The notes under the pieces: model-generated | What the model was told of the DNA's origin: nothing | Seen by the model: only the letters and a program-made list of their open reading frames with translations | The model's database searches: none | NCBI GenBank assembly: GCA_023484045.1 | Contig: JAMDAA010000022.1 | Location: 4,201-68,200, forward strand | Length of the DNA stretch: 64,000 nucleotides | Source of the DNA: Patescibacteria group bacterium | GTDB taxonomy: Bacteria; Patescibacteriota; Microgenomatia; Levybacterales; UBA12049 | Direction of reading: 5' to 3' | Program-made: the position numbers and the translations under genes | Shown: in pieces, positions 1-64,000 of the stretch | How positions within the stretch are numbered: position 1 is the stretch's first letter | How the letters are laid out: the number at the start of each line of letters is the position of its first letter

Positions 1-133
1 TTTCCCGTTTTTGGCCAGTTGTTTCTTCGGCAAATCTTAAAACAGCGTCTGTTAATTTGCTTGTTTTTTCCTTGGATCTTTCTCTGCTATCATAGGCAGG
101 TATTATATTAAATTAGAAGTAATAAAACAATAG

Positions 134-2821
134 TTATTTGGAACTGAATATGGCGAATTGAATAAAAATAAATGTAAAGAAGACAATAAATACTATTGGT
201 GCTGCCATCGATAAATAATTTCTTTTATTCGGGCGGTAATATTTAAGGAGAAGAGAATTACTCACAACCGAAATTGAGCTTAGGGCCATCGCAAGTCCGG
301 CGAGTTCGGGTTTTAAAATAAGTCCGGCAAAGGCAAAAATTCTGGCCGCGATCGGTATTCCCATCACGTTATAAAAAAGCGCAAAAAACATATTTTGTTT
401 TATTTTGCCCATCGTTTCCTTCGAAAGTTTTATTGCCTGCGTGACATCTCTGAGGTCATTTTTTATGATTACAATTCCGCCTGTTTCCATCGCGACATCC
501 GTCCCCGAACCCATCGCAATCCCTAAATTAGCCTGCGCTAATGCTGGTGCATCATTAATTCCGTCCCCGACCATAGCGACCTTAAAGCCTTCGGCCTGAA
601 GTTTTTTAACCTCACTCGCCTTATCTTCGGGTAAAACTTCTGCCAAAACATTATCGATTCCGACTTGTTTCGCGATTGCATCGGCGGTAAGGCTATTATC
701 TCCTGTTATCATGTAAATTTTAATTTTCATTTTTTTAAGCTTGTCTACGGCTTCTTTAGACGATTCTTTAACCGTATCGGCAACACCAATAAGTCCTAAC
801 AATTCAGCTTGTTTACCCTGAGCTTGCCGAAGGGCTAGAATCATAACTGTCTTACCCTGCTCTTCGAGTCGCGATAATTTTCGGTCGACCCGGTCAATAG
901 AAAACCCTACAATATTATTTATTAATTTCCGGTTGCCAAAATAATATTTTCTGCCGTCGATTTTGCCTTCGATTCCGTGTCCCGGGATCGCTTTAAAGTT
1001 ATCAATATTTGTGAGTTTTAGAGATTCTTTTTCCGCTTCGTTTAGTATCGCTTCTGCGAGTGAATGTTCGGACTGCTTTTCTAAAGAAGCGGCAATTCCC
1101 AAAACTTCGTTTTCGTCAAAGCCATCGAACGTTTCGATGTCGGTTACGACTGGTTTACCGTTTGTCAAAGTTCCTGTTTTATCAAACACAATCGCATTTA
1201 CCTTGCATGCGGTTTCTAGAGGCTCTCCGCCTTTAATAAGAACTCCTTGTTCTGCACCTTTACCTGTGCCGACCATTATCGCCGTTGGTGTCGCAAGACC
1301 CAAAGCGCACGGACACGCGATAACGATTACCGAAGTTAAAGCCATCAGTGCAAAAGAAAGCGGTGCGTGCAAAATAAAAAACCAGATTATAAATGTAAGA
1401 ATCGAAATCAGAAGCACCGCCGGAACAAACCAGGACGAAATCCGGTCGGCAAAATCCTGAATCGGCGCTTTAGACCCTTGGGCTTCTTCGACAAGCCGAA
1501 TTATTCCGGCCAAAGTTGTTTCTTCACCGACGTGCGTCACGACAAATTCGAAACTGCCGGTTTTATTTATGGTGCCGCCGATAACGTTGTCACCGATTTT
1601 TTTCTCAACCGGAATACTTTCGCCTGTAATCATCGATTCATCGACAGCGGATCCTCCTTTAGATATTTTTCCGTCCGTCGGAATTTTTTCACCGGGCCTA
1701 ACTAAAATAGTATCGCCTTTTACAACCTCGTCGATTGGAATATCTCTTGTAACTCCCGCTTCGACCGCGAAGCGAGGCGAGCCGTCCGATATCACGCGTG
1801 CTGTTTTTGGCTTTAAACCCATTAATTTTTTAATCGCGTCGGATGTTTTTCCTTTTGCTTTTACTTCTAGCCATTTTCCCAAAGACACAAACGTTATAAG
1901 AAACGCCGCAGTTTCAAAATAGAGTTCCGGGATTTTCATACCCGATAAGCCGATTAATGATCTGCTATTGTAAACATAAAGCTCAAAATTTATAAGGCTG
2001 TAGAAATATGCGACACTCGTTCCGATCGCGATAAGGCTATCCATATTAAACGTTTTCATTTTCAGTGCCGACCACGTCCCTTTGTAAAAACCTTTTCCGA
2101 CATAAAATTGGATAGGAGTAGTTAAGATTAAAGAGATAAGTCCTATATACGGCATTAAAATTGTCCTGAGGGGTAGCCACGCAAAAAAATCGAGGAACAT
2201 AAAGTAAACCATCGGGATGCTTAAAATAAAACTTGTGATAAAATTCTTGCGGTAATACGCGATTTCGGATGCCTTTTTCTTTATTTCGAATTCGGTATCC
2301 GAAGGGTTAGCCACAGTTGCGCTATAGCCCGCTTTTTTTACTGCCTCGATAAGGTTTTCGGTTTTAGAAATTGACTCGTCGTAAGTAATAGACGCTTTTT
2401 CTGCCGCAAAATTTACGTGAGCTTCTTTTACGCCCGGAGTTTTATTCAAAGACTTTTCGATTAATAATGCGCAGGAAGCGCAATGCATTCCGGAGAGAGA
2501 AAGATTAACTCTCGCGGCATTAAACGAGTGTTGAACTGATGCATGATCAATAATATTTTCTGAAGCAAAGGCTTTGTGATTTTTATTGTCTCCGTTTGTA
2601 TTTTCAGAAATGATCGAAGCTTTGTATCCGGCGTCTTCGATCGCAGTAATTATTTTATCGTCCATAAGTTTATAGTTTGAGGCGACTAAAGAACCCAATC
2701 CGGATTTATGATCGATGTTAATATCTTGTACGCCGGTAAGCGAAGATAATTCTTCTTTAATAAGCGTTTCGCACGAACCACAATGCATTCCGCTTACTTT
2801 AAAGTCGATTTTCCTTTTCAT
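134..2821 (-). CDS. copA: Cu(I)-translocating P1B-type ATPase with two N-terminal HMA domains
   Basis: 895-aa ORF. Two GMHC(G/A)SC metal-binding motifs, CPC in the TM segment ([12 protein letters not shown]), DKTGTLT phosphorylation site, GDGINDAP hinge. Confidence 0.9.
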
Positions 2822-3027
2822 AAATTTTCTATTTTATAGGCAGTTCCTTCCAGTGCTTTTTTTAATTCATCGAGGTTAATTTCTCTTTTGGCGGTTACGG
2901 TTGTTTTTCCTGATCCTAAATCTACCTTTACTGATTCAACACCAGAAATACTTGATATCCTCTTTTCGGATAGTTTTTTACAGGCGTCACAACTTAACCC
3001 TAAAATTTTAAAAGATAAATTTTTCAT
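2818..3027 (-). CDS. copZ: small heavy-metal-associated (HMA) domain copper chaperone, CopZ-like
   Basis: 69 aa. N-terminal GLSCDACKK variant of the MxCxxC HMA motif. Overlaps the copA start by 4 nt, suggesting an operon. Confidence 0.7.
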
Positions 3028-3043
3028 TATTAAATATTAGCCC

Positions 3044-4864
3044 TTAGTTAACCTCAATTTGACCCCGTACTCCCATCGCGCATGTTATGTTGAATATTCC
3101 TGGTTTGCTGGGAGTAAAATCAAATGTTATTGTCTGTCCTTTAGAAAAAACTTCAATTTTGTTTGTCAGACCGGGAACCGTAACGCTTCCCATGCAGCCG
3201 TTACCGTCGTCTTTTGCTTCTATTTCAAATTTTACCGGTTTATTAGCTTTAACAATAAATTTATTCGGAACAATATCATTATCTGCGCTGTATGTAGCCT
3301 TAATCAGTTGGACTTCGCCTTGAGCAGTTACTTCTCCGTTTTTTACAGTATTAGCATTTCCCGCAGTATTTTTTTTAGCTCCGCAGCCGCATCCACTACC
3401 TCCACTACCGCAGGATTGTCCGGCCGGAGGGTTTGCGGCAGTAGTGTTTTGAACATTTTGAGTTGCGACCGACGTTGAAGTGTTGGATTCCGCGGAAGTA
3501 TTATCAATAACAGTAAACGATCCGGTGAACATGCCCATGGCACAAGAAAAACGGATCGTTCCGGCTTCATCGGGATTGAATTCGATAATATTCTCTCCTG
3601 CCTTGAGAGTTTGTTTAATTCCAAGCTTTTGAGAAACGATACTCGCAGTACAGCTGTTGCTGTCTTCAGAAGTAATAATCCACTTAACAGGAACCCCTTT
3701 TTTAATCGTGAAATTATTCGGAATATAACCGGAATTATTCTGTACCATTCGAACTTCCTGGACTCCGTTAACCAATTTTACATTCTCGTCTTGAGAAGAT
3801 GCTTCCGTGCTATTCGATTTTCCAAAAACCTGAGAAACATCAGGGTTGATTCCCAAGAGATTGAAGCCGTTCGAAATATTAAATAGCGCGAGAAATATAA
3901 CAATGATCCCGACTGTTCTAAAAAAGAACTTTGCGGATTGACCTTTAACGACAGATGTTATTCCGCCAACGGTTAACAACCCCGGTGCGGTTCCGATCGC
4001 AAATACACCCATAGTTAAAGCGCCTGCGAGCGGGCTTCCCGTGCTCATCGCGTATAATTGCATCGCCTGCGTAAAGCCGCATGGTAAAAAAAATGTCGAG
4101 GCACCCATTATCGATGCGTTTTTGTTGGTGTACTCAAGTTCGGAGCGGTCTTTTATGCCGAGCATCCTGCTTAGACCTTTTGGCATAGTAAAAGATATTT
4201 TTTTTAGGATCGGAAAAATATCGATAAGCTGGCTGCCCAATAAAAACATAACTAACCCTACAACAACGATCATAATTCCTAAAAATGACGTTGATAGTTG
4301 AAAAAACGATCCTGTATAACCGATTACGCCCCCAAGTATAAAATACGAAATAATTCGTCCGATGTTAAAAAATAAATGGGGTTTAAATTTCTCCATTCCC
4401 GAAGCGTTTGGATATTTTTTTGAAAAATGCGCGGACGCCCCTAAAACTAACCCACCGACAAGCGCCATACAACTCGAGACGCCGGCTGTTAGACCGATAA
4501 GAAGTACGACGGGAAGACTGGAATAATTTCCCGAGATCGAGCTCGTAAGACTAAAAACATCGAGCGTTTTTAATGTTAAAAAAAGAAATAAGACGATCAA
4601 AAAAGCTATGCTTAGCTCGATATAATCATAGTAGTTCCTCGAAAATAATGGAGATTTTTCTTTGCCTAAGGCGTAACCCGCGTTTTCGATAGCAGTTACA
4701 ACGGCATTCCGATTAAGTTGTCCTTCATAATATATTTCTGCGGTTCCGGCCCTGTGGTTCAAAACGGCTTTTTTAATCCCTTGAATTTTTGTGAGTTCGT
4801 CTTCGATCAAAATCTCGCAGGAACGGCAATACATGCCTTTAATATTTATTCTGCATTTTTCCAT
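3044..4864 (-). CDS. polytopic membrane protein: N-terminal HMA domain, permease core, Cys-rich linker and two C-terminal cupredoxin-like domains
   Basis: 606 aa. N-terminal GMYCRSCE HMA motif and multiple Gly-rich TM helices. Linker GQSCGSGGSGCGCG. Two repeated beta-rich domains ending F(S/T)CAMG(M/V)..G..(T/E)V. Confidence 0.6.
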   Translation of the reverse strand: MEKCRINIKGMYCRSCEILIEDELTKIQGIKKAVLNHRAGTAEIYYEGQLNRNAVVTAIENAGYALGKEKSPLFSRNYYDYIELSIAFLIVLFLFLTLKTLDVFSLTSSISGNYSSLPVVLLIGLTAGVSSCMALVGGLVLGASAHFSKKYPNASGMEKFKPHLFFNIGRIISYFILGGVIGYTGSFFQLSTSFLGIMIVVVGLVMFLLGSQLIDIFPILKKISFTMPKGLSRMLGIKDRSELEYTNKNASIMGASTFFLPCGFTQAMQLYAMSTGSPLAGALTMGVFAIGTAPGLLTVGGITSVVKGQSAKFFFRTVGIIVIFLALFNISNGFNLLGINPDVSQVFGKSNSTEASSQDENVKLVNGVQEVRMVQNNSGYIPNNFTIKKGVPVKWIITSEDSNSCTASIVSQKLGIKQTLKAGENIIEFNPDEAGTIRFSCAMGMFTGSFTVIDNTSAESNTSTSVATQNVQNTTAANPPAGQSCGSGGSGCGCGAKKNTAGNANTVKNGEVTAQGEVQLIKATYSADNDIVPNKFIVKANKPVKFEIEAKDDGNGCMGSVTVPGLTNKIEVFSKGQTITFDFTPSKPGIFNITCAMGVRGQIEVN

Positions 4865-5009
4865 AGCTTAAAGGATATCAGATGAAATATTAAGAAATTG
4901 TGAGAATTTCCGAGAAAAATCTTGTAATTTCAAAATTGCCTTCTAATACACCACACACATCCACTATTGTTAGTGGTGAATTTGATAAGCTCCCTCTTAT
5001 CAATAATGT

Positions 5010-5273
5010 TTATTTAGCAAATAATCTGTAAACTTTTGCAAAAATATAGCCGACTATCCAAGCCGTTATGGTTGATGATATTAATCCTGAAAAAAATGAC
5101 GCTAGTGTTAAATTCCAAGTACTCGCGTTACTAAGTTCAATACCATGGAACCATGATTGAGCAACTGCAAAAGACGCATCAGGAAACAAGCCCACCAATA
5201 CGCGGCATATCACAAAAACAACAGCCGTTGTAAGAGCTAGGGCATTAGGAATAGCATAGGATTGCGCTTTCAT
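5010..5273 (-). CDS. small hydrophobic membrane protein
   Basis: 87-aa ORF with two predicted TM segments. No recognisable motif. Confidence 0.35.
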   Translation of the reverse strand: MKAQSYAIPNALALTTAVVFVICRVLVGLFPDASFAVAQSWFHGIELSNASTWNLTLASFFSGLISSTITAWIVGYIFAKVYRLFAK

Positions 5274-5278
5274 TCAAG

Positions 5279-5950
5279 TCACCTCCTTTCGTTTAGTTTA
5301 ATACTCAAAAGATATTCGTAGATTGGTCCGAGTAACCCACCGGCTCCTATTGCCCATAAAATTTCTTCAACAGGAACACCCAGAAGAATTATCCCCGAAA
5401 GATTAGATAAATTCCAGTGTTTGATAAAACTAGGAGTAAAAAAAGAGAGTATTGAGAAGAAGAGAAAGTATAGTAGTCCAAAAAGTAAACCTGAATAAAG
5501 GACTTTTTTCAATAGGTCTGGCCTAGTAATAACAATAAGGACAACATCAACCACGATCCCGATATAGACCGCATACATGAAGTTTATTTTAAATAAAGCA
5601 TAAGTAAGAAAAATAACAATAATACCTATTCCCAATATCAATCCGTGAAAAAACTCGCCATTATAACAGTTGCAAAGTCTTTGATGTTTGACTTTACCTT
5701 TCATAAATAATTCATAAATAACAGCAATAATTCCACCTATAGCAAAACTAAAAATAAAATCTTCGATGGAAAGTTTAGGATTTCTGATAGTATCAGGAAG
5801 CCAATAGCCGGGAACAAAAAATACTTCTGATAAACCAGCAGGGGTAATAATTAGACTTGCGATAAGCATTTCTTTTCTTAATTTCTTTTGGGAAATAAAA
5901 ATTAGAAACCATATAGCAAGCAAGAATAATGAACCGAGCAGGTAGTGCAT
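5279..5950 (-). CDS. integral membrane protein of unknown function
   Basis: 223-aa ORF, about 6 hydrophobic helices. No recognisable motif. Confidence 0.4.
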   Translation of the reverse strand: MHYLLGSLFLLAIWFLIFISQKKLRKEMLIASLIITPAGLSEVFFVPGYWLPDTIRNPKLSIEDFIFSFAIGGIIAVIYELFMKGKVKHQRLCNCYNGEFFHGLILGIGIIVIFLTYALFKINFMYAVYIGIVVDVVLIVITRPDLLKKVLYSGLLFGLLYFLFFSILSFFTPSFIKHWNLSNLSGIILLGVPVEEILWAIGAGGLLGPIYEYLLSIKLNERR

Positions 5951-5958
5951 AGATTTAT

Positions 5959-5991
5959 CTTGACAGATACCCCCCCAGGGTGTATATTATT
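5959..5991 (+). promoter_or_regulatory. putative sigma70-type promoter with embedded GC pseudo-palindrome (candidate CsoR operator)
   Basis: TTGACA, 17 nt, TATATT immediately upstream of the csoR ATG. The spacer ATACCCCCCCAGGGTGTAT is an imperfect TACCC..GGGTA-type palindrome like known CsoR operators. Confidence 0.45.
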
Positions 5992-5998
5992 AGCGTAC

Positions 5999-6268
5999 AT
6001 GAAACAAGATAAGAATGTCAAGGACGAGGTCCAAAATCGAATTAATATTATCAAAGGCCAGCTTGACGGTTTGCTTAAAATGATTGAGGAAGATAAATAT
6101 TGCATAGATTTACTCAACCAAAGCTTGGCTATTCAAAATTCCATTAAAAGCCTTGATGCTCTTATATTTGAAAAACATTTAAAAACACATGTAGTTAGTC
6201 AGTTCCAAAATCAAAGAGACAAAGCAGTTGAAGAACTGCTAAGATTATTTAAGAGAGTCCATCAATAA
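5999..6268 (+). CDS. csoR: CsoR/RcnR-family metal-sensing transcriptional repressor
   Basis: About 90 aa from the ATG at 5999. Core RI.IIKGQLDGLLKMIEEDKYCIDLLNQSLAIQNSIKSLDALIFEKHL matches the CsoR fold, with conserved Cys (YCID) and His (HLKTH) ligand positions. Confidence 0.75.
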   Translation: MKQDKNVKDEVQNRINIIKGQLDGLLKMIEEDKYCIDLLNQSLAIQNSIKSLDALIFEKHLKTHVVSQFQNQRDKAVEELLRLFKRVHQ

Positions 6269-6314
6269 ACGTATAAATAATCTATGAAAATGTATGTGTG
6301 TCCAATGCCCCAGA

Positions 6315-6349
6315 ACCATTCGGTTCGGGGCTACCGGGCACCGAATGGT
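6315..6349 (+). promoter_or_regulatory. GC-rich 10-bp inverted repeat in the csoR-copB intergenic region (possible operator or attenuator)
   Basis: ACCATTCGGT...ACCGAATGGT with a GC-rich 15-nt spacer, 25 nt upstream of the copB start. Local GC is unusually high. Confidence 0.3.
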
Positions 6350-6375
6350 GACCCGGTGCATCCTTACGAGTTGAT

Positions 6376-8658
6376 ATGAATAAAAATTCTGTTATTTACA
6401 TCTGTCCTATGCACAGCGAGGTCAGATCTGGCAGGCCCGGAAAATGTCCTAAATGTGGGATGACTTTAATCGAGAAGGATGAACAATCACATCACGGAAT
6501 GGAATCCGTGCAACATACTTCCCGTACCCCAAAAGAAAATACGGATCAAGGCCAAGGGATTTTTTACACATGTCCCATGGATCCCGATGTTATACAAGAC
6601 ACTCCAGGTAATTGTCCAAAGTGCGGAATGAAGCTTGTGCCAATGAATTCAGAGCATGAAGGACATGAGGATCACGCCTCAATGGAGAAAGATTTTAGAA
6701 AGCGTTTCTTTATTACTTTACCTTTTGTTGTCACTACTATGCTTCTTTCGCCAAATATTCAGAAATGGCTTCGTTTCAATATAAATTTTTCGGGCAGTGA
6801 ATTACTACTTTTTGCCTTAGGGACATTTATTTTTTTCTTTGGCGGATTACCTTTCTTCAAAGCAGCAAAAGGTGAGTTATCCCGTAAAAACCCCGGGATG
6901 ATGACCTTAGTGGCTTTTGCCATAACAGTTGGTTATATTTTTTCGGTTGCCGCAACATTCTTTTTTCCGGGAGAATCCTTATATTGGGAAATATCCACTC
7001 TTACCTCAGTTTTTCTGTTAGGTCATTGGTTGGAGATGAGAGCTGTTAGAGGAGCAACAGGTGCTCTAGCAGAATTGGCTAAACTCATTCCCCCATCCGC
7101 TCACCTTATTAAAAATGGAAACATCACAGATGTTAAAACAAGCCAGTTAATAATAGGCGACAGGGTTTTGGTTAGGCCCGGTGAAAAAATTCCAGTAGAT
7201 GGACTAGTAATAGATGGAGAAAGTTCTGTTAACGAATCGATGGTAACCGGAGAATCAAGACCAATCAATAAGAAAAAAGGTGATAAGGTAATCGGTGGCA
7301 CTATCAATCAAGATGGATCTTTAACAATCGAAGTTGCCAAAACAGGAGTGGATACAGCCATCTCTCAAATTATGAAACTGATACGGGAAGCCCAAACCTC
7401 AAAACCAAATGTTCAACACTTGGCTGACAGAGCGGCGAGTGTCTTGTTTTATGTAGCTATTATTGCCGGGGCCGCTTCATTTATTACTTGGGTATTTATT
7501 TTACCTCACGGAGTTGTTTTTGCTGCGACTGTGGCCGTCGCGGCGATTGTTGTTGCTTGCCCTCACGCTTTGGGTTTGGCTATTCCTACAGTTACTACAA
7601 TTACATCTACCCTAGGTGCTAAAAATGGAATTTTAATAAAAGACATGAAGGGTTTAGAGATTGCTCGAAAAATCAGTTATGTAGTATTTGATAAAACAGG
7701 AACGCTGACAAAAGGAGAATTCGGAATAACCAATATTATTTTAAGCCAAAAATCAGGCATCAAAGACTCGCCTCGCTTCGCGGGCGAAGCGGGCCAGGAT
7801 GAATTATTGAAATTTGCCGCAGCTGTAGAAGTTCAATCACAACATTCTATCGCTCAAGGAATTGTTAATGATGCTAAAAATAAAAAATTAGAAATACCAA
7901 ATGTCAAAGAATTTAAGTCTTTCCCTGGTAAAGGAGCAGTTGGAAAAATTGATAATAAGAAAATTGCTGTTGGCAACAAAACACTAATGGAAGAAATGAA
8001 AGTCGGAACAGAAGATGGTAGCTGGAAGACAGAAAAGAAGGGTAATACACCAGTTTTTGTTGCTATAGATGACAAATTAGCTGGCGTGATACTTCTTGCA
8101 GATATTATTAGGGAGGAATCTAAAGAAGCGGTTAAAAGACTGCATGAGATGGGAATAAAAACAGCCATGCTGACAGGTGATACTCAAGATGTAGCTTCGG
8201 AAGTAGGAAAACAATTGGACATGGATACTGTTTTCGCCCAGGTACTACCGGAAGATAAGGTCGATAAAGTAAAAGAATTACAAAACAAAGGTAATGTTGT
8301 AGCCATGGTAGGTGATGGGGTCAACGATGCTCCATCCCTGACTCAGTCTCACGTCGGTATTGCTATAGGTGCAGGAACCGATGTTGCAGTCGAATCAGCA
8401 GGTATTGTGCTTATGAAAAACGACCCCATGGACGTAGTCAAAGCAATATCTTTAAGTCGTAAAACTAATACAAAAATGGTGCAAAACCTTGTTTGGGCGA
8501 CCGGATACAACGTCTTTGCTATTCCGACGGCAGCAGGAATATTTTACCCGTCATTTGGAATCCTACTTCGACCCGAATGGGCAGCATTACTCATGAGTGC
8601 ATCCTCTATCATTGTTGTCTTTAACGCTTTGCTTTTAAGAAGAGCAAAGCTTGATTAA
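6376..8658 (+). CDS. copB: CopB-type (P1B-3-like) heavy-metal P-type ATPase with CPH motif and two N-terminal CPxH...CPKCGM metal-binding repeats
   Basis: 760 aa. [11 protein letters not shown] (CPH) in the TM segment, [17 protein letters not shown]. Two N-terminal repeats, YICPMHSEV...GKCPKCGM and YTCPMDPDV...GNCPKCGM. Confidence 0.85.
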
Positions 8659-9244
8659 AAATATGAACTTTAAAAACACTGTTTTAAAAGTAATCGTTTT
8701 TTCGATAGCTTTTGCTTTTATAGAATCATCGGTTGTGATTTATTTAAGACATCTTTTAGGTGCAAGTCAACCTGTATTAAATAAAGATGAGGTACTGTTG
8801 TTACTTCCAGGAATTGCGTTTTTGGAACCTAAGACTGCTCTTAATATTATTTCCAACAGTCAGCTTTTGAATATTGAGATGATTAGAGAAGCATCTACCT
8901 TAATAATGTTAGCCTCTGTTGCTCTACTTGCAGCAAAGAAGTTTAAAGAAGCCTTTGCTTTTTTCTTTTTAGCATTTGGGATTTGGGATATTTTTTATTA
9001 TGTGTTTTTGAAACTCATTATAGATTGGCCTAAGTCTCTTTTTGATTTGGATACCTTCTTTCTATTGCCTGTTCCCTGGATCGGACCGGTGTTTGTTCCG
9101 ATCTTAATATCCTCGATCATAGTTTTTTTATCGCTTGTTTACCTTTTAATTTACGAAAAGAAACCCTCCTTCGCTAAAGCTTCGGAGGGCGACCCGCCTG
9201 CATGCGCCTCGAGCGCAAGCGATTGGCGGGCAGAAGGGAGGTGA
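8651..9244 (+). CDS. membrane protein of unknown function
   Basis: 197-aa ORF with 4-5 hydrophobic helices. Overlaps the copB stop, suggesting an operon. Confidence 0.4.
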
Positions 9245-9248
9245 TTTT

Positions 9249-9467
9249 ATGTTTGGATTTTCTAAAAAAGTTACGGACCCTGTTTGTAAAATGAAGGTGG
9301 ATAAAAATAAAACTAAGTACTCTTCAGAATATAAAGGCGAGAAATATTATTTTTGCTCTGAAGATTGCCTAAAAAAATTTGACACAGAACCGAAAAAATA
9401 TCTTGTTCAGGATGAGAATATTTCTACGCAAAACTGTTGCCATCAAAACAGTAAATCCTGCTGTTAA
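9249..9467 (+). CDS. YHS/TRASH-type metal-binding domain protein
   Basis: 72 aa. DPVCKMKV..YYFCSEDCLKKF matches the YHS pattern (C.M....Y.FCS..C...F). Cys-rich tail CCHQNSKSCC. Confidence 0.65.
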   Translation: MFGFSKKVTDPVCKMKVDKNKTKYSSEYKGEKYYFCSEDCLKKFDTEPKKYLVQDENISTQNCCHQNSKSCC

Positions 9468-9521
9468 CCCTAACTTTTAGCGATTTGCTTCTATGTATAG
9501 GGATTTTTATCAAACTCGGCT

Positions 9522-10205
9522 TTACAGCTTATTGATTTCCGTACTTAATTCCTGATTCCTTACAGCCATTTGAATATCATCTCTGGCAAATTTAACAATC
9601 CCCTCTTTATCGATCACAACGTAACTGTGTCCGGGAAACTGCCCTTTATGCATCGAGGAAGGAAGTGTTAAAACTCCATACTTTTGCGAAACTTGCCTAT
9701 TACCATCAAAAAGCACATTAGCAGAAGCAAGTTCCGGCATTTTATCGATGGCTTGCTTCCACTCATTTTTAGGATCAGCTGTAATATTTAATATCACCGC
9801 TTTACTCCCCAGTTCTGTGTCTTTTCCAAAAGCTGCAATCTGGTTCCAGCAAGCAGGATAACACATTAATCCTTCGTTAAAGAAAAGAATTACGTTTTTG
9901 CCTTTTAACTCACTTAGGATAATCTTTTTTCCATCATAGTTTTCTAGAGTAAAATCAGGAGCACTTTTACCGACCAGGCCATTAAAAATGGTTGCGTCAA
10001 CAGGAGTAGATCCTCCGTGGTGACTTGCCATGGAGTCAGTTTGTGATCCTTGGACCGACTGACCAGTCTCTTTATCTGTAGAAACCTGGTCTCCCTTGCT
10101 ATTTATGTTTACCTCGATATTAAAATTGCTAACAACTAATATCAAAGCTATAACTATCCCGGTACCTAAAATTGCGATAAGTCCAGTTTTATTCAAAATT
10201 ATCAC
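9522..10205 (-). CDS. secreted thioredoxin-fold protein with CxxxC motif (TlpA/Sco-like thiol:disulfide oxidoreductase)
   Basis: 227 aa with an N-terminal TM anchor. Motif ILFFNEGLMCYPACW. Paralog of 11210-11842. Overlaps the downstream CcdA-like gene. Confidence 0.5.
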   Translation of the reverse strand: MIILNKTGLIAILGTGIVIALILVVSNFNIEVNINSKGDQVSTDKETGQSVQGSQTDSMASHHGGSTPVDATIFNGLVGKSAPDFTLENYDGKKIILSELKGKNVILFFNEGLMCYPACWNQIAAFGKDTELGSKAVILNITADPKNEWKQAIDKMPELASANVLFDGNRQVSQKYGVLTLPSSMHKGQFPGHSYVVIDKEGIVKFARDDIQMAVRNQELSTEINKL

Positions 10206-11067
10206 CTCTTTTCTTCAAAGAGATAAATTGCTTAATAGCAAAATAAGCAATAAACAAAGCGATTCCTGTGAAAATAAGGGCCCAAGCAGCTTCTGGGATA
10301 ACTCTAGTAAACTGGTTTATAAATTTTATAAATTTAGTCAGATAAATATTTAGTGCAACTTGGTACGAAGAATGGGAAGTTAACTGGCTGGTTTTTGCAA
10401 GGTAGATAATAACTATTCCTAAAACTAAAAACATCAACCCGGAAAAAAAGTTGGCAAAGGTTAAATGGATCTTTTGACCGAGTAATTTATAAGACAAGTT
10501 TTTTCTGAAGGCAAAAAACTTTTTAGTAAAATCGACTTTATCAAGGAAAAAGGCGATAATAAAAAGAGGCAGAACAATCCCCAGTACATAAGCAAGAGTA
10601 TAAATCCCTCCTAAGATAAACGATCCAGGAAGCGCCGATAAGGTTAAAACTCCTGCCAGAACCGGAGCGCAACAAGTCGTTGCAATCGCAGAAAATATAC
10701 CTAAAATATAAACAGAAGCAAAATCCTGTCCTCTAAGTTTCGGGTGAACGCTAAAGGGCAGAGAAAATTGTCGTCCAAGTAGTAAACTTAACCCTAAAAA
10801 TATTAAAAATATTCCTCCAACGAAGAAGATCGTGTCATGGTATCGACTGAAAATTTGAGTGAGAAATGAAACTCCAAGGCCAATAGGAAGAAAGATAGAT
10901 AATATACCGAGGAAATAGACAAAAGTCATTAAAAATACTGGAGCTTTTTGCTTAAAAATTGAGGCAAAATAGGTTGGCAGAAGAACCGTGATACAACAGG
11001 GCGCAAAAAGCGCAGCGATCCCTGCAAAAAAAGAGGCTATAAAAGATGCGCTGATTAAAAGATCCAT
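10189..11067 (-). CDS. ccdA: CcdA/DsbD-family transmembrane thiol-disulfide transporter
   Basis: 292 aa. FAPCCITVLLPTY in TM1 and a second CCAPVLAGVL motif. Typical DsbD_2 architecture. Confidence 0.7.
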   Translation of the reverse strand: MDLLISASFIASFFAGIAALFAPCCITVLLPTYFASIFKQKAPVFLMTFVYFLGILSIFLPIGLGVSFLTQIFSRYHDTIFFVGGIFLIFLGLSLLLGRQFSLPFSVHPKLRGQDFASVYILGIFSAIATTCCAPVLAGVLTLSALPGSFILGGIYTLAYVLGIVLPLFIIAFFLDKVDFTKKFFAFRKNLSYKLLGQKIHLTFANFFSGLMFLVLGIVIIYLAKTSQLTSHSSYQVALNIYLTKFIKFINQFTRVIPEAAWALIFTGIALFIAYFAIKQFISLKKRGDNFE

Positions 11068-11210
11068 ATATTAAATACATTCGATCCATTCGACTACAGC
11101 TCAGGATCGTACTGAGTGAAATCGAATGTACGACTTTGCTCAGTATTTAATCTCTTCGAGCCTGAGCGATCGAGGCCCTCAGAGCCGAAGGCCTGAGTTC
11201 ATCGAAGGAT
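11068..11210. repeat. intergenic palindromic element (MITE/REP-like), 2 parts
   Basis: Part 1 (about 11068-11147) has terminal inverted repeats TTAAATAC...GTATTTAA and an internal hairpin CTCAGgatcgtaCTGAG. Part 2 carries CCTGAGCGA..GCCGAAGG..TCGAAGGAT motifs that recur at 46119-46190 and 57851-57868. Confidence 0.5.
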
Positions 11211-11842
11211 TAAAATTTGTCAATTTCTGTCAACAACTGCTGATTTCTTATTGCCATTTGGGGATCGTCTAAAACATACCGCACAATTCCCCTTTTATCA
11301 AGAACTACATAAGTGTGTCCGGGAAGTTGTCCTTTATGCATTGAAGAAGGAAGAGAAAGCATGTTATAAGAAGCGGAAACTTTTTTATCAGTGTCAAAAA
11401 GAACAGCGGCGGAAGCGAGTTCCGGCATTTTTTCGATCGCCCCTTTCCAGTCATTTTTGGAGTCATTTACAATAGTTAATACTACTGTCTCTTTGCTTGG
11501 GAATTGGTTATCCTTTCCAAAAGCAGCGATCTGATCCCAACAAGCCGGATAACACATTAATCCTTCGCTAAAAAAGAGGATCACATTTTTACCTTTAAGA
11601 CTGCTTAAGGTAATCTTTTTCCCATCATAGCTTTCTAAAGTAAAATCAGGCGCAGGTTTACCAACTAAACTATTAAGAACCGCTGGAGCAGTAGACTGAT
11701 TGGCAGAGGAGCCTTGCCCGCCTAGCTGCGAGGCCGGTCCACTATTACCAGTTAGTAAAAAGGCTACGGCAACAACAATTACAGCTAAAACTACAAACCC
11801 TACTGTAATAATTAATCCTTCTTTATTTCTCATATAATTCAA
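11210..11842 (-). CDS. secreted thioredoxin-fold protein with CxxxC motif, paralog of 9522-10205
   Basis: 210 aa. Same VILFFSEGLMCYPACWDQIAAFGKD core. N-terminal TM anchor. Confidence 0.5.
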   Translation of the reverse strand: MNYMRNKEGLIITVGFVVLAVIVVAVAFLLTGNSGPASQLGGQGSSANQSTAPAVLNSLVGKPAPDFTLESYDGKKITLSSLKGKNVILFFSEGLMCYPACWDQIAAFGKDNQFPSKETVVLTIVNDSKNDWKGAIEKMPELASAAVLFDTDKKVSASYNMLSLPSSMHKGQLPGHTYVVLDKRGIVRYVLDDPQMAIRNQQLLTEIDKF

Positions 11843-11860
11843 ACAATCCGTTCCTTTATA

Positions 11861-12082
11861 TTAATGACAAGATTTACCGTTTCCTTTGGTATTATCCTTT
11901 TTTTTATGATCACCGTGACCCTTCATCATGAATAGATGCATCAACGGACAGGCTAAAAGAACAGCAAAGAAGAAGAGATTCCCTATAGATACTTTAAAAA
12001 CTGTGATTGCAACGACTGTTATCGCAAAAACAGCAATACAAATCATTAGTAGCTTGCCTTTAATAAATTTTAAAGATTCCAT
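11861..12082 (-). CDS. small membrane protein with His/Lys-rich C-terminal tail
   Basis: 73 aa. Two TM helices, then MKGHGDHKKKDNTKGNGKSCH, a possible metal-binding tail. Confidence 0.3.
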   Translation of the reverse strand: MESLKFIKGKLLMICIAVFAITVVAITVFKVSIGNLFFFAVLLACPLMHLFMMKGHGDHKKKDNTKGNGKSCH

Positions 12083-12516
12083 TTAAAACTCCTTTCGGAA
12101 ACCCCGCCGACATTTTTTATTTTTAGCTCTAAAGACTTAGGTCTTGGCGAAATAGGGTTAAATTTTAAAATTCCTTTGCGATGATGACCTCCTGAATTAT
12201 CGCCTTCCCAAGCCAACGGTTTGTATACATGATTTTGATTATCGATAAGTACAGATACGGTAACCAAATCTGCGGTCAGCTCTTCCGTGTGCGTATTTAA
12301 TACTACCTGAAAATCCCAACCGGACAATCCGTTATTTAAATCATTTGGAGTAACAATAACGGAGACCGGCCCTTCGTTGTTTTCCTTTGTTTCCAAATTG
12401 CTACTGCCAGGATTACTTGCACTCTTTGGATTTAAGTTTACAGAAAAACTGTTTTTGAGTGTAAAAGCTAAGATTATAAGCAATAAAACAATAAAAATAA
12501 TTACAATTTTTTTCAT
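12070..12516 (-). CDS. secreted protein of unknown function
   Basis: 148 aa with an N-terminal signal/TM. Confidence 0.35.
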   Translation of the reverse strand: MKKIVIIFIVLLLIILAFTLKNSFSVNLNPKSASNPGSSNLETKENNEGPVSVIVTPNDLNNGLSGWDFQVVLNTHTEELTADLVTVSVLIDNQNHVYKPLAWEGDNSGGHHRKGILKFNPISPRPKSLELKIKNVGGVSERSFKWNL

Positions 12517-12983
12517 AATTGGCCGGAAAATTTTACTATTCGATTCCCGATATAGAGTATTCCTAAAAGATTGAAGAACAAGCCGATCCAGAAGAATTTA
12601 ACTTGGTATTGACCAATAAAAGTAATTATTCCTGTTACTCCAAGAATCGGTAAGATATTTGTTAGATAATGAGCACAGCAGGAAACCATCGCAGCAGTAG
12701 AAGTCGTCCCTGAAACGCCTAAAACCCGTCCGGTTGAAGCCCGTTGTTTAACAATCCCTTTAAGGTAGTTGTATAGACTAAATTGGATTCCGAATCCCAG
12801 AGCGAGTAGGAGAATATAGTACCAAAATTCTGTAAATTGTTCCCAAGTAAAGTTCCACCCGGAAACAAGAGTCAAGATCAAAAAATATACAGATAAAAGG
12901 GTGAGGAATGCTAAGATTCCCTTAAACACTGATTTTTTCAAAACTCCTAAATTTACGATTAAATTACTCATCTTAAGAACCAA
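12513..12983 (-). CDS. membrane protein of unknown function
   Basis: 156-aa ORF with 4 hydrophobic helices. Confidence 0.35.
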   Translation of the reverse strand: MVLKMSNLIVNLGVLKKSVFKGILAFLTLLSVYFLILTLVSGWNFTWEQFTEFWYYILLLALGFGIQFSLYNYLKGIVKQRASTGRVLGVSGTTSTAAMVSCCAHYLTNILPILGVTGIITFIGQYQVKFFWIGLFFNLLGILYIGNRIVKFSGQL

Positions 12984-13027
12984 TAATTTAGTTTAGCATA
13001 AAAGATACTACAATGTGTAGTACTAAT

Positions 13028-13672
13028 TTAGAGATGCGTTAAAATTGATTTTAAAAATTTGATCGACGGTAAAAAGGCAGGGGTATTTTTAAGGTAATGC
13101 CGATATTGAGGATATTTTTGTAAGACATCTTTTTCTTCCTTTCGGGCAAGCCTTATATACATGAAAGTTAAGATTGGTGCCATGATTAAGGTCGGAAGAG
13201 TTGGCCATTGCATTAAAAATCCGAGAATAATAATTATAAAACCGACATATTGTGGATGCCTTATGTATTTATAGGGCCCAGTCCTGGCGATAGTTTGGTT
13301 TTTTGTAGCCTGATAAAGTATGTTCCAGGACGCGCTGATTAAAATTAGTCCTCCAATAATTAACGCATAGCTTAAAATATGTAGGATGCTAAAATGTGGA
13401 TCACCTGTATTACCTAATAGATCTTCCCACAAATGCCCGGAATTATGGGAAAAATTTATCTGCGGAAACCTGTTCCCTGACAACGAAGAAAGTAGGTAGA
13501 TAGTGAGCGGAAAACCATACATCTCAGTAAACAAAGCAATAATAAAAGCAGAGAAGGCTCCAAATGACCGCCAATCAACACCTGTTTTAGGTTTAAAAGC
13601 ACCATAAGCAAACCAGAGAAATAATCCACTTAGTGCTATTGCTATAAACCAATTTCCGTATGCATATTCCAT
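13028..13672 (-). CDS. membrane methyltransferase of the ICMT/PEMT-like family
   Basis: 214 aa. TGPYKYIRHPQYVGFII matches the RHPxY.G motif of isoprenylcysteine carboxyl methyltransferase-like proteins. Confidence 0.55.
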   Translation of the reverse strand: MEYAYGNWFIAIALSGLFLWFAYGAFKPKTGVDWRSFGAFSAFIIALFTEMYGFPLTIYLLSSLSGNRFPQINFSHNSGHLWEDLLGNTGDPHFSILHILSYALIIGGLILISASWNILYQATKNQTIARTGPYKYIRHPQYVGFIIIILGFLMQWPTLPTLIMAPILTFMYIRLARKEEKDVLQKYPQYRHYLKNTPAFLPSIKFLKSILTHL

Positions 13673-13752
13673 AAGTTGATTTTCATCCTAAAAGGACAGA
13701 TTTTATTATAACAAATACTTACTACAATATGTAGTAATCAAAGCCTTGTAAA

Positions 13753-15165
13753 TTATGCGGGATTCTTTAAAGTTGGTAGTGTTACAATAACCGTAGTTCC
13801 TTTACCCATCTTACTATTTACATTTACTATTCCATTATGAGCTTTTATGATTCCTTGAGTTATCGCTAATCCTAATCCTGACCCTTTATTTGTATATAAC
13901 GTTACTCCCCTATAAAATGGTTCAAAAATATACGGTAAATCTTCTCGAGTAATACCGATACCATTGTCTTGTACTTTTACAATAACATTATTTTTATTAT
14001 GTAGAGTTATACGTATATAACCATGTTTAGGCGTAAATTTAATAGCATTATCGATAATGTTCAAAATAGCCCTGGCGAGCTTGTCTTTTTCTCCAAAAAG
14101 TTTAACTCCGCCGGTTATATCTCCGCTGATTGTAATATCCTTTGAAAGGGACATTTTTTTCGCTACATCCTGCAACTCCGCAATAAACTCGGAAAAGTCA
14201 AAGACCCTGCCTTGGACTTTAACATTTTCTGCTTTTGACCATGCCAGTTCGAGTATTTTATTGAACATTATTGAAGCTTTTTTTATGTCAATGAGCATTT
14301 CAGAAAATACTTTTTTATATTCTTTGGCCGATCTCTTCTTAGATAAAATTAGTTCGACACTACTTTGAAGAATTGCCAAAGGTGTTTTTAATTCATGAGT
14401 CACGTTAACAATAAATTGGTGTTCTCTTTTAAGCGCTTCTCTTAAGCGGTCGAGAAGTTCATTAAAAGTCTTTGTCAACTCTTCGATTTCATCTCCAGTG
14501 TGGGAATTTATAATTTGTTCTTCCAAATTCTCCATCTCAATTTTTTTCAATTTATTGGATAAAGCAGCCACTGGTTGCATACCAATATTGGCGAGGAAAT
14601 ATCCACCTAAAATAGTTAAAATGGACAAACCAAGGAATACGGCTCCCATAATAGTTAACAACCTATTTAAAGACATTTGAATAATATCTATCGGATGTGC
14701 GATGAGCACTACTCCATTAAATTTGTCATTTTTCTCGATGGGAGAAACTAAGAAGCGCATAGTCGAGCCATTTATATCCTGATCATTGAAAAATGGCTTT
14801 TTTGTATCCAAAGCAAGATTGAAAAGCTTTTTGAATAATTTGTTTTTAGGGTCGATCCCCACTGTGCCACTAATCGTTTGTCCCGAACTATCCATAATTA
14901 CTACAAGCATACCGGGGATCGCGCTAAATTCTTGCAAAAATCCCTGATCGGCAAGATATTGATGCATGCCAATATTTTGCTTTTTTACAATCTCGACGAC
15001 TTTACTTGCGTGAGAAGAAAGAATATTATCAGTGTAATTAAAAAGTGTCTGCTTTGTAATAATATAAAAACTACTAAAAATTATCGCCATGGATAAGTAA
15101 AGGGCGGATGTATACCAGAGGGTCATGCGGAATCTTAAACTTTTCCTATTCATGTGCTTTTGCAA
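13753..15165 (-). CDS. two-component sensor histidine kinase (no adjacent response regulator)
   Basis: 470 aa. Two TM helices flank a periplasmic domain. H-box NVTHELKTPLA. HATPase N and G boxes (DNAIKFT, DNGIGI, GSGLGLAI). Paralog of 20797-22206. Confidence 0.85.
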   Translation of the reverse strand: MQKHMNRKSLRFRMTLWYTSALYLSMAIIFSSFYIITKQTLFNYTDNILSSHASKVVEIVKKQNIGMHQYLADQGFLQEFSAIPGMLVVIMDSSGQTISGTVGIDPKNKLFKKLFNLALDTKKPFFNDQDINGSTMRFLVSPIEKNDKFNGVVLIAHPIDIIQMSLNRLLTIMGAVFLGLSILTILGGYFLANIGMQPVAALSNKLKKIEMENLEEQIINSHTGDEIEELTKTFNELLDRLREALKREHQFIVNVTHELKTPLAILQSSVELILSKKRSAKEYKKVFSEMLIDIKKASIMFNKILELAWSKAENVKVQGRVFDFSEFIAELQDVAKKMSLSKDITISGDITGGVKLFGEKDKLARAILNIIDNAIKFTPKHGYIRITLHNKNNVIVKVQDNGIGITREDLPYIFEPFYRGVTLYTNKGSGLGLAITQGIIKAHNGIVNVNSKMGKGTTVIVTLPTLKNPA

Positions 15166-15217
15166 GTATATATAACAAAGATTAAAATGTTATTAAGATT
15201 TTTATTGCATATTTTTA

Positions 15218-15745
15218 TTAGCATTGTTCGCTGACCTTACAAATATAATCTGTCAATTGCTGCTTATCTAAGAAGCCGTAAGCCGGAGGTTTTTCTACCC
15301 CTTTTGCGGTAAAAATAAATGTAGGGACACCGGAGATCTGATACTTCTTTGCGTCTTCAACGCAAGATTCCAACTCATACCACTCTCCATAAAAAAGATC
15401 CCCGTACTCCGGTAAAATCTGATCCAAAACTTTATTTTGGGTAACACAGTAGGGACACGTTTCGGATTCAAACAACTTAAACTTTAAGGAGGCGTCAGGG
15501 TTGCCGGCCTTTATATTAGGGCAGCTTTTTTCTCCGAGCACAATTTTCTTACTAAATTGCGCATTAACTACTCGGAGAGGCTTATCTGCCGCTTTCTCGA
15601 TTTGAGTAATATCTTGATTAGCCTTTTTAATGCCTAGATTAACAAAAACATTGAAACCAATAAATAATGTTACTAACACCACTAAAAATAACGGGGTCCT
15701 TTTAAAAATTTGTTGGTCAGTCCAAATAATTTTTGGTAAGCTCAT
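15218..15745 (-). CDS. membrane-anchored thioredoxin-like protein (CPYC active site)
   Basis: Real start is probably the Met at 15745; the longer ORF upstream overlaps the ccdA-like gene. ETCPYCV CxxC and cis-Pro GVPTFIF. Confidence 0.6.
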   Translation of the reverse strand: MSLPKIIWTDQQIFKRTPLFLVVLVTLFIGFNVFVNLGIKKANQDITQIEKAADKPLRVVNAQFSKKIVLGEKSCPNIKAGNPDASLKFKLFESETCPYCVTQNKVLDQILPEYGDLFYGEWYELESCVEDAKKYQISGVPTFIFTAKGVEKPPAYGFLDKQQLTDYICKVSEQC

Positions 15746-16419
15746 ATCGAAATTACCTGTAGCGCTAAATAGATTAAATAAATGCCAGCCAAAAGAATTA
15801 ACACTCCAGCGCTTTTTTGAATTTTCACCATATACTTTGCTAAAAAGTTGCGCATTGCGCTCTTCGATAAAGAAGATATAAGAGAAAATACGATCATAAG
15901 GCTCGACATCGCCAAAGCATAAACGGCAAAATTGATTATTCCTCCAAATATTCCTTCTTGAGCAAACGACTGGAAAATTACAAGCAGAAAAATTGGTAAA
16001 GTACATCCTAATGCCCCAAAGGCATAGGCTACACCGAAGAGGTAAAATCGTTTTCCTCCATTTGATTTGGTTTGGATACAAAGCGGTGGTTTGATGGCAA
16101 ATTCATAACCGAGCAATGTTGACGACCCCATAAATACAAGTAATCCACCAGTAAAAAGTTCGATCCAGGGAAATACTGGAGTAATAAGACGGCCGAAAAT
16201 GGTAACAATGATTCCGAAGGCAATATAAGCAGTTATTAGTCCCAGACTTGCCAGGCTGCCTGCTTTAAGCCCAAAAAGAAGTTGCTGTATCCGATTGCTA
16301 CCTCCTGTTTCGTGTTTAACACAGTAACCGACATACGCCGGGATTAAGGCAACACTGCACGGTGCAAAGAAAGCTTGCAGGCCCGCCAGAAATGAGAAGG
16401 AAACTAAAATTGGATTCAT
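15742..16419 (-). CDS. ccdA: CcdA/DsbD-family transmembrane thiol-disulfide transporter
   Basis: 225 aa. FFAPCSVALIPAYVGY in TM1 and a second Cys in ALGCTLPIF. Overlaps the downstream thioredoxin-like gene by 4 nt. Confidence 0.7.
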   Translation of the reverse strand: MNPILVSFSFLAGLQAFFAPCSVALIPAYVGYCVKHETGGSNRIQQLLFGLKAGSLASLGLITAYIAFGIIVTIFGRLITPVFPWIELFTGGLLVFMGSSTLLGYEFAIKPPLCIQTKSNGGKRFYLFGVAYAFGALGCTLPIFLLVIFQSFAQEGIFGGIINFAVYALAMSSLMIVFSLISSLSKSAMRNFLAKYMVKIQKSAGVLILLAGIYLIYLALQVISI

Positions 16420-16424
16420 CTTCT

Positions 16425-16742
16425 TTATTTGCCATTCTTTTTTGTAATATTTATACTTATGGAAAAAGGTTTATTCAAAGTGCCAGACGAGCTCATTTTC
16501 CACATCAGGAATTGATTGAATAAAAACCCTCCGATGATTATTGCTAGAAGGATCGCAGAAATGGATATTTTGGGATAGGAAATTTTAGCAGTTGGAACTT
16601 GCTTTGAAACCTTAAGTTTAGATATCTCCTCGTCTGAGATAAAAATTTTCTTAAAATTTCGAAAGAAAAAGAGGTAAATTATTCCTCCGAGTATTAAGGT
16701 CACACCTAAAAATAGGAAGAAATCGCTGTAATCGCTAATCAT
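16425..16742 (-). CDS. small membrane protein
   Basis: 105 aa, two TM helices. Confidence 0.3.
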   Translation of the reverse strand: MISDYSDFFLFLGVTLILGGIIYLFFFRNFKKIFISDEEISKLKVSKQVPTAKISYPKISISAILLAIIIGGFLFNQFLMWKMSSSGTLNKPFSISINITKKNGK

Positions 16743-17536
16743 TTTTTTAATCCGTGCATGCCATCTGAACCCGCCCCGCCGTGTGACTCGTGAGGTAATG
16801 CGCTTCCATTTCCGGTGGCTAACAGATAATCTTCAAGCATTCCTTTTGGATACCAAAGAGCATACCAGCGATGAGATTCACCAACAAGTTGCTCATCTGA
16901 ATATTTGTCACCATAATTTAAAATCATATAGCGGTAAAAGCCACGGACTGCCTTTGCGTGGGCGCAACCACAATTTTTATTCATTGTTACGTTGTTAGGT
17001 CCACCGCAGCAGTAGCTACAAGTCATCAGAAAAGTAATAAGTTTTTGGAACCTCGTCTCTTGTTCAGTTGGGAGCCTTATTGACGCTTCAAATGCTCCCC
17101 ATTTTTTTTGGGCGTTTACCGGATCGTCGAAAGAAATATCCTCGGGGGCATAGAACGGTTTACCCGTTGCCATCATCACTACCTTGGCATCAGAAAGCGC
17201 ATTTCCGCTATGGGGGTTAGCCATAACATCGGTAATTGTTGGCCATTCAACAAGTGAAGTAGTTTTTCCATCAGGGTTTACTTTTGGGGCAATAATTGTC
17301 TTAAAAGTATCGGTTTTCATACCTAAAAACGAAGCAATAAATCCTCCCGACGAAACCATCCCCATTGCCATTGCTACTCGAGTAATCATTAACTGATTAA
17401 ATAGAAAAAGAATTATTAAAAGCGGGATCAAAATTTCTTGAAGAGGTAAAATAATAACTGTTCTTGGCGTTTTAGTCACGGCCGTACGGCGGTTGATCGC
17501 TGGAATCATTTTTAACCTGTTTAATATATTTTTCAT
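16739..17536 (-). CDS. secreted Cys/Met/His-rich protein (PCYCGC-like motif), candidate metal-binding
   Basis: 265 aa with an N-terminal TM. MAMGMVSSGG, CSYCCGGPNN..NCGCAH, C-terminal HESHGGAGSDGMHG. Confidence 0.4.
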   Translation of the reverse strand: MKNILNRLKMIPAINRRTAVTKTPRTVIILPLQEILIPLLIILFLFNQLMITRVAMAMGMVSSGGFIASFLGMKTDTFKTIIAPKVNPDGKTTSLVEWPTITDVMANPHSGNALSDAKVVMMATGKPFYAPEDISFDDPVNAQKKWGAFEASIRLPTEQETRFQKLITFLMTCSYCCGGPNNVTMNKNCGCAHAKAVRGFYRYMILNYGDKYSDEQLVGESHRWYALWYPKGMLEDYLLATGNGSALPHESHGGAGSDGMHGLKK

Positions 17537-17548
17537 ATTTTTATATCT

Positions 17549-18835
17549 TCACTTTGTTGGATTAGGACTCGGCTTTGCAGGCCGAATTATTTGGTTATTA
17601 GTTAAATCTTTGTAAGTAATGTTTCCGAGCTGATTAAACCCTGTAAAAATATACCAACCGTCTGATCCAACTGTTCCTACACTTTTCCAGACATTTTTGA
17701 GATTTGTATACTGATCGGCTTCAGGAGATATTAAAATAGTCGGAACTTTGGTAATGCCATATTGCGCCAGCAAACTTTTTCCCTCCGTAGACGATATGTC
17801 TACCAAACGCTCTGAACGTAAAGCAACTCCGTACCCCTGGGTCAGAATTGGTTTTTGAATATCTTGTACCTTATAACAATCAGTACAACTTGAATCGGTA
17901 AGATAGATTAGATCAACAAGACCTACGATTTGTCCTTTTATTAAGTCTCGATACGGCAACGGAAGATTTCTAGCAATATAAGTCTTATCCTTTTCAACTG
18001 TACCAAAGTTTGGCCAATTACTTTTTAGGCTATCGTATAGATCAAATTCGGGTGAAAAGATAAAGGTCGGGATTTTAGTTATTTTATATTGGTTAATTGC
18101 ACTTTGACCATCTAAAGAGTTCCAGGCAAGCTCCTTTGTTTCCTTTACTTTAACACCCGCCTTTTTGAAATTTTCGATTATTGTTTTTAGGTCTACGCAT
18201 TGGGAACAAAATGAATCCGTGATCAGAGTAACTGTAACCTTTCCCATTTCTTGTCCGGTCCCCGTGTCGATAAATATAGGCGCTAATTTTGTAAATATAA
18301 AAGTATTGTTTTTAACCTCCCCGTTACTTTTAACAAAACCTTCTAAATTATTTTTAGTTACTTCACCCGTAATAAGATATGTCGGAACCTTTTTAATAGC
18401 AAACTGTTTAATAAAAGCTCTGGCTTCGGGTGAATCAAATACCTGGGTTTTCTCCCCTTCTACTTTAACGTTTAACTTCTTAAAACCGAAAACAGCATCG
18501 TCGACATTAAAACAATTCTTACAGTTAGGAGTGGTAATTTTAATAATTTTAATATTAGCAGGCCTTGCGGCTTCCTTTGCAGCAGCAATATTTTTATTAA
18601 TGACAGCGAGTGTCTTTGTAGAAACAAGCGCGCCGGCAATAGTTACTAAAAGAGTTATATATAAAATTATCTTCGGCCATGAAATATTAAGCCTCTTCCT
18701 ATTAGGAACAACATCCGACCTTATACTAGACACAACATCTTTTTTGTTCATAACATATAGACAGTCCGCTTTAACTTTAACAACCTCCAACCATTGATTG
18801 CGGTACATTGGCATTGCTTCCCGTACCAGTTCCAC
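17549..18835 (-). CDS. membrane-anchored protein with three tandem thioredoxin-like domains
   Basis: 428 aa. Three CxxC motifs (CKNC, CSQC, CTDC), each followed about 50 aa later by a K(V/I)PT cis-Pro motif. Confidence 0.55.
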   Translation of the reverse strand: MELVREAMPMYRNQWLEVVKVKADCLYVMNKKDVVSSIRSDVVPNRKRLNISWPKIILYITLLVTIAGALVSTKTLAVINKNIAAAKEAARPANIKIIKITTPNCKNCFNVDDAVFGFKKLNVKVEGEKTQVFDSPEARAFIKQFAIKKVPTYLITGEVTKNNLEGFVKSNGEVKNNTFIFTKLAPIFIDTGTGQEMGKVTVTLITDSFCSQCVDLKTIIENFKKAGVKVKETKELAWNSLDGQSAINQYKITKIPTFIFSPEFDLYDSLKSNWPNFGTVEKDKTYIARNLPLPYRDLIKGQIVGLVDLIYLTDSSCTDCYKVQDIQKPILTQGYGVALRSERLVDISSTEGKSLLAQYGITKVPTILISPEADQYTNLKNVWKSVGTVGSDGWYIFTGFNQLGNITYKDLTNNQIIRPAKPSPNPTK

Positions 18836-19052
18836 TATTTGTGGTTGTAGCAGCTGGAACAGTATTTACCGAAGCCGAGCTGGCTTTGGAACTTATACGC
18901 ACCAATTGGACGGTTTGAAAAATAGTAATTACGGCTATAAGTCCCAATACTACAATTTGTAGGTTAGGTTTTGGGACGCGCAATACTACATTATTTTCTT
19001 GACTTGGGTTTTGATGTACTGCGTTTGTTTTTAATCGTTGATTTTCTGTCAT
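18777..19052 (-). CDS. small TM protein with Ser/Thr/Gly-rich tail ending in Cys
   Basis: About 91 aa from the ATG. Strong upstream RBS AAAGGGGGTG. Overlaps the start of the downstream gene. Confidence 0.3.
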   Translation of the reverse strand: MTENQRLKTNAVHQNPSQENNVVLRVPKPNLQIVVLGLIAVITIFQTVQLVRISSKASSASVNTVPAATTTNSGTGTGSNANVPQSMVGGC

Positions 19053-19284
19053 AAGCACCCCCTTTCATTAGAAATAGTTTACGATTCGGCTTTGCCGGAG
19101 AGTAATTACTATTTCTTATGCCCTCCGAATAAACGCTCCTTGAGCCGCAGTAGAAATCTACTAAGGCAAAAGGTAAGTTATGGAGGGCTTTCTCATCTCT
19201 ACTACTTAGTGTAGTAGACTGCTTGTAATTTTGTCAATACCTTTAGTAAACTCAGTATTGTTTTTGACGTGAGGAATTGACCGG

Positions 19285-20367
19285 TTAGCGGTTAAGAAGT
19301 GGTGTTTGATATTTAAAAGCTTGTGTAGTAAGTAAGGGGCGGCTTACATTTTTGGGATCGTCGTCACACTTCTTTTCCGGTAAAAACAAATGGGCTGGGA
19401 TGTAATTTGTTGACTGCTCAAAATAAGGATGACATTGTTTGGAACAAGATTGATTATCTGAACACAGAAAATAAGTAGAGTCTGACTTTGAATCCATATG
19501 AAAGGCACTAACTGGTGTTTGTAACAAAAACCAACTAAAAAAAATGAATAAAAAAGTCGTTATAAAGCTTACTGATGAGAGTCTTAATCTATGTTTTGTT
19601 CCCGGATTTACTAAACGATTGATTCTGATTTCAAAATAATCAGGACCGGAAGCGTTAGAAACGGTAGAGAAATTGAGCTGGGGCGAGGCTAAGATCTTTT
19701 TAAGCGCACCGCGCAGGAAGGTAGAGTTTTGCTGGCGACTTATCGTCCATTGATCTGCTAATAATTCATTGACGGCCTCTATATTTTTATGGAGGTCGGC
19801 AAAGATCGGTAAAAAGAAAAACATCGAAGAAAACGTTTTTCCGATAAGTACCTTAACAGGATCTCGACTTAGCAGATGAGATTGTTCGTGAAGTAAAACT
19901 GCTTCTAATTCTTTATCCGTTAAGGATTGAACTAGACCTGTGGTAACCACAATATGTGGTGAAAAAATACCGCAACAAAAAGAAAATAAATTATTATCGT
20001 TAACCAAAATCACTTTATTTGTAAGACCTAATTTGTCTAAAACTTTTGCTAAGTATAAAGTTGTATTAACCCTATTCATAAGTAATTTTCTTATGAAGAT
20101 TTTCGTTTTAATAAGTTGCAATATGAAAGACAAAAGGCCTGTTCCCAAAACAACTCCGATTGCTAAAATAAACACATTAGGGAGCGAACGGGGAACTTCA
20201 AGCATAACATTAGAAATAAATTTCTGGCAGAGAAAGAGATTTTTTGAGGTAAATAAAGGAGACGCCTTATTTAAAAGAGCGATTGCAACCGAGCTGACGG
20301 TTAGCGCAGAGAAGATTAAAATATAAAAGCTATAGTTAATTCTTTTCATATTCAAGCAAAACGGCAA
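19285..20367 (-). CDS. BlaR1/MecR1-like M56 family membrane metalloprotease signal transducer with Cys-rich extracytoplasmic C-terminus
   Basis: 360 aa. HEQSHLLSRD (HExxH in the M56 context) after 4 TM helices. C-terminal domain CSDNQSCSKQCHPYF...KKCDDD. Confidence 0.75.
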   Translation of the reverse strand: MPFCLNMKRINYSFYILIFSALTVSSVAIALLNKASPLFTSKNLFLCQKFISNVMLEVPRSLPNVFILAIGVVLGTGLLSFILQLIKTKIFIRKLLMNRVNTTLYLAKVLDKLGLTNKVILVNDNNLFSFCCGIFSPHIVVTTGLVQSLTDKELEAVLLHEQSHLLSRDPVKVLIGKTFSSMFFFLPIFADLHKNIEAVNELLADQWTISRQQNSTFLRGALKKILASPQLNFSTVSNASGPDYFEIRINRLVNPGTKHRLRLSSVSFITTFLFIFFSWFLLQTPVSAFHMDSKSDSTYFLCSDNQSCSKQCHPYFEQSTNYIPAHLFLPEKKCDDDPKNVSRPLLTTQAFKYQTPLLNR

Positions 20368-20375
20368 ATTTTGGT

Positions 20376-20765
20376 TTAATCCTCATCTAATATCTTTAAC
20401 AACTGCTGCCGTTTCTTCGGACTAATTTTTTGAATTTCTTTTACGAAATGAGTTAATACCTCTTCGCCCAGAGTAGAAACGGCGGACGAGAAAATACCAT
20501 GAACAGCTTTGGCCATAAATTGGTCTTTAGTTCCTTTGGGTTTATATAAATAGCTTTGTCCACTAAGATACCTAACTAAAATACCTTTATTTGCAAGTCT
20601 TACCATTATAGTCATTACAGTTGTGTAAGCAATTCGTCGCCTTTTCTCTAAAATTTCAGTCACATCTTTAACAGAAACTGCTTTTTTTTGACTCCAGATA
20701 ATTTCCATTATCTTAGATTCTAGCTCTCCCAGGACTTTACCAGTAACCCCAGTTTTTTTGTTCAT
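20376..20765 (-). CDS. BlaI/MecI/CopY-family transcriptional repressor
   Basis: 129 aa. Winged-helix AYTTVMTIMVRLANKGIL typical of the penicillinase-repressor family. No C-terminal Cys cluster. Confidence 0.8.
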   Translation of the reverse strand: MNKKTGVTGKVLGELESKIMEIIWSQKKAVSVKDVTEILEKRRRIAYTTVMTIMVRLANKGILVRYLSGQSYLYKPKGTKDQFMAKAVHGIFSSAVSTLGEEVLTHFVKEIQKISPKKRQQLLKILDED

Positions 20766-20796
20766 ATTACTAACTATTGTAGTACTCGATTCCTAG

Positions 20797-22206
20797 TTAG
20801 TCAAATGGGTTGACGAGGGGTAAAGAAATTATAACGGAAGTACCTTTTCCGACTTTACTAACTATTTTAATCAGTCCTTTATGTGCCTGAATTATTCCCT
20901 GGGCGATTGCCAGGCCTAAGCCAGATCCTAATGTTTTAGTTGTTTTTGAGCCTCTGTAAAAACGTTCAAAAACATGAGGAAGTTCTTTTTCCGAAATACC
21001 TGCTCCCGTATCTTTGATCTCGAGAATCGCGCGTTTATTTCTTTTATAAAGCGCAATCGAGACCAAGCCCTTATTTGGAGTATATTTTATTGCGTTATCG
21101 ACAATATTTAAAATAGCGCGGGAAATTTTGTCTTCATCTCCTGTAATTTCCAAATTTGCTTCTATTTTTTCCTGCAATTTTATTTGTTTTTGCGATCCCA
21201 GTTTTAAAGCGATTTCCCTGATTTCATTGACGACATTAGACAAGTTGAAATACCGTTCTCCCAATTGCGCGTTTTCCGCCTCGAGCCAAGCTAAATCAAG
21301 TATGTTTTTAATTATCGTCGAAAGCCGGTTTGCGTCTACTAAAGTTTCTTCTAAAGCCCGTTTGTATTCATGCTCTGTTCTTTTTTTGGAAAGAACAAGC
21401 TCGATTTCGCTTCTTAGTGTTGCGACCGGAGTTTTAAGCTCGTGGGCAACATCGCCTATAAATTGCCTTTCCCTGTGAAACGCTTCTTGCATGCGACCCA
21501 AAAGATTATTAAAAGTGGTGGTTAGTTTCTCGATTTCATCCTCTGTTTTTGGATTATCGATTCTTTCGTCTAAATGTTCTGATGATATTTTTTCCATTCT
21601 GTTGCTGATATTGGATATCGGACGCATTATTTTACCGGCCAACAGTCTTCCTCCTAAAATAGTCGGTAAAATAAGGAGCAAAAAAACAATGCCAAGGGTA
21701 TTTAGCAACGAATTTAACGACTTTTGAATTGCGTCGATCGGATGGGCAACAAGAATTACTCCGGCAAGAGAATTGTTATATCGAACAGCTTGAGCGGTAA
21801 AACGCATCGGAGAATTTTTAATATCCTCGTTTGAGTAAACAGCTTGATTCGTGTGTTTTGCGCTCTCAAAAAGAGATTTGTAGAAATCATGCGGGTTTTC
21901 GGTAGTTAAGGAACTATTCACCGCATTGCCGTCTTTGTCCAGAAGCACCACAACCATTCCCGGAATTTGGCTAAATTCGGAGTACAGTTGTTGTTTTAGC
22001 ATCGCTTCGTGCATATTAACTCCTTGACGGGTTACTATTTCCGTAAGTTTCACTGCGTGTGTAGAAAGCTCTTTGTCGACCTGACTAAAAATAATTTGCC
22101 GTGTGACAAAATAAAAGCTCGAAAATATAAACGCGGTTGCTAAAAAAAGAGTTAAAGTATACCACAATAAAATTCTGAATCTGATGCTTTTCGTATTTAT
22201 AATCAT
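20797..22206 (-). CDS. two-component sensor histidine kinase
   Basis: 469 aa. H-box DVAHELKTPVA and HATPase boxes. Overlaps the upstream response-regulator gene by 4 nt. Confidence 0.85.
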   Translation of the reverse strand: MIINTKSIRFRILLWYTLTLFLATAFIFSSFYFVTRQIIFSQVDKELSTHAVKLTEIVTRQGVNMHEAMLKQQLYSEFSQIPGMVVVLLDKDGNAVNSSLTTENPHDFYKSLFESAKHTNQAVYSNEDIKNSPMRFTAQAVRYNNSLAGVILVAHPIDAIQKSLNSLLNTLGIVFLLLILPTILGGRLLAGKIMRPISNISNRMEKISSEHLDERIDNPKTEDEIEKLTTTFNNLLGRMQEAFHRERQFIGDVAHELKTPVATLRSEIELVLSKKRTEHEYKRALEETLVDANRLSTIIKNILDLAWLEAENAQLGERYFNLSNVVNEIREIALKLGSQKQIKLQEKIEANLEITGDEDKISRAILNIVDNAIKYTPNKGLVSIALYKRNKRAILEIKDTGAGISEKELPHVFERFYRGSKTTKTLGSGLGLAIAQGIIQAHKGLIKIVSKVGKGTSVIISLPLVNPFD

Positions 22207-22871
22207 TCGTTTATTCTGTATCCGACTCCGTGAATTGTTTGAATAAGTTTTACTTTAGTGCCTGAATCGATTTTTTTTCTAAGGGATGCGACGAAAACAT
22301 CAACGACATTACTCATCCCGTCAAAGTTGTAATCCCATACGTGTTCGATAATCATGGTTCTTGTAATAACTTCTCCTTTGTGGCGCAGTAAAAATTCCAA
22401 AATCGAAAACTCTTTTGGAGTTAGATTAATAATTTTTGTTCCGCGCTTTATGATATGTTTTAAAGGATCTGCTTCCAAATCTCTGGCTTTTAGTATGGGA
22501 GATGAATCTTTGTGGCTTCTTCTGATTAATGCGTGAATACGCGAACGAAACTCCAAAAAAGAAAATGGTTTAGTTATATAATCGTCGGCGCCGCTGTCCA
22601 GTCCCGCGACCTTATCTTCTGTTGTCGATTTTGCGGTTAGCATAAGAATCGGAATTTTTACGTTTTTATTCCTTAATTCCCTGCACACTTTAAGACCGTC
22701 AATTTTAGGAAGCATAATATCCAGAACAATCAAGTCGTATTGTTCCGACTCTCCTAAATATAACCCTTCTTCTCCGTCGAATGCCTGATCAATGGCAAAA
22801 CCGTCTTCTAGGAGCCCCTTTTTTATTATGTTTGACAGACGTCTTTCATCCTCGATCACTAAAATTCTCAT
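22203..22871 (-). CDS. OmpR-family response regulator (receiver plus winged helix)
   Basis: 222 aa. Receiver motifs (DLIVLDIMLP, Asp and Lys positions) and a C-terminal trans_reg_C pattern (VHGVGYR). Confidence 0.9.
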   Translation of the reverse strand: MRILVIEDERRLSNIIKKGLLEDGFAIDQAFDGEEGLYLGESEQYDLIVLDIMLPKIDGLKVCRELRNKNVKIPILMLTAKSTTEDKVAGLDSGADDYITKPFSFLEFRSRIHALIRRSHKDSSPILKARDLEADPLKHIIKRGTKIINLTPKEFSILEFLLRHKGEVITRTMIIEHVWDYNFDGMSNVVDVFVASLRKKIDSGTKVKLIQTIHGVGYRINE

Positions 22872-22989
22872 AAATATAATGATAATTATATCACAAAAAG
22901 TTAAAAAATTATGAAGATTTAATTAAAACGAAATTTAAAACACCGCACCCGCCGCCTGTTTTTGGAGGTTGTTCGATAATTTCTGTATT

Positions 22990-23814
22990 TTATTTTTCAT
23001 TATCTCCTTTGTATTTTAATAATTTGTAAAAAATAAACAGAATTACGGCAAAAACCGTTAAATCGATAATCGGATTTTGAAAATATTTGGCGATTCCAAA
23101 AACTGTCAGACGAATTGTCTGACTGTATGATTCCATCTGATTCATTTGAATCTTCCCCTGATAATTAAAAACTGCGATTAATACTCCTGTTATAAAAAAG
23201 ATAACGGCTCCCAAAAACTTTAAGACTTTATATATTTTTTGTCTGTTTTTTCCTGCAATCTTTGCCGTTGCCTTTTGATAAAACATCGACATAATAAACA
23301 AAGGCATAACAATACCGGTTACATACGATAGCGAAACTATAAGCGCCTGGAAAAGTGTTGGAGAAAGAGAAGTTAGTGTTACAGCCGCAAACAAAACGGG
23401 CGCACAGCAGGCAGACGTCAGTCCCGACATTAATCCTAAGCCGAATACACTCACAGTACTAATTTTTTTGTTATCAGGAGCGGATACGTGAAAAAACTGG
23501 GGGAGGTGAAAAACCGGCTTTAGAGTCATTGTCCCCATTAGAATCATTACAAAAGCTCCGATGTAATAGACTTGCAAATGATAGGTGTCGAGGAAAAAAA
23601 TCGCTGATCTTATGCCTAAAGCGATCGGTACAAGCACAAAAGCGAGTCCCAAGGCAAATATAAGCGTATAGTACATAACCCTGTTCTTTTCTTTGAAAAT
23701 GGTTCCTAAATACGACGGGAAAAGAAAAGTAATGCAGCAAGGAGCAAACAGGGCTAAAACCCCGGCTAAAAATGACGCGGTTAAAGAAATTCCGAATAAA
23801 AAATTTGAATCCAT
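22990..23814 (-). CDS. CcdA/DsbD-family transmembrane thiol-disulfide transporter (third paralog)
   Basis: 274 aa. FAPCCITFLFPSY and SACCAPVLFAAV motifs. Confidence 0.65.
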   Translation of the reverse strand: MDSNFLFGISLTASFLAGVLALFAPCCITFLFPSYLGTIFKEKNRVMYYTLIFALGLAFVLVPIALGIRSAIFFLDTYHLQVYYIGAFVMILMGTMTLKPVFHLPQFFHVSAPDNKKISTVSVFGLGLMSGLTSACCAPVLFAAVTLTSLSPTLFQALIVSLSYVTGIVMPLFIMSMFYQKATAKIAGKNRQKIYKVLKFLGAVIFFITGVLIAVFNYQGKIQMNQMESYSQTIRLTVFGIAKYFQNPIIDLTVFAVILFIFYKLLKYKGDNEK

Positions 23815-23816
23815 AT

Positions 23817-24314
23817 TTATTTGACGTTTGCTTTGATGCTAAAAACAAGTTTTTGATTTAGCGGATCATTAGTCGTTACATAAACTTCGCGTTCAACAAA
23901 TCCATACACAGGCATTGTAGCCGGTCTATAAATCAATCTAATAGTAGCTGTGTCACCAGGAACAATTTCTGTGACATACCCACTTTGTGAGTGCATGCCG
24001 TATTCTTTACTCGTAAAATCTTTATAGATAATTTGTCCGGCGGTACAACCGCAACTGGAATTAATATTAAGAATTTGCAAAGGTTTGCTTCCGGTATTTT
24101 TTAAAAAAAAATCTTTTTGTTTGATGTCAGAAACCTTAATATTGCCAAAATCGAAAAAATTTACTGCAGTTTCTGCTTTCGGGCGATTATTTTCTTTAAT
24201 AGAATATGTTGTTGTATTAGGTACTGGTTTTTGCCCCGATATCATGAGAAACGACAATGCGACAACAAGAACAATAAAACCGATCAAACCAAAAATAATT
24301 GTTTTTACAGACAT
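23817..24314 (-). CDS. secreted DUF1573-like protein
   Basis: 165 aa. FDFGNI...F.LKNTGSKPLQILNINSSCGCT matches the DUF1573 signature. Confidence 0.5.
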   Translation of the reverse strand: MSVKTIIFGLIGFIVLVVALSFLMISGQKPVPNTTTYSIKENNRPKAETAVNFFDFGNIKVSDIKQKDFFLKNTGSKPLQILNINSSCGCTAGQIIYKDFTSKEYGMHSQSGYVTEIVPGDTATIRLIYRPATMPVYGFVEREVYVTTNDPLNQKLVFSIKANVK

Positions 24315-24433
24315 TTTATTGAAATATTACACGGGAGTGGATTAAGATTTTGTGAAGAAGATGAAATTAGGGTATGTTTTATTGTATAATACTCCTCGTG
24401 AAAAAAAAGCGCAAAAAAAAGTATAATAAATTC

Positions 24434-25309
24434 ATGCTCAAGTTAAGGATTGGATCGGTTCTATTTTTTGTCTTGTTTATTATTCTTGTTTTGGAAAATT
24501 TTTATATATATTCGCCCAAAAAAATCACACGTAAAAACAGCGTGCGTCGCGTTGTTGCGTCTGCAAATATTATTCCAACCCCGACTGTTACCCCGACCGT
24601 AATCAAAAAGGCAGAAGTTACTCCAACTCCGGCGTATTACGGTTTTTGTTTGCGGGTTCCTGTTTTAATGTATCACCACGTTGAACCGATGGCGGTCGCT
24701 AAAGAGAAAGGTGACACATTATTTGCCGTTGACAGTGGAATTTTTGAGGGGCAAATGGCATATCTTAATTCGGCAGGATACACGACGATTCCGGCGAAAC
24801 AATTAATCGAAGCGCTTCGAAATCATTCAGGGCTTCCAGGTAAAAGTGTTGTTGTGACTCTCGACGATGGGTACAGTGATGCTTATCAATACGCGTACCC
24901 GATCGCACAGAGATACCGTATTATTTTGAATTTAGCAATTCCGACCGGTCTTATTAGCGGGGAAAGATACATGAATTGGGGCCAAATCGAGGAGATGTCG
25001 CGAAGCGGAATCGTAAATTTTATCGATCACACGTGGTCGCATTATTCTGTTAATCGCGGACCGCTCGAAAAAATTAAATACGAAATCGAGACGGCTAAAA
25101 CCCAGCTCGAGCAGCACACTGGCCAAAAAATTGATGTTTTTGTGTATCCGTATGGTTCATCTAGCCCGACATCGATTAATGTTTTAGAACAAGACGGTTT
25201 TATCGGTGCATTTTCGACTATTCCCGGAACTTACCAATGTGATTCATTTATTTTAAATCTTCACCGGACAAGAGTCGGCAACGCTCCCCTTTCGGCCTAC
25301 GGGTTGTAA
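24434..25309 (+). CDS. polysaccharide deacetylase (NodB-homology domain), membrane-anchored
   Basis: Motifs VLMYHHV, VVTLDDGYSD, HTWSH. Start taken at the ATG at 24434 after an A-rich leader. Confidence 0.75.
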   Translation: MLKLRIGSVLFFVLFIILVLENFYIYSPKKITRKNSVRRVVASANIIPTPTVTPTVIKKAEVTPTPAYYGFCLRVPVLMYHHVEPMAVAKEKGDTLFAVDSGIFEGQMAYLNSAGYTTIPAKQLIEALRNHSGLPGKSVVVTLDDGYSDAYQYAYPIAQRYRIILNLAIPTGLISGERYMNWGQIEEMSRSGIVNFIDHTWSHYSVNRGPLEKIKYEIETAKTQLEQHTGQKIDVFVYPYGSSSPTSINVLEQDGFIGAFSTIPGTYQCDSFILNLHRTRVGNAPLSAYGL

Positions 25310-25408
25310 ATTGATATAGTAATCACCAAGAGTAATCATCAAGGAGAGTTCTTGCATTAAGCTAACAAGGTCTCTCCTCTCTTCTTCTTGCTCTTCTTGC
25401 TCTTCTTG

Positions 25409-26092
25409 TTAACCATTTACTTCTTCCAAAGTAAGTTCTTTTAGTGCATATTCGGGGTTTTCTTTAAAATCTTCGACAAAGTTTTGATACGAAAAAATAT
25501 CTGACTTTGCTGTATTTTTTGATTTTTTAAAATAAGATGAAATTTCATCGATTTTTATCCAATCGGCGGTTTTACTTTTAAGATAATAGGGGTAACTCGA
25601 AAATTGGACATAGTCAAATTTTGAACTCTTTAATTTCATTGGGTTTCTATGAATATAGGAAGATAAATATAGATTTTGTTCTTCGGTTTCTATAAGAGCT
25701 GCTTTATAAACACTTTCGAACAGTGTTCCAATTCTTTTGTATTTATTATTGTAATACCGAACAAAACATGTCAAAACTCTTCTCGTTAATTTTTGTATAG
25801 CCTCTTTTGTATATTGTTTAACTTGTAAATGAAAGTGATTTGGCATTAATGTGAAAGACAAAAGATCAATCTCGCGATTCAAATTTAAATTATTTATTTT
25901 ATAAAGAAGTTTGGGCGACAAGGGTTTATCCTTAAGAAGATTTTGTGGCGTATCTAAATAGAGCTTTAGATAATGGAGGAAAACCGTGCAGTCTTTTTCA
26001 TCTATGAAAATTTCTTTCTTATCGATTCCCCTGTTATAAATATGATAATAACCATTTTCGACATACGTTTTAAGTGTGTTTTTACCCGGCAT
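25409..26092 (-). CDS. Y1 HUH transposase (IS200/IS605 TnpA or REP-associated RAYT-like)
   Basis: 227 aa. HUH motif MPNHFHLQV and catalytic-Tyr motif SSYIHRNPMK. Confidence 0.65.
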   Translation of the reverse strand: MPGKNTLKTYVENGYYHIYNRGIDKKEIFIDEKDCTVFLHYLKLYLDTPQNLLKDKPLSPKLLYKINNLNLNREIDLLSFTLMPNHFHLQVKQYTKEAIQKLTRRVLTCFVRYYNNKYKRIGTLFESVYKAALIETEEQNLYLSSYIHRNPMKLKSSKFDYVQFSSYPYYLKSKTADWIKIDEISSYFKKSKNTAKSDIFSYQNFVEDFKENPEYALKELTLEEVNG

Positions 26093-26214
26093 AGTTTATA
26101 AATATAATTTTAATATAGTTTTATTTTTGCATATCAGAGCAGTCTTTTGCAAGGACTCTCCTTGTAATGAAGAAGTTTGATATCTTTTATTCTGTTGTAA
26201 TTTGATTTATCTTC

Positions 26215-27018
26215 GTGTATTTTTTAAGTATGCCCAATTCTTCTTATAAGACAATTCTTCACATCGACTTCGATTCATCCTTTGCCAGTTGTGGACAACA
26301 ATATAATCCCAAGCTTCAAAAGAAACCAATCGGAGTCACTGCGGTAAACGGTAGAACTTGTATTATCGCTTCAAGCCGCGAGGCAAAAATTTTAGGGATA
26401 AAAACGGGAATGCGAACTTTTGAAGCTAAGAAAATCTGTCCGTCGGTAACATTCGTGCCGGCAAATTTTGTCAGATATTGGGAAGTTAGTAAAAAGTTCA
26501 TAAACATCTGCAAAGATTATTCGCCGCTGGTCGAAGTTTTCTCGATCGACGAATTATTTATCGACGCAACCTCAACCCTTCATCTTTTCGGTGGCGTATA
26601 TGGAATTATTTCAAAAATTAAAAAACGGATTAAAGCAGAAATCGGTGGATATATCACGGCCAAAATTCGCATCGGGACTCGATAAGCCAAACGGAATCGT
26701 CGAAATTGAAAAAAAGACGTCAGGATAGATTCTTTAATCTCAGAAGATTTTTACTTAAACACAAATTATATACGGCAAATTCATATTTATGTTTCAAATC
26801 TTGAAGACAAGAATAATTTAATGACTTCTCTTTTCGATTCTGATCAAAAGAAAGACAGGGTTACAAAAGTAGTCGATAAAATTAACGAAAAATTCGGAGA
26901 TCACACGATAAGAAACGGATTTCTACTCTATAGTGAAAAATTGACTACGACCCAGAACGGTTTTGGGTCTGATAAATACGAAAGAGTTAAGCTTACAGGC
27001 TCGGCTACTCGCGTTTGA
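26215..27018 (+). pseudogene. dinB: degraded Y-family DNA polymerase IV gene
   Basis: N-terminal 156 aa (ILHIDFDSSFASCG.., SIDELFID) ends at a frameshift in an A4 tract near 26663. The +1 frame continues FASGLDKPNGIVEI. About 100 aa are missing before the C-terminal fragment at 26821-27018. Confidence 0.65.
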
Positions 27019-27823
27019 GATCGGAGACAGATTTTGCCTCGGAAATAATTTGTTGAATTTTATTTTCGGAAAGATCAAGAATTCCAAGTTTAGTAGAATC
27101 GCTAACGATATCTTTACATAAAACTATGTGGTTTTTTAATAATTCTTGCTTTTGATTACCGGAAAGTGAAGAAAGAACAGTGATCGGGATGAGATCAAAT
27201 TTTTCGACTAAATCTCTTAAACTTTCGCCGTTCGGATAGCTCCAGCTTATAATTTTCATCCCGACGCACGACCCGTAAGTTATCGAATCCCCTGTTACTT
27301 TGGTGTTCGTAATTAAAAAAACATTCGAAAGCTTATTTTTTTCTTTTACATCGTCAAATCTTGCTTTGGTATACATCGCGACGTGTATGTCTGACCGGGT
27401 TCCCGGTAAATTATGGTATTTTACCTCGACCATAATTTTTTCGTTCGTTTTTTCGGCTAAAACATCGATTTCGTGACTTATACACTTCCCCTGCAATATT
27501 TTTCTGACGATTGTTTGGAATCCTTGGGCTTCGAGAATTTTTGAGATAAAGTCTTCAAAAGGGAAACCTGTCGGTCCTAAACTCATAATAGCCTGTTTTA
27601 AGCCGTATTTTGCGCTCGCGTATGGGATTTGCGATTTTTCCAAAAATCCGACGATCTGAGAATAAATTTCCGAAGTCGAAATGTTATTGCGGAGCTTTTT
27701 TTTAATATTCCCGATAACCTGATCTCGCAAATTTTCCGGAATTCCGGCGCGTGCGATCGAGCTCCTTACTTTTTGTTCACTGAAGGGCTCTTTTTCCCCA
27801 TTTGCTTTAATTACGTAAATCAC
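27005..27823 (-). CDS. ATP-cone domain protein fused to a PD-(D/E)xK-like nuclease core
   Basis: 272 aa. N-terminus MIYVIKANGEKEPFSEQKVRSSIARAGIP is ATP-cone-like. Mid-region HEIDVLAEK..IMVEVKYH fits a D..E.K nuclease motif. Confidence 0.45.
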   Translation of the reverse strand: MIYVIKANGEKEPFSEQKVRSSIARAGIPENLRDQVIGNIKKKLRNNISTSEIYSQIVGFLEKSQIPYASAKYGLKQAIMSLGPTGFPFEDFISKILEAQGFQTIVRKILQGKCISHEIDVLAEKTNEKIMVEVKYHNLPGTRSDIHVAMYTKARFDDVKEKNKLSNVFLITNTKVTGDSITYGSCVGMKIISWSYPNGESLRDLVEKFDLIPITVLSSLSGNQKQELLKNHIVLCKDIVSDSTKLGILDLSENKIQQIISEAKSVSDLKRE

Positions 27824-27840
27824 ACTTTAATCGTAGCAGA

Positions 27841-30222
27841 TTAATTTATTTTTTTAAATGCGATAAAATCGTCAATTTCTTTTATTACGATGTATCGAGG
27901 ATTACTTTTTAATTTTGTCACCATTTCTTTTTGGGCTTTTAGCGATGGCTGGGCGAATTGGTCGTTGAGTAAAAATATAACGATATTTGCCTTGTCGACT
28001 CCGATCGGAATCGTGTAGATATTTTTGCGGTGAGAAAGGTGCGCACCTAAATTATTGGTCGCGGCGATACTGTATCGTTTTGAAATGTGCGCGAGAAAAT
28101 CGACGACTTCATTTTTATGGATGTAAGGTTTCACAAACATATCAATATTCGGCGTTTTAGAGCCCGGAAGCGGGCCGAAAGAATAGGCCGAATATAAAGT
28201 TGCAATGGTTAAATATAAAACAAAGGCAAAAATTGGAATTTTCGGGAAAATCTTTTTTATTTGTTTTATCCCGTAGATCGCAGAGATAAATATAAACGGT
28301 GTTATGGTCGCACTATACTGAAAATATATTTGATGAAGCTGAAGGTTGTTGCTTAAAAGATTAATTAATAGATCGGGAAGTAAGAATATTAAATACAACG
28401 GAGAAAAAAGCGATAAATATCCAAGTGGCAAAAATAACTGGTTTAAATAATGGAGTTTTGCCGGTTGAACAATCGCGAGTATTGTTTTTTGCGGATGAAT
28501 AATTAAATTTCCTATAATCGATCCAGGTGACGACCCAAAATCCGAATAGTAACTAATCGCAAAATGATTTCCACCGCGCGCAGATGGAATCGCGATAGAA
28601 ATTAAATAATAAAAAACTCCGATTGAAAAAAGAAATAATATTAATCCCAAAACGTATTCTAAGCTTCTGTTTTTATTCGAGTTCACTCTTTTAATATCTA
28701 AATAAATATTAGATACGATTAAATATAATCCGAAGAGAGATATAATTGCCCACACCTGCTCTTTAGTAACCGCAGATAATACCGAAAAAATAATAAACAG
28801 GATATATTTTTTTTTAATCATGTAATAAAACGCGGCGAGCAAAAAAGTCGTCGCAAGCGACACGGCGTGAAAATCGTATAAATTAGTATATTGAATCGCG
28901 GGGCTTAAAAGGTAGACGGATGAAAAAACAAGGGCAAGATTTTTGTTTTTTAAAACATGTTTTGCGAGAAGGTAAGCAAAAATCGCGCCGATACCTAAAA
29001 CGACAGTTTGAATTAAAAGAAGCATTCTCGGATCGTTCCAGACGTAATAAAACGGGGTAATAAGGATTAAAATAAAATCTGCGTGGAACGCGAGTCTTGA
29101 AATATTATTAGTGCCGTCGGGGTCAGTTAATTGAAAAGTTCTGCCGTGCAGTGTATTCCAAACGGTTTGGTCCATGTTGCCCAAATCAAAGCGCCCGGCA
29201 TAAAAATTGTCGTATCTAAAAAAACTCGCGGTCGTAAAGTAAATAATGTAGATTAGGATAAATAGCGATAAAAAAATTGCTTGTTTATGTTCGCCGATAA
29301 AATTTTCCAAAAACAATACAACTCTGTTTTTTGAGTGGTACCAAACAAACGCAAAAACTAAAAAAATGATTTCAGAAAGAATTAGAATGACTCTCGCAAA
29401 TATTGAACCGAGTCCAGCAAGACTTAAAGGGATAAACTTTGCTAAACCGATCGTCATTATTCCTTCGCGTACGCCCAAACCCATCGGAGTAATAAACGAT
29501 AAGTAGCCGATCATAAGAGAAAAAACAAAAAAACCGATAAATGTTAGAAGGTAATACGGCTCTAAAAAGACGATCGAGGATATCGTAAAATATGTTCCGA
29601 TTCCGAAAAAGAAAAGGCAAAGTATAGAAATCATGAGTAAAAAAACGAGCGACCAGATCGAAAACCCCTTTAATACACTAAGAAGCTGGGAGTAAAATTT
29701 ATAGATCGAAACGGAGATTACTATAAATAAAAATAGTGCAACAAAAATCATCCAAAGTCCGACGTGAACAACGGGTGTTAAAATAAAAAAAATAAACGGA
29801 AGCGAAAAAAACGAAAAAATTGCACACGCGACAACGAGTAATACTCCCTCGGCGAGAAACGACACCGCGATATCTTTTTTACTTACTCCCCTTTTTGAAA
29901 AAATAACAGTCATCCCTAAAAACGACCAGATGTTTCCCGGGACAAATCGTTTGATTTGAGAAATTTCCCACAAAAAAGACAATTCTTTTAACGGAATTTC
30001 GTAACCTTTTTGTTTTAGTATCTGTTTCCAAAGGATAGCGCGTGTAAAAAAATAAGAAAAAAAACACAGAACCCCGAGCACTAGAAGTGCAAAATTTGTG
30101 TGCTCTAGGCTTACTAGAATTTGCGAACCGTTGGAATATACGACTTTAAATATAAAAAAAAGGGCGAGGATCGCGATTGGCCAGCCTAAGAGAAATTTAG
30201 AGATGTTTAATAATTTTTTCAT
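27841..30222 (-). CDS. large polytopic membrane protein (flippase-like N-terminal half, DUF2079-like C-terminal half)
   Basis: 793 aa with more than 15 TM helices. No catalytic motif recognised. Confidence 0.4.
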   Translation of the reverse strand: MKKLLNISKFLLGWPIAILALFFIFKVVYSNGSQILVSLEHTNFALLVLGVLCFFSYFFTRAILWKQILKQKGYEIPLKELSFLWEISQIKRFVPGNIWSFLGMTVIFSKRGVSKKDIAVSFLAEGVLLVVACAIFSFFSLPFIFFILTPVVHVGLWMIFVALFLFIVISVSIYKFYSQLLSVLKGFSIWSLVFLLMISILCLFFFGIGTYFTISSIVFLEPYYLLTFIGFFVFSLMIGYLSFITPMGLGVREGIMTIGLAKFIPLSLAGLGSIFARVILILSEIIFLVFAFVWYHSKNRVVLFLENFIGEHKQAIFLSLFILIYIIYFTTASFFRYDNFYAGRFDLGNMDQTVWNTLHGRTFQLTDPDGTNNISRLAFHADFILILITPFYYVWNDPRMLLLIQTVVLGIGAIFAYLLAKHVLKNKNLALVFSSVYLLSPAIQYTNLYDFHAVSLATTFLLAAFYYMIKKKYILFIIFSVLSAVTKEQVWAIISLFGLYLIVSNIYLDIKRVNSNKNRSLEYVLGLILFLFSIGVFYYLISIAIPSARGGNHFAISYYSDFGSSPGSIIGNLIIHPQKTILAIVQPAKLHYLNQLFLPLGYLSLFSPLYLIFLLPDLLINLLSNNLQLHQIYFQYSATITPFIFISAIYGIKQIKKIFPKIPIFAFVLYLTIATLYSAYSFGPLPGSKTPNIDMFVKPYIHKNEVVDFLAHISKRYSIAATNNLGAHLSHRKNIYTIPIGVDKANIVIFLLNDQFAQPSLKAQKEMVTKLKSNPRYIVIKEIDDFIAFKKIN

Positions 30223-30240
30223 GGGATTAAAACGGAGATG

Positions 30241-30313
30241 TGAGCTGCCGGGGACTCGAACCCCAAACCTACTCCTTAAGAGGGAGTTGCTCTACCAGTT
30301 GAGCTAGCAGCCC
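30241..30313 (-). tRNA. tRNA-Lys (anticodon CTT)
   Basis: Cloverleaf: acceptor GGGCTGC/GCAGCTC, anticodon stem ACTCC/GGAGT, loop CTCTTAA, T-loop TTCGAGT. No encoded CCA. Confidence 0.85.
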
Positions 30314-30425
30314 TTCGTAACTTCGTTACTCAGGATCTTCGACCCGCTTTATATTTTAGCTGTGATTTAGTATACTATAAACGTGTTATTTAGGGCAATA
30401 AGCTTCGTCTAAACGTTAAGGAAAA

Positions 30426-30500
30426 GCGCCTGTAGCTCAGTGGATTTAGAGCATCTCGCTTCGGACGAGAGGGTCGGGGGTTCGAATCCCTCCAGGCGCG
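30426..30500 (+). tRNA. tRNA-Arg (anticodon TCG)
   Basis: Acceptor GCGCCTG/CAGGCGC, anticodon stem TCTCG/CGAGA, loop CTTCGGA, T-loop TTCGAAT. Confidence 0.85.
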
Positions 30501-30513
30501 CAGAAGAGAACAT

Positions 30514-31125
30514 TTAGCGATTTACTTTTTTGCAGTAGTCGGTTTCTATTTTAGTTTGCTCCGCGAGTATCTTTTCTTTGCCGGGCATTTTATCGTTTCC
30601 GAAGAAGTGAGTAATAATATCATCGGTAATTAACTCTTTCGGAACAACACAATCAACCTCGCTTATCAACGGTGCACCATTTTGGTCGACAACTTTACTT
30701 GAGTAGTGACATTTCCCATTTTCTAGACCAAATACGGTAATTATGTAAGTACTATTGCCACCGCCACCAAACGGCATCGTAAGCTTGCTCGCCTTACACT
30801 GCAGAAAATTTGAGGCAAGGCATTGTGGATCGCTGCAGCTAACGGGGCCAGTCGGCTTTAGACTTGCGGTCGGAGATGAAATCGGAGTTGATGTAGGGAC
30901 GCGTGAAGTAGGCATCAGTGTTGGAGTAGCCGTCACAACGGGACTTGTTGCTTTTCCTTTAAATAATAAAAAGTAGCTGATTATTCCGGCGACGACTAAA
31001 AGTAGAAAAATAAATAAAACAAGACCAGCTGGATTACGTTTATTAGTAGGACTAGAGTTTCCCGATACTACTACAGTAGGTTGAATATCTTGTGTATTTT
31101 GCTGGAGCGTGTTTTCATCGCTCAT
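30514..31125 (-). CDS. membrane-anchored secreted protein with Pro/Thr/Ser-rich linker
   Basis: 203 aa. One TM, a PTS-rich linker, and a Cys-containing C-terminal domain. Confidence 0.35.
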   Translation of the reverse strand: MSDENTLQQNTQDIQPTVVVSGNSSPTNKRNPAGLVLFIFLLLVVAGIISYFLLFKGKATSPVVTATPTLMPTSRVPTSTPISSPTASLKPTGPVSCSDPQCLASNFLQCKASKLTMPFGGGGNSTYIITVFGLENGKCHYSSKVVDQNGAPLISEVDCVVPKELITDDIITHFFGNDKMPGKEKILAEQTKIETDYCKKVNR

Positions 31126-31170
31126 ATTATGAGTATTTCACTATTAAATGTGAGATGTCAAGAAGCTCAC

Positions 31171-32175
31171 TTATTTCTGACTCGGGGTTTTGAGTTCGGA
31201 AAAGATTATAAAAAGGACCGATAGAAAAGGAACGGACAGAAGTGCACCCAATATTCCCATTAATTTTGTTCCGATTACAACTCCGATTATTATAATAATC
31301 GGGTTTAAGCCTACTACCTGATGCATAATTCTCGGCACTAAAACATTATTTTCCAATTGGTGGATAACAAGATACGCGATTATCACAAATATCGCAAGGT
31401 TCGGAGAAATCGTAAGCGCCAAAAGAACTGCCGGAATCGCGGAAATTATCGGTCCGATGGTTGGAATTATCTCTAAAAGTCCGGCGAGCATTGCGAGCGG
31501 CAACGCGTATTCAATTTTTAAAATTATAAGCGCGATATATGTTAAGATCCCGATCGAAAGCGACAAAAGAATTTGACCCCGCATCCACGCACCGAGTTTT
31601 TGATCGATCTGAGAAATAATCGAAGCTACTCTTTTTTGGGAGTGCTCTGAAAAAAGTTTTGCGATATTCTCCTGAATCTTTTCATAATCGAGTAATAAAT
31701 AAAAACTCACGACGATTACCGTGATCATGGAAAATATGCTCCCGAACACGGTTCCGGTTACGTCGATAACGTTTTTTCCGATATTACCGAAGCTGTTCAT
31801 ATCGGGCGATATAAATGTCCCGACTTGGGATAAATCGAGCTTTAATCCGAAGAAGTCGACTGTCTTATTCAGGTAATCAGGAAGATTCGAAAAGAAAAGC
31901 TGAATCTGGGAGACTAAAAAAGGAATAAGCGGAACAATAAATAAAAACAAAAGCGCGAGAAAGATAAGATAAGCAAGTACAACCGATATGGCTTTAGGTA
32001 TTTTTAGCTTTCTGATAAGCGCCGACAGCGGGAAAATACTGACCGCGATTATATAAGCAATAAAAAGATCGACCAATATATTTCGGATCGAAAACACAAA
32101 CCATCCGAGCGCGATCAGAAAAACCGCAAATATAACCTGACTTTTCATTAAATATCTAAAAAATCCGCTGAGCAT
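31171..32175 (-). CDS. putative AI-2E (PerM/UPF0118) family transporter
   Basis: About 335 aa from an internal Met; the longer ORF overlaps rnhB. Seven to eight TM helices with a central hydrophilic loop. Confidence 0.5.
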   Translation of the reverse strand: MLSGFFRYLMKSQVIFAVFLIALGWFVFSIRNILVDLFIAYIIAVSIFPLSALIRKLKIPKAISVVLAYLIFLALLFLFIVPLIPFLVSQIQLFFSNLPDYLNKTVDFFGLKLDLSQVGTFISPDMNSFGNIGKNVIDVTGTVFGSIFSMITVIVVSFYLLLDYEKIQENIAKLFSEHSQKRVASIISQIDQKLGAWMRGQILLSLSIGILTYIALIILKIEYALPLAMLAGLLEIIPTIGPIISAIPAVLLALTISPNLAIFVIIAYLVIHQLENNVLVPRIMHQVVGLNPIIIIIGVVIGTKLMGILGALLSVPFLSVLFIIFSELKTPSQK

Positions 32176-32206
32176 GGTTATATTATAACGAATCGGCCAG
32201 TAAACA

Positions 32207-33001
32207 TCAAAAAGTAAATCTCGTAAGATTAAAGGATTTTCGGTGGATTTTAGACAAGCCGTATTTTTTAATCGCATTTTGGTGTTCTTTTGTCCCGTAA
32301 CCCTTGTTTTTTGAGAAATGATAATTCGGATATTTTTTATGGAGTAGCTTCATCAAGGAATCGCGGTGAACCTTTGCGATTATCGAAGACGCGGCGATCG
32401 AGACACATTTTTGGTCTCCTTTTATAATCGCTTTTTGATTTTTGAGTCCGATCTCTTTAATATATTTAATGTGAAAACCGTCGACCAAAACAAAACAATT
32501 TTGTTTTGGAATTTCCAATTTCCAATTTCCAATTTCCAATTCACCAGAAGTTTGTTTTATTTTTTTATTTCTTGATATTTGAAAGATGATACTTTTAACT
32601 GCCTTTCTAAATCCGATCGCCGTCGCTTTTCCGATCCCGTATTTGTTGATTATTGATACGGGAGTTGTCGCGATCGAGTAAATAAATTCTTTTTTTATCT
32701 CTTTTGCGAGCACTTTTCTTTTATTCGGCCTTATTTTTTTTGAATCATTTATTTCTGTAAGTAGTATCCTTTTAGCCTCGCAAGGCGTCGCCTTGCAAAA
32801 AGACTCCTTGTCGAGTGCAACCGCACCGACGACGACCGGTCCAGCAAACGCTCCCCTTCCGACTTCATCTAATCCGATTATCAGGTTGTAGCCTTTTTTA
32901 AAAGCGTTTTTTTCTTCGTTTAGATTGGGGTATTTCACGTCCAAATTATAGCATTTACAATACAATTTTAAATTGACATCGGGATTTTTATTTGTTAGCA
33001 T
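32207..33001 (-). CDS. rnhB: ribonuclease HII
   Basis: GLDEVGRGAFAGPVVVGAV catalytic motif, and the SASIIAK..RD region. Contains a 7-bp tandem-repeat insertion. Confidence 0.8.
   Translation of the reverse strand: MLTNKNPDVNLKLYCKCYNLDVKYPNLNEEKNAFKKGYNLIIGLDEVGRGAFAGPVVVGAVALDKESFCKATPCEAKRILLTEINDSKKIRPNKRKVLAKEIKKEFIYSIATTPVSIINKYGIGKATAIGFRKAVKSIIFQISRNKKIKQTSGELEIGNWKLEIPKQNCFVLVDGFHIKYIKEIGLKNQKAIIKGDQKCVSIAASSIIAKVHRDSLMKLLHKKYPNYHFSKNKGYGTKEHQNAIKKYGLSKIHRKSFNLTRFTF
32511..32541. repeat. (AATTTCC) x4 microsatellite inside the rnhB coding sequence
   Basis: aatttccaatttccaatttccaatttccaatt, encoding ELEIGNWKLEI in rnhB. Confidence 0.9.
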
Positions 33002-33432
33002 TTATCCAATGCTGGATAAATGCTAATATGAAATCTTTGATTCGAAACACGATCGTAAATTCGCTTTCCCTTTTGGCCTTGACCCAGCTTTTGGCCGGTG
33101 TAAAAATCGAAGGAGGAACACTAACGTATTTGATCGGCGGCATCGCGCTTTCGTTAATGATCTTTTTACTTAAGCCTTTGTTAAATCTCTTAGCGTTACC
33201 TTTAAATTTTATAACGTTTGGCACGTTTTCTTTTTTTATAAACGTGATTATTCTTTATCTATTGACAGTCGCGATCCCTCAAATTACAATTTCGGCATTT
33301 ACATTTAAGGGTGAATCTTTTATGGGTTTTGTTATCCCAAAAATTTCAGTTAACGCGTTTTTTGCGTACATCATTTCATCGGCTGTTTTATCATTCGTAG
33401 CATCACTCGTAAATTGGCTTATCAAAAAATAA
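32992..33432 (+). CDS. membrane protein of unknown function
   Basis: 146 aa, 4 TM helices. Confidence 0.3.
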   Translation: MLAFIQCWINANMKSLIRNTIVNSLSLLALTQLLAGVKIEGGTLTYLIGGIALSLMIFLLKPLLNLLALPLNFITFGTFSFFINVIILYLLTVAIPQITISAFTFKGESFMGFVIPKISVNAFFAYIISSAVLSFVASLVNWLIKK

Positions 33433-33435
33433 AAT

Positions 33436-34392
33436 ATGAAAACTAACAAAAAGATTGTGTGTCTAGGCGGTGGCATCGGTACAGTAAATTTAATAAAGGG
33501 ACTAAAAGAATATACAGATAATATAACCGTAGTTGTTTCGATGGCCGATGATGGAGGATCGGCCGGGAGACTGCGTAGGTTTTTCGGTGTTCCACCACCC
33601 GGAGATTTAGTAAGCTGTATCGCGGCGATGTCAGAAGCAGACAAAGAAATGAAAAGCCTTTTGACGTATCGATTTAACGGAAATCGGTACGGGTCGGATC
33701 ACACGCTTGCGGGTCACAAACTCGGAAATCTCATTTTGGTCGCGCTGACCTCGATCACAGGAAGTTTTAATAAAGCGGTTTCTGAAATGCAACGGATTTT
33801 TAACGCACAGGGTAAAATTCTCCCGTCGACAGACGAAAATATTTCGATATGGGCTAAAACATCGGTCGGAGAAAAGGTTTACCGCGAAGAGAACATCGAT
33901 CTTGGTAAATTTACGGGAAGGATCGACCGGTTATATCTTAAACCGAGTAGTCCGACGGCACCGAAAGAAGTTATTTCAGCACTTTTGGATGCGGACGCGA
34001 TTATCGCAGGCCCCGGAGATTTATACACAACCATTATGCCGACCCTTTTAGTTCCGAGTATTTTAAGCGCGATTAAGACGTCAAATGTCAAGAAGATTTT
34101 TGTCGTAAACGTAACGAATAAAGTATTCGAAACTCCGGAGTTTCGAATTGATGATTACGTTAACGCGATCATTAAACATTGTAAATCAAGAGTGTTTGAA
34201 TACTTTTTGGTAAACAATAATTTTAAATCCAAAATTCCGGCCAAATATAAATATCAATATGACTATGTCCCGATTAACGGAGTGACAGAAAATCTCAGAG
34301 ATAAAATTATAAAAGAAGACCTTATCGACGAAAATTTTCCCCTCTATCACGATTCAGAAAAGCTTGCCAAGGCGATTGTAAAAAGTATATAA
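33436..34392 (+). CDS. yvcK: YvcK/CofD-like (UPF0052) gluconeogenesis-factor family protein
   Basis: LGGGIGTVNLIKGL, VVSMADDGGSAGRLRR and GPGDLYTTIMP motifs. Confidence 0.8.
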   Translation: MKTNKKIVCLGGGIGTVNLIKGLKEYTDNITVVVSMADDGGSAGRLRRFFGVPPPGDLVSCIAAMSEADKEMKSLLTYRFNGNRYGSDHTLAGHKLGNLILVALTSITGSFNKAVSEMQRIFNAQGKILPSTDENISIWAKTSVGEKVYREENIDLGKFTGRIDRLYLKPSSPTAPKEVISALLDADAIIAGPGDLYTTIMPTLLVPSILSAIKTSNVKKIFVVNVTNKVFETPEFRIDDYVNAIIKHCKSRVFEYFLVNNNFKSKIPAKYKYQYDYVPINGVTENLRDKIIKEDLIDENFPLYHDSEKLAKAIVKSI

Positions 34393-34400
34393 TAAAGCCT

Positions 34401-34613
34401 GTGATACTCACGATATTTCAAATAGTAATCGCGGTTTTGCTTATCGGCGCAATTTTACTACAAATGCAGGGAAGCGGGTTGTCGACGGCGTTTGGAGGAA
34501 GCGGTGAATTTTACAGAAGCAAAAGAAGTGTGGAAAAACTACTCGTTTGGGTTACGATAATTTTGGCAACCCTCTTTGCGGTTTTATCAATTATTCAGCT
34601 TGTTCCTCGATAA
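34401..34613 (+). CDS. secG: preprotein translocase subunit SecG
   Basis: 70 aa. LLIGAILLQMQGSGLSTAFGG is the SecG signature. Confidence 0.7.
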   Translation: MILTIFQIVIAVLLIGAILLQMQGSGLSTAFGGSGEFYRSKRSVEKLLVWVTIILATLFAVLSIIQLVPR

Positions 34614-34622
34614 CGTCGTACT

Positions 34623-35978
34623 ATGGTCGTTATAAGAAAAAGACTTGTTTACTGGCTCGTAAGAGAGTACATCAAGAAATGGGGGAAAAGAATTCTCTTA
34701 TTTTTCTTTTTGGGTCTCGGATTTTTTTTTATTCTTAGTCTAGTTCTTCCGACAATAATCGCAAAAATTCCTGCAGGGCAGAAGGAATCGATCGGAATCG
34801 TCGGATCTTACACAACCGATAATCTTCCCGATACCATTTTAAATGATATTTCAAACGGTTTAACGAAGGTAGAAGATAATGCGACACCTAGGCCAGCGCT
34901 CGCAAAATCGTGGAAGGTTCACGAAAATGGAATGGGCTATATATTCAAATTAAGAGAAGATATTACGTTCTCCGACGGAACAAAATTTACATCGAAAGAC
35001 ATCGACTATAAGTTTAAAGACGTCACTGTTTACAAGCCCGACGATTACACGATCGCGTTTAAATTAAAAGAAGAATACGCTCCTTTTCTAACGACCGTGT
35101 CTGCGCCGATTTTTAAAAAAGGGTATGTTGGCACAGGTGAATATTCGATAAAAGACGTCCAGTTGAACGGAAATTTTATTGAATCTATAACATTAGCGTC
35201 GCGGAAAAACAAGTTTAAAATAAGAAAGTATCAATTTTATCCATCTATGGATGCTATAAAGACAGCGTATTCGCTCGGTGAAGTTTCTAGGATTATCGGA
35301 ATATCGAATCCGTATTTTAAAGACAGGTCACTCGGATTATTTCCAAACACAAACGTAAAGAAAAATGTCGATTATTCAAAATTAATAACAATTTTTTATA
35401 ACACCCAAGACAAGGTTTTGTCGGACAAAAAAATAAGAACAGGTCTTTCCTACGCTGTCTCCGACAAATTTGAGTATGGAGAAAGGGCGTACGGGCCGTA
35501 TCCTCCTGTTTCTTGGGCAAACAGGCCAGAAAACGCAGAACACATCCAAGATTTAGAACACTCAAGATTATTATTGTCCGCGGCGAACGAATCCGGAAAA
35601 GAAAAAATACAGGTCGATATGAAGGTATTCCCGAAATACAAAAAAATCGCCGAGGATATCGCCAAAGCCTGGAAAGAAGTCAATGTGGATACTAAAATCG
35701 AAGAAGTAAACTCTTTTCCACCTGTCTTTCAAGTTTTTTTGGGCGACTTTAATGTACCAGAAGATCCGGATCAATACACCCTTTGGCATTCCGATCAGGC
35801 AAACAATATATCCAATTATAAAAACCTGAGAATAGATAAACTTTTAGAAGACGGAAGAAAAACATTCGATGCAGAGAAGCGTAAAAAGATTTATTCCGAT
35901 TTTCAAAAATATCTGATCGACGATCAACCCGCGACGTTTCTTTACTTTCCTTACGAATATGTGATCCAACGAAAATGA
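34623..35978 (+). CDS. ABC transporter substrate-binding protein, family 5 (peptide/nickel type), membrane-anchored
   Basis: LAKSWKVHENGMGYIFKLREDITFSDGTKFTSKDI matches the SBP_bac_5 N-terminal signature. Confidence 0.6.
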   Translation: MVVIRKRLVYWLVREYIKKWGKRILLFFFLGLGFFFILSLVLPTIIAKIPAGQKESIGIVGSYTTDNLPDTILNDISNGLTKVEDNATPRPALAKSWKVHENGMGYIFKLREDITFSDGTKFTSKDIDYKFKDVTVYKPDDYTIAFKLKEEYAPFLTTVSAPIFKKGYVGTGEYSIKDVQLNGNFIESITLASRKNKFKIRKYQFYPSMDAIKTAYSLGEVSRIIGISNPYFKDRSLGLFPNTNVKKNVDYSKLITIFYNTQDKVLSDKKIRTGLSYAVSDKFEYGERAYGPYPPVSWANRPENAEHIQDLEHSRLLLSAANESGKEKIQVDMKVFPKYKKIAEDIAKAWKEVNVDTKIEEVNSFPPVFQVFLGDFNVPEDPDQYTLWHSDQANNISNYKNLRIDKLLEDGRKTFDAEKRKKIYSDFQKYLIDDQPATFLYFPYEYVIQRK

Positions 35979-36925
35979 GAAAAGATAGTGCGTCTTAGTT
36001 TTTTTAGCGACTTTTCCCGGATCTGTTTCACTCTTTCACCGGTTATTCCAAATTCGTGTCCAATTTCATCGGGCGTAAATTCTCTTCCATAAAATCCAAA
36101 AATCATTTTTATTATCTCTCTATCTCGACCTCTTAAATAAGATAGTAGATCCTCGACGTTGTCTCTTTGTTCATTCTTGGTTACCTCATCAAGAACAACA
36201 TCGCGATCATTATCTGCTCCCGTTAAAATAGCCTCGTTCAAAGCGCTAATTCTATAGTTAATATATTTTTTTATTTCTGCTTCCGGAACTCGAGTTTCCC
36301 ATGCAATCTGTCCGGTGAAATCATCAATATCTTTCTTTGTTAAGCTTTGCGCATCTTTATTAAGTTGATCATCCGATTCATCCACAGCAGTATTGTAAAA
36401 GGGATGTTCCGCAAGATTAAGTGGGCTATTATCTCTACTCGATAAATACGACGCTATCGCGAGTTTGGCAGAAACATATACTTGAATAACAATCGGTGCG
36501 TTAGGATTTAGTTTTCTACTCTTTTCTGTTATTGCTACGACTGCCGACATTACCATCTCGTCGCGTTCTTGAGGATCTTCATCATCAGCTTTATGAAAAT
36601 AATCTACTGCGCTTAAAAACGTCCTGAGATTTAAAAGTAAAAATGATTTGACTCCTTTATCTACGGTGTTTTTGTCTGTGCTCTCGAGTGTTTCCAATGC
36701 GGTTATTCGCGCTTGGGCCGGAATTTTTCCCGGTAAAATTTCGACGACTTTTTTGAACAGATCATAAATCCCGATATTTGGATTATCGTTGTAGGCCTCG
36801 AAAGTTTTATCCCAAATACTGCTCATTTGTTCAACATCTGGTTTACTCAAAACCCTTCTTACTAGGTTTTGAGTGCTCGATTCTTGACCTGTTACTTCTC
36901 CAATGCCTCTTTCTGGACTACTCAT
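35951..36925 (-). CDS. sigma-70 family RNA polymerase sigma factor (divergent N-terminus)
   Basis: C-terminal region 4 (REIIKMIFGFYG...TPDEIGHEFGITGERVKQIREKSLKKLRR). Region 2 not recognisable. Confidence 0.6.
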   Translation of the reverse strand: MSSPERGIGEVTGQESSTQNLVRRVLSKPDVEQMSSIWDKTFEAYNDNPNIGIYDLFKKVVEILPGKIPAQARITALETLESTDKNTVDKGVKSFLLLNLRTFLSAVDYFHKADDEDPQERDEMVMSAVVAITEKSRKLNPNAPIVIQVYVSAKLAIASYLSSRDNSPLNLAEHPFYNTAVDESDDQLNKDAQSLTKKDIDDFTGQIAWETRVPEAEIKKYINYRISALNEAILTGADNDRDVVLDEVTKNEQRDNVEDLLSYLRGRDREIIKMIFGFYGREFTPDEIGHEFGITGERVKQIREKSLKKLRRTIFSHFRWITYS

Positions 36926-36969
36926 TTTAGGATTATATAATACTATAAGTTTTAATTCAAGTAGAATAC

Positions 36970-38241
36970 TTAAATCTGGATCGATTTTGATCGAAGTTTT
37001 CTGTGGTATGTGATTGCAAATCTGTGACTTTCGTCACGAATCCGCATAAGAAGTTTTAGAGCGTTCCCGTTTCGCGCTAAAGTTATTTCGGAAAATTCGG
37101 GTGTTACGATCGTCTCAAGTCTTTTTGCGAGTCCGATAAGCGGAATTTTTTTCTTTACGGTTTCCATCGCTTCTAAAGCCGCCGATACTTGATTTTTTCC
37201 GCCGTCGACGACGATTAAGTCCGGAAATTCCCAGTCATCACGTTTCAATCTCCTGATTAATATTTCTTTCATCATCGCAAAGTCGTTCGGATGACCATCG
37301 ATTCTAATCCGGAATCTACGGTAAGACGAAGTATCCTTTTCGCCAAGGGTGAACACGACCATCGACCCGGTCGAAAATTTTCCAGATATGTTTGACACAT
37401 CAAAACACTCGATTCTGTCGAGTTTTTTAACCGCAAGTTCCATTTTTTGGAGTTCGTTAAAAAGCGAACCGAGCTCGATCTTTCTTAAATCGTAACTTAA
37501 GTTCGGGTTCAATTCATATTCGAAAGGTCTATGGATCGGACTTGTCACAACTTTTACGGCGTCAATCTTTTTTTGAATCGATTTTGCATTTTCATAGTCC
37601 TCATTTTTACTGAATCCATCTCTCTCTTTTTCGAGATTCTTTATAATCTTATTGATATCCCCTTTTAGAAATTGAATAATATATCTAATGTTTTTCTTGT
37701 ACGTTGTTATCTCTCCTGTAACCTCGGGACACGGACAAAGACCCAGGTGATTGTAAAAACATATTTTAGATGAGTGATTAATAACGGACTGAAACGGAAA
37801 TATTCTTCGAATTGTTCTTAAAACAAGTCTCATGGCGCCGGGATTCGGATACGGACCAAAATACAAAGAGTTTCTGTCGTCTTCATTTCTCGACGTGAGA
37901 ATTTTTGGAGCATTATCCTTTATGGTAATCCGTATAAGAGGATATGCCTTTTTGTCGATAAGTTTTACATTATACTCAGGCAGAAACTTTTTAATGTAAT
38001 GTGCTTCAAGCAGTAGCGATTCGAGCTCTGACTGTGTTTTGATAATCCTGATCTTTTCGATCCGCGATATGAGTTGCGCGGTCTTTTGCTCGGTATTTAT
38101 ACCTTTTGTAAAATACGATGAAACCCGGTTTTTAAGGTTTTTCGCCTTCCCCACGTAAATCACTTTCCTTTTTTCGTCCAAAAAAAGATATACGCCTGGT
38201 TCTTGCGGCAATAACAAATATGAAGATGATAAATATTCCAA
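36970..38241 (-). CDS. uvrC: excinuclease ABC subunit C (short form)
   Basis: N-terminal GIY-YIG (GVYLFLDEKRKVIYVGKAKNLKNRVSSYF) and the RNase H-like RDESHRFAITYHR motif. The 5' end overlaps the upstream gene in the ORF track. Confidence 0.8.
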   Translation of the reverse strand: MEYLSSSYLLLPQEPGVYLFLDEKRKVIYVGKAKNLKNRVSSYFTKGINTEQKTAQLISRIEKIRIIKTQSELESLLLEAHYIKKFLPEYNVKLIDKKAYPLIRITIKDNAPKILTSRNEDDRNSLYFGPYPNPGAMRLVLRTIRRIFPFQSVINHSSKICFYNHLGLCPCPEVTGEITTYKKNIRYIIQFLKGDINKIIKNLEKERDGFSKNEDYENAKSIQKKIDAVKVVTSPIHRPFEYELNPNLSYDLRKIELGSLFNELQKMELAVKKLDRIECFDVSNISGKFSTGSMVVFTLGEKDTSSYRRFRIRIDGHPNDFAMMKEILIRRLKRDDWEFPDLIVVDGGKNQVSAALEAMETVKKKIPLIGLAKRLETIVTPEFSEITLARNGNALKLLMRIRDESHRFAITYHRKLRSKSIQI

Positions 38242-39988
38242 TTAGAATACCTCCTAATATTACTAAACTGCTTAAGTACAGCGGAGAAATATTAATACTT
38301 GCAGTAATTTCCCGTCCCTGAGCTGTTATTCTAACTAATGCCTTTCTGTTTGTCAAAAAGGATGTTTTGTCGAACGTTATTTTTTTTGTTTCGTATCCAA
38401 ACGGAGGGATTCGGGAAAATGACAAGATTTGCTTACCCGGCGATAAAAAATCGGACGAGACATTAACGGTTTGAGAATCGAGAAGTTCCTGGCTCGTATT
38501 TTTAATCGTGATCTCGCCTTTTATCGGCAGATTAGACGGTACGGATTTTGGAATATCGGTCGAGATTTCAAAATTTTGGTTATGCGAAGGTTTTATCAGC
38601 GAAAAGTCGACGTTAACGTCTTTTGTGTTTTCTCTTCCCGGCAGTTTATATCCGCCTGCCGGAACCGGATAATTACTGTCCTGTCCTTTAACGATAAAAG
38701 CGACATGGTCAAAATCTAAAACATTAAAATAATCGACTCCCCCGGTCGTGTTTCCCCAAGTCGGGTCGACCATAACCCACGTTTCTAAATTTTTATCATA
38801 ATACTCGGGCCACGCGTGAAGAATGTCTTTTAAAAGAGAGAGAGGTCTCTGTTTTGAGTTTACTGTGTTTGCGTATCCGTCGATTTCGCGGGCCGGAATC
38901 CCTGCCGCCCGGGATAGTGCGACAAAAAGATCTGTGAACTCGAGGCAAACTGCTGATGAAGGATCGGAGAGAGTATTAAGCGCGCCGAGTCTTGATTTAT
39001 TTTGAGTGACTCTTGAAAAATCGTATTTTAAATTATTAATAACGTAGTTGTAGATTGCCTCCGGCGTTTTTAATTTTTCCGCCAACTGTTTTATTTTCGG
39101 GTTTGACGATTGCCAATAGTTTCTTTCCTCAAGGTATAGAGCTACTTCTCTATCCGTAATCTTTTGTTTTTTGGGATACAGGGAAACTTTGACCTTTCCT
39201 TTTACCGTAATATTCATTTTTTGCGTCGGCGCGAGCCTGTATTGCGCGAGCCAATTTCCGTCAGTATCTTCTGTAACGTTAATAGGTTTCGGATTTATAT
39301 CTTCGATAAAAACATCCTGATAATTGGTCGACGGGGGTATCGCGATTTCGGTTTTTACCGGAAAAATGTTTGTGTTGCCGATATAATAGGTAAGATTGAA
39401 ATCGTAAACTTGAAAATCCCCAAACGCGATTGAGATTCCCGATTTTCCGAGCTGTTCCTTGGTAAAATATAATTTGTTGTTTGCTTGGCGGGGTTTTATG
39501 TATGTCGGGTCTCCGAAACTTTGGGGAACGATTACATTAACGTTGAAATCAGAAAAATCGTTTTTGGGAGAAAGTCCCGGAATATTTATTTCCCAAATGC
39601 TACCGAGTTTATACGCGATGTCTTTTGTGTCAAAAGTTAGATTAAAATTTAAAACATTATTTTCTCCGATAACGCGCTTGTTAAACGTAACGTCGATTTT
39701 ATTTCCCTCATCGGTTTTTGTGACAACGGGCAAAATCGGTCCGTTCGGATCGTACGCTTTTATATTTCGGATGTCGCTGAATCCGAGTTCGATCGTATAA
39801 GAGGAAGCGTAAAATTGGGCAGATTTGTTTTTAATCGCGATATTAAAATTAGCATTTGTGTTGCCGTCGTTTGTTACGGTGTACGTTACGTCGTAAGAAG
39901 TGTTAAAATTATCAGCGGAAAAAACGGGTTTTGGAAAAAGAGTAAAAAAAATAAAAAAAGTAAGACAGATACTAAACAGTTTTTTCAT
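38132..39988 (-). CDS. secreted transglutaminase-like domain protein with C-terminal TM anchor
   Basis: N-terminal signal peptide. CLEFTDLFVALSRAAGIPAREIDGY transglutaminase-core motif. C-terminal TM plus basic tail. Confidence 0.55.
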   Translation of the reverse strand: MKKLFSICLTFFIFFTLFPKPVFSADNFNTSYDVTYTVTNDGNTNANFNIAIKNKSAQFYASSYTIELGFSDIRNIKAYDPNGPILPVVTKTDEGNKIDVTFNKRVIGENNVLNFNLTFDTKDIAYKLGSIWEINIPGLSPKNDFSDFNVNVIVPQSFGDPTYIKPRQANNKLYFTKEQLGKSGISIAFGDFQVYDFNLTYYIGNTNIFPVKTEIAIPPSTNYQDVFIEDINPKPINVTEDTDGNWLAQYRLAPTQKMNITVKGKVKVSLYPKKQKITDREVALYLEERNYWQSSNPKIKQLAEKLKTPEAIYNYVINNLKYDFSRVTQNKSRLGALNTLSDPSSAVCLEFTDLFVALSRAAGIPAREIDGYANTVNSKQRPLSLLKDILHAWPEYYDKNLETWVMVDPTWGNTTGGVDYFNVLDFDHVAFIVKGQDSNYPVPAGGYKLPGRENTKDVNVDFSLIKPSHNQNFEISTDIPKSVPSNLPIKGEITIKNTSQELLDSQTVNVSSDFLSPGKQILSFSRIPPFGYETKKITFDKTSFLTNRKALVRITAQGREITASINISPLYLSSLVILGGILIGIFIIFIFVIAARTRRISFFGRKKESDLRGEGEKP

Positions 39989-39998
39989 CCGTATAGAT

Positions 39999-42896
39999 TT
40001 AATCTAAAACACTTTTTAAAAATTGTCCAGTATAGGATTTTTGATTTTTGGCGATTTCCTTTGGGGTTCCGGTCGCAACAACATATCCTCCTTTTTCCCC
40101 GCCTTCCGGTCCGAGGTCGATTATATAATCCGCATTTTTAATCACGTCTAAATTGTGTTCGATCACGATTACTGTGTTTCCGAGATCGACGAGTTTTCGT
40201 AATGTAAAAAGTAATTTCTCGAGATCTGCAAAATGGAGTCCGGTCGTCGGTTCGTCTAGCAGGTAGATCGCGTTTCTTCCTTTTTTCGATAAATTTGCGG
40301 CGAGTTTTACCCTTTGGGCTTCACCGCCCGAAAGTGTCGGTGCCGGTTGACCGAGTTTTATGTAGGAAAGACCAACGTCAGACAAAGTTTGAAGTTTATG
40401 GTAGAGCGCCGGAACGTACGAAAAAAAGCTTAACGCTTCGTTCACGCTCATTTGTAATATTTCGGCGATATTTTTTCCGTTAAATAGCACTTCCAACGCT
40501 TCTTTTGTGTACTGGAGACCGCCACAGGTTTCGCACTTTATGTATACATCAGGTAAAAACTGCATCTCGATTTTTATTTGACCTTCTCCTTCACACGTTT
40601 CACATCTTCCGCCTTTTACGTTAAAAGAAAATCTTCCAGGCTTAAACCCTCGTATTTTTGCTTCTTTAGTACTCGCAAAAAGGTCTCTAATATACGAAAA
40701 AGCTCCCGTATAAGTAATCGGATTACTTCTCGGAGTGCGACCGATCGGAGACTGATCGATTAAAAAAACATTCTTTATTTTTTCGAAGCCGTCGATATTT
40801 TTAAATTTTCCGGGTTTTTCCCGGTGATACGGACTTATTTTTTGCATCAACGAGTGATATAAAATATCGTGAACGAGTGTTGATTTTCCGCTTCCCGACA
40901 CACCCGTTACGACTACAAACTTATTGAGCGGAAATACAACGTCAATATTTTTCAAATTGTGCTGTGATGCACCAAATACAGTTATGGTATCGTATTCTTT
41001 TTGATCATTTTTTCTTAAAAAATCGATTTTTTTAGCGCCGGACAAATATTTTCCAGTCAGAGAATTTGGATTTTTTTTAAGTTCATCGATCGTTCCTTTT
41101 GCGACAATTTTTCCACCCTCAAGGCCTGCGGCCGGACCAAAATCAATAATATAATCTGAGTTTTCCATCATTTCTTTGTCGTGTTCGACAACCAACACGG
41201 TGTTCCCGATATCGCGAAGTTTTTTGAGTGTGTCGATTAATTTTTTATTGTCTTTTTGGTGAAGACCGATCGACGGTTCGTCTAAAACATAGAGTACACC
41301 GGTTAATCCGCTCCCGATCTGGGACGCGAGTCTTATTCTTTGTGCTTCTCCACCCGCGAGCGTCTGCGCGCCTCTGGAAAGCGTTAAATAATCCAAACCC
41401 ACGTCGACTAAAAAGGTTAATCTTTGCCGGATCTCTTTTAGTATTAATTTTCCGATCTCTTTTTCTCTGTTTGATAAAATTTTATCTAGTCCGTTTACGA
41501 ATCCGATGCAGTTATTTATCGGTGAGTCGCAGACATCGACGATCGATTTATTGTCGATCGTTATGGACAGCGCTTCTTTTTTGAGACGCGCGCCGTGACA
41601 ATCGTTACAAACCTCGTACCGCATAAATTTTTCGATTTCGGCTTTTATAAACATCGACTCGGACTCGTTATACCGCTTTTTTAATTCATTAATGATCCCG
41701 TAAAACGGTTCAAAAATTACTGTTTCTCTTCCCCACCGATTTTCCCCGTATACTTCATACTCTTTTTCGCCCGTTCCAAAAAGCAATAATTTCTTTTTAT
41801 CGTCGTGAAATTGCCCGATCCTCAGATTAAGCTGTATTTCGTTTTCAGCGCAGAAAATTTTAAAGGTTCTCGAAAACCACGTGTCTTGCTCAGTCATATT
41901 CGGGAATGGTAAAATTCCGCCTTCTGAAATCGTCAAATTCTTATTTAAAATTAAATCTTCATCAACACTCAAAATCGTTCCCAAACCGTTGCAGGTAGGG
42001 CACGCGCCGTGAGGAGTGTTGAACGAAAAGATTCGCGGTTCGATATCCGACATCGAAATGTTGCATACAGGGCAGGCAAATTTTTCCGAAAACAAGATGT
42101 CTTCTGTGCTTCTGGGTTTCTCGGGAATTTCGAATCCTTTATCTTTTATAATCGATGTGATCATTTCTCCGTTTCCAAATTTTAACGCTTCCTCGACGTC
42201 GCCGGAAATCCTGACTTTATCGGTTTTTTTTGTTAAAACAACAGAATCTACGACGAGATCGATCGAATGTTTGTTTGTTTTTATCAGTACAAACTCGTCT
42301 GTTAATGAAAAAAAATGTCCGTCGATCCGGACTTTTTTATAGCCTCTTTTTTTAAGATCCAAAAAAAGCTCGGAATATTCTCCTTTTCGATCCTTAACCA
42401 AGGGTGCTAGAATTAAAATTTTTATCCCGTACGATGGATAGGTCGTATTTTTAAGTAAGTCTAATATAGAATCTATAATTTGCTCTTTTGATAAATGAGA
42501 GATTTCTTTTCCGCAATTCGGACAATGAGGATGCCCGACTCTCGCAAAAAGTAATCGTAAGTAATCATAAATTTCAGTTACTGTTCCGACGGTCGACCTA
42601 GGATTGTGCGATGTCGATTTTTGATCGATCGAAATCGCAGGTGAAAGCCCTTCGATTAAATCTACATCGGGTTTTTTCATTACACCCAAAAATTGCCGTG
42701 CATAAGACGAAAGGCTTTCCACGTATCTTCTTTGGCCTTCCGCGTAAATCGTGTCGAAAGCGAGCGACGATTTTCCACTGCCCGAAATCCCCGTAAAGAC
42801 AACCAATTTGTTTTTGGGAATCTCAACATCAATGTTTTTTAAATTATGCTCACGCGCGCCTTTTATAATAATTTTATCCATAAAAAAATGAACCAT
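39999..42896 (-). CDS. uvrA: excinuclease ABC subunit A
   Basis: 965 aa. Two ABC ATPase modules ([10 protein letters not shown] and [10 protein letters not shown] Walker A, LSGGE signatures) and zinc-finger CxxC pairs. Confidence 0.95.
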
Positions 42897-42993
42897 TAAT
42901 TATAATCGATATTTTTTAATCAAGCAACCCTCCCATAGAATTATCCAATTTTTAAAGTATTTGACAAAAGATTTTTTGTGATATAATACGCAA

Positions 42994-43665
42994 ATGGCAA
43001 AAGGTTCTGTAAAAAAATCAACTCAAAAAACATCGGTTTTAACAACACAAAAATCTCCTGAAGAAAATAAATCTTTTTTTAAGAAAGTAACGAGCAATAA
43101 AGTCATTTTAATTTTAGGTATTTTAATCATTATCGCGATCATATACTTAAAAAAGGATTTATTTATCGTCGCAACTGTAAACGGGCAACCGATTAGCAGA
43201 TTATCAGTAATAAACGAACTCGAAGGACAAGCCGGAAAACAAGTTTTAGACCAGCTCGTAACAAAATCGCTTATCCTTCAGGAAGCTAAAAAACAAAACG
43301 TGAATATCTCTCAAAAAGATATCGATTCTGAAATCGAAAAAGTAAAAAAAGAATTAGAAAAAAACGGTCAGTCGCTTGATCAATTGATGCAGTTTCAGAA
43401 TTTAACGAAAGAAAAACTCAATGAGCAAATAAAAATTCAGCTTATTATCGATCGTATTTTGGGAAAAAATATTACTGTTACAGACAAGGAAGTTAATGAT
43501 TATCTCGAGAAAAACAAAGACGTTTTAGATAAAAACAAAAGTCAGGACGAGTTAAAAGTAGGGATCAAAGATCAGATAAAACAGCAAAAATTATCTGACG
43601 AATTTAAAGCGTGGGTTACGCAACTTCAAACTAAAGCAAAAATCAACTACTACGTAAAGTTCTAA
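42994..43665 (+). CDS. membrane-anchored SurA N-terminal-domain-like chaperone
   Basis: 223 aa. One TM, then a helical Lys/Glu-rich domain like the SurA/PpiD N-terminal domain. No PPIase core. Confidence 0.4.
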   Translation: MAKGSVKKSTQKTSVLTTQKSPEENKSFFKKVTSNKVILILGILIIIAIIYLKKDLFIVATVNGQPISRLSVINELEGQAGKQVLDQLVTKSLILQEAKKQNVNISQKDIDSEIEKVKKELEKNGQSLDQLMQFQNLTKEKLNEQIKIQLIIDRILGKNITVTDKEVNDYLEKNKDVLDKNKSQDELKVGIKDQIKQQKLSDEFKAWVTQLQTKAKINYYVKF

Positions 43666-44014
43666 TCCTCAATTTTCTTTTCAGTGAGTCGGATCTTCGC
43701 TGCGGCTCCGAGATTCGAGACGGATCTCTCTTGGTCATTAAAAAATCCTCCAGAACTAAAATTCAGAGGATTTTTCAGTAAACCCAACGATACCTTGCAC
43801 AGACTGCGCGAATTCGTTGAAACCTTTCTTTCTATGAAGATTTTACCAGATTTAATATGGTGGCTGCAGCCAGAATTGGCCTCAAAAATGCCCGAGAGAA
43901 AAACATAACTCACTTTTGCTCCCTTGTTGTCTCTTTTAAATCTTGTTTATAAACCGATTTTTAATCCCAAATCATGTACAATAACAATTGTTAACTACTT
44001 TTATTTAGGATAAA

Positions 44015-44197
44015 ATGAAGCGGTCGAAACTTCTTACAATTAACCAAGTTGCAAAAATACTAGGGGTTATGTCACCAACTCTTAGACGTTGGGATAGAGA
44101 TGGTAAATTAAAAGCAATTAGGGTAGGAAATAAAAAAGGCGTTGGTGAAAGAAAATATCGCAGGGAAGATATTATTAAGTTTATAACGAAATCCTAA
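44015..44197 (+). CDS. small HTH DNA-binding protein (excisionase/MerR-like)
   Basis: 60 aa. LTINQVAKILGVMSPTLRRWDRDGKL helix-turn-helix. Confidence 0.5.
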   Translation: MKRSKLLTINQVAKILGVMSPTLRRWDRDGKLKAIRVGNKKGVGERKYRREDIIKFITKS

Positions 44198-44304
44198 ACA
44201 TATTCATTGTATATAATTGATAAAAATAGTATGTATAACTCATTTTTATACGAAAAAATGTTGACTATTGACATATAGATTATTTTTTGATACTATCTAA
44301 GCAA

Positions 44305-45516
44305 ATGATTCACTCTTTTACTTGCAAAAACTTTTATTCATTCCCTAAGAAAACAACCATTAGCTTTGTTGTTAATGAAAATGCTCCTGATAATAATGGA
44401 TATCTTAAAACTCCTTCAGGGGTGCGCCTTTCTAAGGCAGAAATTGTCATTGGTTCTAACGCTTCAGGGAAAACCAATCTTCTTAAAATAGTGCCGTTTT
44501 TAAAATGGATTATCCTTGACTCGTTTAACATAAATCCATCAGCACCCATACCGGTACAACCATTTATGTTTAGTGATTTAAAAAACAAACCAACAGAACT
44601 TTCTGTGGAGTTTGAAATTGATGGTAATATCTATCTGTACGAATTTGTTCTGAATAGCAAGAGAATCATATCGGAAAACCTTAAAGTTAAAAATAAAACT
44701 AAGAAACGTGTTACTTATAAAATGCTTTTTTCTCGAAATTGGGACGAAGAAAGCGAAAAATATAACTTTGAAGGCAAAAATTTCGATTTACCAAAAGGGT
44801 TTGAAAATTTACTTCGTTCAAATGCGAGTGTTATTGGTTCTGCTTCGCGATTGAACCATAAAGAAAGTCAAGAAATTGCAAAATATTGGCAACAAGTAGA
44901 GACAAATGTTATTGAAGCTGGTTGGATAGGCGATCATTTATTACTTAATGCGACTCAACAATTGCCAGAGGTATTTAACTTCTATAGCGAAAATGAGTCG
45001 TTAAAGAAGGAAGCTGAAAAGCTATTATCCCGTTTTGACCTGGGTTTAGCAGGATTTGAGATAGAAAAACAAAAACAGGAAAACGGTTTTTTACTTAATA
45101 TAAAGGCTACGCATTTATTGAATGGGCAAAAGCATTATCTTCCTGTTCAATATGAATCTTCGGGTACAAAACAGCTTTTTGTGCTTTTAAAGACAATTCT
45201 GCAGGTTTTAACTAAAGGTGGCGTAGCAATATTGGATGAGTTTGATGTTAATTTGCACCCGGAAATGGTTCTATCGCTTTTTGAATTATTTATTCAACCT
45301 GAAACCAATCCTAAAAATGCCCAAATATTATTTAGCACCCATAGCCACCTAGTCTTAAGCAAGCTAGACAAGTACCAGATAATTCTAACTGAAAAAAATG
45401 ATGATGGTGCAAGTGAATCCTGGCGTTTAGATGAAATGTCTGGAGTTCGTGCAGACGATAATTATTACTCAAAATATATTGCTGGTGCATATGGAGCCAT
45501 CCCAAAAATTAATTAA
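44305..45516 (+). CDS. AAA_21-type ABC/ATPase, AbiLi/RloA-like defence ATPase
   Basis: Walker A GSNASGKTN, Walker B AILDEFDVNLHP, ABC-like SSGTKQL. Promoter-like TTGACA..TACTAT immediately upstream. Confidence 0.7.
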   Translation: MIHSFTCKNFYSFPKKTTISFVVNENAPDNNGYLKTPSGVRLSKAEIVIGSNASGKTNLLKIVPFLKWIILDSFNINPSAPIPVQPFMFSDLKNKPTELSVEFEIDGNIYLYEFVLNSKRIISENLKVKNKTKKRVTYKMLFSRNWDEESEKYNFEGKNFDLPKGFENLLRSNASVIGSASRLNHKESQEIAKYWQQVETNVIEAGWIGDHLLLNATQQLPEVFNFYSENESLKKEAEKLLSRFDLGLAGFEIEKQKQENGFLLNIKATHLLNGQKHYLPVQYESSGTKQLFVLLKTILQVLTKGGVAILDEFDVNLHPEMVLSLFELFIQPETNPKNAQILFSTHSHLVLSKLDKYQIILTEKNDDGASESWRLDEMSGVRADDNYYSKYIAGAYGAIPKIN

Positions 45517-45527
45517 ATGGAAATACT

Positions 45528-46064
45528 ATGTCGAGAACAAATCCTTACAAGAAAAAAAGACGCTCGGCAAACAAGACAATTCTTATTTACAGTGAGGGAT
45601 TACATGAAGAAGTTTTCCTAAAGCACCTAAGAGGTTTATACTCCCAGAACAAAAATGTTGCAATTACTGTCAAAAAAGGTAAAGGCGGAACTGCTGATTC
45701 TCTTGTAATTCAGGCGAATAAAACATTAGGCGCCTTTGATAGAAGAGTCGTGGTATTAGATAACGATAAAAACAAATCCGAAATGCAAAAAGCTAGGCAA
45801 GAAGCAGAAAATAGAAAAATTGAATTATTCGAACATACACCTTGCCTTGAAGCGGTACTATTATCCATATTACGCAAAGGACAAAACTTCAAACAGAAAA
45901 GTTCCAGTTGGTGTAAACAAGAATTTGAATCAAAATATATTGATAGAAAAAAGAGAGGTGAAGTAGACGAATATGTAAAGCTTTTTCCTACGAGTCTACT
46001 GAATAAAGAAATTTCGAAAGTTGCCGAGTTAAAAAGGTTGATTTCTCTTATGCTTGGGGAGTGA
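45528..46064 (+). CDS. RloB/AbiLii-like (DUF4276, TOPRIM-like) partner protein
   Basis: 178 aa. N-terminus KKRRSANKTILIYSEGLHEEVFLKHL fits the RloB pattern (basic stretch plus ILIvcEG..tE). Lies 12 nt after the ATPase. Confidence 0.6.
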   Translation: MSRTNPYKKKRRSANKTILIYSEGLHEEVFLKHLRGLYSQNKNVAITVKKGKGGTADSLVIQANKTLGAFDRRVVVLDNDKNKSEMQKARQEAENRKIELFEHTPCLEAVLLSILRKGQNFKQKSSSWCKQEFESKYIDRKKRGEVDEYVKLFPTSLLNKEISKVAELKRLISLMLGE

Positions 46065-46078
46065 TTAGAAAGCTAAGT

Positions 46079-46208
46079 CTTCGATCCTTGTGGCCAAGAT
46101 GAATCACCAAATAAGTTTACCCTGAGCGAAGCCGAAGGGCTCCCTAACAGTAAGAGCCTGTCCTGAGCGAACGAAGTGAGTCGAAGGATACTTTCACCAC
46201 AAGGATCA
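46079..46208. repeat. intergenic palindromic repeat with CCTGAGCGAAGCCGAAGG motifs
   Basis: Inverted repeat GATCCTTGTGG...CCACAAGGATC flanks two copies of the CTGAGCGAA.CGAAG motif. The same motif occurs at 11158-11205 and 57851-57868. Confidence 0.45.
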
Positions 46209-46285
46209 TTCGGTAAATTGAGTATACCATAAATTTATTCCACCAAAAATTTGTGTTTATCCTATAAGGGTGATAAAATCCCTGC

Positions 46286-47428
46286 ATGAGTTTAGAAACA
46301 CAACCAGTTAGGTACGAAGATAGAGTTGCAACAGTTGTTGGTGGGCGTGGGCAACTAGGAAGCCGAATCGTCAAAGGTATTGATGGATTGGGCTTTAAAG
46401 AAGTAAGGGTTTGTGAAAAGGGAGATCCTTTTACTGATTTTATAAGATTGTCAACAGATCTATTTTTTGCTGTTGATGCAGATCAGGCAAAAGATATGCT
46501 TCACTCAACGCGCGATCTATTGCAGCCACAACATTCTATTCTTGATGGTTCAAGCGTGAAATCACCTTTAATTTCTCTTTATCGAGAATTAGATAATATT
46601 GGCATTAGCGTCTGTTCTACACATTTAGGAGCTGTTCCTGCTCAACCTTGGCGAGGAGTAAAAGTATGGGTTTGTGAAGTTGGCCAAAACTCAGAAAATG
46701 CTAAAAGACTAGCTGTAGATTTATTTTTAGCCAAGAACACATCAATCCAGCAAATCGATATTGAGGATCATCAGAAAGTAGAACAAGATCAATGGTTTAC
46801 TTTTGCTGTTATGCATATTTTTGCTGCAGCTCTGCGAAAATACGGGCTTCCTTTAGAAAGATTTAATGCTTTTGCGACTCTCAATGCAGAACTTGCGACA
46901 CTCCCTTTAGGCCGAACTCTTGGCCAAGGAACAGTTGTTCCATCGGAAGTTTTGCACAGTCAACCCCGAAAGAAAGAGTTTTTTGATGAAATCAGCGCAG
47001 CCTTAGAAGAGTTAAGAGGAAGTTTAGATGATAGAGAAAAGTTACAAGAATTTATGGGACGGAATATTGAATTTCATAATAATCCTACAGGAGTTGTAAA
47101 TTCGGTGTTTAAGAAAGCAGGTATTGTGGGAGCACGAAATGCCAATCTTCGTATGTATGCTTTTAGTTTCCGCACAACTGACGATAGACCAGGAAAACTA
47201 CGGGAGCTGCTTCGTCCATTTTATAATGAGGGTACTAATCTTACTGCAATTGATTCAATGCCTGGAGTAATTACACCTGATGAAGAGCAGCGGGGAGTAA
47301 ACTCAGACAATATTGTGGATTTTGACATAGGTATCGATCCTAAAACAATCAACCCTCAAAAGGCAGAAAGAATAAAGGAAAGATTAAGAGAAATGGGATG
47401 TGTAATTGATAACAGACAAATAATTTAA
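46286..47428 (+). CDS. tyrA: prephenate/arogenate dehydrogenase (TyrA-like) with C-terminal ACT-like domain
   Basis: N-terminal Rossmann VVGGRGQLGS, ILDGSSVKSPLI, IEDHQKV...AVMHIFAAAL. C-terminal FRTTDDRPGKLRELL fits the ACT fold. Confidence 0.55.
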   Translation: MSLETQPVRYEDRVATVVGGRGQLGSRIVKGIDGLGFKEVRVCEKGDPFTDFIRLSTDLFFAVDADQAKDMLHSTRDLLQPQHSILDGSSVKSPLISLYRELDNIGISVCSTHLGAVPAQPWRGVKVWVCEVGQNSENAKRLAVDLFLAKNTSIQQIDIEDHQKVEQDQWFTFAVMHIFAAALRKYGLPLERFNAFATLNAELATLPLGRTLGQGTVVPSEVLHSQPRKKEFFDEISAALEELRGSLDDREKLQEFMGRNIEFHNNPTGVVNSVFKKAGIVGARNANLRMYAFSFRTTDDRPGKLRELLRPFYNEGTNLTAIDSMPGVITPDEEQRGVNSDNIVDFDIGIDPKTINPQKAERIKERLREMGCVIDNRQII

Positions 47429-47480
47429 CTTATTTTTAGCTCGCTATATCAACCTAATCCCCAGTCTATTTTACAACTAT

Positions 47481-47500
47481 CTGGTGAGCCGGACAGGATT
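47481..47500 (-). other. duplicated 3'-end fragment of tRNA-Lys(TTT), T-loop to CCA
   Basis: ctggtgagccggacaggatt is identical to 56109-56128, the 3' end of the intact tRNA-Lys. Confidence 0.7.
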
Positions 47501-47556
47501 GCACTCCGCTAAAGCTTCGAGCAACTAGTTTTCCTGTTCGATATCTTTCTCTAAAG

Positions 47557-47808
47557 CTACATTTCTAGATTCAAAAATCTTTTCTTCATAAATGCGATGC
47601 CTGATCCTGTTTTAAGGTATCGTTCAAATGCCAATGCTTGCCTTTTTGTTTTAAACGCACAATGCCATTCAAGTTGATAATTCAAGTTTGATTTAGTAGA
47701 AAGAACTTTACCTGTCGAGTGTTTTTTTAGACGATTTTTTAAATCAGGGGTATATCCAACATAGTATCTGTTAGTGATGTTATTTCTTAAAATGTAAGTA
47801 TAATACAT
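47557..47808 (-). CDS. small GIY-YIG nuclease-family protein (copy 1)
   Basis: 83 aa. YYTYILRNNITNRYYVGYTPDLKNRLKKH carries the GIY and YIG elements, plus a downstream conserved Arg/Glu. Confidence 0.75.
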   Translation of the reverse strand: MYYTYILRNNITNRYYVGYTPDLKNRLKKHSTGKVLSTKSNLNYQLEWHCAFKTKRQALAFERYLKTGSGIAFMKKRFLNLEM

Positions 47809-47846
47809 TTTAGACAGCTTGCTATCTGTAGCTTTAGCGAAAGATA

Positions 47847-47986
47847 GTGAACGTTTACGAAAAAATTCGAACCTATTTTAAAAATTAATTACGTCTTGCG
47901 TCAGCTCCTCGCTCGTCCGGCTTCGCCGTCCTCGCTTCGTCGCTATTTCGCTTTCGGCGCGGCGCCCCCACCCGCCGCGCCTCCGC
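47847..47986. repeat. inverted repeat A (about 140 bp), partner A' at 54285-54423
   Basis: The reverse complement matches 54285-54423 with at least one mismatch. The GC-rich body contains the T-loop-like aataggttcgaat. Confidence 0.8.
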
Positions 47987-48720
47987 TCATTTTTTGCGCG
48001 CGCGATTTTCGGGAACTTCGTTCCCCTATAATACCACAAACTGAATCGGCCAAAATGGTGGAAATTGGCCGATTCCAAGTACAAAAACTTCCGGTTCCAC
48101 CACTTTTTTGGTTCTCGCCAAGCCAAACGAAAGAACGAACTGAAGATTTTTCCGGCGGTTCCCGCCGGTTTTTTTGTTTCGCCCCTTCCAAACACTTTAC
48201 TATTGTAGAAGAGTACAAGAGTAGAAGATTAAAGTAGAGGTTATCAAATTTCTATCAACCCACCCACCCGACTGAAATTGTTGGCGGCGACCCCATTCAT
48301 CGCGCGCTGGGCGCCCTAGGGGGCGCCTGCGACAACGGTTTTACTTTTCTAAGAGTTCCTACAGCGCGTCCCTCGCCCCGCTGCGGCGGGGCTTGTCTTT
48401 AGTTTTGACTTTTAAGGCTCGCGCGTTCTGGGGTGTCCGCTTTTCGCCCCCGCCTTCTTTATTTGACCCCTTCCTGCTATTCAGGGCTCGGGTTCACGCT
48501 TAAGGAAATAAACTTTAGAACCCTCGCTCCTGATCCCAATGGCTCGCCCCGCGTTTTCTTTCCCTTAAAGATTATCAAGCGGGGCTCGCGTTAGTCGGGA
48601 ACGCTCGTTAAAGTAAGTGGTAACTCGAAGGGTTTTCTGTCGCGTTCCCTCCTTTTTAGCTGGGTGCTATTGAGGGGGCGGGGGCGGCGGAGCCGCCAAC
48701 AACAAAATGAAAAAAAAAGA
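47987..48720 (+). ncRNA. GC-rich ORF-poor region with many stable hairpins; candidate large structured ncRNA (strand uncertain)
   Basis: About 60% GC against a ~35% background. Only overlapping short ORFs on both strands. Hairpins GGGAACuucgGTTCCC, GAATCGGCCAA..TTGGCCGATTC, GGCGCCCuagGGGGCGCC, GCCCCGCugcgGCGGGGC, GGCGGagCCGCC, and a terminator-like CCGGCGGttcCCGCCGG followed by T7. Confidence 0.4.
48152..48176 (+). terminator. intrinsic-terminator-like hairpin inside the GC-rich region
   Basis: CCGGCGG ttc CCGCCGG followed by TTTTTTTG. Confidence 0.45.
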
Positions 48721-48753
48721 TTTTCTTGTCCCATTTTGATACACTGTTAATAT

Positions 48754-49911
48754 ATGGCTGATGATATTCCCCAAGATCAGACACAAACAACGGAGACAAC
48801 AAGCCCAACAGTTCCACCAACTGACCAACCGCCAGTGGAAACTTCACCAGTGCAACCAACATCAGAACAATCATCAACAAATACAGTTTCTTCAGAAACT
48901 CTAAATATTCCTAATCCTGAACCAGTTGCTCCCGCAACTCCCGAACCACAAACACAACCCGCCGAAGCTAAAACAGAAACTCCTGCACAAATAGAAACAC
49001 AACCGCCTGTTTCTCCTCCTGTTTTTGATATTCCGGCATTACATTTTCCGTTCTCCGGTAATTTTCCAGTGACTTTTTCTTGTGGTCAGCAATCAGATAA
49101 CGAAGAAATCAAAAAGAAATTTCAGGAGTGGGGAATTGTTGGCCACAATGGTTTAGATTTTGGATTAACTTCTGGAACCGAAGTTTATCCATGTGATTCT
49201 GGAAAAGTTGTCCAGTCAGGAGATAACGGCGATTTTGGAACATCAATCACTATTCAACATTCGTGGGGACAATCAATTTACGGACATCTTCAAGAAACTA
49301 GAGTCAAAGAAGGCGACGAAATTCAAGTCAACAACGTAATTGGTCTTTCCGGTTCTTCCGGTGCCGCATTTGGTGATCATCTGCATTTTGCCATCAAACC
49401 AAACAATCCTGATTTAAATAATGGTTATCTTGGTTTTATCGACCCTGCGCCTTATTTATCTTTACCATCTCAAAAAGAAGAAACAACCGAAACACCACCA
49501 ATTCAAACCCCACCCGTTGAAGAACAAATGCCGCTGGAAGAAATTAAACCACCGGAACCAGTTATTCATCAAGAAGAGCCGACAATTAACATTGAGCCGG
49601 AAAAACCAGCAGAACAATCCCAAATTCCTCAACCGAGCAATGAAGAAATTCAAAAACAAGTGGATGAAAAACTAAAAACAGAGTTAGATGCCAGAAGATT
49701 AAAAGCTAATCAGGCCAGACAAACAAAGAGAGAAGAAAATTTAATGAAGATTGAAAAACTAATCGAGGAGAAAAAACTAATTAACAATGACGATGTACGA
49801 GAACTTCTTCATGTTTCCCAATCTACAGCCACTAATTACTTAGAGGATTTAGTAAAACGAGGAACAATTAAACTCAATGGCAAGGGTAAAGCAACGATTT
49901 ACAGTTATTAA
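48754..49911 (+). CDS. M23 (LytM-type) peptidase with Pro/Thr-rich N-terminal region and C-terminal winged-helix-like domain
   Basis: HNGLDFGLTSGTEVY...GHLQE...GDHLHFAIKP M23 motifs. N-terminal PT-rich low complexity. C-terminal VRELLHVSQSTATNYLEDLVKRGTI is HTH-like. Confidence 0.75.
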   Translation: MADDIPQDQTQTTETTSPTVPPTDQPPVETSPVQPTSEQSSTNTVSSETLNIPNPEPVAPATPEPQTQPAEAKTETPAQIETQPPVSPPVFDIPALHFPFSGNFPVTFSCGQQSDNEEIKKKFQEWGIVGHNGLDFGLTSGTEVYPCDSGKVVQSGDNGDFGTSITIQHSWGQSIYGHLQETRVKEGDEIQVNNVIGLSGSSGAAFGDHLHFAIKPNNPDLNNGYLGFIDPAPYLSLPSQKEETTETPPIQTPPVEEQMPLEEIKPPEPVIHQEEPTINIEPEKPAEQSQIPQPSNEEIQKQVDEKLKTELDARRLKANQARQTKREENLMKIEKLIEEKKLINNDDVRELLHVSQSTATNYLEDLVKRGTIKLNGKGKATIYSY

Positions 49912-49963
49912 CCCAACATTCAACAACAACAAATATACTCAAGTAATATTTCTATCCAATTAT

Positions 49964-50314
49964 TTATTTTGTTGCTGTGGGTGCCGGATTTGTTGCGGTT
50001 GTTGGTTCAGAGATCGTTTTAGCGACTACTCCGACATTAAACATTTGAGGAAATCTTAATCTGTAAAGGCTCTCCAGAAAATCGGTTCCGGCATAACCTG
50101 CAAGTAAAGATATTCGCCAATCACCATCAGCAATTAATCCTGAAACCACGCCAACAATACCGGAAACCAACATTGTTACCCCAAAATATTGCCAGTGAAT
50201 CTTAAACTCATCAGGGTTTTGAGTTTGTTTTAGTATTCCTACTAATCCGCGAACTAATCCTCCGGCCAGTCCAGTTACTAAATGATAAATTTGAAATTCA
50301 AGTTGTAATTGCAT
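49964..50314 (-). CDS. small two-TM membrane protein (holin-like)
   Basis: 116 aa. Two TM helices and a charged C-terminal tail. Inside the element, near the M23 peptidase. Confidence 0.35.
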   Translation of the reverse strand: MQLQLEFQIYHLVTGLAGGLVRGLVGILKQTQNPDEFKIHWQYFGVTMLVSGIVGVVSGLIADGDWRISLLAGYAGTDFLESLYRLRFPQMFNVGVVAKTISEPTTATNPAPTATK

Positions 50315-50628
50315 TAAGTTTTAGTCACCTCCTTAGATTTTTGTGCTTTTGTACTATTCTGCAAGAGTGCAAACCCACCTTTGCCAAACTTTATTACTTG
50401 ACCAATTTTTGAAATAGTTGAAGTGCTAACTGGAATTTCAGCGGCAATTTCTTCGTATGTTTTGCCTTCCAAAATTAGCTTTGCTATTTTTAGCCTTTGG
50501 GCAAAATCAAGTGTTTTCTCCGGTGAAAACAAGTCTTCGATAAAGATAGTTAAATTCTTTTTGGTTTTGATTTTGAAAAAAGAATTAATAACCAATTGAG
50601 TATCTTTGTTTAGATTTATTTTGTCCAT
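50314..50628 (-). CDS. TrpR-like (YerC/YecD family) DNA-binding protein
   Basis: 104 aa. RLKIAKLILEGKTYEEIAAEIPVSTSTISKIGQVIKFG matches the Trp-repressor-like HTH family. Confidence 0.6.
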   Translation of the reverse strand: MDKINLNKDTQLVINSFFKIKTKKNLTIFIEDLFSPEKTLDFAQRLKIAKLILEGKTYEEIAAEIPVSTSTISKIGQVIKFGKGGFALLQNSTKAQKSKEVTKT

Positions 50629-50629
50629 A

Positions 50630-53542
50630 TTAAACCTTCTTTTTCGCTTTAATTAATAAAACAACTGTAATAAGAATGATAAACGCCATTATTCCGATGA
50701 CTGATATTACTTGTGGATTAAGAAAAGCGTTTGTTTGCTTAACTTGAATGTTTAAATCAAATTCTTTGACATCTCCAGTTAGGTTTACTGTTTGTTCTCC
50801 TTGATAGTTAGCATAAGCAATGTTTATTTTATGTTGACCAGATTCCACATTAGAAAACTGAGCAATTCCGTTTTTATCGGTTGTGGTTTCTTGAACTTTT
50901 GAATGAATAGTAACTTTTGCACCTGGAACAGGTCTGTTTGTCGTATCCACAACCTTAATTTTGACTGTATAGCCATTTTGTTTAACAGCTTGTTTTTCTT
51001 CTTCTGTTTGAGCTGGAACAGTTTTTTGTTCGGTGATCTTAGTTTCTAAATTTCCATTGAATAGACTCTGTAGTGGAGCTGGCAAGTTGTTGTTTATTGA
51101 AAGATAAAATACAGGTTGAGTATATGTGTTTCCTGCACTATCCTTTAGTGCAATTGTACTTTGGTAATGCCCGTCAATTAACGGGAATGGAACAGTAATA
51201 TAAAATCTGGATGACTTTTTGTCGTTTGAACTGTCTTGAATGTTGGACAAAGAATAATCTTGGGTTAAATAGTCAGCATAAGTTTTATCGTCTTTTTGTC
51301 TTTTTAATGTCAGCGTAAGTGTTTGTGGTCCAGACGAAACTTTATCAAAAGTATCGGTCGAATTATTACTATTTGTCTTTATTGAACCCTGATAACTGTC
51401 GACTGCTAATCCTGAGAATGAAGGTGTTCGATTTAAAATACTTATGTTGTAAATTCCTCCGGAATTCACTATCGATACATTTGCAACGGCTAACTCTGAA
51501 ATAGCAGGTGAAGTTTTGTCAATATAAAAATCGGCAGATTGAGAAGTTGAATTAGATTGAGCATCATAAGTAGTAACTGTCCAAGTATGTTTTCCCTCAG
51601 TCAGTTCGGTATTGTTTAAATCTTTAAAGTAAACATGAATTTCGTCGTTTGAACTATCACTATCATTTTCGTTTATGAACTCGATTTTTACAGAGTTGTC
51701 ATCTTTCCATACATAATCGGCTGATCCATTTCCTGAAGTTGGAATACCAGAAGTTGAAAGGCTACGGTTCTTTCCTGAATCTAACGATACAGAATATGAG
51801 GATAAACCACTTCCAGAATCAGAAGACTTTTTGAAAACTAAAGTGGGTTTTGTATCTTCTTTGCTAAAACCCGTTGGAGAAGATAGGGATCCAGCCGTGG
51901 GTGCAGTTGTATCAACTCTAAAATCTGGACTGCCTCCCATGGAAACCCACGATCCGTTACCTGCTGAATTATTAATCCTTGCCTGCCAATGATAGGAAGT
52001 TCCGCTTGTTAACCCGGTAACTGTTACGCTTCCGGTTACGGCTGTTCCCGTAAAAGCGACGGCACTCCCCGTATTTGTGACTGAATTAGTGAAAGCGGTT
52101 CCGTTTGGCTGTATCTCTATTTGAGGAGTAAGGGAATCAGAAGAATTACTTGATGACATGTTAAACTTTAAAATAATTGTTCCTTCGTTTGTATATGCTC
52201 CTGAGGAAATTGCTGTTGTTCCATCTGTTTTATATTGAGCCAATGCGGAAGGTGCCGAGGGCAATATAAACTCATAGACTCCATCATCAGGGGCAGAACC
52301 CTGTGGAACTATTGTTCCGGCAAAATCTGAAGTAAGACTTAAATCCGTACCAGCATTAATTGCCGGGCTAGAAGATGTTAAATGAAAATCTGAACTACTT
52401 CTATTCAAAAATGAAGGTTCTACAAAAGTGCTATGACTATCCCATCCTGTATCTGTTTTCCAGGTTGCGAAATCAACAAATGCGTTATTATATCTAAATT
52501 GACCCTGTGCTGAACCATCTGTGTAGTAAATATTGTAATCAACATCGTTATCGCTCGCTGTATTATTGAGGTCGTCGCTAGCCCTAGTATTATACGCAAA
52601 GACATTATTTCGGATTACTACTCCACTAACAGTGGTTATTGTACTTCCTGGGCCAAATACAAACCCGTGCATATTACCATAACTGGTATTGTTATAAATA
52701 TATGAAACCCCATTCGCTCTTAAATGTTCTTCTACCCATACTCCATTCCAACCCGCTCCATAAGTTATGTTGTACCGAAAAATAAAACCGTTAGAGTTTA
52801 CGTCAAAATGAGCATTGCTCTTATAACCATTGTAAAAAGTGTTCTTTTCAACTAAGGCGTTGATTGTATCTCCCGTATATAAGTTATCACTCCAATCAAG
52901 AAAACCTTGGTTATCATTTAGAGTACTTCCTGTAATTATTGGAGCTGACAAATGGTTAAGCCAAACTCCGATTTGACCAATACTTGTATGATCTAGACCG
53001 TTGTTATAAACATGACTGCCATCTAAGCGAAAACCAGTTGATCGATAACTTGAGCTTTGACCTTCGATTCTAAGTCCAAAAACACCGTTATGATCAATAT
53101 CTGACGAATAAATTTTAAAGTTACTTATTGGGGTAAAATTAGTTGCGTAACTCATCCAAACTCCAGTGTAGTAGTTATTAGTGATCTTCATATTCTGAAG
53201 AGTTATATTTGAAGGTGTGTTCCAGGTTGGTTTTAATCCAAAACCTCTGCCGTACTGTCCGCCTGCTCCGTCAATTTGAAGTCCGTTAAAGGTTATATTA
53301 GATCTGTCATCACAAGATACAACATCATATCTGGCTCCAATTTCCATAGTGTGTGTTGAAGGATTTGCCCCGTCAGAAGCCCAGTAATACACAATATGAG
53401 CAGTGCTGTCATAGTAAAACATTTTTGCGCCTGTTATTGCCGCCAAACTTCCCACAGGTGTAGCCATTACGTTGTCTTCCAGAAGAAGATAAATACCAAT
53501 AGATGCCGTGTAGCTTGCTTTATAAATATTGCCACTTTGCAA
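50630..53542 (-). CDS. about 1000-aa surface protein: right-handed beta-helix (pectate-lyase-like) repeats, Ig/fibronectin-like and carboxypeptidase-regulatory-like domains, C-terminal TM anchor
   Basis: 970-aa ORF from a TTG. N-, S- and G-rich beta-helix repeats (NNVFAYN.., NNTSYGN.., VIRNNVF). C-terminal VISVIGIMAFIILITVVLLIKAKKKV. The true N-terminus with the signal peptide lies upstream in other frames (see 53467-53938). Confidence 0.7.
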   Translation of the reverse strand: MQSGNIYKASYTASIGIYLLLEDNVMATPVGSLAAITGAKMFYYDSTAHIVYYWASDGANPSTHTMEIGARYDVVSCDDRSNITFNGLQIDGAGGQYGRGFGLKPTWNTPSNITLQNMKITNNYYTGVWMSYATNFTPISNFKIYSSDIDHNGVFGLRIEGQSSSYRSTGFRLDGSHVYNNGLDHTSIGQIGVWLNHLSAPIITGSTLNDNQGFLDWSDNLYTGDTINALVEKNTFYNGYKSNAHFDVNSNGFIFRYNITYGAGWNGVWVEEHLRANGVSYIYNNTSYGNMHGFVFGPGSTITTVSGVVIRNNVFAYNTRASDDLNNTASDNDVDYNIYYTDGSAQGQFRYNNAFVDFATWKTDTGWDSHSTFVEPSFLNRSSSDFHLTSSSPAINAGTDLSLTSDFAGTIVPQGSAPDDGVYEFILPSAPSALAQYKTDGTTAISSGAYTNEGTIILKFNMSSSNSSDSLTPQIEIQPNGTAFTNSVTNTGSAVAFTGTAVTGSVTVTGLTSGTSYHWQARINNSAGNGSWVSMGGSPDFRVDTTAPTAGSLSSPTGFSKEDTKPTLVFKKSSDSGSGLSSYSVSLDSGKNRSLSTSGIPTSGNGSADYVWKDDNSVKIEFINENDSDSSNDEIHVYFKDLNNTELTEGKHTWTVTTYDAQSNSTSQSADFYIDKTSPAISELAVANVSIVNSGGIYNISILNRTPSFSGLAVDSYQGSIKTNSNNSTDTFDKVSSGPQTLTLTLKRQKDDKTYADYLTQDYSLSNIQDSSNDKKSSRFYITVPFPLIDGHYQSTIALKDSAGNTYTQPVFYLSINNNLPAPLQSLFNGNLETKITEQKTVPAQTEEEKQAVKQNGYTVKIKVVDTTNRPVPGAKVTIHSKVQETTTDKNGIAQFSNVESGQHKINIAYANYQGEQTVNLTGDVKEFDLNIQVKQTNAFLNPQVISVIGIMAFIILITVVLLIKAKKKV

Positions 53543-53938
53543 ACTCCAACCAGTAACAAGATCGGTCCCTGTGATACGGGTTTGGAAGCTGATGCACCGT
53601 AAGAGTTGTAGGTAATGGGGTTACCTGTGGAACCACCAGTATTTACATACCAAGTTTCTCTCCAAACATCACCTTTCTTTAGTGATACTTGATCTCCAGC
53701 AACAAAACCAAACCCAGCCAGTTTAGCCATCGTTTTAAATGGTCCTGTGCTTCCAGTTGTGTGAGTCTGTTCAAGCCCGTCATAAGAATCATACCCATCA
53801 GTTTGACTAACGTAATAAGTTGCAGCAAAAGCTTTAGTATTTACAACGAAGAATAATGAAACGAATACTAATAGAGAACAAAAAGTTTTTAGGAGAAAAT
53901 TTAGCCGCGGCCTTTTACTCTCTCTCTCTCTCTCTCAT
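53467..53938 (-). other. out-of-frame 5' part of the surface-protein gene: ATG, (GA)9, signal peptide, first beta-helix turns
   Basis: ATG at 53938-53936 is followed by (AG)9 and then an in-frame TAA. The +1 frame encodes SKRPRLNFLLKTFCSLLVFVSLFFVVNTKAFAATYYVSQTDG... continuing into the 87-aa ORF at 53467-53730. A second shift of -1 near 53560-53600 joins this to the 970-aa frame. Confidence 0.55.
53918..53935. repeat. (TC/GA)9 dinucleotide tract at codons 2-7 of the surface-protein gene
   Basis: ctctctctctctctctct on the plus strand. With 9 units the ATG frame stops immediately. With 10 units the ATG would be in frame with the signal peptide. Confidence 0.9.
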
Positions 53939-54120
53939 TTTTGATCCCGAAGTTGGGAGCAATTTGTTTAAACATAACATATTAGATGTGTGAAATTATA
54001 TTTCCCCTACTATTACTATTAAATATAGAAACAATTTCTAGCAAATGCAATAGATAGTTAAGCTTAAAACGTGCCTATTTTTGCTATTGTTTTCTTTTTC
54101 TGTTTTTTGTATATTAAAAA

Positions 54121-54209
54121 TGGACTCAGTTTTGACGGATTGTGTTTTTTAATGGCGCAATCGGACAGATAGGACACAATCCTAACTGAGTCCACCGGTT
54201 GCGCCATTT
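54121..54209. repeat. interleaved inverted repeats, potentially an H-type pseudoknot
   Basis: X TGGACTCAGTT (54121-31) pairs with AACTGAGTCCA (54185-95). Z GGATTGTG (54137-44) pairs with CACAATCC (54175-82). Y TAATGGCGCAA (54150-60) pairs with TTGCGCCATTA (54199-209). The order is X Z Y Z' X' Y'. Confidence 0.5.
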
Positions 54210-54284
54210 AAGTATTAAAAACTATAGGGAAAAAGTTCTTTAAAATTTTTGCGTTTTTTCTTTAGGATTCGAGCTGACAGTTTT

Positions 54285-54423
54285 CGGAGGCGCGGCGGGT
54301 GGAGGCGCCGCGCCGAAAGCGAAATAGCGACGAAGCGAGGACGGCGAAGCCGGACGAGCGAGGAGCTGACGCAAGACGTAATTAATTTTTAAAATAGGTT
54401 CGAATTTTTTCGTAAACGTTCAC
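54285..54423. repeat. inverted repeat A', partner of 47847-47986
   Basis: Reverse complement of A. Contiguous with B'. Confidence 0.8.
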
Positions 54424-54526
54424 CAGTAAAGAAATTGAAGCAGAAGTGGGGGCAGCGCGAGCCGCGCCCCCAATCGCGGCGAGCGCTGCAAAGGGATATT
54501 TTAACGCTGGCCGGAGTTGCCGGTTA
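54421..54526. repeat. inverted repeat B', perfect partner of 56010-56116
   Basis: tcaccagtaaagaaattgaagcagaagtgggggcagcgcgagccgcgcccccaatcgcggcgagcgctgcaaagggatattttaacgctggccggagttgccggtt equals the reverse complement of 56010-56116. Confidence 0.85.
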
Positions 54527-54614
54527 GAATGAAAGGACAGAAGAAAAAACGCAAAAATTAACAAGGTAGAATTTTAAAGAACTTTTTAAGAGTACAAAAG
54601 TACTAAACTAAAGT

Positions 54615-56009
54615 ATGAATAAATACATAGCATATTGCCGAAAATCAACCGACGAGAAAGACAAACAGGTGTTATCTATTGAAGCGCAAATTGCAGAACT
54701 CAAAGAATTTGCTAAACGTGATCATTTAGAAGTTGTTGAATTTATTACCGAAGCCAAAACAGCTAAAATGCCAGGGCGTGAGCAATTTGCGCTAGTCTTA
54801 AAGAAAATTGAAAAAGGAGAAGCCCAAGGCATTATAAGTTGGCACCCAGACCGTTTAGCCAGAAATTCAATAGATGGAGGTAAAGTTATCTATTTATTGG
54901 ATACCGGAAAGTTAATAGATTTGAAATTTCCGTCTTTTTGGTTTGAAAATACTCCCCAAGGAAAATTTATGTTATCCATTGCCTTCGGCCAGTCAAAATA
55001 TTATGTGGATAATTTATCGGAAAATGTAAAGCGTGGTAATCGCCAAAAACTTCGTCGTGGTGAGTGGCCTTCAAAAGCACCATACGGATATATTAATAAT
55101 CCTAAAACCAGAGCCGTTGATGTTGACCCCGAATTATCCAAAGTTGTTAAAAAAGCTTTTCAGCTTTTTTCCGAAGGCAATAAGTCGTTTACGGAAATTT
55201 CAAACTTTATGTTTAAGTTTGGGATGAAGCGGGAAAGTTGTGGGAAACCGATTAAAGTTGATCAAATAAAACGGATGTTATCAAACAAATTTTATGTAGG
55301 AATTTTAAAGTATGCCGATGAATATTATGAAGCTTCCCATAAATGTTTCATCTCCAAACAACTTTTTAATGATGTCCAAAAGCAGGTGGAAAAAATCTTG
55401 CGTCCTAGGCAACACGGCCACGATTTTGCTTTTTCCGGTTTAGCCACTTGTGGAGAGTGCGGCGCCGCAATCACGGCAGAACAACACGTAAAACATTACA
55501 AAAATGGTAAATCCCAAACTTTTATCTATTACCGCTGTACTAAAAAGTTAAAGCCCTGTACACAAAAGTATTTACCAGAAGGTGATTTAGAAGAGCAATT
55601 AAAAAAAGTGGTGGGTGATTGCGGCTTGCACCAGGATTGGGAACCCTATTTTGAAAAATGGATGGCCGAAGATGAGAAAAAAGATCAAGCTAATTCAGAC
55701 ACAGAATTAAGAAGGCTTGGCGAGAACCAAAAGGAAATTGAAACAAAACTTAATCGCTTACTTAATGGTTATTTAGATCAAGTGGTGGAACCGGAAGTTT
55801 ACAAACAAAAGAAAAATGAATTATTTGACGAAAAACTAAAACTTACCGAGCAAATTGCCAAAGTTTCAAAGATTGGTTCGTCTTGGCTCGAACCTATGAG
55901 AGAATTCGTAATTAGCGCCTTGCAGGCGCAAAAAATCGCGCGCGTAAAAAATGAGTGCCATGATTTGGCGATCATGGCAAAAACTGTCGGCTCGAACTAT
56001 TCTTTATTT
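54615..56009 (+). CDS. large serine recombinase (resolvase/invertase catalytic domain plus recombinase and zinc-ribbon-like extension)
   Basis: N-terminus YIAYCRKSTDEKDKQVLSIEAQ with the catalytic Ser in the Y.R.S context. About 465 aa to the start of repeat B. The frame stays open through B and antisense tRNA-Lys to 56276. C-terminal Cys pairs CGECG..CTKK. Confidence 0.8.
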
Positions 56010-56116
56010 AACCGGCAACTCCGGCCAGCGTTAAAATATCCCTTTGCAGCGCTCGCCGCGATTGGGGGCGCGGCTCGCGCTGCCCCCACTTCTGCTTCAA
56101 TTTCTTTACTGGTGAG
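56010..56116. repeat. inverted repeat B (107 bp) abutting and overlapping the tRNA-Lys CCA end
   Basis: Perfect reverse complement of 54421-54526. Contains the strong hairpin GGGGGCGCGgctCGCGCtgCCCCC. Ends in CTGGTGA, shared with the tRNA 3' terminus. Confidence 0.85.
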
Positions 56117-56184
56117 CCGGACAGGATTCGAACCTGTGACCAATTGCTTAAAAGGCAACTGCTCTACCGCTGAGCTACCGGCCC
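56110..56184 (-). tRNA. tRNA-Lys (anticodon TTT) with encoded CCA
   Basis: Acceptor GGGCCGG/CCGGCTC, anticodon stem GTTGC/GCAAT, loop CTTTTAA, T-loop TTCGAAT, 3' ACCA. Confidence 0.85.
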
Positions 56185-56272
56185 GCCCACCACGCAAGCC
56201 GAGCATTGCGAGGCGTTGCGGGCAGGCCCGCTCGCCCCATCTTCACACTCAACTTTTGCAGCTTTTTAAATT

Positions 56273-56524
56273 CTAGTTTTCAAAAATTTTCTTCCAAATC
56301 CAGTTTTAAAATATTTTTCTCTTTTAATCGCCTTTTCTTTATCTAAGCACGCTTCGTAATATATTAGTCTTAAAGGTAATCTGCCTTTTGTTGCTAAGCT
56401 TTTTCTTTTTCTGTGAACTTCTAACCTTTTCTTTAAATCTTCTGTATATCCAGTATAAAGCTTACCGTCTTTTTCACTTTTAAGAACATATGTATAAACA
56501 TTACCTTTTCTCGTGATTATATCA
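56273..56524 (-). pseudogene. GIY-YIG nuclease-family gene (copy 3) lacking a canonical start codon
   Basis: Minus-strand frame encodes ITRKGNVYTYVLKSEKDGKLYTGYTEDLKKRLEVHRK...REKYFKTGFGRKFL with an in-frame TAA immediately upstream and no ATG, GTG or TTG. Not in the ORF track. Lies 88 bp upstream of tRNA-Lys on the same strand. Confidence 0.5.
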
Positions 56525-56538
56525 ATTTATATGTATTA

Positions 56539-56567
56539 TTGACAAGTTCGATCGAGCTAATATAAAC
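56539..56567 (+). promoter_or_regulatory. putative sigma70-type promoter
   Basis: TTGACA, 16 nt, TATAAA about 135 nt upstream of the 56700 ORF. Confidence 0.4.
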
Positions 56568-56650
56568 TAAATCTGTTTTATAAAATTAAATAAGGGGGCA
56601 GAATGTCCCCGAAGCTTGTGCCTAAAACAGGTGTTTATAAAAAAATTAGG

Positions 56651-56678
56651 AGTGAATCATCATTCACTAAAGTTTTTG
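56651..56678 (+). terminator. terminator/attenuator-like hairpin in the 5' leader of the 56700 gene
   Basis: AGTGAAT catc ATTCACT followed by AAAGTTTTTG. Sits between the promoter and the RBS GGGGGTG. Confidence 0.35.
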
Positions 56679-56699
56679 ATGCGTGAAAGGGGGTGAAAA

Positions 56700-57359
56700 A
56701 TGACAGATATTGGACAAACGTTGCTAGCATCTTTAAATAATGGACTAGCTGCGGTCGTAAGCTTTATTCCTAAATTCTTTGCCGGAGTAATAATATTAAT
56801 ACTCGGCTTTGTTGTCGCGTCGATCGTAAAACAAATCGTAATTCAAATAATAAAAGCGCTAAGAGTCGAGGCCTTACTTAAAAAGTACAGTGTTCCGGAG
56901 GGAAAAGAGGAATTTAACTGGGCGAACATTTTAGCCGAAATCGTCCGATGGTTTATAATCATAATATTTTTGATCCCGACGGCTGACGTTTGGGGACTTC
57001 CCCAAATCGTCACGGTTTTAAACACGTTTTTGCTGTATTTGCCAAACGTGTTCGTCGCGGCGATCATCGGTCTTGTCGGTTTTGTGTTTGCGCAGCTTGC
57101 TTACGATATAATGCTCGCATCGACCAAAAGTATTTCGTCAAACACTTCTAAAACTATTGCGTCCTTCACAAAATGGGCGATAACAGTTTTTGTGATTCTG
57201 GCGATTCTAACACAACTTGGGGTCGCAGCAGATTTAGTCAGAATTTTATTCACCGGATTAGTCGCGATGCTTGCGATCGCTGGCGGTATTGCGTTTGGTT
57301 TGGGCGGAAAAGACTCTGCTAAAAGTGTAATCGAAGAAGTACACAAAAAACTTAAATAA
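56700..57359 (+). CDS. membrane protein with TM-helix repeats (MscS-associated conserved TM helix type)
   Basis: 219 aa, 5-6 TM helices, repeated hydrophobic modules. Strong RBS. Confidence 0.45.
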   Translation: MTDIGQTLLASLNNGLAAVVSFIPKFFAGVIILILGFVVASIVKQIVIQIIKALRVEALLKKYSVPEGKEEFNWANILAEIVRWFIIIIFLIPTADVWGLPQIVTVLNTFLLYLPNVFVAAIIGLVGFVFAQLAYDIMLASTKSISSNTSKTIASFTKWAITVFVILAILTQLGVAADLVRILFTGLVAMLAIAGGIAFGLGGKDSAKSVIEEVHKKLK

Positions 57360-57446
57360 ATTGAACGTATTTAGGTTTTAGGATATAATATACGAACGCC
57401 GCGTTCGTCTAGTGGCGGTAATTAGGTTTTTCCCGAGACAATTTTT

Positions 57447-57520
57447 GGCGCGTTCGTCTAGAGGCCTAGGACAGATGGTTTTCATCCATCAAATCGCGGG
57501 TTCGAATCCCGCACGCGCTA
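57447..57520 (+). tRNA. tRNA-Glu (anticodon TTC)
   Basis: Acceptor GGCGCGT/ACGCGCT, anticodon stem GATGG/CCATC, loop TTTTCAT, T-loop TTCGAAT. The upstream 57399-57411 partially duplicates the 5' end (gcgttcgtctag). Confidence 0.85.
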
Positions 57521-57547
57521 CACTTCGGCAGGCTCAGTGCAAGCAAT

Positions 57548-57838
57548 ATGAATAAGCCTCAGAGTTGGTATCTTTACATGCTTCTTTGCGATCAGAAATC
57601 TTTTTATGTTGGGATTACTCCTAATCCGAAAGAAAGAATAGCCGAACATAGAAATAAAGAGTGCATCGCGACGAAAGAATTTTCTGATTTTAAAATGGTT
57701 TATTGTGAAAAGTATTTGAATAAATTTGAAGCAGTAAAAAGAGAAAAACAAATTAAAGGTTGGAGTAGAACAAAGAAGCAAATGCTTATTGAAGGAAAAT
57801 TAGGGATAAATACAAGCACTGAGTTTGTCGAAGTGTAA
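57548..57838 (+). CDS. small GIY-YIG nuclease-family protein (copy 2)
   Basis: 96 aa. WYLYMLLCDQKSFYVGITPNPKERIAEH, with a downstream conserved Arg and Glu. Starts 27 nt after tRNA-Glu. Confidence 0.75.
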   Translation: MNKPQSWYLYMLLCDQKSFYVGITPNPKERIAEHRNKECIATKEFSDFKMVYCEKYLNKFEAVKREKQIKGWSRTKKQMLIEGKLGINTSTEFVEV

Positions 57839-57874
57839 AGAGGATGAGAAGTTTACTCTGAGCGAAGCCGAAGA

Positions 57875-57892
57875 GAATCCCGCACGCGCTAC
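57875..57892 (+). other. duplicated 3'-end fragment of tRNA-Glu (T-loop to 3' end)
   Basis: gaatcccgcacgcgctac is identical to 57504-57521 of the intact tRNA. Preceded by a CTGAGCGAAGCCGAAG motif. Confidence 0.7.
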
Positions 57893-57973
57893 CATTACTG
57901 CCTAACCTTCTTGACATTCGTTTTTAAATCTCCATATACTGATAAAGATCTTATTTTTGAAAGGGGGTGAATT

Positions 57974-58396
57974 ATGGAAACAATACCTACAGATATTCAA
58001 ATTCCGACCGGGCTTCCCGAAAATATTAATCCGGCTACAGTCGCAGGTTTAGGATTACTCGCCGGTATTGGAATAACGGTGTATTTAGTAGTTATTCTCG
58101 CGGCATACATTTATCTTGCAATTTGTTTAATGACCATTTCCAATAAAACAAAACTGGGTACAGGTTGGTGGGCGTGGATACCGATTTTAAATTACGCTTT
58201 AATGCTTAAAATCGCGAAAAAGCCGATGTGGTGGATAATTTTACTTTTAATTACACCCATTAATTTATTTTTCTTTATCTGGATTTGGATGAGAATCGCG
58301 CAAGCCGTTAACAAACCAGATTGGTGGGGAATTTTAATGTTAATTCCGGTATTCAATCTCTTTGTTCCGGGTTATCTTGCATTCTCTAAAAAATAA
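57974..58396 (+). CDS. small polytopic membrane protein with internal WW..IP..N repeats
   Basis: 140 aa, 3-4 TM helices. Strong RBS GAAAGGGGGTG. Confidence 0.4.
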   Translation: METIPTDIQIPTGLPENINPATVAGLGLLAGIGITVYLVVILAAYIYLAICLMTISNKTKLGTGWWAWIPILNYALMLKIAKKPMWWIILLLITPINLFFFIWIWMRIAQAVNKPDWWGILMLIPVFNLFVPGYLAFSKK

Positions 58397-58401
58397 TATT
58401 T

Positions 58402-59106
58402 TTAAACGATATTATTTTCGGAGACCAGACGAAAATATTCGTGTCGAAATTTTAGAAGATTGATTCGTTTTAAGAAACGTTCCCAATCTTTGTGTTGTGT
58501 TTTGTGACATTTAAGTGCCTTGATTTTGATATTGATGGTATTTTTGATATTAACAGTTGTCGTAATAAGTTTATCGTCTGTACCTTCAACTTTACCAAAT
58601 ACATTATAAGATAGGCCGCTTTTGTTGAATTGTTCGATTAATGATTTCGGTGTTACGGTGTAATAAAGCCTAACGTGCTTGTCGGATATCTTTTGGTATT
58701 CAAAAAAGGCTATTGTCGTGCTTTTGTGCATTTGAATGTGATCGGGATGCTTTGAACCACCTTCTTCATTAAATGTAATCACAGCATCGGGTTTTTCTTT
58801 TTTAAAAATCTCTAAAACTTTTTTTGCGATAGTTTTTGAGTCGATTTTATGGAGAGTGCCATCGATCAGTCCTAAAAAGTAAATCTTTGATATTCCTAAA
58901 ATTTTTGCGGCATTTCGTAACTCTTTTTCGCGAATTTTTCCGAGCTTTTCTTTCGTTGTAAGCGGAGGGTTCCCGACTTGACCAGCTTCTCCCTTAGTCG
59001 CAGTAATAAGTTTTACAGACACTCCGCGATTTGTCAGATAAGCTATTGCCCCGCCGCTTGAAAAAGATTCGTCGTCGGGATGGGCAAAAACAAAAATTAC
59101 TTTCAT
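58402..59106 (-). CDS. PIG-L/LmbE-family N-acetylglucosaminyl deacetylase
   Basis: VIFVFAHPDDESFSSGGAIA N-terminal signature and a conserved HPDH. Confidence 0.75.
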   Translation of the reverse strand: MKVIFVFAHPDDESFSSGGAIAYLTNRGVSVKLITATKGEAGQVGNPPLTTKEKLGKIREKELRNAAKILGISKIYFLGLIDGTLHKIDSKTIAKKVLEIFKKEKPDAVITFNEEGGSKHPDHIQMHKSTTIAFFEYQKISDKHVRLYYTVTPKSLIEQFNKSGLSYNVFGKVEGTDDKLITTTVNIKNTINIKIKALKCHKTQHKDWERFLKRINLLKFRHEYFRLVSENNIV

Positions 59107-59150
59107 ATTTATATTATATCATTTACAATATGTAATTAAGTTAACAACAT

Positions 59151-60326
59151 ATGCTAATCTATAATTCATTATCAGACAAAAAAGAAACATTTAAACCATT
59201 ATCGAATAAAACGGTCAAAATCTATGTATGCGGAATAACCCCGTATGATACAACGCACCTCGGTCACGCATTTACTTACGTTTTTTTCGATACCTTAGTC
59301 CGTTATCTAAAATTTAAGGATTATAAAATTATTTATACCCAAAACGTTACGGATATCGACGACGATATTTTAAAAAAAGCAAAAGAAGTAAATCAGGACT
59401 GGAAACTTTTGGGAAAATATTGGACCGATAAATTTCTGAATAACTTAAAACAATTAAATATAGAGCTTCCGACTCACTACACTAAGGCTACTGACTCGAT
59501 TGATATAATGATTAAAATTATTTCTAAATTACTTTTAATAAAATTCGCGTATGAAAAAAGCGGCAACGTGTATTTTGATATCAGTAAAGTAAAAAAATAT
59601 GGATCACTTTCAAAATTCGGTGAGAAACAAATGATTTTAATCTCTAAAGAACGCGGTGGAAATCCTAACGATCCTTTGAAAAAAAATCCCCTCGATTTTT
59701 TGTTGTGGCAGAAAAGTGCTAAAAATGAACCATTTTGGAAAAGTCCGTGGTCTGATGGCCGACCCGGATGGCATATTGAATGCTCGGCGATGATAAATAA
59801 ATATTTAGGAAACAGAATCGATATTCACGGCGGAGGCAGGGATTTAATTTTTCCTCATCACGAAAGTGAAATCGCACAATCAGAGAGCTTTACGGGCAAA
59901 AAACCGTTTGTTAAATATTGGATGCACACGGCGATGCTTTTATATAAGCATGAGAAAATGTCAAAATCTTTAGGAAACTTAGTGATGATCGACGATTTAT
60001 TAAAAAAATATTCTGCGAATGAGATTCGATATGTTTTACTCTCGCACCATTACCGCGTCCCTTGGGAATACGACGAAACGATGTTCTCGAAGGCAAAACG
60101 ATCGTTGAATCTAATTAACAATGTATTAAAGGCTAAAAATAATAAATCAAAAAAGGATAAAGATTCACTTGAGCAGTTCTCAAAATATATGGATAATGAT
60201 TTTGATATACCAAAGGTTCTTTCTTTAATCCTGAACTTGTCAAAAGATAAAAGTAACTCGGCTTCGATCAAAAAAATAATGTCGATCCTCGGTTTCTCCT
60301 TGCAAGGCCTCCCCTTGCGAGGCTAA
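59151..60326 (+). CDS. cysS: cysteinyl-tRNA synthetase (short form)
   Basis: Class I HIGH (TTHLGHAF) and KMSKS (KMSKSLGN). Zinc-binding Cys in CGITPYD and HIECSAM contexts typical of CysRS. Confidence 0.8.
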   Translation: MLIYNSLSDKKETFKPLSNKTVKIYVCGITPYDTTHLGHAFTYVFFDTLVRYLKFKDYKIIYTQNVTDIDDDILKKAKEVNQDWKLLGKYWTDKFLNNLKQLNIELPTHYTKATDSIDIMIKIISKLLLIKFAYEKSGNVYFDISKVKKYGSLSKFGEKQMILISKERGGNPNDPLKKNPLDFLLWQKSAKNEPFWKSPWSDGRPGWHIECSAMINKYLGNRIDIHGGGRDLIFPHHESEIAQSESFTGKKPFVKYWMHTAMLLYKHEKMSKSLGNLVMIDDLLKKYSANEIRYVLLSHHYRVPWEYDETMFSKAKRSLNLINNVLKAKNNKSKKDKDSLEQFSKYMDNDFDIPKVLSLILNLSKDKSNSASIKKIMSILGFSLQGLPLRG

Positions 60327-60400
60327 ACAACGATACAACAAGTAGTATTTTTAATAAAAACCTTTTTAATTATTTCTCTAATATTGTAAAATGGAGATCT

Positions 60401-61561
60401 GTGAGAAAAATATTTTTTTGGATTATCATTTTTATCGTCACATCTATTTTTTATACAGTATGTTTAGTGCCAAAGGCGTTCGCCGTTCAAAACCCCCTAG
60501 GCGTGCCCAATAACAAGTTCGGAATTCATATTTTGTTCTCAGACGAAATAACCGACGCCGCGAAACTCGTAAACACAAACGGCGGCTTATACGGATACGT
60601 CGTGATCCCGATTCAATCCGGTGATAAAGATCTTTTAAAATGGCAAAAGTTTATGGACCGCGCAAGATCATTACAATTAATTCCGGTCATAAGGCTTGCG
60701 ACTGAGGGTGATTATTTTAATACCAGGGTTTGGCGAAAGCCGGTGCCGGCAGACATCGTCGATTTTGCCAATTTTTTAAATTCATTAAACTGGCCGACAA
60801 AAAACAGATACGTTGTTGTATATAACGAACCAAACCGGGGAGACGAATGGGGAGGAAAAACCGACCCTACGGAATACGCACAAATCCTAAGTTACGCGGT
60901 TACCATTTTTAAATCAAAAAGCCCGGATTTCTTTATAATCTCGGCCGGTATGGATAACGCTGCAGCGAACAAGGGTGAAATCTCTATGAATGCGTACGAT
61001 TTTTTTAAACGAATGAATGATGCTGTTCCCGGAATTTTTAACCAAATCGACGGATTCGCAAGTCATTCTTATCCGAACCCGGCTTTTTCCCAACCGCCGT
61101 CAAAACAGGATAAACAAAGTATCGCGTCGTTTAAGTTCGAAAAAGATTTTTTAAAATCCATGTCTAATAAGGATTTACCCGCATTTATTACGGAAACCGG
61201 CTGGTCAAAAGAAAATTTATCCGAAAGTAAAATTGCCGAGTATTATAAAACAGCGTATACGACGGTTTGGAACGACGATTCTTTAGTTTCTGTCGCACCG
61301 TTTCTTCTGCGCGCAGACACGATGCCTTTTTTGAATTTTTCGTTTCTCGATAAGGAAAATCCAAATTTGCTGTTCAAAACAATTGAATCGATGGCAAAAA
61401 CAAAAGGCGCTCCCCTTTTGGAAAAAGAAGTACTGGGAGAAAAAACAAAAGCGACCCAAAATATAAAATATAAAAGTTTTAATAACGCAGCGCCAAAACA
61501 ATTGGGATTGGCCGAAAAGGCGGCAAACGCAATCTTTGCGTGGCTTTTGAAATTAAACTGA
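60401..61561 (+). CDS. secreted TIM-barrel glycoside hydrolase (clan GH-A-like)
   Basis: Signal peptide. VVVYNEPN (acid/base Glu in NEP) and FITETGW (nucleophile Glu) motifs. Confidence 0.5.
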   Translation: MRKIFFWIIIFIVTSIFYTVCLVPKAFAVQNPLGVPNNKFGIHILFSDEITDAAKLVNTNGGLYGYVVIPIQSGDKDLLKWQKFMDRARSLQLIPVIRLATEGDYFNTRVWRKPVPADIVDFANFLNSLNWPTKNRYVVVYNEPNRGDEWGGKTDPTEYAQILSYAVTIFKSKSPDFFIISAGMDNAAANKGEISMNAYDFFKRMNDAVPGIFNQIDGFASHSYPNPAFSQPPSKQDKQSIASFKFEKDFLKSMSNKDLPAFITETGWSKENLSESKIAEYYKTAYTTVWNDDSLVSVAPFLLRADTMPFLNFSFLDKENPNLLFKTIESMAKTKGAPLLEKEVLGEKTKATQNIKYKSFNNAAPKQLGLAEKAANAIFAWLLKLN

Positions 61562-61603
61562 CTAAGTGATAAAATTGGATGTCGAATTTATAACCCCGTA
61601 ATT

Positions 61604-62125
61604 ATGAAAAATCTTGATTTATCATGCGAAACGTTTATTAGTCTTTCACACGGTAAGCTTTCGATCGACGCTGTGATCAGCAAAATTAAATCGTTTCTGG
61701 AGGAAGATCCCAAAAGCGAATATAGTCTTGTGATCGGAACAGATTCATCAGAAAAGTTTGAAAATGGCGATAAAAAACGATCGGTGAATCTTATAACTGC
61801 TGTCGTAGTTCACCGCAAAGGATTCGGCGGAAAATATTTTTGGAAAAAGAAAAATATGCACAATATTCATAACTTAAGACAAAAAATCTACGCAGAAACG
61901 TTTGAATCTTTAGCGTTTGCCGGAAGTTTTGTCCCGGTGTTTAAAAAATCGCTCAACGGTCATTCACCGAATTATAAACTCGAGATACACGTGGATATCG
62001 GAGAGCACGGAGACACACGGACGATGATAAAAGAGATCGTCGGAATCGTTACCGGAAGCGGATTTGTCGCAAAAACAAAACCCGATTCCTACGGTGCGTC
62101 GTTTATTGCAGACAAACACACATAA
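61604..62125 (+). CDS. DUF458-like (RNase H-like fold) protein
   Basis: 173 aa. YSLVIGTDSS...LITAVVVH pattern. Confidence 0.35.
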   Translation: MKNLDLSCETFISLSHGKLSIDAVISKIKSFLEEDPKSEYSLVIGTDSSEKFENGDKKRSVNLITAVVVHRKGFGGKYFWKKKNMHNIHNLRQKIYAETFESLAFAGSFVPVFKKSLNGHSPNYKLEIHVDIGEHGDTRTMIKEIVGIVTGSGFVAKTKPDSYGASFIADKHT

Positions 62126-62203
62126 GAATTTCAAATGTCAAATTTCAAATCTCAAATATTAATAAAAGAGAAATAAAAGAGGTTCAACCTCTAAAATTAA
62201 GAT

Positions 62204-62584
62204 ATGGATTGGGAAGAAGCAAAAGACGTTGAGCAAAAAATTAAACTAATCTTATATCATTTAGACATGCCTCACGTCGTTCAATCAAGAATTTTCTGCT
62301 ACAGAACTCACGGTTCCAAATCACGGGCCTATGCCCGAATCTGGACTTTTCCCAAAATTTTTCAACAAGCATTAAATATTGAGGCGTCTTACGTAATCGA
62401 AGTCCTGTCAAAATATTATGATAAATTAAACGAAAAAGATCAGCACAAGGTTTTAATTCACGAGCTTTTGCATATCCCCAAGAATTTTTCGGGCGCACTT
62501 TTACCCCACCGGAGCCGCGGAAGACATTTGGGAAAACAGGTAAACATATTATTCGAAGAATTTAAAAAGAAAATAGATTTATGA
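62204..62584 (+). CDS. putative zinc metallopeptidase-like protein (HExxH)
   Basis: 126 aa. KVLIHELLHIP motif. Overlaps the downstream gene by 4 nt. Confidence 0.4.
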   Translation: MDWEEAKDVEQKIKLILYHLDMPHVVQSRIFCYRTHGSKSRAYARIWTFPKIFQQALNIEASYVIEVLSKYYDKLNEKDQHKVLIHELLHIPKNFSGALLPHRSRGRHLGKQVNILFEEFKKKIDL

Positions 62585-63270
62585 TAACGATTATTCACGG
62601 CGACGACACATCGACTTCCCGTAACTATTTTCTTTCCCAAAAGATAAATTTTAAAAATTCGATAAGTTTCTCCGGTGAAAAATTGACGCTAACAGAGTTA
62701 GTACAGGTTTTTGAAGGCGGAGAACTATTTTCGGATGATAAAAATGTTTTTATCGAAGAATTATTTTCTAAAAGAAAACCGAGTAAAGAATTAACTGATA
62801 TTTTAATTTATTTAAACAAAAATAAATCTGCAAATATTTTCTTTTGGGAAAACAAAATTCTTACCGCAAAGAGTTTGAGCTGGATAAAAAACGCTGTAGT
62901 GAAAGAATTTAAATTCCCAAAAACCATTTTTTTATTTTTAGATTCGATAAAACCCGGAAACGGAAAAAGATTAATTGAATTATTTCATGAAACGTTAAAA
63001 ACGACCGAAATCGAGATTATCGTTTTTATGATAATCAGACAACTACGATTATTGCTCGCACTACACGAAAAAAGTTCTACGAATATAGAAGAAGTGAACA
63101 AGCTCCAATCGTGGCAAAAAGGAAAGCTCGAAAAACAATCAAAATATTTTGATTTAGAATCCCTCAAAAAAATCTACAAAAGGCTTTTTGAAATCGACCT
63201 CGGAAACAAAACCGGAAATCTGAATATGCCGCTAATTCACGCGATTGACTTTTTTTTACTCGATTTGTAA
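62581..63270 (+). CDS. holA: DNA polymerase III delta-subunit-like protein
   Basis: 229 aa. N-terminus MITIIHGDD..S is typical of HolA. Helical C-terminal half. Confidence 0.4.
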   Translation: MITIIHGDDTSTSRNYFLSQKINFKNSISFSGEKLTLTELVQVFEGGELFSDDKNVFIEELFSKRKPSKELTDILIYLNKNKSANIFFWENKILTAKSLSWIKNAVVKEFKFPKTIFLFLDSIKPGNGKRLIELFHETLKTTEIEIIVFMIIRQLRLLLALHEKSSTNIEEVNKLQSWQKGKLEKQSKYFDLESLKKIYKRLFEIDLGNKTGNLNMPLIHAIDFFLLDL

Positions 63271-63279
63271 GATAATACA

Positions 63280-64000
63280 ATGAACATTAACTCTTCTATC
63301 TTTAAATCTTACGACGTCCGAGGCATCTACCCCACGGATTTCAACGAAGAAATCGCAGAAAAAATAACAAAAGCGTACATAAAGATTCTTACTCCTAAAA
63401 AGGTTGTTCTCGGTCATGACGTAAGAAAATCAGGAGAAAGTTTACACGCTTCGATAATGAATACGTTTGTCGAATCGGGCGTAGACGTTCTGGATATTGG
63501 ATTGGTTTCGACAGATATGTTTTATTTTGCTGTAGGAAAACTAGAGACAGACGGAGGTATAACTGTTTCGGCTTCCCACAACCCGGCAGAATACAACGGG
63601 ATGAATTTTTGTAAAAAAAATGCAGAACCTGTTTCTTCCGAAACCGGACTAAATAAAATAAAAGAGTTAATTTTGAACGACAATCTCGAGCTTCCGGCTT
63701 CCGCTAAAAAGGGCATTATAGAAAAAAGAGACATAATGGATGATTTTATAAAAAGCGTCGTGTCTTTTGTCGACATAAAGAATATAAAACCCGTGAAACT
63801 CGTCGCAAACGCAAATTTTGGCGTAGACGCAGTAATTTTAAAAAAGATTATTCAAATTTATAATCTTCCATTAGATGTCATTTATTTAAATGACATACCT
63901 GACGGGACATTTCCCAAAGGTCCACCAAACCCCTTACTTCCCGAAAATAGAAACGAATTTTTGGATCTTATAAAAAAAACAAAAGCAGACCTGGGGGTTT
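63280..64000 (+). CDS. phosphomannomutase/phosphoglucomutase (alpha-D-phosphohexomutase), 5' partial
   Basis: GITVSASHNPAEYNGM active-site serine loop. The ORF runs off the window end. Confidence 0.8.
   Translation, partial: MNINSSIFKSYDVRGIYPTDFNEEIAEKITKAYIKILTPKKVVLGHDVRKSGESLHASIMNTFVESGVDVLDIGLVSTDMFYFAVGKLETDGGITVSASHNPAEYNGMNFCKKNAEPVSSETGLNKIKELILNDNLELPASAKKGIIEKRDIMDDFIKSVVSFVDIKNIKPVKLVANANFGVDAVILKKIIQIYNLPLDVIYLNDIPDGTFPKGPPNPLLPENRNEFLDLIKKTKADLGV

Follow-up and report, generated by a model that had tools for sequence, protein, structure and literature searches.

The segment 47847-56115 of the window (the whole 64,000-nucleotide stretch of DNA that we analysed) is, with a probability of about 0.85, an integrated mobile element of ~8.27 kb that was moved by a large serine recombinase via conservative site-specific recombination. 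The insert is 8,265 bp (47847-56111) plus a common GTGA core; a GIY-YIG mini-cassette borders it on the left and tRNA-Lys(UUU) on the right. The element belongs to a large and apparently undescribed family in Microgenomates (Patescibacteria) genomes. An earlier note on this DNA had described the element from its sequence features, and we found all of these to within 1 nt of where it had put them. The features are (rec is the recombinase gene):

47481-47500, minus strand: displaced fragment of the tRNA-Lys 3' end (100% repeat of 56109-56128; also in the empty-site contig L091)
47536-47846, minus strand: GIY-YIG mini-cassette, with its gene at 47557-47808 (PF01541; inverted repeat I3)
47847-47850, plus strand: left copy of the GTGA core (attL crossover region), common to attL, attR, and the internal site
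47847-47985, plus strand: A arm (inverted repeat I1, 139 nt, 99%)
47986-48753, no strand assigned: GC-rich structured non-coding region (GC profile, fold z-scores, L007 alignment)
48754-49911, plus strand: M23 peptidase (PF01551, 3e-21; L007 orthologue 75% identical)
49964-50314, minus strand: small protein (sub-threshold PF16083 match only, E = 0.0065; 81% identical to its L007 counterpart)
50314-50628, minus strand: YerC/YecD family TrpR-related DNA-binding protein (TIGR02531, 52.3 bits, above the cut-off; PF01371; 83% identical to its L007 counterpart)
50630-53935, minus strand: beta-helix / Ig-like surface protein (PF13229, PF19077, PF13620; three-frame translation)
54108-54208, plus strand: conserved leader, with a -10-like TATATT (54110-54115) and then a pseudoknotted motif (54122-54208)
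54230-54262, plus strand: IRl, left bracket of the internal site (inverted repeats I11 and I15; pairs with IRr; the most conserved stretch of alignment A3)
54285-54526, minus strand: attP*, in which the B·A junction is repeated intact but inverted (rcA, 54285-54423; core TCAC, 54420-54423; rcB, 54420-54526)
54541-54587, plus strand: IRr, right bracket of the internal site, directly 5' of the rec start codon
54615-56276, plus strand: large serine recombinase ORF (Pfam, phrog_95, PDB, alignment A2, homologue tails)
55932-55979, minus strand: terminator-like hairpin (55979-55956) and T-tract (patch P, 55932-55955), reading from tRNA-Lys into the element
56009-56115, plus strand: B arm, doubling as the 3' end of the rec coding sequence (107-nt inverted repeat I2, 100%)
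56110-56184, minus strand: tRNA-Lys(UUU)/(ttt), the target gene (ARAGORN; Rfam, 75.5 bits)

The earlier note had placed the insertion at the 3' end of tRNA-Lys, with the crossover within GTGA, and had proposed a search of related genomes for the empty site. The predicted empty attB, a 35-mer (...AAAGATA-GTGA-GCCGGACAGG...), has exact matches in L090 and L091, two metagenome contigs of a related organism in which the flanks are conserved to the left and right and the neighbouring genes are those of the window. In these contigs, the order is displaced tRNA fragment, GIY-YIG gene, GTGA, tRNA-Lys, and MscS-like gene, without the insert. L091 thus bears out the idea that the GIY-YIG cassette represents the state before insertion. 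The mini-cassette, which is bounded by 26-nt terminal inverted repeats, forms the left half (X) of the attachment site. The right core (GTGA, 56112-56115) corresponds to positions 71-74 of tRNA-Lys, that is, the acceptor end, the discriminator, and the first C of CCA. The 3' junction of the tRNA reads ...GGCTCAC|TATC in the empty site versus ...GGCTCAC|CAG in the occupied site, and by this comparison the B arm, which ends in TGGTGA, provides C75 and A76. The element's imitation of the tRNA, also described in the earlier note, is real as well: a mimic of the T-loop and CCA (aGGTTCGAAT...TCACCAg) lies at 54397-54426.

A direct repeat of the tRNA's 3' end is the classic signature of tRNA-targeting islands, and the 20 nt at 47481-47500 are repeated perfectly at 56109-56128. 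The mobile unit might therefore be larger (47481-56128) and include the GIY-YIG gene, and GIY-YIG genes do often adjoin the target tRNAs in related loci, but we consider this highly unlikely. First, the GIY-YIG cassette in L091 has its own 17-nt repeat and no recombinase element, which already contradicts the larger unit. Second, the same mini-cassette stands alone at the window's tRNA-Glu, with a second GIY-YIG gene (57548-57838, plus strand; PF01541) and an 18-nt repeat (57504-57521 and 57875-57892). Third, no GIY-YIG gene precedes the A arm on its left in two related loci (L007 and L005). Also, the 20-nt identity owes its final 3 nt (CAG) to the B arm. The fragment at 47481-47500 is the direct repeat of an older GIY-YIG cassette, and it is context outside the recombinase element.

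A sister element with this cargo set lies at tRNA-Glu in a complete Beckwithbacteria genome, which implies that the element is mobile. In L007, the element is at tRNA-Glu(ctc), and the cargo between its A and rcA arms is like the window's (nucleotide identity of 79% for the GC-rich region, amino-acid identity of 75% for the M23 peptidase, and identities of 81% for the small protein and 83% for the TrpR-like gene). L005 retains the synteny of tRNA-Lys, MscS, and tRNA-Glu; its element occupies tRNA-Glu and leaves tRNA-Lys empty, with GGCTCAC|TGT at the end of the latter.

The arms of the element form two inverted-repeat pairs, one of 139 nt (47847-47985 and 54285-54423, 99%) and one of 107 nt (54420-54526 and 56009-56115, 100%). 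These pairs confirm a further claim of the earlier note, that the internal block (attP*) is the exact inverse of the B·A junction: it is the reverse complement of that junction, and its halves overlap by 4 nt (TCAC/GTGA). What had been missed is that this block is a conserved and obligatory part of the family and not an oddity of one copy. The layout X|A–cargo–(inverted A·B)–rec→B|tRNA is found in 28-30 related loci, at ten tRNA species. (Both pairs are present in 28 loci, or 30 if we include two that were missed by the filter.) The rcB/B repeat is present in 53 of the 58 loci analysed, and 40 of these 53 have an antisense tRNA at the B end. Within almost every locus, identity between the two copies is 95-100%. 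The inverted attP inside the element is a hallmark of the family and evolves in concert with the element ends. Insertions in the family are always exactly at the tRNA 3' end, and the elements range from 2.4 to 10.6 kb.

Could the inverted repeats have been created by the assembly of a metagenome-derived genome, for example through a chimeric fold-back or a collapsed repeat? Many related contigs break exactly at the repeats, and the A arm of the Logan contig L002 is cut off after 30 nt, but such breaks are expected from real repeats. The same architecture, with locus-specific sequences, recurs in over 30 independent assemblies from different assemblers, including the complete genome CP011210, so there is next to no chance that it is an artefact. 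In addition, an independent Logan assembly has the X|A junction too. Repeats of such length and identity cannot be due to chance.

The distance of the T-loop motif TTCGAAC from the core is 12 nt in the tRNA arm, as compared to 16-17 nt in the A arm (16 nt in the window's, where it mimics the T-loop). This shift of 4-5 bp was scored in 23 of 25 loci; the other two are regex mis-hits, with a 4-bp shift by eye. In serine integrases, the ZD motif of attB is 5 bp nearer the centre than that of attP (PMC3783163), so the spacing in the A and tRNA arms matches their attP/attB rule (4-5 bp versus 5 bp). The recombinase probably reads the invariant T-arm of the tRNA as an attB half-site, and the TTCGAAC of the A arm, 4-5 bp further out, would be where serine integrases put the zinc-ribbon motif of attP. 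The 4-nt core may act as an address that limits each clade of elements to tRNAs with the same 3' end: TCAC for Lys, Glu, and Val; GCAC for Arg, Tyr, and Leu; CGAC for Pro; and CAGC or CAAC for Gln. Recombinases that are 90-94% identical (over the first 460 residues) are found at Arg, Tyr, and two Leu tRNAs, and other recombinases are found at Lys versus Glu tRNAs with an identical core. The X arms hold no information beyond the core, and the other attB half-site (X) would lack sequence specificity. Canonical serine integrases bind two similar half-sites, but B·A, unlike their attP, is not symmetric. The motif spacing in the B arm falls between those of the A arm and the tRNA arm, and the left half of attB is unconserved.

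The recombinase is of the large serine type, as the earlier note had it, and not a small resolvase. It contains the Resolvase, Recombinase, and Zn_ribbon_recom domains (Pfam), it matches the phrog_95 integrase (1.7e-70) and the SPbeta integrase in PDB (1e-14), and R9, K10, S11, and T12 are invariant in alignment A2. Its homologues number in the thousands, and the genomic loci that we retrieved are all from Microgenomates/Patescibacteria MAGs.

The match to a phage integrase family could suggest a degraded prophage or an integrative conjugative or mobilisable element, and M23 peptidases are known in phage lysis and tail proteins. The earlier note had favoured a phage-like or ICE-like element, but this is very unlikely. 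The six ORFs include no capsid, portal, terminase, tail, replication, relaxase, or type-IV secretion gene, and the smallest relatives are only 2.4 kb long. The likeness of the beta-helix protein to tailspike folds is limited to domain type, and PHROG has no match for it. Among the 2.9 million contigs of IMG/VR, the family is absent except for one outlier at 39% identity.

The conserved part of the recombinase protein stops at the crossover (...SISLLV, ~56111), and the final 55 codons of the ORF are antisense tRNA-Lys and flank. Most homologues end in such antisense-tRNA peptides (G[FILV]EP), and the tail encoded by B·A (...IRT[FHY]FK) is seen in ~7 of 120. Judging from the sequence, both copies of attP would lie within the transcription unit of rec: B·A at its 3' end, and attP* in its 5' leader, between the pseudoknotted RNA-like motif and the start codon. 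Integration via B·A would remove the natural C-terminus of rec (...LLVNVYEKNSNLF*) along with the A-arm terminator, and would fuse rec to the antisense tRNA, convergent with tRNA transcription, which may damp rec afterwards. It would also swap the sequence downstream of the tRNA for the B arm, which here would bring an encoded CCA and, deeper inside the element, a terminator-like hairpin. Terminator-like hairpins at both ends of the element face inward, and the A arm has a GC hairpin at 47958-47981. The free form may most simply be a circle with two identical inverted attP sites. A caveat is that an unoccupied tRNA-Lys(ctt) with the same GTGA core and T-loop spacing lies 24 kb away, and attP* evidently did not recombine with it, so attP* is a candidate second site that may be inactive. 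We identified no recombination directionality factor (RDF); the minimal relatives have room for only one 75-aa ORF.

The conserved leader with its pseudoknot, upstream of rec, goes beyond the earlier reading. Across the 31 loci of alignment A3, pairing in helices 1 and 3 is 99%, and both sides have changed in 22 of 30 pairs; this covariation supports the structure. Nothing in Rfam matches the motif. A covariance model has one match in the window and scores above 60 bits in 35 related loci (37 matches including the window). Wherever a match adjoins a tRNA-adjacent rec, it is upstream of rec and in the same orientation; in L086, it is 35 nt upstream of the rec ATG. A strong match in L092 is inverted.

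The modules can invert, since relatives have rec and cargo in both relative orientations, a finding that likewise goes beyond the earlier note. In L088, L089, and L092, rec runs into a B·A junction, and the cargo module can point either way. The contigs of L088 and L092 end within repeats, so these two could also be integrated inversion isomers. The flipping might be the work of RecA on the 107-139-bp repeats and not of the recombinase. These observations would also fit a resident DNA-inversion (phase-variation) system, with the tRNA merely a neighbour: the recombinase would flip the 6.3-kb cargo (A...rcA) and its own gene (rcB...B), and so switch expression of the beta-helix protein and the peptidase. 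The two repeat pairs are not nested and have cores of opposite polarity (GTGA...TCAC...GTGA), so each module would be invertible, and one of the cargo genes, that of the surface protein, begins with a dinucleotide repeat. Still, this explanation is unlikely. An exact empty site exists, L007 has the same cargo at a different tRNA, relatives occupy ten tRNA species, always precisely at the 3' end, and minimal relatives have almost no cargo to regulate. And because the leader is co-oriented with and upstream of the tRNA-adjacent rec (strong matches in 35 loci), flipping is a minority state. Inversion may well coexist with mobility, but it cannot replace it.

The cargo of the mobile element (the M23 peptidase, the TrpR-like regulator, the small protein, and the surface beta-helix protein) is accessory. 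The earlier note's descriptions of the recombinase, these proteins, and the GC-rich region hold up (Pfam, NCBIfam, GC profile), except that "holin-like" is unsupported for the small protein, whose PF16083 match is sub-threshold and which matches nothing in PHROG or NCBIfam. The C-terminus of the M23 peptidase has a weak winged-helix match. The beta-helix gene looks frame-shifted: its 970-aa body (50630-53542; Beta_helix/Big_13/CarboxypepD_reg) is in a different frame from the signal-peptide part (~53467-53880), and an ATG with a (GA)9 tract ((CT)9 on the plus strand) lies at 53918-53935. The GC content is 0.486 at 48001-49000, as compared to ~0.37 in the remaining window. The GC-rich region has fold z-scores of -4.3 (plus strand) and -6.5 (minus strand) and no match to an Rfam family, and it aligns to L007 at 79% identity over 821 nt, with compensatory changes in hairpins. 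The reverse complement of its first 24 nt (CTCATTTTTTGCGCGCGCGATTTT) lies at 55932-55955, and more exact patches at 48085-48124 match 55714-55800 in reverse complement.

The 8,265-bp segment at 47847-56111, together with the GTGA core, is a discrete mobile unit with its own cargo, because three comparisons agree: an empty site in the metagenome contig L091, a shared neighbourhood in the related locus L005, and the same cargo in the complete genome L007 (Beckwithbacteria CP011210). The features of the region are:

47481-47500: repeat of the last 20 nt of tRNA-Lys (sequence self-comparison)
47847-47985 with 54285-54423: inverted repeat of the left-end arm, A/rcA (139 nt, 99%)
54420-54526 with 56009-56115: inverted repeat of the right-end arm, rcB/B (107 nt, 100%)
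47847-47850, 54420-54423 and 56112-56115: shared 4 nt, GTGA/TCAC, common to all three sites
54122-54208: leader, a pseudoknot after a -10-like TATATT (alignment of 31 loci)
54230-54262 and 54541-54587: 33-nt inverted repeat (IRl and IRr) that brackets the internal attP block
54615-56276: recombinase ORF (rec), with Resolvase, Recombinase and Zn-ribbon domains (Pfam)
56110-56184, minus strand: intact tRNA-Lys(UUU) (ARAGORN and Rfam)
Other ORFs of the element: M23 peptidase; YerC/YecD TrpR-like; 970-aa beta-helix/Ig-like; small protein

The internal block at 54285-54526 corresponds exactly to rcA·rcB; on circularisation, the two ends would form the junction B·A (attP), of which this block is the reverse complement. 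We built the predicted empty attB, the 35-mer GCTTTAGCGAAAGATA-GTGA-GCCGGACAGGATTCG, and sought it in a metagenome collection. It is present, exactly, in two contigs (L090 and L091). The order in L091 (from a 99-kb contig) is a displaced tRNA-Lys fragment, the GIY-YIG gene, …AAAGATAGTGA, tRNA-Lys(UUU), and an MscS-like gene homologous to 56700-57359 of the window, with no other sequence in between. The left flanks of the window and L091 align up to GTGA, beyond which the window has the A arm and L091 has the tRNA; the right flanks align from GTGA across the tRNA. These alignments place the ends of the element where the earlier note had put them, and the GIY-YIG cassette that it expected to abut the tRNA if there were no insert is exactly what L090 and L091 contain. 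(The native tRNA-Lys gene ends …CAC and then T, with no encoded CCA; the remaining CA comes from the B arm.)

Two other loci point the same way. L005 has kept the tRNA-Lys–MscS–tRNA-Glu neighbourhood, but there the element occupies tRNA-Glu, and the tRNA-Lys, which ends GGCTCAC followed by TGT, has no insert. In L007, the element lies at tRNA-Glu(CUC) with the same cargo order. All of the shared cargo is between L007's A and rcA arms: the GC-rich region is 79% identical to the window's over 821 nt, the M23 peptidase 75%, the small protein 81%, and the TrpR-like gene 83%. As in other genomic islands, a single site exists in occupied and empty versions with a precise junction, and the element is also found elsewhere (L007 at tRNA-Glu, and at least 28 relatives at ten species of tRNA). 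Overall, the integration, its boundaries, and the membership of the element in a family are well supported. We also considered the 20-nt direct repeat as the boundary of the element, but this repeat is part of the older GIY-YIG cassette, and L091 has that cassette without the element. Exact look-up of the window's recombinase and GIY-YIG proteins returned no record, and for the other proteins in the window it returned only short Logan contigs that are identical to the window.

By its domains and catalytic residues, the recombinase belongs among the large serine recombinases, as the earlier note had it. The N-terminal resolvase catalytic domain (PF00239) matches residues 5-151 (E = 2e-20), and R9, K10, S11, and T12 are invariant in an alignment of 16 sequences. 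In the C-terminal part, PF07508 matches residues 172-260 and PF13408 matches residues 273-332, with a putative coiled-coil insertion. The protein also matches the phage integrase family phrog_95 (1.7e-70), and its nearest relative of solved structure is the SPbeta integrase (1e-14, aligned over residues 4-407). A match to phrog_125 ("DNA invertase") is limited to the catalytic part. An invertase of the Hin/Gin type would have about 190 amino acids, a C-terminal HTH, and short hix/gix sites; instead, there are about 500 conserved residues and the domains of large serine recombinases. Among NCBIfam models, CcrA/B/C and XisF match weakly (for CcrB, 91 bits versus an equivalog cut-off of 900 bits).

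The end of the recombinase depends on where the element is. Across the homologues, conservation extends through the B arm (…GAASAAPTS.SIS.LV); beyond it, the sequences diverge into antisense translations of whichever tRNA is adjacent (…GFEP…). About 7 of 120 clusters of homologues end in …LVN.[YF]E.IRT[FHY]FK instead, which is the translation of B·A. In the window, the tail encoded by B·A would read …LLVNVYEKNSNLF, followed by a stop. Integration thus exchanges the natural C-terminus, along with the hairpin and T-tract of the A arm behind it, for antisense tRNA. Integration may also damp rec. No candidate for a recombination directionality factor was recognised in the element.

Relatives of the element are abundant. 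Homologues of the recombinase at 60-91% identity number in the thousands, and at least 567 of the 600 pattern-matching stretches listed (with one genome per species) encode a relative. All 80 of the loci that we retrieved are from metagenome-assembled genomes of Microgenomates/Patescibacteria, a few of them with evidently wrong automatic labels. We read the architecture of these loci by comparing each locus to itself and by finding tRNAs. A single architecture was seen throughout: the host half-site X, the A arm, the cargo module (S), rcA·rcB, about 90-200 nt, and then rec, which reads into the B arm and an antisense tRNA. The rcB/B repeat is present in 53 of the 58 loci analysed, a tRNA adjoins B in 40, and both pairs of inverted repeats were found in 28. 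The elements range from 2.4 to 10.6 kb and their cargo modules from 583 nt (L039, with one 75-aa ORF) to 8.7 kb. The target tRNAs are for Lys, Glu, Arg, Val, Tyr, Leu, Pro, Gln, Asp, and Gly. (Relatives in other genomes do use tRNA-Lys(CUU).)

The two copies of an arm share 95-100% identity within nearly every locus, and the arms vary from one locus to another, which implies that the copies evolve in concert. Many related contigs end exactly at the inverted repeats, and a Logan contig, L002, ends 30 nt into the A arm, which is what real repeats should give. This family accounts for the breaks next to tRNA genes in many Patescibacteria assemblies. Our literature searches on serine recombinases or integrases in Patescibacteria/CPR, or with T-loop targets, found nothing relevant, and we found no paper on this recombinase family, the twin attP, or the leader RNA.

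What does the recombinase recognise? We aligned attR, the internal site, and attL from 29 loci. After the core, the A arm reads ACGTTTACGAAAAAATTCGAAC. It includes the hexamer TTCGAAC, which is the antisense of the tRNA T-loop, and the distance from this hexamer to the core is 16-17 nt in the A arm versus 12 nt in the tRNA arm. As scored by a script, the shift is 4-5 bp in 23 of 25 loci; the remaining two are mis-hits (by eye, the shift is 4). In serine integrases such as the LI integrase, the zinc-ribbon motif of attB is 5 bp nearer to the crossover than that of attP (PMC3783163). The pairing of tRNA and A arm has this spacing in the 25 loci, while the B-arm and X half-sites fit no symmetric scheme. 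The B arm is unlike half of a symmetric attP, and since its motif spacing is intermediate, it fits neither the "proximal" nor the "distal" type of half-site.

The core co-varies with the acceptor end of the tRNA and its discriminator: it is GTGA for Lys, Glu, and Val; GTGC for Arg, Tyr, and Leu; GTCG for Pro; and GCTG or GTTG for Gln. Recombinases that are 90-94% identical (over the first 460 residues) use different tRNA species with the same core. The other half of attB shows no conservation. Given the spacing, the covariation of the core, the breadth of targets within a clade, and the unconserved other half, we propose that the target is the tRNA T-arm plus the 4-nt core, with the T-loop probably recognised by the recombinase.

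Upstream of rcA, about 180 nt is conserved across the family, including the leader. Helices 1 and 3 of the leader are 99% paired in the 31 loci, and 22 of 30 pairs have changes on both sides, which is far above shuffled and slid controls. A covariance model of the leader has one match in the window and scores above 60 bits in 35 related loci. Where the adjacent rec reads into a tRNA, the leader is always upstream of rec and on the same strand; L092, a related contig, has the sole strong match in the opposite orientation. Rfam 15 gave only chance-level matches for the leader or the GC-rich region (E-values between 0.02 and 5), and Rfam scans of the window (at the gathering threshold) and of its non-coding parts (E up to 5) found only tRNAs. 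In the related locus L086, the leader motif is 35 nt before the start codon of rec, while the usual arrangement has IRl–rcA·rcB–IRr interposed between the two. From the positions of this block and of B·A, both copies of attP appear to lie inside the transcription unit of rec, one in its leader and the other at its 3' end. We also asked if rcA·rcB could be a tRNA-like RNA, but when read directly it has no T-stem or acceptor pairing.

Upstream of rec in five related loci (L023, L021, L019, L024, and L029), there are weak matches to the leader model that cover the IRl part only, so in some clades the pseudoknot has either been replaced or diverged. Another locus, L089, has a different hairpin at this position.

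In a few relatives, the modules are arranged differently. L088 has the order rcB–IRr, rec reading into B·A, S, leader, IRl. This fits either a circle with two inverted attP sites or integration through the other site. In L092 and L089, rec reads into B·A and the leader follows in reverse, so the orientation of the rec module relative to the cargo module is reversed. At the end of L089 there is a junction of rcA with the host, and this copy is therefore integrated. Among the four loci in which rec reads into B·A (L086, L088, L089, and L092), the contigs of L088 and L092 end inside repeats, which leaves each of them compatible with a circle or with an integrated isomer. L087 has two recombinase modules, in opposite orientations, with one common cargo module. 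The layouts of L087, L088, L089, and L092 imply that the modules do rearrange, and either the recombinase or RecA could invert them. The window itself offers another potential target, tRNA-Lys(CUU) at 30240-30313, which has a GTGA core and the 12-nt T-loop spacing, is 24 kb away, and is unoccupied. This argues against a freely reactive internal attP.

The composite in L087 (6467-11542) comprises tRNA-Lys, a reversed recombinase module, B·A, the cargo module, rcA·rcB, and the second recombinase module. In the second module, the B arm is joined to a different A-like arm, adjoining a type I restriction-modification system.

The earlier note suggested that the element is phage-like or ICE-like, and neither description holds. 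With PHROGs and Pfam, we found no capsid, portal, terminase, or tail genes in any ORF, and the six ORFs include no relaxase, coupling protein, or type-IV secretion genes. Searches with Pfam and NCBIfam found no replication genes (primase, helicase, or polymerase) in the element, and a scan of IMG/VR with a profile of the recombinase found no member of the family.

Phage-type large serine integrases (Listeria A118/LI, phiC31, Bxb1, SPbeta SprA) have the same set of domains and a short crossover core, and they share the placement of the attP hexamer 4-5 bp further out than that of attB and an attP that adjoins the recombinase gene. Unlike those integrases, this one is distant in sequence (1e-14 to SPbeta), targets tRNAs, has just one conserved half-site in attB, has attP inside the recombinase ORF, and always has a second, inverted attP, and there are no phage genes. 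Serine integrases have been called "not known for targeting tRNA genes", with a share of 4.9% against 44.5% for tyrosine integrases, and a 2020 survey listed 14 candidate cases out of 297 and asked for proof (PMC7192596). A family dedicated to the 3' ends of tRNAs stands against the view that serine integrases avoid tRNA genes.

Several other systems share parts of the plan. First, Tn4451 (TnpX), Tn5397 (TndX), and SCCmec (CcrAB/CcrC) are small cargo elements without phage or conjugation functions that are moved as circles by a large serine recombinase, encoded at one end. Their targets include rlmH and GA dinucleotides, and we know of no internal inverted joint or tRNA mimicry in them. By analogy, our element would work like such a small serine-recombinase transposon or cassette; it shares their plan and differs in its targets, the internal inverted joint, and the tRNA mimicry.

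Second, the tycheposons of Prochlorococcus have a lineage-specific tyrosine recombinase (474 of 501) and a replication module, and their integrases cluster by tRNA, one cluster for each (10.1101/2020.12.28.424599). Like them, the element carries cargo, has several tRNA landing sites, has its recombinase at the tRNA-side end, and lives in small, streamlined genomes without plasmids or conjugation. Unlike them, it has a serine recombinase, no replication gene, and a single clade at several tRNAs, and it lacks what defines a tycheposon. The element resembles tycheposons ecologically, again by analogy.

Third, the Hin invertase of Salmonella is small and acts on 26-bp sites with a Fis-dependent enhancer, and the yeast 2-micron FLP is a tyrosine recombinase on a replicating plasmid with two inverted repeats; to our knowledge, neither integrates into tRNA genes. 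Our element shares with these systems a recombinase gene that has its own site, in inverted copies, on either side, and two unique segments set apart by two identical inverted repeats; both relative orientations occur among the relatives. Finally, SSV1 has a tyrosine recombinase with attP inside the integrase gene, which is split in two on integration. Our element also has an attachment site within the recombinase ORF and a gene product that is altered by integration, but it is of the serine type, and no more than its last ~10 codons give way to codons of the antisense tRNA.

Together, these features might amount to a new way to run a serine-recombinase element, to which we give roughly a one in four chance. 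It would combine four parts. First, reading the universal T-arm, with the 4-nt core as an exchangeable address, would let one clade use many tRNA genes. Second, the inverted attP sites in the 5' leader and at the 3' end of rec could form a switch: integration via either attP, or inversion of rec between the internal attP and attR, would rewire the expression of rec. Such a switch would be self-limiting and would not need a separate directionality factor. Third, a single-stranded copy could fold into a perfect 242-bp duplex attP, much as in CTX phage, which could suit organisms that import DNA as single strands. Fourth, the pseudoknotted leader could be a sensor that decides when the recombinase is made.

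Current models of serine-integrase elements do not account for an obligatory second attP or for a covarying leader RNA. The recognition scheme, built from a T-loop hexamer, its displacement by 4-5 bp, and a 4-nt core, can be tested. It concerns the question of how serine integrases discriminate attP from attB and is relevant to retargeting them for genome engineering. The genomes of Patescibacteria are tiny, and few mobile elements have been recognised in them. For genes of the cell surface and cell wall, this family may be a main route from one lineage to another.

As for the cargo, the GC-rich non-coding region in the earlier note is real: 47986-48753 has a GC content of 0.486, versus about 0.37 in the rest of the window, with no convincing ORF. 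This region of about 770 nt forms a series of hairpins in which relatives (L007 2299-3094 and L005 5020-5300) show compensatory changes, and its folding is far better than that of shuffled sequences (z = -4.3 and -6.5). A 24-nt patch at its start (47986-48009) is the reverse complement of 55932-55955 and is the T-tract of terminator-like hairpins. The terminator-like hairpins at both ends of the element point inward and would block read-through from the host, including from the tRNA. The small protein had been called holin-like, a label that goes back to a sub-threshold match only.

Other details of the region are less easily placed. The hairpin at 48044-48075 carries CCAAAATGGTG, a sequence that in L005 and L007 is the part of the B arm nearest to the core; in L005, the loop of this hairpin is inverted. 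Within 48085-48124, two patches (21 and 19 nt) match exactly, as reverse complements, recombinase codons at 55714-55800, in a different reading frame and with no similarity between the patches; these may reflect antisense pairing or conversion tracts. We considered whether 47986-48124 is a degenerate, inverted 3' end of rec, but the identity is confined to three exact patches of 19-24 nt, in a different frame.

The beta-helix gene starts with ATG and (GA)9, which is (CT)9 on the plus strand, at 53918-53935. This ATG is out of frame with a signal-peptide segment, which is itself out of frame with the 970-aa body (window 53467-53935). One additional GA unit would put the ATG in frame with the signal peptide. 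Slipped-strand phase switching, loss of function as a pseudogene, or an error in sequencing could each account for this arrangement.

The tiny GIY-YIG cassettes at tRNA 3' ends (47481-47846 and 57504-57892 in the window) look like an independent class of tRNA-targeting mini-elements. They have one gene of 83-96 aa, terminal inverted repeats of about 26 nt, and a flanking 17-18-nt duplication of the tRNA end. Similar cassettes adjoin target tRNAs in L007 and in four other related loci (L010, L014, L015, and L016). At the tRNA-Glu cassette, the displaced downstream copy retains an encoded CCA; at the tRNA-Lys cassette, the CCA in the displaced copy is ambiguous because L091 reads TCACAG there. 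A third GIY-YIG-like ORF, at 56276-56500 on the 5' side of tRNA-Lys, has no ATG, GTG, or TTG start and is absent from L091. Part of the tRNA-Glu 5' end (17 nt) is duplicated at 57400-57416, which is 49 nt upstream of that gene. Immediately upstream of the element's left flank, 44287-46064 (seen via L001, another related contig) encodes an AAA_15/AAA_21 ATPase and an RloB-like protein, a pair that is of the OLD/abortive-infection type by its Pfam names.

Follow-up and report, generated by a model that had tools for sequence, protein, structure and literature searches.

The analysed window (the whole 64-kb stretch of DNA) contains, at positions 47987–48720, a gene-free block immediately interior to the left arm of an inverted repeat of 139 nt (Table 1). 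The repeat bounds a 6.3-kb cassette that encodes an M23 peptidase, a holin-like protein, a TrpR-like protein and surface proteins, and the cassette adjoins a large serine recombinase gene and a tRNA-Lys gene. A sequence-only reading of this DNA had described the block, given as ~730 bp with ~60% GC, as a candidate large structured RNA. We observed that the block is indeed a GC-rich island (50.7% compared with 37.7% for the 64-kb window), but that values near 60% are confined to two lobes (61.9% at 47896–48050 and 56.8% at 48250–48700), with 41.7% in the middle between them. As that reading stated, there are only short overlapping ORFs, the longest of 113, 105 and 91 aa at 47878–48237, and none of these matched a Pfam family. 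Both strands of the block fold more stably than their dinucleotide shuffles (z = −5.75 for the + strand and −4.96 for the − strand). The block is non-coding and composite, with a ~290-nt 5′ module followed by a ~425-nt RNA; the description as a large structured RNA holds for 48278–48702, whereas the first third is a different module.

Table 1. Features of the block and of the surrounding island (window coordinates).
Feature	Position	Strand	Remarks
Copy of tRNA-Lys(UUU) 3′ end, 20 nt	47481–47500	−	Direct repeat of 56109–56128 (20/20); candidate outer left island boundary
Inverted repeat A, left arm, 139 nt	47847–47985		99% identical to A′
5′ module	47986–48250		First ~290 nt of the block; separate from the large RNA
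Box C1, 24 nt	47986–48009	+	Inverted copy (23/24) of recombinase-gene 55932–55955; immediately inside repeat A
Small hairpin GGGAAC-UUC-GUUCCC	48011–48025	+	Covaries (GGAAAG/CUUUCC in L001)
TATAAT (TATAATACCAC)	48027–48032	+	Candidate −10 box of a putative small RNA; conserved only in type I loci
33-nt hairpin	48043–48075		Conserved; 11-bp covarying stem
Boxes C2 and C3	48085–48124	+	Inverted copies of recombinase-gene 55780–55800 (21/21) and 55714–55732 (19/19)
Intrinsic terminator CCGGCGG-UUC-CCGCCGG + U7	48152–48176	+	In nearly all loci, a stem conserved with changes and then a T-run
Three tandem octamers GTA(G/C)AAGA	48205–48228	+	In a conserved stretch (ACTTTACTATTGTAGAAGAGTACAAGA) just 5′ of the large RNA; candidate promoter/operator
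Large structured RNA, ~425 nt	48278–48702	+	Conservation and covariation across homologues
Terminal helix of large RNA	48279–87 with 48693–701		Joins the two ends
Long-range helices	48291–95 with 48429–33; 48302–05 with 48423–26
Further long-range helices	48436–38 with 48689–91; 48444–54 with 48677–87
Hairpins of large RNA	48309–28; 48375–92; 48542–89; 48597–649
Variable arm	~48489–48522
Extended −10 element (TGATACACT)	48737–48745	+	8 nt before M23 start codon; putative promoter
M23 peptidase	48754–49911	+	C-terminal winged-helix domain; gene usually following the large RNA
Inverted repeat A′	54285–54423		Right arm of the 6.3-kb cassette; partner of A
Inverted repeat B	54420–54526		Partner B′ at 56009–56115 (100% identical); the pair flanks the recombinase gene
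Large serine recombinase ORF	54615–56276	+	Resolvase + Recombinase + Zn_ribbon_recom
tRNA-Lys(UUU)	56110–56184	−	3′ end abuts repeat B′

Both inverted-repeat pairs are conserved in three species, one complete genome among them. Loci L001 and L004 carry the A pair (132 nt, 100% identical) as well as the B/B′ pair; inverted repeats analogous to A but of different sequence are found in L027, L090, L094, L121 and L040, and one analogous to B in L105. Repeats A and B are both GC-rich, as had been noted. The outer end of repeat A, read on the − strand, is a pseudo-tRNA 3′ half (AGGTTCGAAT...TCAC(CA)), and TCACCA cores resembling tRNA ends are shared by repeats A and B and the loop of the 33-nt hairpin. 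At least 14 loci have a recombinase gene, either directly upstream or 7–10.7 kb downstream. As assembled, the recombinase ORF of the window reads on through B′ and the tRNA-Lys gene in antisense. A search with 47847–48753 for similarity to phage DNA gave no match; two matches in a scan of viral contigs were due to chance, and a profile search confirmed neither.

Both cassette orientations occur in contigs that are 99.9–100% identical (L033 vs L121), and the orientation in L064 and L099 is opposite to that in the window, L001 and L004, with the qualification that the repeats exceed the assemblers' k-mers and that orientation may be the assembler's choice. The recombinase-associated island is probably invertible, and cassettes of this kind, which are bounded by inverted repeats, associated with a large serine recombinase and located next to tRNA genes, appear to invert. 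The arrangement resembles invertons (Hin/Gin/Cin-type) and shufflons in that a gene cassette beside a gene for a serine recombinase is bounded by inverted repeats and, as assembled, stands in either orientation in near-identical contigs. On the other hand, the recombinase here belongs to the large (integrase-type) class, the repeats measure 100–166 nt and have a tRNA-3′-end-like core, inversion was not found to switch any promoter or gene fusion, and known invertons and shufflons have no large RNA.

Homologues of the ~425-nt RNA were identified with nhmmer in about 70–80 loci, all low-GC, from Patescibacteria (Beckwithbacteria/WWE3-type) genomes and metagenomes. Covariation was evaluated in 33 distinct copies (pairwise identity 53–99.6%), aligned over 615 columns. 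In the fold, a terminal helix of 9–11 bp is joined by four helices of long range and by four hairpins that are conserved; a single variable arm has four different stem sequences and one architecture. The 62 consensus pairs are 97.6% paired across these copies, and 22 of them show double compensatory changes (118 cells), a level reached in 0 of 500 shuffles and compared with at most 9 pairs and 29 cells in slid controls. A blind column-pair scan for extra helices or pseudoknots was dominated by G-run/U-run matches and added no reliable helix. Furthermore, the block upstream of the M23 homologue is 70–88% identical in species in which the M23 protein itself is only 58–75% identical. These results show that 48278–48702 is a conserved non-coding element, the multi-helix fold of which is kept by compensatory substitutions, and the proposal of a large structured RNA is borne out by conservation in ~80 related loci and by abundant compensatory base changes.

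Several of the hairpins listed in the sequence-only reading are present: GCCCCGC-UGCG-GCGGGGC at 48375–48392 and GGCGCCC-UAG-GGGGCGCC at 48310–48327 in the large RNA, and the 11-bp stem GAATCGGCCAA/TTGGCCGATTC and the terminator-like stem with its U-run in the 5′ module. The hairpin given as GGGAAC-UUCG-GUUCCC exists, but its loop is a triloop, UUC. The conserved fold does not retain GGCGG-AG-CCGCC (48686–48697) as a hairpin; its halves are split between two different long-range helices.

On which strand would this RNA be made? The consensus pairs are 97.6% standard when read on the + strand and 89.8% on the − strand, and G·U cells number 166 on the + strand compared with 7 on the − strand (37 vs 7 in helix interiors; most of the + strand cells sit at helix ends). 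On the + strand, moreover, the loops of hairpin 48375–92 are UGCG (eight times), UACG, CGCG and similar sequences of the UNCG type. The + strand is therefore favoured by the G·U asymmetry and by the UNCG-type loops; the conserved + strand terminator just 5′ of the RNA was also counted toward it, and the RNAalifold energies (−238 vs −248) do not separate the strands. We infer from these features that 48278–48702, with these ends, acts as an RNA that is transcribed rightward from the + strand. Neither a clear promoter upstream nor a terminator downstream of it was found. Read-through into or from the neighbouring units is possible. A coding gene at 48278–48702 is ruled out by the absence of codon periodicity (variable columns are split 106/105/103 by codon position), by frame-breaking indels (the length of 67 of the 82 indel runs is no multiple of 3) and by the lack of a Pfam match for the ORFs of the block.

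Rfam was searched at the gathering threshold with the window and three loci, and permissive covariance-model scans (E ≤ 10) covered three diverse members, the window, L095 and L027 copies. Both scans returned only tRNAs and noise and no match for the large RNA. GOLLD (RF01998) and ROOL (RF03087) gave no match at either threshold, and neither did HEARO/IscB omega-RNA (RF02033), OLE (RF01071) or group I and group II introns, all named beforehand as candidates, even at E ≤ 10. No IscB or HNH gene adjoins the block, the neighbours of which include a GIY-YIG ORF and the M23 peptidase, and no reverse-transcriptase or LAGLIDADG ORF lies inside the element, which is intergenic. The RNase P RNA, tmRNA, SRP and 6S models likewise gave no match; compared with such housekeeping RNAs, the large RNA has a variable genomic context that is tied to recombinase islands. 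In the literature, we found neither a description of this RNA nor a specific class of large non-coding RNA for CPR/Patescibacteria. Since it matches no named class even at E ≤ 10, the large RNA is a new class, outside the catalogued RNA families, which supports the earlier suggestion of a possibly new class within a mobile element next to tRNAs.

The large RNA resembles GOLLD and ROOL in being a large, multi-helix, strongly covarying non-coding RNA without an assigned function, in lying on mobile or prophage-like DNA near tRNA genes and adjoining lysis-type genes and, by inference here, in being a stand-alone gene and not a leader. On the other hand, it is ~425 nt long compared with roughly 580–800 for GOLLD and ROOL, its hosts are CPR/Patescibacteria, and it resides in a serine-recombinase island with inverted-repeat borders and not in a complete prophage. 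We consider it probable that the conserved ~425-nt RNA is encoded on the + strand by a gene of its own, in the left arm of a recombinase-associated cassette bounded by inverted repeats. What could it do there? Tentatively, with low confidence and by analogy with GOLLD and ROOL, which accompany prophage genes, we suggest an island RNA that acts in trans, as a scaffold or by binding proteins, and that would work with the conserved core of the island (the M23-wHTH, holin-like and TrpR-like proteins).

Large structured bacterial RNAs are rare, and the known classes (RNase P, group II introns, OLE, GOLLD, ROOL and raiA) have each revealed unusual biochemistry or architecture. The support for the present candidate is unusually good: ~80 examples are at hand, covariation is abundant, and the domain is closed at both ends. 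None of the surrounding protein genes is as well conserved. The island with which the RNA travels is linked to a large serine recombinase and appears to invert and to change its place among tRNA genes. The RNA is a tractable target for structural work and offers a way to study how these uncultivated, host-dependent bacteria control a cassette of cell-wall hydrolase and surface-protein genes.

Could the ~425-nt structure be a cis-acting leader, an unusually large riboswitch-like or attenuator element for the M23-peptidase/lysis-type cassette? The RNA and the M23 gene are on one strand with no terminator between them, and in ~38 of 48 distinct contexts (~80%) a co-oriented ORF, nearly always an M23 homologue, starts 18–67 nt after the RNA. 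On the other hand, the extended −10 element stands at a fixed distance before the M23 ATG in 27 of 28 distinct loci, and a promoter only 8 nt from the ATG would imply a nearly leaderless mRNA that excludes the large RNA. Furthermore, the RNA is not always upstream of a co-transcribed gene, as would be expected of a riboswitch or leader: in 7 of ~48 contexts it is directly followed by a convergent gene, and the copies there are intact and still covary. In L027, the cargo differs altogether, consisting of metabolic genes and not M23, and is 313 nt away from the RNA. A leader is unlikely in our judgement; its arrangement with the downstream genes makes it most likely that the large RNA belongs to the island as a stand-alone RNA.

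The 5′ module is built differently. Boxes C1–C3 repeat, in inverted orientation, the 3′ end of the neighbouring serine recombinase gene, and the first ~140 nt, which hold them, form a shortened inverted copy of its 3′ coding region. Within the block, only these boxes derive from coding sequence. A C1-type box is present in L027 as well, with a different sequence (19/19). On a + strand transcript, boxes C2 and C3 would be antisense to the recombinase mRNA. They match their own recombinase genes in type I loci (window, L001 and L004), and no match to the local recombinase gene was found in L064 and L099; the antisense idea is weakened by this and is kept as tentative. Taken together, the boxes, the TATAAT sequence (not called by a simple promoter scan), the hairpin and the + strand terminator suggest a small RNA at ~48027–48176. 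Such a unit would resemble trans- or cis-encoded antisense small RNAs in its −10-like box, its 5′ stem-loop, its Rho-independent terminator and its 40 nt of perfect complementarity to a coding region. It would differ from them in having its target boxes far within the 3′ portion of the recombinase ORF and in keeping the boxes where the local recombinase has no complementary sequence. By way of these antisense boxes, the small unit may tune recombinase expression.

The 33-nt hairpin occurs in 18 distinct variants with compensatory changes at 3 stem positions, and its central 11 nt (AATGGTGGAAA) are invariant and occur in both orientations relative to the large RNA in different contigs (in 25 distinct contexts, 17 as in the window and 8 inverted). 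Because the loop is found in both orientations, a role at the DNA level fits this hairpin better than one at the RNA level, and for the first third of the block the alternative proposal, a recombination enhancer, may be partly right. Inverted repeat A, the small terminator-ended RNA-like unit and the large RNA would succeed each other in a non-coding module of ~0.95 kb. L096 has this module on its own, with tRNA-Lys/RuvC on one side and a PHP gene on the other.

Might the large RNA and the small upstream unit together serve the large serine recombinase as a regulator or cofactor, with control over whether the island inverts, is excised or integrates? It would be consistent with such a partnership that the module always starts with an inverted-repeat arm bearing a tRNA-3′-end-like core, that boxes C1–C3 copy the recombinase gene, that in L027, a divergent system, the C1-type box and its partner have changed together, that at least 14 informative loci have a recombinase and that the cassette is seen in both orientations. 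However, the RNA is ~80–88% conserved compared with 42–93% amino-acid identity for the neighbouring recombinases, and with an RNA far more conserved than the adjoining recombinases, the two do not co-evolve. In addition, solo modules have no recombinase within 8–12 kb, and the complementarity of the RNA to the target tRNA region is not above chance. We know of no RNA-dependent serine recombinase; if the RNA were part of the recombination system, it would be the first RNA-assisted or RNA-regulated one of the large-serine-recombinase class. On balance, we regard a role as recombinase partner as improbable, and slightly more so the specific proposal that the large RNA and the small RNA-like unit would determine in which direction or how often the island inverts, is excised or integrates at sites resembling tRNA ends.

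The bridge (seek) RNAs of IS110/IS1111 elements offer a likeness, being structured non-coding RNAs at one end of a recombinase-bearing mobile element. The recombinase here, on the other hand, is of the large serine type and not a DEDD IS110-type enzyme, the large RNA is more than twice as long, and its loops have no above-chance complementarity to the target tRNA or the element ends. A guide-RNA function was rejected, as in five loci the RNA was no more complementary to tRNA or junction sequences than shuffles were. The one exception is the hairpin loop, which resembles the B′/tRNA junction in L001.

The conserved element could also work as DNA, in which case its palindromes would bind proteins or form cruciforms, as parts of a recombination enhancer or of a replication origin of the excised island. 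Compensatory changes keep palindromes on both strands equally, the invariant core of the 5′ hairpin tolerates inversion, which suits recognition of duplex DNA, and the TCACCA cores recur in the repeats and the hairpin loop. However, helices that span 130–420 nt, one of them closing the whole domain, are hard to explain in duplex DNA, and the asymmetry between G·U and A·C cells and the UNCG-type loops indicate an RNA from one strand. The island, moreover, has no replication initiator gene. We consider a DNA-level function of the element very unlikely.

Finally, decay of a protein-coding gene from a high-GC donor, which had been raised beforehand and would suit the recombinase-derived boxes C1–C3, is effectively refuted for the large RNA by the even codon-position split, the frame-breaking indels and the compensatory nature of its substitutions, and an assembly artefact is as hard to credit: short-read assemblers could be confused by inverted repeats of this length, but the same architecture recurs in dozens of independent contigs and at L001, a locus of the complete genome CP011210.

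The GC-rich block contains a real, strongly covarying RNA of ~425 nt (the large RNA) that CPR bacteria carry on a mobile island associated with a recombinase, and the central idea of the sequence-only reading, a large structured RNA in a mobile element, is thereby supported. Related loci were fetched from species-representative genomes using the protein of the downstream M23-peptidase gene; they came from MAGs of Patescibacteria and from a complete genome, that of Candidatus Beckwithbacteria GW2011_GWC1_49_16 (L001). The non-coding block is kept upstream of the M23 homologue in these loci, with 88%, 80%, 79.5% and ~70% identity to the window in L004, L001, L002 and L006, species whose M23 proteins are only 58–75% identical. 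We also collected 118 metagenome stretches with a near-invariant 3' motif, and nhmmer placed homologues in ~70–80 loci, every one on a low-GC contig; the window holds one copy.

The consensus fold was derived from 33 distinct full-length copies (53–99.6% identical; mean, 75%) and is organised by an 11-bp invariant helix and three shorter long-range helices. Standard pairs occupy 97.6% of cells over the 62 consensus pairs, and 22 of these pairs change on both sides (118 cells). None of 500 column shuffles matched these values, and when the 3' partners were slid by 1–3 columns, pairing fell to ~50%, and no more than 9 pairs (29 cells) still showed changes on both sides. The variable arm presents four unrelated stem sequences in one architecture and is lost in one copy, a pattern typical of an RNA expansion arm. 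Natural internal-deletion variants also occur: L098 (8217–8548) lacks roughly the middle third of the RNA, and L018 (88–236) retains its two ends alone.

Positions of the large RNA, the 5' module and other features in the window
Feature	Position	Partner or detail
Large RNA	48278–48702	+ strand reading
Terminal helix closing the domain	48279–87	48693–701
11-bp invariant helix, long-range	48444–54 (UCGCCCCCGCC)	48677–87 (GGCGGGGGCGG)
Hairpins of the large RNA	48309–28, 48375–92, 48542–89, 48597–649	
Variable arm	~48489–48522	
Extended −10 element, TGATACACT	48737–48756	8 nt before M23 start codon
5' module	47986–48250	
Box C1	47986–48009	recombinase 55955–55932, 23/24
Box C2	48085–48105	recombinase 55800–55780, 21/21
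Box C3	48106–48124	recombinase 55732–55714, 19/19
33-nt hairpin	48043–48075	
Repeats A / A'	47847–47985	54285–54423
Repeats B / B'	54420–54526	56009–56115
20-nt direct repeat	47481–47500	56109–56128
Recombinase ORF	54615–56276	
GIY-YIG ORFs	47557–47808 (−), 83 aa	57548–57838 (+), 96 aa
25-nt repeat	46113–46137	57849–57873, 96%
Conserved hairpin in 550-nt spacer	54140–54215	
Three colinear direct repeats	9522–9988	11210–11679

The block (47987–48720) is 50.7% GC, not the ~60% first claimed, in a window of 37.7%; two GC-rich lobes (47896–48050, 61.9%; 48250–48700, 56.8%) are separated by a 41.7% stretch. It does hold short overlapping ORFs only, as had been said, and none has a Pfam match. Most of the hairpins first listed were found where they had been placed, and two needed correction: the first is actually GGGAAC-UUC-GUUCCC, with a triloop, and the conserved fold has no GGCGG-AG-CCGCC hairpin. 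Both strands folded better than shuffles (z = −5.75 and −4.96), which shows only that the region is rich in palindromes.

Which strand carries the RNA? RNAalifold energies did not discriminate between the two. On the covarying helices, the same pairs read as standard in 97.6% of cells on the plus strand vs 89.8% on the minus strand, and G·U cells number 166 vs 7 (37 vs 7 in helix interiors). The plus-strand terminal loops of the hairpin at 48375–92 (UGCG in eight copies, UACG, CGCG, AUCG and similar) are UNCG-like, and their complements belong, to our knowledge, to no known stable loop family. A conserved terminator also lies on the plus strand just 5' of the large RNA. We consider the plus strand likely, though not proven.

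Could the large RNA act in cis, as the leader of the M23 gene? The M23 start does lie 18–67 nt 3' of it in ~38 of 48 distinct contexts. However, a convergent housekeeping gene directly follows the intact RNA in seven contexts, among whose copies compensatory differences persist. In L096, a ~0.95-kb module (repeat A, the 5' unit and the RNA) is found by itself, with RuvC/tRNA-Lys on one side and a PHP-family gene on the other, and the cassette of L027 carries an HDAC-like enzyme, an oxidoreductase and other metabolic genes. Furthermore, an extended −10 element (TGNTACACT) sits exactly 8 nt 5' of the M23 ATG in 27 of 28 distinct loci; this fixed position implies that M23 is transcribed from a promoter of its own into an almost leaderless mRNA, and the sequence suggests leaderless translation. 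Because of the convergent-gene contexts, the solo module, the L027 cargo and the M23 promoter element, a stand-alone RNA gene is favoured. In the best-supported reading, the large RNA of the island would stand alone, probably in association with protein; the main alternatives to this are a leader role for M23 and a role in recombination.

Rfam 15 at gathering thresholds found four tRNAs and nothing else in the whole window, a permissive scan gave no match below E = 1 overlapping the block, and the divergent L095 and L027 copies and the L001, L004 and L006 loci gave no match; the GOLLD, ROOL, HEARO, OLE, raiA, RNase P, tmRNA and intron models therefore all fail. The class is absent from Rfam, no published description was found in the literature searched, and the likeness to GOLLD and ROOL is one of setting. 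A coding reading of the large RNA was rejected, since its variable columns split evenly by codon position (106/105/103) and most gap runs (67 of 82) have lengths not divisible by three.

The first third of the block is a different module: it is a shortened, colinear counterpart, in reverse complement, of the final ~270 nt of the serine-recombinase gene next to it. Its boxes C1–C3, copied inverted from that gene, are interspersed with and flanked by a small hairpin that covaries, a 33-nt hairpin, and a TATAAT and an intrinsic terminator, both conserved. With this layout, the unit would be a small RNA of ~140 nt, its single-stranded part antisense to the recombinase mRNA. Consistent with this, a C1-type box of other sequence in L027 matches its own recombinase at 19/19 positions. 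On the other hand, the boxes are kept in L064 and L099, where the local recombinase has no complement, and a self-contained hairpin replaces C2/C3 in type II loci. The 33-nt hairpin, present in ~38 loci, has a covarying stem and a central 11 nt (AATGGTGGAAA) invariant in 18 variants. This core can face either way while its flanks stay unchanged, being flipped between identical flanks in about one-third of distinct contexts (8/25), and within it lies TGGTG, complementary to CACCA, the tRNA-end core; in L095, L050 and L031, the hairpin lies 3' rather than 5' of the large RNA. This hairpin seems more likely to act as duplex DNA, as a site for a protein or a recombinase.

Repeat A borders the block on its outer side and has an inverted partner, A', that is 99% identical. 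The large serine recombinase gene, which abuts tRNA-Lys(UUU), is flanked by another inverted pair, B/B', whose arms match perfectly. The two pairs, nested or adjacent, enclose the recombinase gene and a 6.3-kb cassette. At its outer end, A/A' looks like a tRNA 3' half (AGGTTCGAAT...TCACCA); therefore, "tRNA end + B" is present twice, in inverted orientation. A 20-nt direct repeat equals the tRNA-Lys(UUU) 3' end and looks like the att-type duplication made on integration of an ~8.6-kb island, with the copy at 47481–47500 as its possible outer boundary. The same architecture adjoins tRNA-Glu in L001 and tRNA-Val in L004, where such a long direct repeat is absent; these different neighbours indicate that the island is mobile. 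Analogous inverted repeats of 75–166 nt and other sequence bound the cassette in L027, L040, L090, L094 and L121, and the identity of their arms (88% in L040; 99–100% in the others) indicates that the arms evolve in concert. L033 and L121, 99.9–100% identical, have the cassette pointing in opposite directions with respect to the flank that bears the recombinase, and in L064 and L099, the recombinase lies directly upstream of A. These arrangements point to an invertible cassette, with the caveat that the repeats exceed assembler k-mers, so either orientation could be assembled. The island's holin-like and TrpR-like proteins (49964–50628 region) are 80–92% identical across Beckwithbacteria-, WWE3- and other-labelled lineages, far above the expectation for vertical descent, which suggests recent horizontal spread of the island.

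As assembled, the recombinase ORF meets no stop until 56276 and runs through B' and antisense to tRNA-Lys; were the B/B' segment inverted, it would stop in A' (...LLVNVYEKIRTYFKN*). The conserved hairpin (AATGGCGCAA...TTGCGCCATT) between the surface-protein gene and A' encloses CGGACAGAT...GAGTCCACCGG, resembling the tRNA-Lys 3' region, and L105 has a similar element, with TTCACCAG; this hairpin may be an att-like site. Two small GIY-YIG nuclease ORFs, each adjoining a tRNA gene or tRNA fragment and with a 25-nt repeat nearby, may be selfish homing-type insertions. Elsewhere in the window, three colinear direct repeats, 70–80% identical and ~1690 nt apart, are probably tandem paralogous genes.

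Follow-up and report, generated by a model that had tools for sequence, protein, structure and literature searches.

A dinucleotide tract between the start codon and the signal peptide of a patescibacterial beta-helix surface protein: a candidate slipped-strand contingency switch

The start region and the surface-protein gene

The window analysed here (the whole 64-kb stretch of patescibacterial DNA) carries on its minus strand a gene for a secreted, membrane-anchored beta-helix surface protein, whose reading frame is set by a run of AG dinucleotides directly after the start codon. The features of the gene and its leader, from 5' to 3', are as follows.

53995–54022, minus strand: promoter-like site, TTAATA, 16-nt spacer, TATAAT (10/12 matches; a consensus match only)
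53978–53980, minus strand: second ATG, 42 nt upstream of ATG 53938 and in the same frame, 14 nt 3' of the TATAAT box
53936–53938, minus strand: ATG start codon, directly 5' of the (AG)9 tract
53918–53935, minus strand: (AG)9 tract, (CT)9 on the plus strand; codons 2–7 from ATG 53938, codons 16–21 from ATG 53980
53915–53917, minus strand: TAA closing the ATG frame at 9 units (predicted product MRERERE); kept in the sister lineage described below
53901–53903, minus strand: TAA closing the third frame (8 or 11 units); kept in the sister lineage
53882–53917, minus strand: 36-nt block 3' of the tract, TAAAAGGCCGCGGCTAAATTTTCTCCTAAAAACTTT, coding for the charged start of the signal peptide
53824–53919, minus strand: signal-peptide coding region, +1 frame relative to the ATG, SKRPRLNFLLKTFCSLLVFVSLFFVVNTKAFA
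50630–53823, minus strand: mature surface protein with beta-helix, Ig-like domains, CarboxypepD_reg and C-terminal membrane anchor (Pfam matches)
53578–53580, minus strand: C3 run, second frameshift site (GGG on the plus strand; context AAACCC/GTA); the C4 allele keeps the frame open

The (AG)9 tract is the sole dinucleotide run of at least six units in the 64-kb window, and lies far beyond the expectation from base composition (a first-order Markov estimate gives ~1e-5 runs of nine units by chance in 64 kb). The repeat has no interruptions, lies within the 5' part of the coding sequence, and its unit length is not divisible by 3. As an earlier note on this DNA had described, the ATG is followed by the tract and then by an in-frame TAA, and the signal peptide (..ERERESKRPRLNFLLKTFCSLLVFVSLFFVVNTKAFA/ATYYV, the stroke marking the cleavage point) lies in the next (+1) frame and runs on into the beta-helix protein. 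Nine units put the signal peptide out of frame, and the gene is currently OFF, as the note had also stated. Its further statement that ATG 53938 is the only one has to be corrected, given the second ATG at 53980, which leaves the frame logic unchanged. This upstream ATG is a possible alternative start for the surface-protein gene; the sister lineage has an ATG matching it in position and frame, and several genes in the window have TATAAT 6–13 nt 5' of their ATG. Since the tract-adjoining ATG is preceded in the sister lineage by GGAGG with a 5-nt spacer, we regard it as the true start. In the window it is preceded by a weaker GGGA, which is normal here, Shine–Dalgarno motifs being rare in this genome.

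The signal-peptide frame (frame A) is closed upstream by a TGA that overlaps ATG 53938, and between the tract and the cleavage site it contains no ATG, GTG, TTG, CTG or ATH codon. An in-frame start bypassing the tract, which the earlier note had held would speak against a switch, is therefore rejected. The first in-frame start past the cleavage site is the ATG of MAKLAG (53730), which falls within the mature domain. In homologues of the N-terminal domain the same (T)YYV..GSDSYDGLEQTHTTGSTGP start is immediately preceded by an ordinary signal peptide initiated at ATG, and because these signal peptides stand at the same point we take the signal-peptide frame to be the true one. That the leader contains a riboswitch or other structured RNA is likewise rejected, since its predicted fold is not better than those of shuffled sequences (z -0.29/-0.3 and -0.75) and an Rfam search of it returned no match, only sub-threshold noise. 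An alternative code with TGA as sense is rejected too, because under table 11 the long ORFs are unbroken and 6/33 genes end in TGA; the stop that blocks the ATG frame is in any case TAA, whichever code is assumed for TGA.

The coding region of the mature protein is itself split over two frames in the window, at the C3 run at 53578–53580; the second frame break which the earlier note had placed near 53560–53600 is real. Restoration of the frame by 10, 7 or 13 units, as proposed in that note, applies to the C4 allele: in silico, one further AG unit (10 units) gives an open frame of 1103 aa, a 7-unit tract one of 1101 aa and a 13-unit tract one of 1105 aa. It does not apply to the window allele, whose product at 10 units would be cut at 157 aa by the C3 frameshift. 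With (AG)9 out of frame and the C3 break, the window allele could become ON only through two events. The 970-aa part of the protein is present in NCBI as MCL5438945.1 (Patescibacteria MAG), an annotation that begins at an internal start and so hides the signal peptide and the switch; an exact look-up of the 970-aa product returned no record.

The locus in other assemblies

Ten assemblies of the locus were compared, three of the window's strain (the window, L001 and L002) and seven of a sister lineage (L003, L004, L005, L006, L007, L014 and L015). The former comprise the NCBI MAG and two Logan run assemblies (runs SRR10252151 and SRR10267473), and L001 and L002 were the only contigs that look-ups via neighbour genes returned for this strain. 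The sister-lineage samples are ERZ4903072, ERZ4903055, ERZ27254767, ERZ28563803, ERZ28563625, IMG 3300025323 and IMG 3300025317.

Within the window's strain the tract does not vary in length, (AG)9 being found in 3/3 assemblies, and over 4.3 kb the sole difference between the three is C3 versus C4. The window and L002 carry C3; L001 carries C4 and has a continuous frame, and is thus an intact but OFF allele, which in silico is the only allele in the sets compared that could be switched by the tract alone. Since C3 was found in two assemblies and C4 in a third, C3/C4 is a real polymorphism in a short run. Of the three origins that the earlier note had offered for this break (a second switch, a sequencing error or decay), the first two fit less well than a second-site lesion.

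The sister lineage shares 72% amino acid identity with the window's protein, has an identical ATG-(AG)n leader layout, and keeps the same neighbours (a TrpR-like gene, a small ORF, an M23 peptidase and a serine recombinase). Its tract has seven units in L005, L006, L007, L014 and L015 and eight in L003 and L004, so that, with nine in the window's strain, repeat length has now been compared in homologous loci as the earlier note had proposed. The difference separates near-identical assemblies: over the ~5 kb compared, L003–L007 differ besides the tract by six singleton SNPs and one deletion, and no SNP divides the 7-unit from the 8-unit contigs. The 8-unit allele reads MRERERVKARG and then meets a stop. 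In each of the seven sister contigs, one additional nucleotide (+1) would have to lie between the tract and a TAG in frame A, most simply by T6 → T7, and in silico frame A stops after 29 aa unless this nucleotide is added. In L007 a 19-nt deletion splits the gene. Frames are otherwise open over 1033–1197 aa in most contigs.

Over the first 640 codons we obtained pN 0.17 and pS 0.75 between the two lineages (pN/pS ~0.23, a measure blind to very recent loss of function), from which it follows that the ORF was under purifying selection while neutral sites were randomized. Selection on the reading frame is hence long-standing, with no sign in these 640 codons of its relaxation. Although synonymous sites are saturated, neither lineage has an interruption in the tract, and the 36-nt block after it is identical at 31/36 positions (86%), as against 37/67 in the upstream region and 36/57 in the remaining signal peptide.

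An ON allele was found in 0/10 assemblies, all being OFF, and no protein starting MRERE... was present in protein clusters or returned by an N-terminal search. In 90%-identity protein clusters the window lineage appears only as 945-, 970- and 1033-aa forms, and the sister lineage only as forms starting at MAKLAG.

Interpretation and alternative explanations

We suggest that (AG)n is probably, though by no means securely, a hypermutable slipped-strand contingency switch placed directly after the start codon and ahead of the region coding for the signal peptide of the surface protein. An AG unit gained or lost in replication would move the ATG among three frames. One of these (7, 10 or 13 units in the window lineage) would read MRERE(RE)SKRPRLNFLL... 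through the signal peptide into a ~1100-aa protein, and the remaining two would end at the conserved TAA codons after 7 or ~11 codons. The population would then be a mix of cells with and without the surface protein, which may hedge against recognition of that protein, for example by phage or by a host-cell partner. The window allele, with its nine units, would be an OFF allele that has also lost one C (C4 → C3), a loss as a result of which the tract alone can no longer switch the gene on. What the earlier note had proposed as a contingency switch thus stands in so far as the tract sets the frame, is kept in a second lineage and occurs at lengths of 7, 8 and 9 units, and is weakened in that ON and OFF alleles were not both seen among the ten assemblies. 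The anatomy, conservation and length polymorphism of the tract are matters of observation, as is the selection on the frame; from them we infer its reversibility, its switching rate and its adaptive value.

Considering that all alleles are OFF and that second-site lesions are common (C3 in the window and L002, the missing nucleotide in every sister contig, the 19-nt deletion in L007), recent decay of a once-switchable gene remains a serious rival. The gene would on this account be a recently dead pseudogene, the AG run a mutational weak point, and the later lesions (C3, T6 and the 19-nt deletion) neutral decay without adaptive switching. Several independent inactivating lesions are indeed present, two of them (the out-of-frame tract and C3) combined in both the window and L002, and the protein collection holds no ON form. 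We nevertheless consider this explanation unlikely, if well worth keeping in mind. In most contigs the remainder of the frame is unbroken over 1033–1197 aa, the ratio of ~0.23 with saturated pS points to long-term constraint, and an intact OFF allele (L001) coexists with a broken one in the same strain. Moreover, a dinucleotide run free of selection should have been interrupted or lost across such a divergence, whereas both lineages have a perfect run at the same position 3' of the ATG.

Expression without any change in the DNA, by recoding on the repeat, seems very unlikely. This could occur by a -2 (= +1) ribosomal slip, in which tRNA-Glu on GAG re-pairs two bases back with TAA waiting in the A site, or by RNA-polymerase slippage, and either route would give MRERERESKRPR..., identical to the product of a 10-unit allele. 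A stop codon directly after a slippery run stimulates frameshifting, as at RF2 and similar sites, and here TAA follows the run directly; any 2-nt shift within (AG)n restores perfect codon–anticodon pairing, and the number of units is nine throughout the window's strain. Against this, the ATG and the main ORF do not stand in a constant frame relation: the offset is +1 in the window and -1 in the 7-unit sister allele, and varies with unit number (7, 8 or 9). The 8-unit sister allele also has the mature-protein frame at +1, but there that frame is closed by the TAA. The leader lacks a stimulatory RNA structure next to the site, and the window allele's product would still end at the C3 break.

We also considered that the leader (ATG, (AG)n and the 36-nt block) might be a 5' module that can move, or a site of recombination, which rearrangements (perhaps via the neighbouring serine recombinase) fuse in frame to one gene or another; the mismatch in frame would then stem from the present arrangement and not from slippage. 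The recombinase gene lies 480 nt upstream, in a layout identical in the sister lineage, and is flanked by perfect repeats:

54420–54526 and 56009–56115: 107-nt inverted repeats flanking the recombinase gene

These repeats exclude the leader, and orientation is identical in the window, L005 and L006, which argues against an inverton; a shufflon partner is rejected, no second copy of the leader block being found in the 64-kb window. Metagenome and genome scans were made with a pattern for the leader that has 9 N where the locus has 8, so that the locus itself falls outside it. They returned a reverse-transcriptase gene (L011) together with unrelated genes coding in frame for ERESK (L008–L010, L012 and L013); two pattern scans of viral contigs for the leader, one of them with the 8-N form, gave no matches. 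In the 5' coding region of the L011 gene, itself unrelated to the surface protein, a 36-nt stretch (tract, TAAAA, CGCGGCTAAATTTT) recurs, made up of the tract and matches to the first 23 nt of the block that follows it; because the search pattern forced part of this match, its significance is overstated. A movable leader of this kind in place of slippage is, in our judgement, extremely unlikely. A related idea, that start codon, (GA)n and conserved block are a 5' switching module which in Patescibacteria can be set ahead of unrelated genes (the surface protein and the L011 reverse transcriptase) and which perhaps acts together with the serine recombinase, is rather improbable; were it true, the locus would belong to a broader variation system with several layers and would not be an isolated repeat. 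The L011 gene encodes a DGR/retron-type reverse transcriptase, relatives of which have variable ERE(RE)n N-termini.

Finally, although indel errors typically fall in short repeats and homopolymers, it is scarcely credible that the frame breaks are assembly or sequencing errors in an intact gene, given that (AG)9 is seen in three separate assemblies (one the NCBI MAG, two from Logan), (AG)7 in five and (AG)8 in two from different pipelines, and C3 in two, and that other long genes in the window are unbroken.

Relation to known systems

The lifestyle presumed for Patescibacteria (CPR) is one of attachment to other cells, and it is probably their surface proteins that determine partner binding and susceptibility to phages. 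If a slipped-strand switch does operate at this locus, it would be direct genomic evidence that small-genome environmental bacteria use a stochastic on/off strategy of the type known from host-adapted pathogens and mycoplasmas. The number of AG units per read is a simple marker in existing metagenome reads, with which population heterogeneity could be followed over time. The earlier note had called such a mechanism unexpected in a CPR-type genome. This is an opinion; our literature search turned up no account of frameshift switching by SSRs in Patescibacteria, and none that bears on that expectation either way.

The closest known case appears to be that of the CT repeats in the signal sequences of Helicobacter pylori outer-membrane proteins, where oipA/hopH, sabA, sabB and hopZ carry CT/AG dinucleotide repeats in the signal-sequence region. 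The likeness extends to the repeat motif, its 5' coding, signal-peptide position in a surface protein, and on/off frameshifting by slipped-strand mispairing. The protein families are unrelated, ours combining a beta-helix and Ig-like domains with a C-terminal membrane anchor, and H. pylori is a host-adapted pathogen whereas the present case concerns uncultured groundwater Patescibacteria; here, unlike in H. pylori, no switching or ON alleles were observed and second-site frameshifts are present. In Neisseria the opa genes have CTCTT repeats within the region coding for the signal peptide, so that there too a repeat in the leader peptide sets the frame of an adhesin-like surface protein. They differ in their pentanucleotide unit, in belonging to a multigene family that recombines among copies, and in that ON/OFF states are experimentally documented.

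Two reviews (PMC11868660, PMC3315296) treat the simple-sequence contingency loci of Haemophilus, Campylobacter and Neisseria, which share with our locus hypermutable repeats and reversible frameshifts in genes for surface structures. The tracts of those loci are mostly homopolymers or tetranucleotides, at many loci per genome, in pathogens and commensals, whereas here there is one locus in the 64-kb window. In a Gracilibacteria (CPR) genome a surface protein has been described with a hypervariable in-frame 9-nt repeat (PMC6851277). That array (PTD) differs from ours in that its variation is synonymous, with no frameshift or on/off logic, and resembles it in that, in a CPR bacterium, repeat-driven variation is confined to one predicted surface protein (PMC6851277).

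Leader and reading frames

The leader of the surface-protein gene has the parts that the earlier note described, namely an ATG, an (AG)9 tract, an in-frame TAA and a signal peptide in the next frame.

53938-53936, minus strand: start codon ATG
53935-53918, minus strand: (AG)9 tract, (CT)9 on the plus strand
53917-53915, minus strand: TAA ending the ATG frame

In the window allele the ATG frame yields MRERERE only. The +1 frame, closed upstream by a TGA overlapping the ATG, reads ERERESKRPRLNFLLKTFCSLLVFVSLFFVVNTKAFA|ATYYVSQTDG... (the bar marks the cleavage site). It encodes a charged start and a hydrophobic core, then an AFA cleavage motif and, after it, the mature protein. Up to the cleavage site this frame contains no ATG, GTG, TTG, CTG or ATH codon, so that no alternative start bypasses the tract there; translation in this frame could begin at the earliest at the ATG of MAKLAG (53730), 32 residues inside the mature domain. 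The ATG ahead of the tract is not, as had been claimed, the only one: another (53980-53978, minus strand) shares its frame 42 nt further upstream, 14 nt past a TATAAT (54000-53995), has a counterpart at this position in the sister lineage, and leaves the frame logic unaffected. Several window genes carry TATAAT 6–13 nt ahead of their ATG, which suggests that they may have short-leader or leaderless starts. The tract is the window's sole dinucleotide run of at least six units, and a first-order Markov estimate puts the chance expectation for 9-unit runs in 64 kb at ~1e-5. Four A9 or T9 homopolymers are also present (48710-48718, 28807-28815, 34722-34730 and 24103-24111), one of them preceding the M23 peptidase start (48754) by 36 nt and two inside 793-aa and 451-aa ORFs.

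The protein comprises a right-handed beta-helix, Ig-like domains, a CarboxypepD_reg domain and a C-terminal membrane anchor; the NCBI annotation (MCL5438945.1, Patescibacteria MAG) covers the 970-aa downstream part alone. Homologues of its N-terminal domain (P0053, P0055, P0057 and P0058) have ordinary signal peptides directly ahead of the matching (T)YYV..GSDSYDGLEQTHTTGSTGP start which confirms the signal-peptide frame as the real coding frame.

Conservation between lineages

The nearest relative, the sister-lineage protein P0002, shares 72 % amino acid identity over the beta-helix half, and its gene has the same neighbours as in the window (a TrpR-like gene, a small ORF, an M23 peptidase and, upstream and divergent, a large serine recombinase). 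Gene callers place its start at the matching internal MAKLAG, and the leader order is GGAGG, 5 nt, ATG, (AG)n and then TAAAAGCTCGCGGCTAAATTTTCTTGTAAAAACT. Over the first 640 codons pS between the lineages is 0.75 (saturated) and pN is 0.17; neutral positions have been randomized, and the reading frame was thus under purifying selection during most of the divergence. Both lineages keep the TAA codons that close the two wrong frames (53917-53915 and 53903-53901).

Nucleotide identity between the two lineages, which changes steeply across the 5' region
Upstream region: 37/67 (55 %)
AG tract: perfect and identically placed in both lineages
36 nt following the tract: 31/36 (86 %)
Remaining signal peptide: 36/57 (63 %)

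Allelic variation

The second frame change lies at AAACCC|GTA, where a run of three C (C3) corresponds to plus-strand GGG at 53578-53580. Two contigs of the same strain from other sequencing runs, compared over 4.3–4.6 kb, are 100 % identical to the window apart from this run: L002 (SRR10267473) has C3 and the identical break, and L001 (SRR10252151) has C4, a continuous frame and a 1033-aa gene call. With C3 in two assemblies of the strain and C4 in a third, the break is a true polymorphism and not the sequencing error that had been considered, and one allele is intact yet OFF. The expectation that ten units would turn the gene ON holds in silico for L001, in which one added AG unit opens a frame of 1103 aa, and fails for the window allele, which then stops at 157 aa.

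All three assemblies of the window's strain have nine units. Sister-lineage contigs have eight (L003 and L004) or seven (L005, L006, L007, L014 and L015), and consecutively numbered IMG datasets differ (3300025323, L004, eight; 3300025317, L015, seven). Over ~5 kb, L003–L007 differ, tract aside, only in six singleton SNPs and a 19-nt deletion, and no SNP separates the 7-unit from the 8-unit contigs; few sites of the locus are thus as changeable as the tract. The deletion, ~1235–1253 nt past the ATG in L007 (ANAN16-1_SAMN03842431 scaffold_67953), cuts the gene into 365-aa and 826-aa ORFs, an independent disruption within a near-clonal population.

Neighbouring and related sequences

A serine recombinase gene lies 480 nt upstream of the locus, adjoining the 3' end of a tRNA gene.

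54615-56276, plus strand: serine recombinase ORF (Resolvase, Recombinase and Zn_ribbon_recom domains)
54420-54526 and 56009-56115: perfect 107-nt inverted repeats around it
54230-54262 and 54541-54587: shorter nested inverted repeats
56110-56184, minus strand: tRNA-Lys
57548-57838, plus strand: GIY-YIG nuclease ORF

The recombinase C-terminus is encoded by the right 107-nt arm, which also covers the final 6 nt of tRNA-Lys. The layout recurs in the sister lineage (L005: 119-nt arms at 5609-5727 and 7201-7319, 97 % complementary, adjoining tRNA-Glu). Lying beside the surface-protein gene, the region may represent a mobile or invertible element. The window, L005 and L006 share one orientation, and none of the available contigs shows an inversion. 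The GIY-YIG ORF, lying between the copies of an 18-nt perfect direct repeat (57504-57521 and 57875-57892) equal to the 3' end of tRNA-Glu (57447-57521), with a partial copy of the tRNA 5' part at 57400-57416, looks like a small insertion at that gene. At 44287-46064 (plus strand) an AAA_21 (AbiEii-like ATPase) gene adjoins an RloB-like gene, resembling a defence-type pair.

Contig L011 (Ga0114931_10182278; 1363-1398, minus strand) carries (GA)6G TAAAA CG CGCGCGGCTAAATTTT in the 5' coding region of a DGR/retron-type reverse transcriptase gene. This 36-nt block nearly matches the surface-protein leader, part of the match being forced by the search pattern. Relatives of this enzyme have variable N-terminal extensions of the form ..ERE(RE)n..AAK(I/F)FNFQNL.

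Switch or decaying gene

We consider a slipped-strand contingency switch, placed in the leader of the gene for a surface protein, the best reading of the locus. The window allele itself is a two-hit null, requiring two events to become ON. In the sister lineage, seven units place the ATG in the homologous frame, which ends after 29 codons and opens only with one extra nucleotide between tract and TAG (most simply T6 to T7); T6 is found in 7/7 contigs. An ON allele occurs in none of the ten assemblies, and no form starting MRERE in the 90 %-identity protein clusters. The uniform nine units in the window's strain (3/3 assemblies) and the L007 deletion likewise speak against a working switch. Such a pattern is expected of a gene that stays OFF most of the time and gathers second-site damage. 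It would also be expected had the gene recently died in both lineages.

Ribosomal or transcriptional slippage was also considered, since the (AG)9/C4 allele would yield the correct product after a -2 slip on the repeat; however, the relation of the ATG to the main-ORF frame shifts with unit number between assemblies, and the leader folds no better than shuffled sequence (z -0.29 and -0.75). Rfam gave no match to the leader above threshold. Frame breaks due to assembly error are unlikely because independent pipelines recovered identical tract lengths. An alternative genetic code is ruled out, as TGA terminates 6/33 window genes and the blocking stop is TAA.

Comparison with known systems

Helicobacter pylori outer-membrane protein genes carry CT repeats in the signal-sequence region, and Neisseria opa genes carry CTCTT repeats; these are the nearest known analogues of the (AG)n leader switch. 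Among the papers searched, none of those mentioning phase variation along with Patescibacteria or the Candidate Phyla Radiation describes a frameshifting repeat switch. The nearest case there is a surface protein with a 9-nt repeat in a Gracilibacteria genome (PMC6851277), in which the repeat is in-frame, whereas the (AG)n tract described here is frameshifting.
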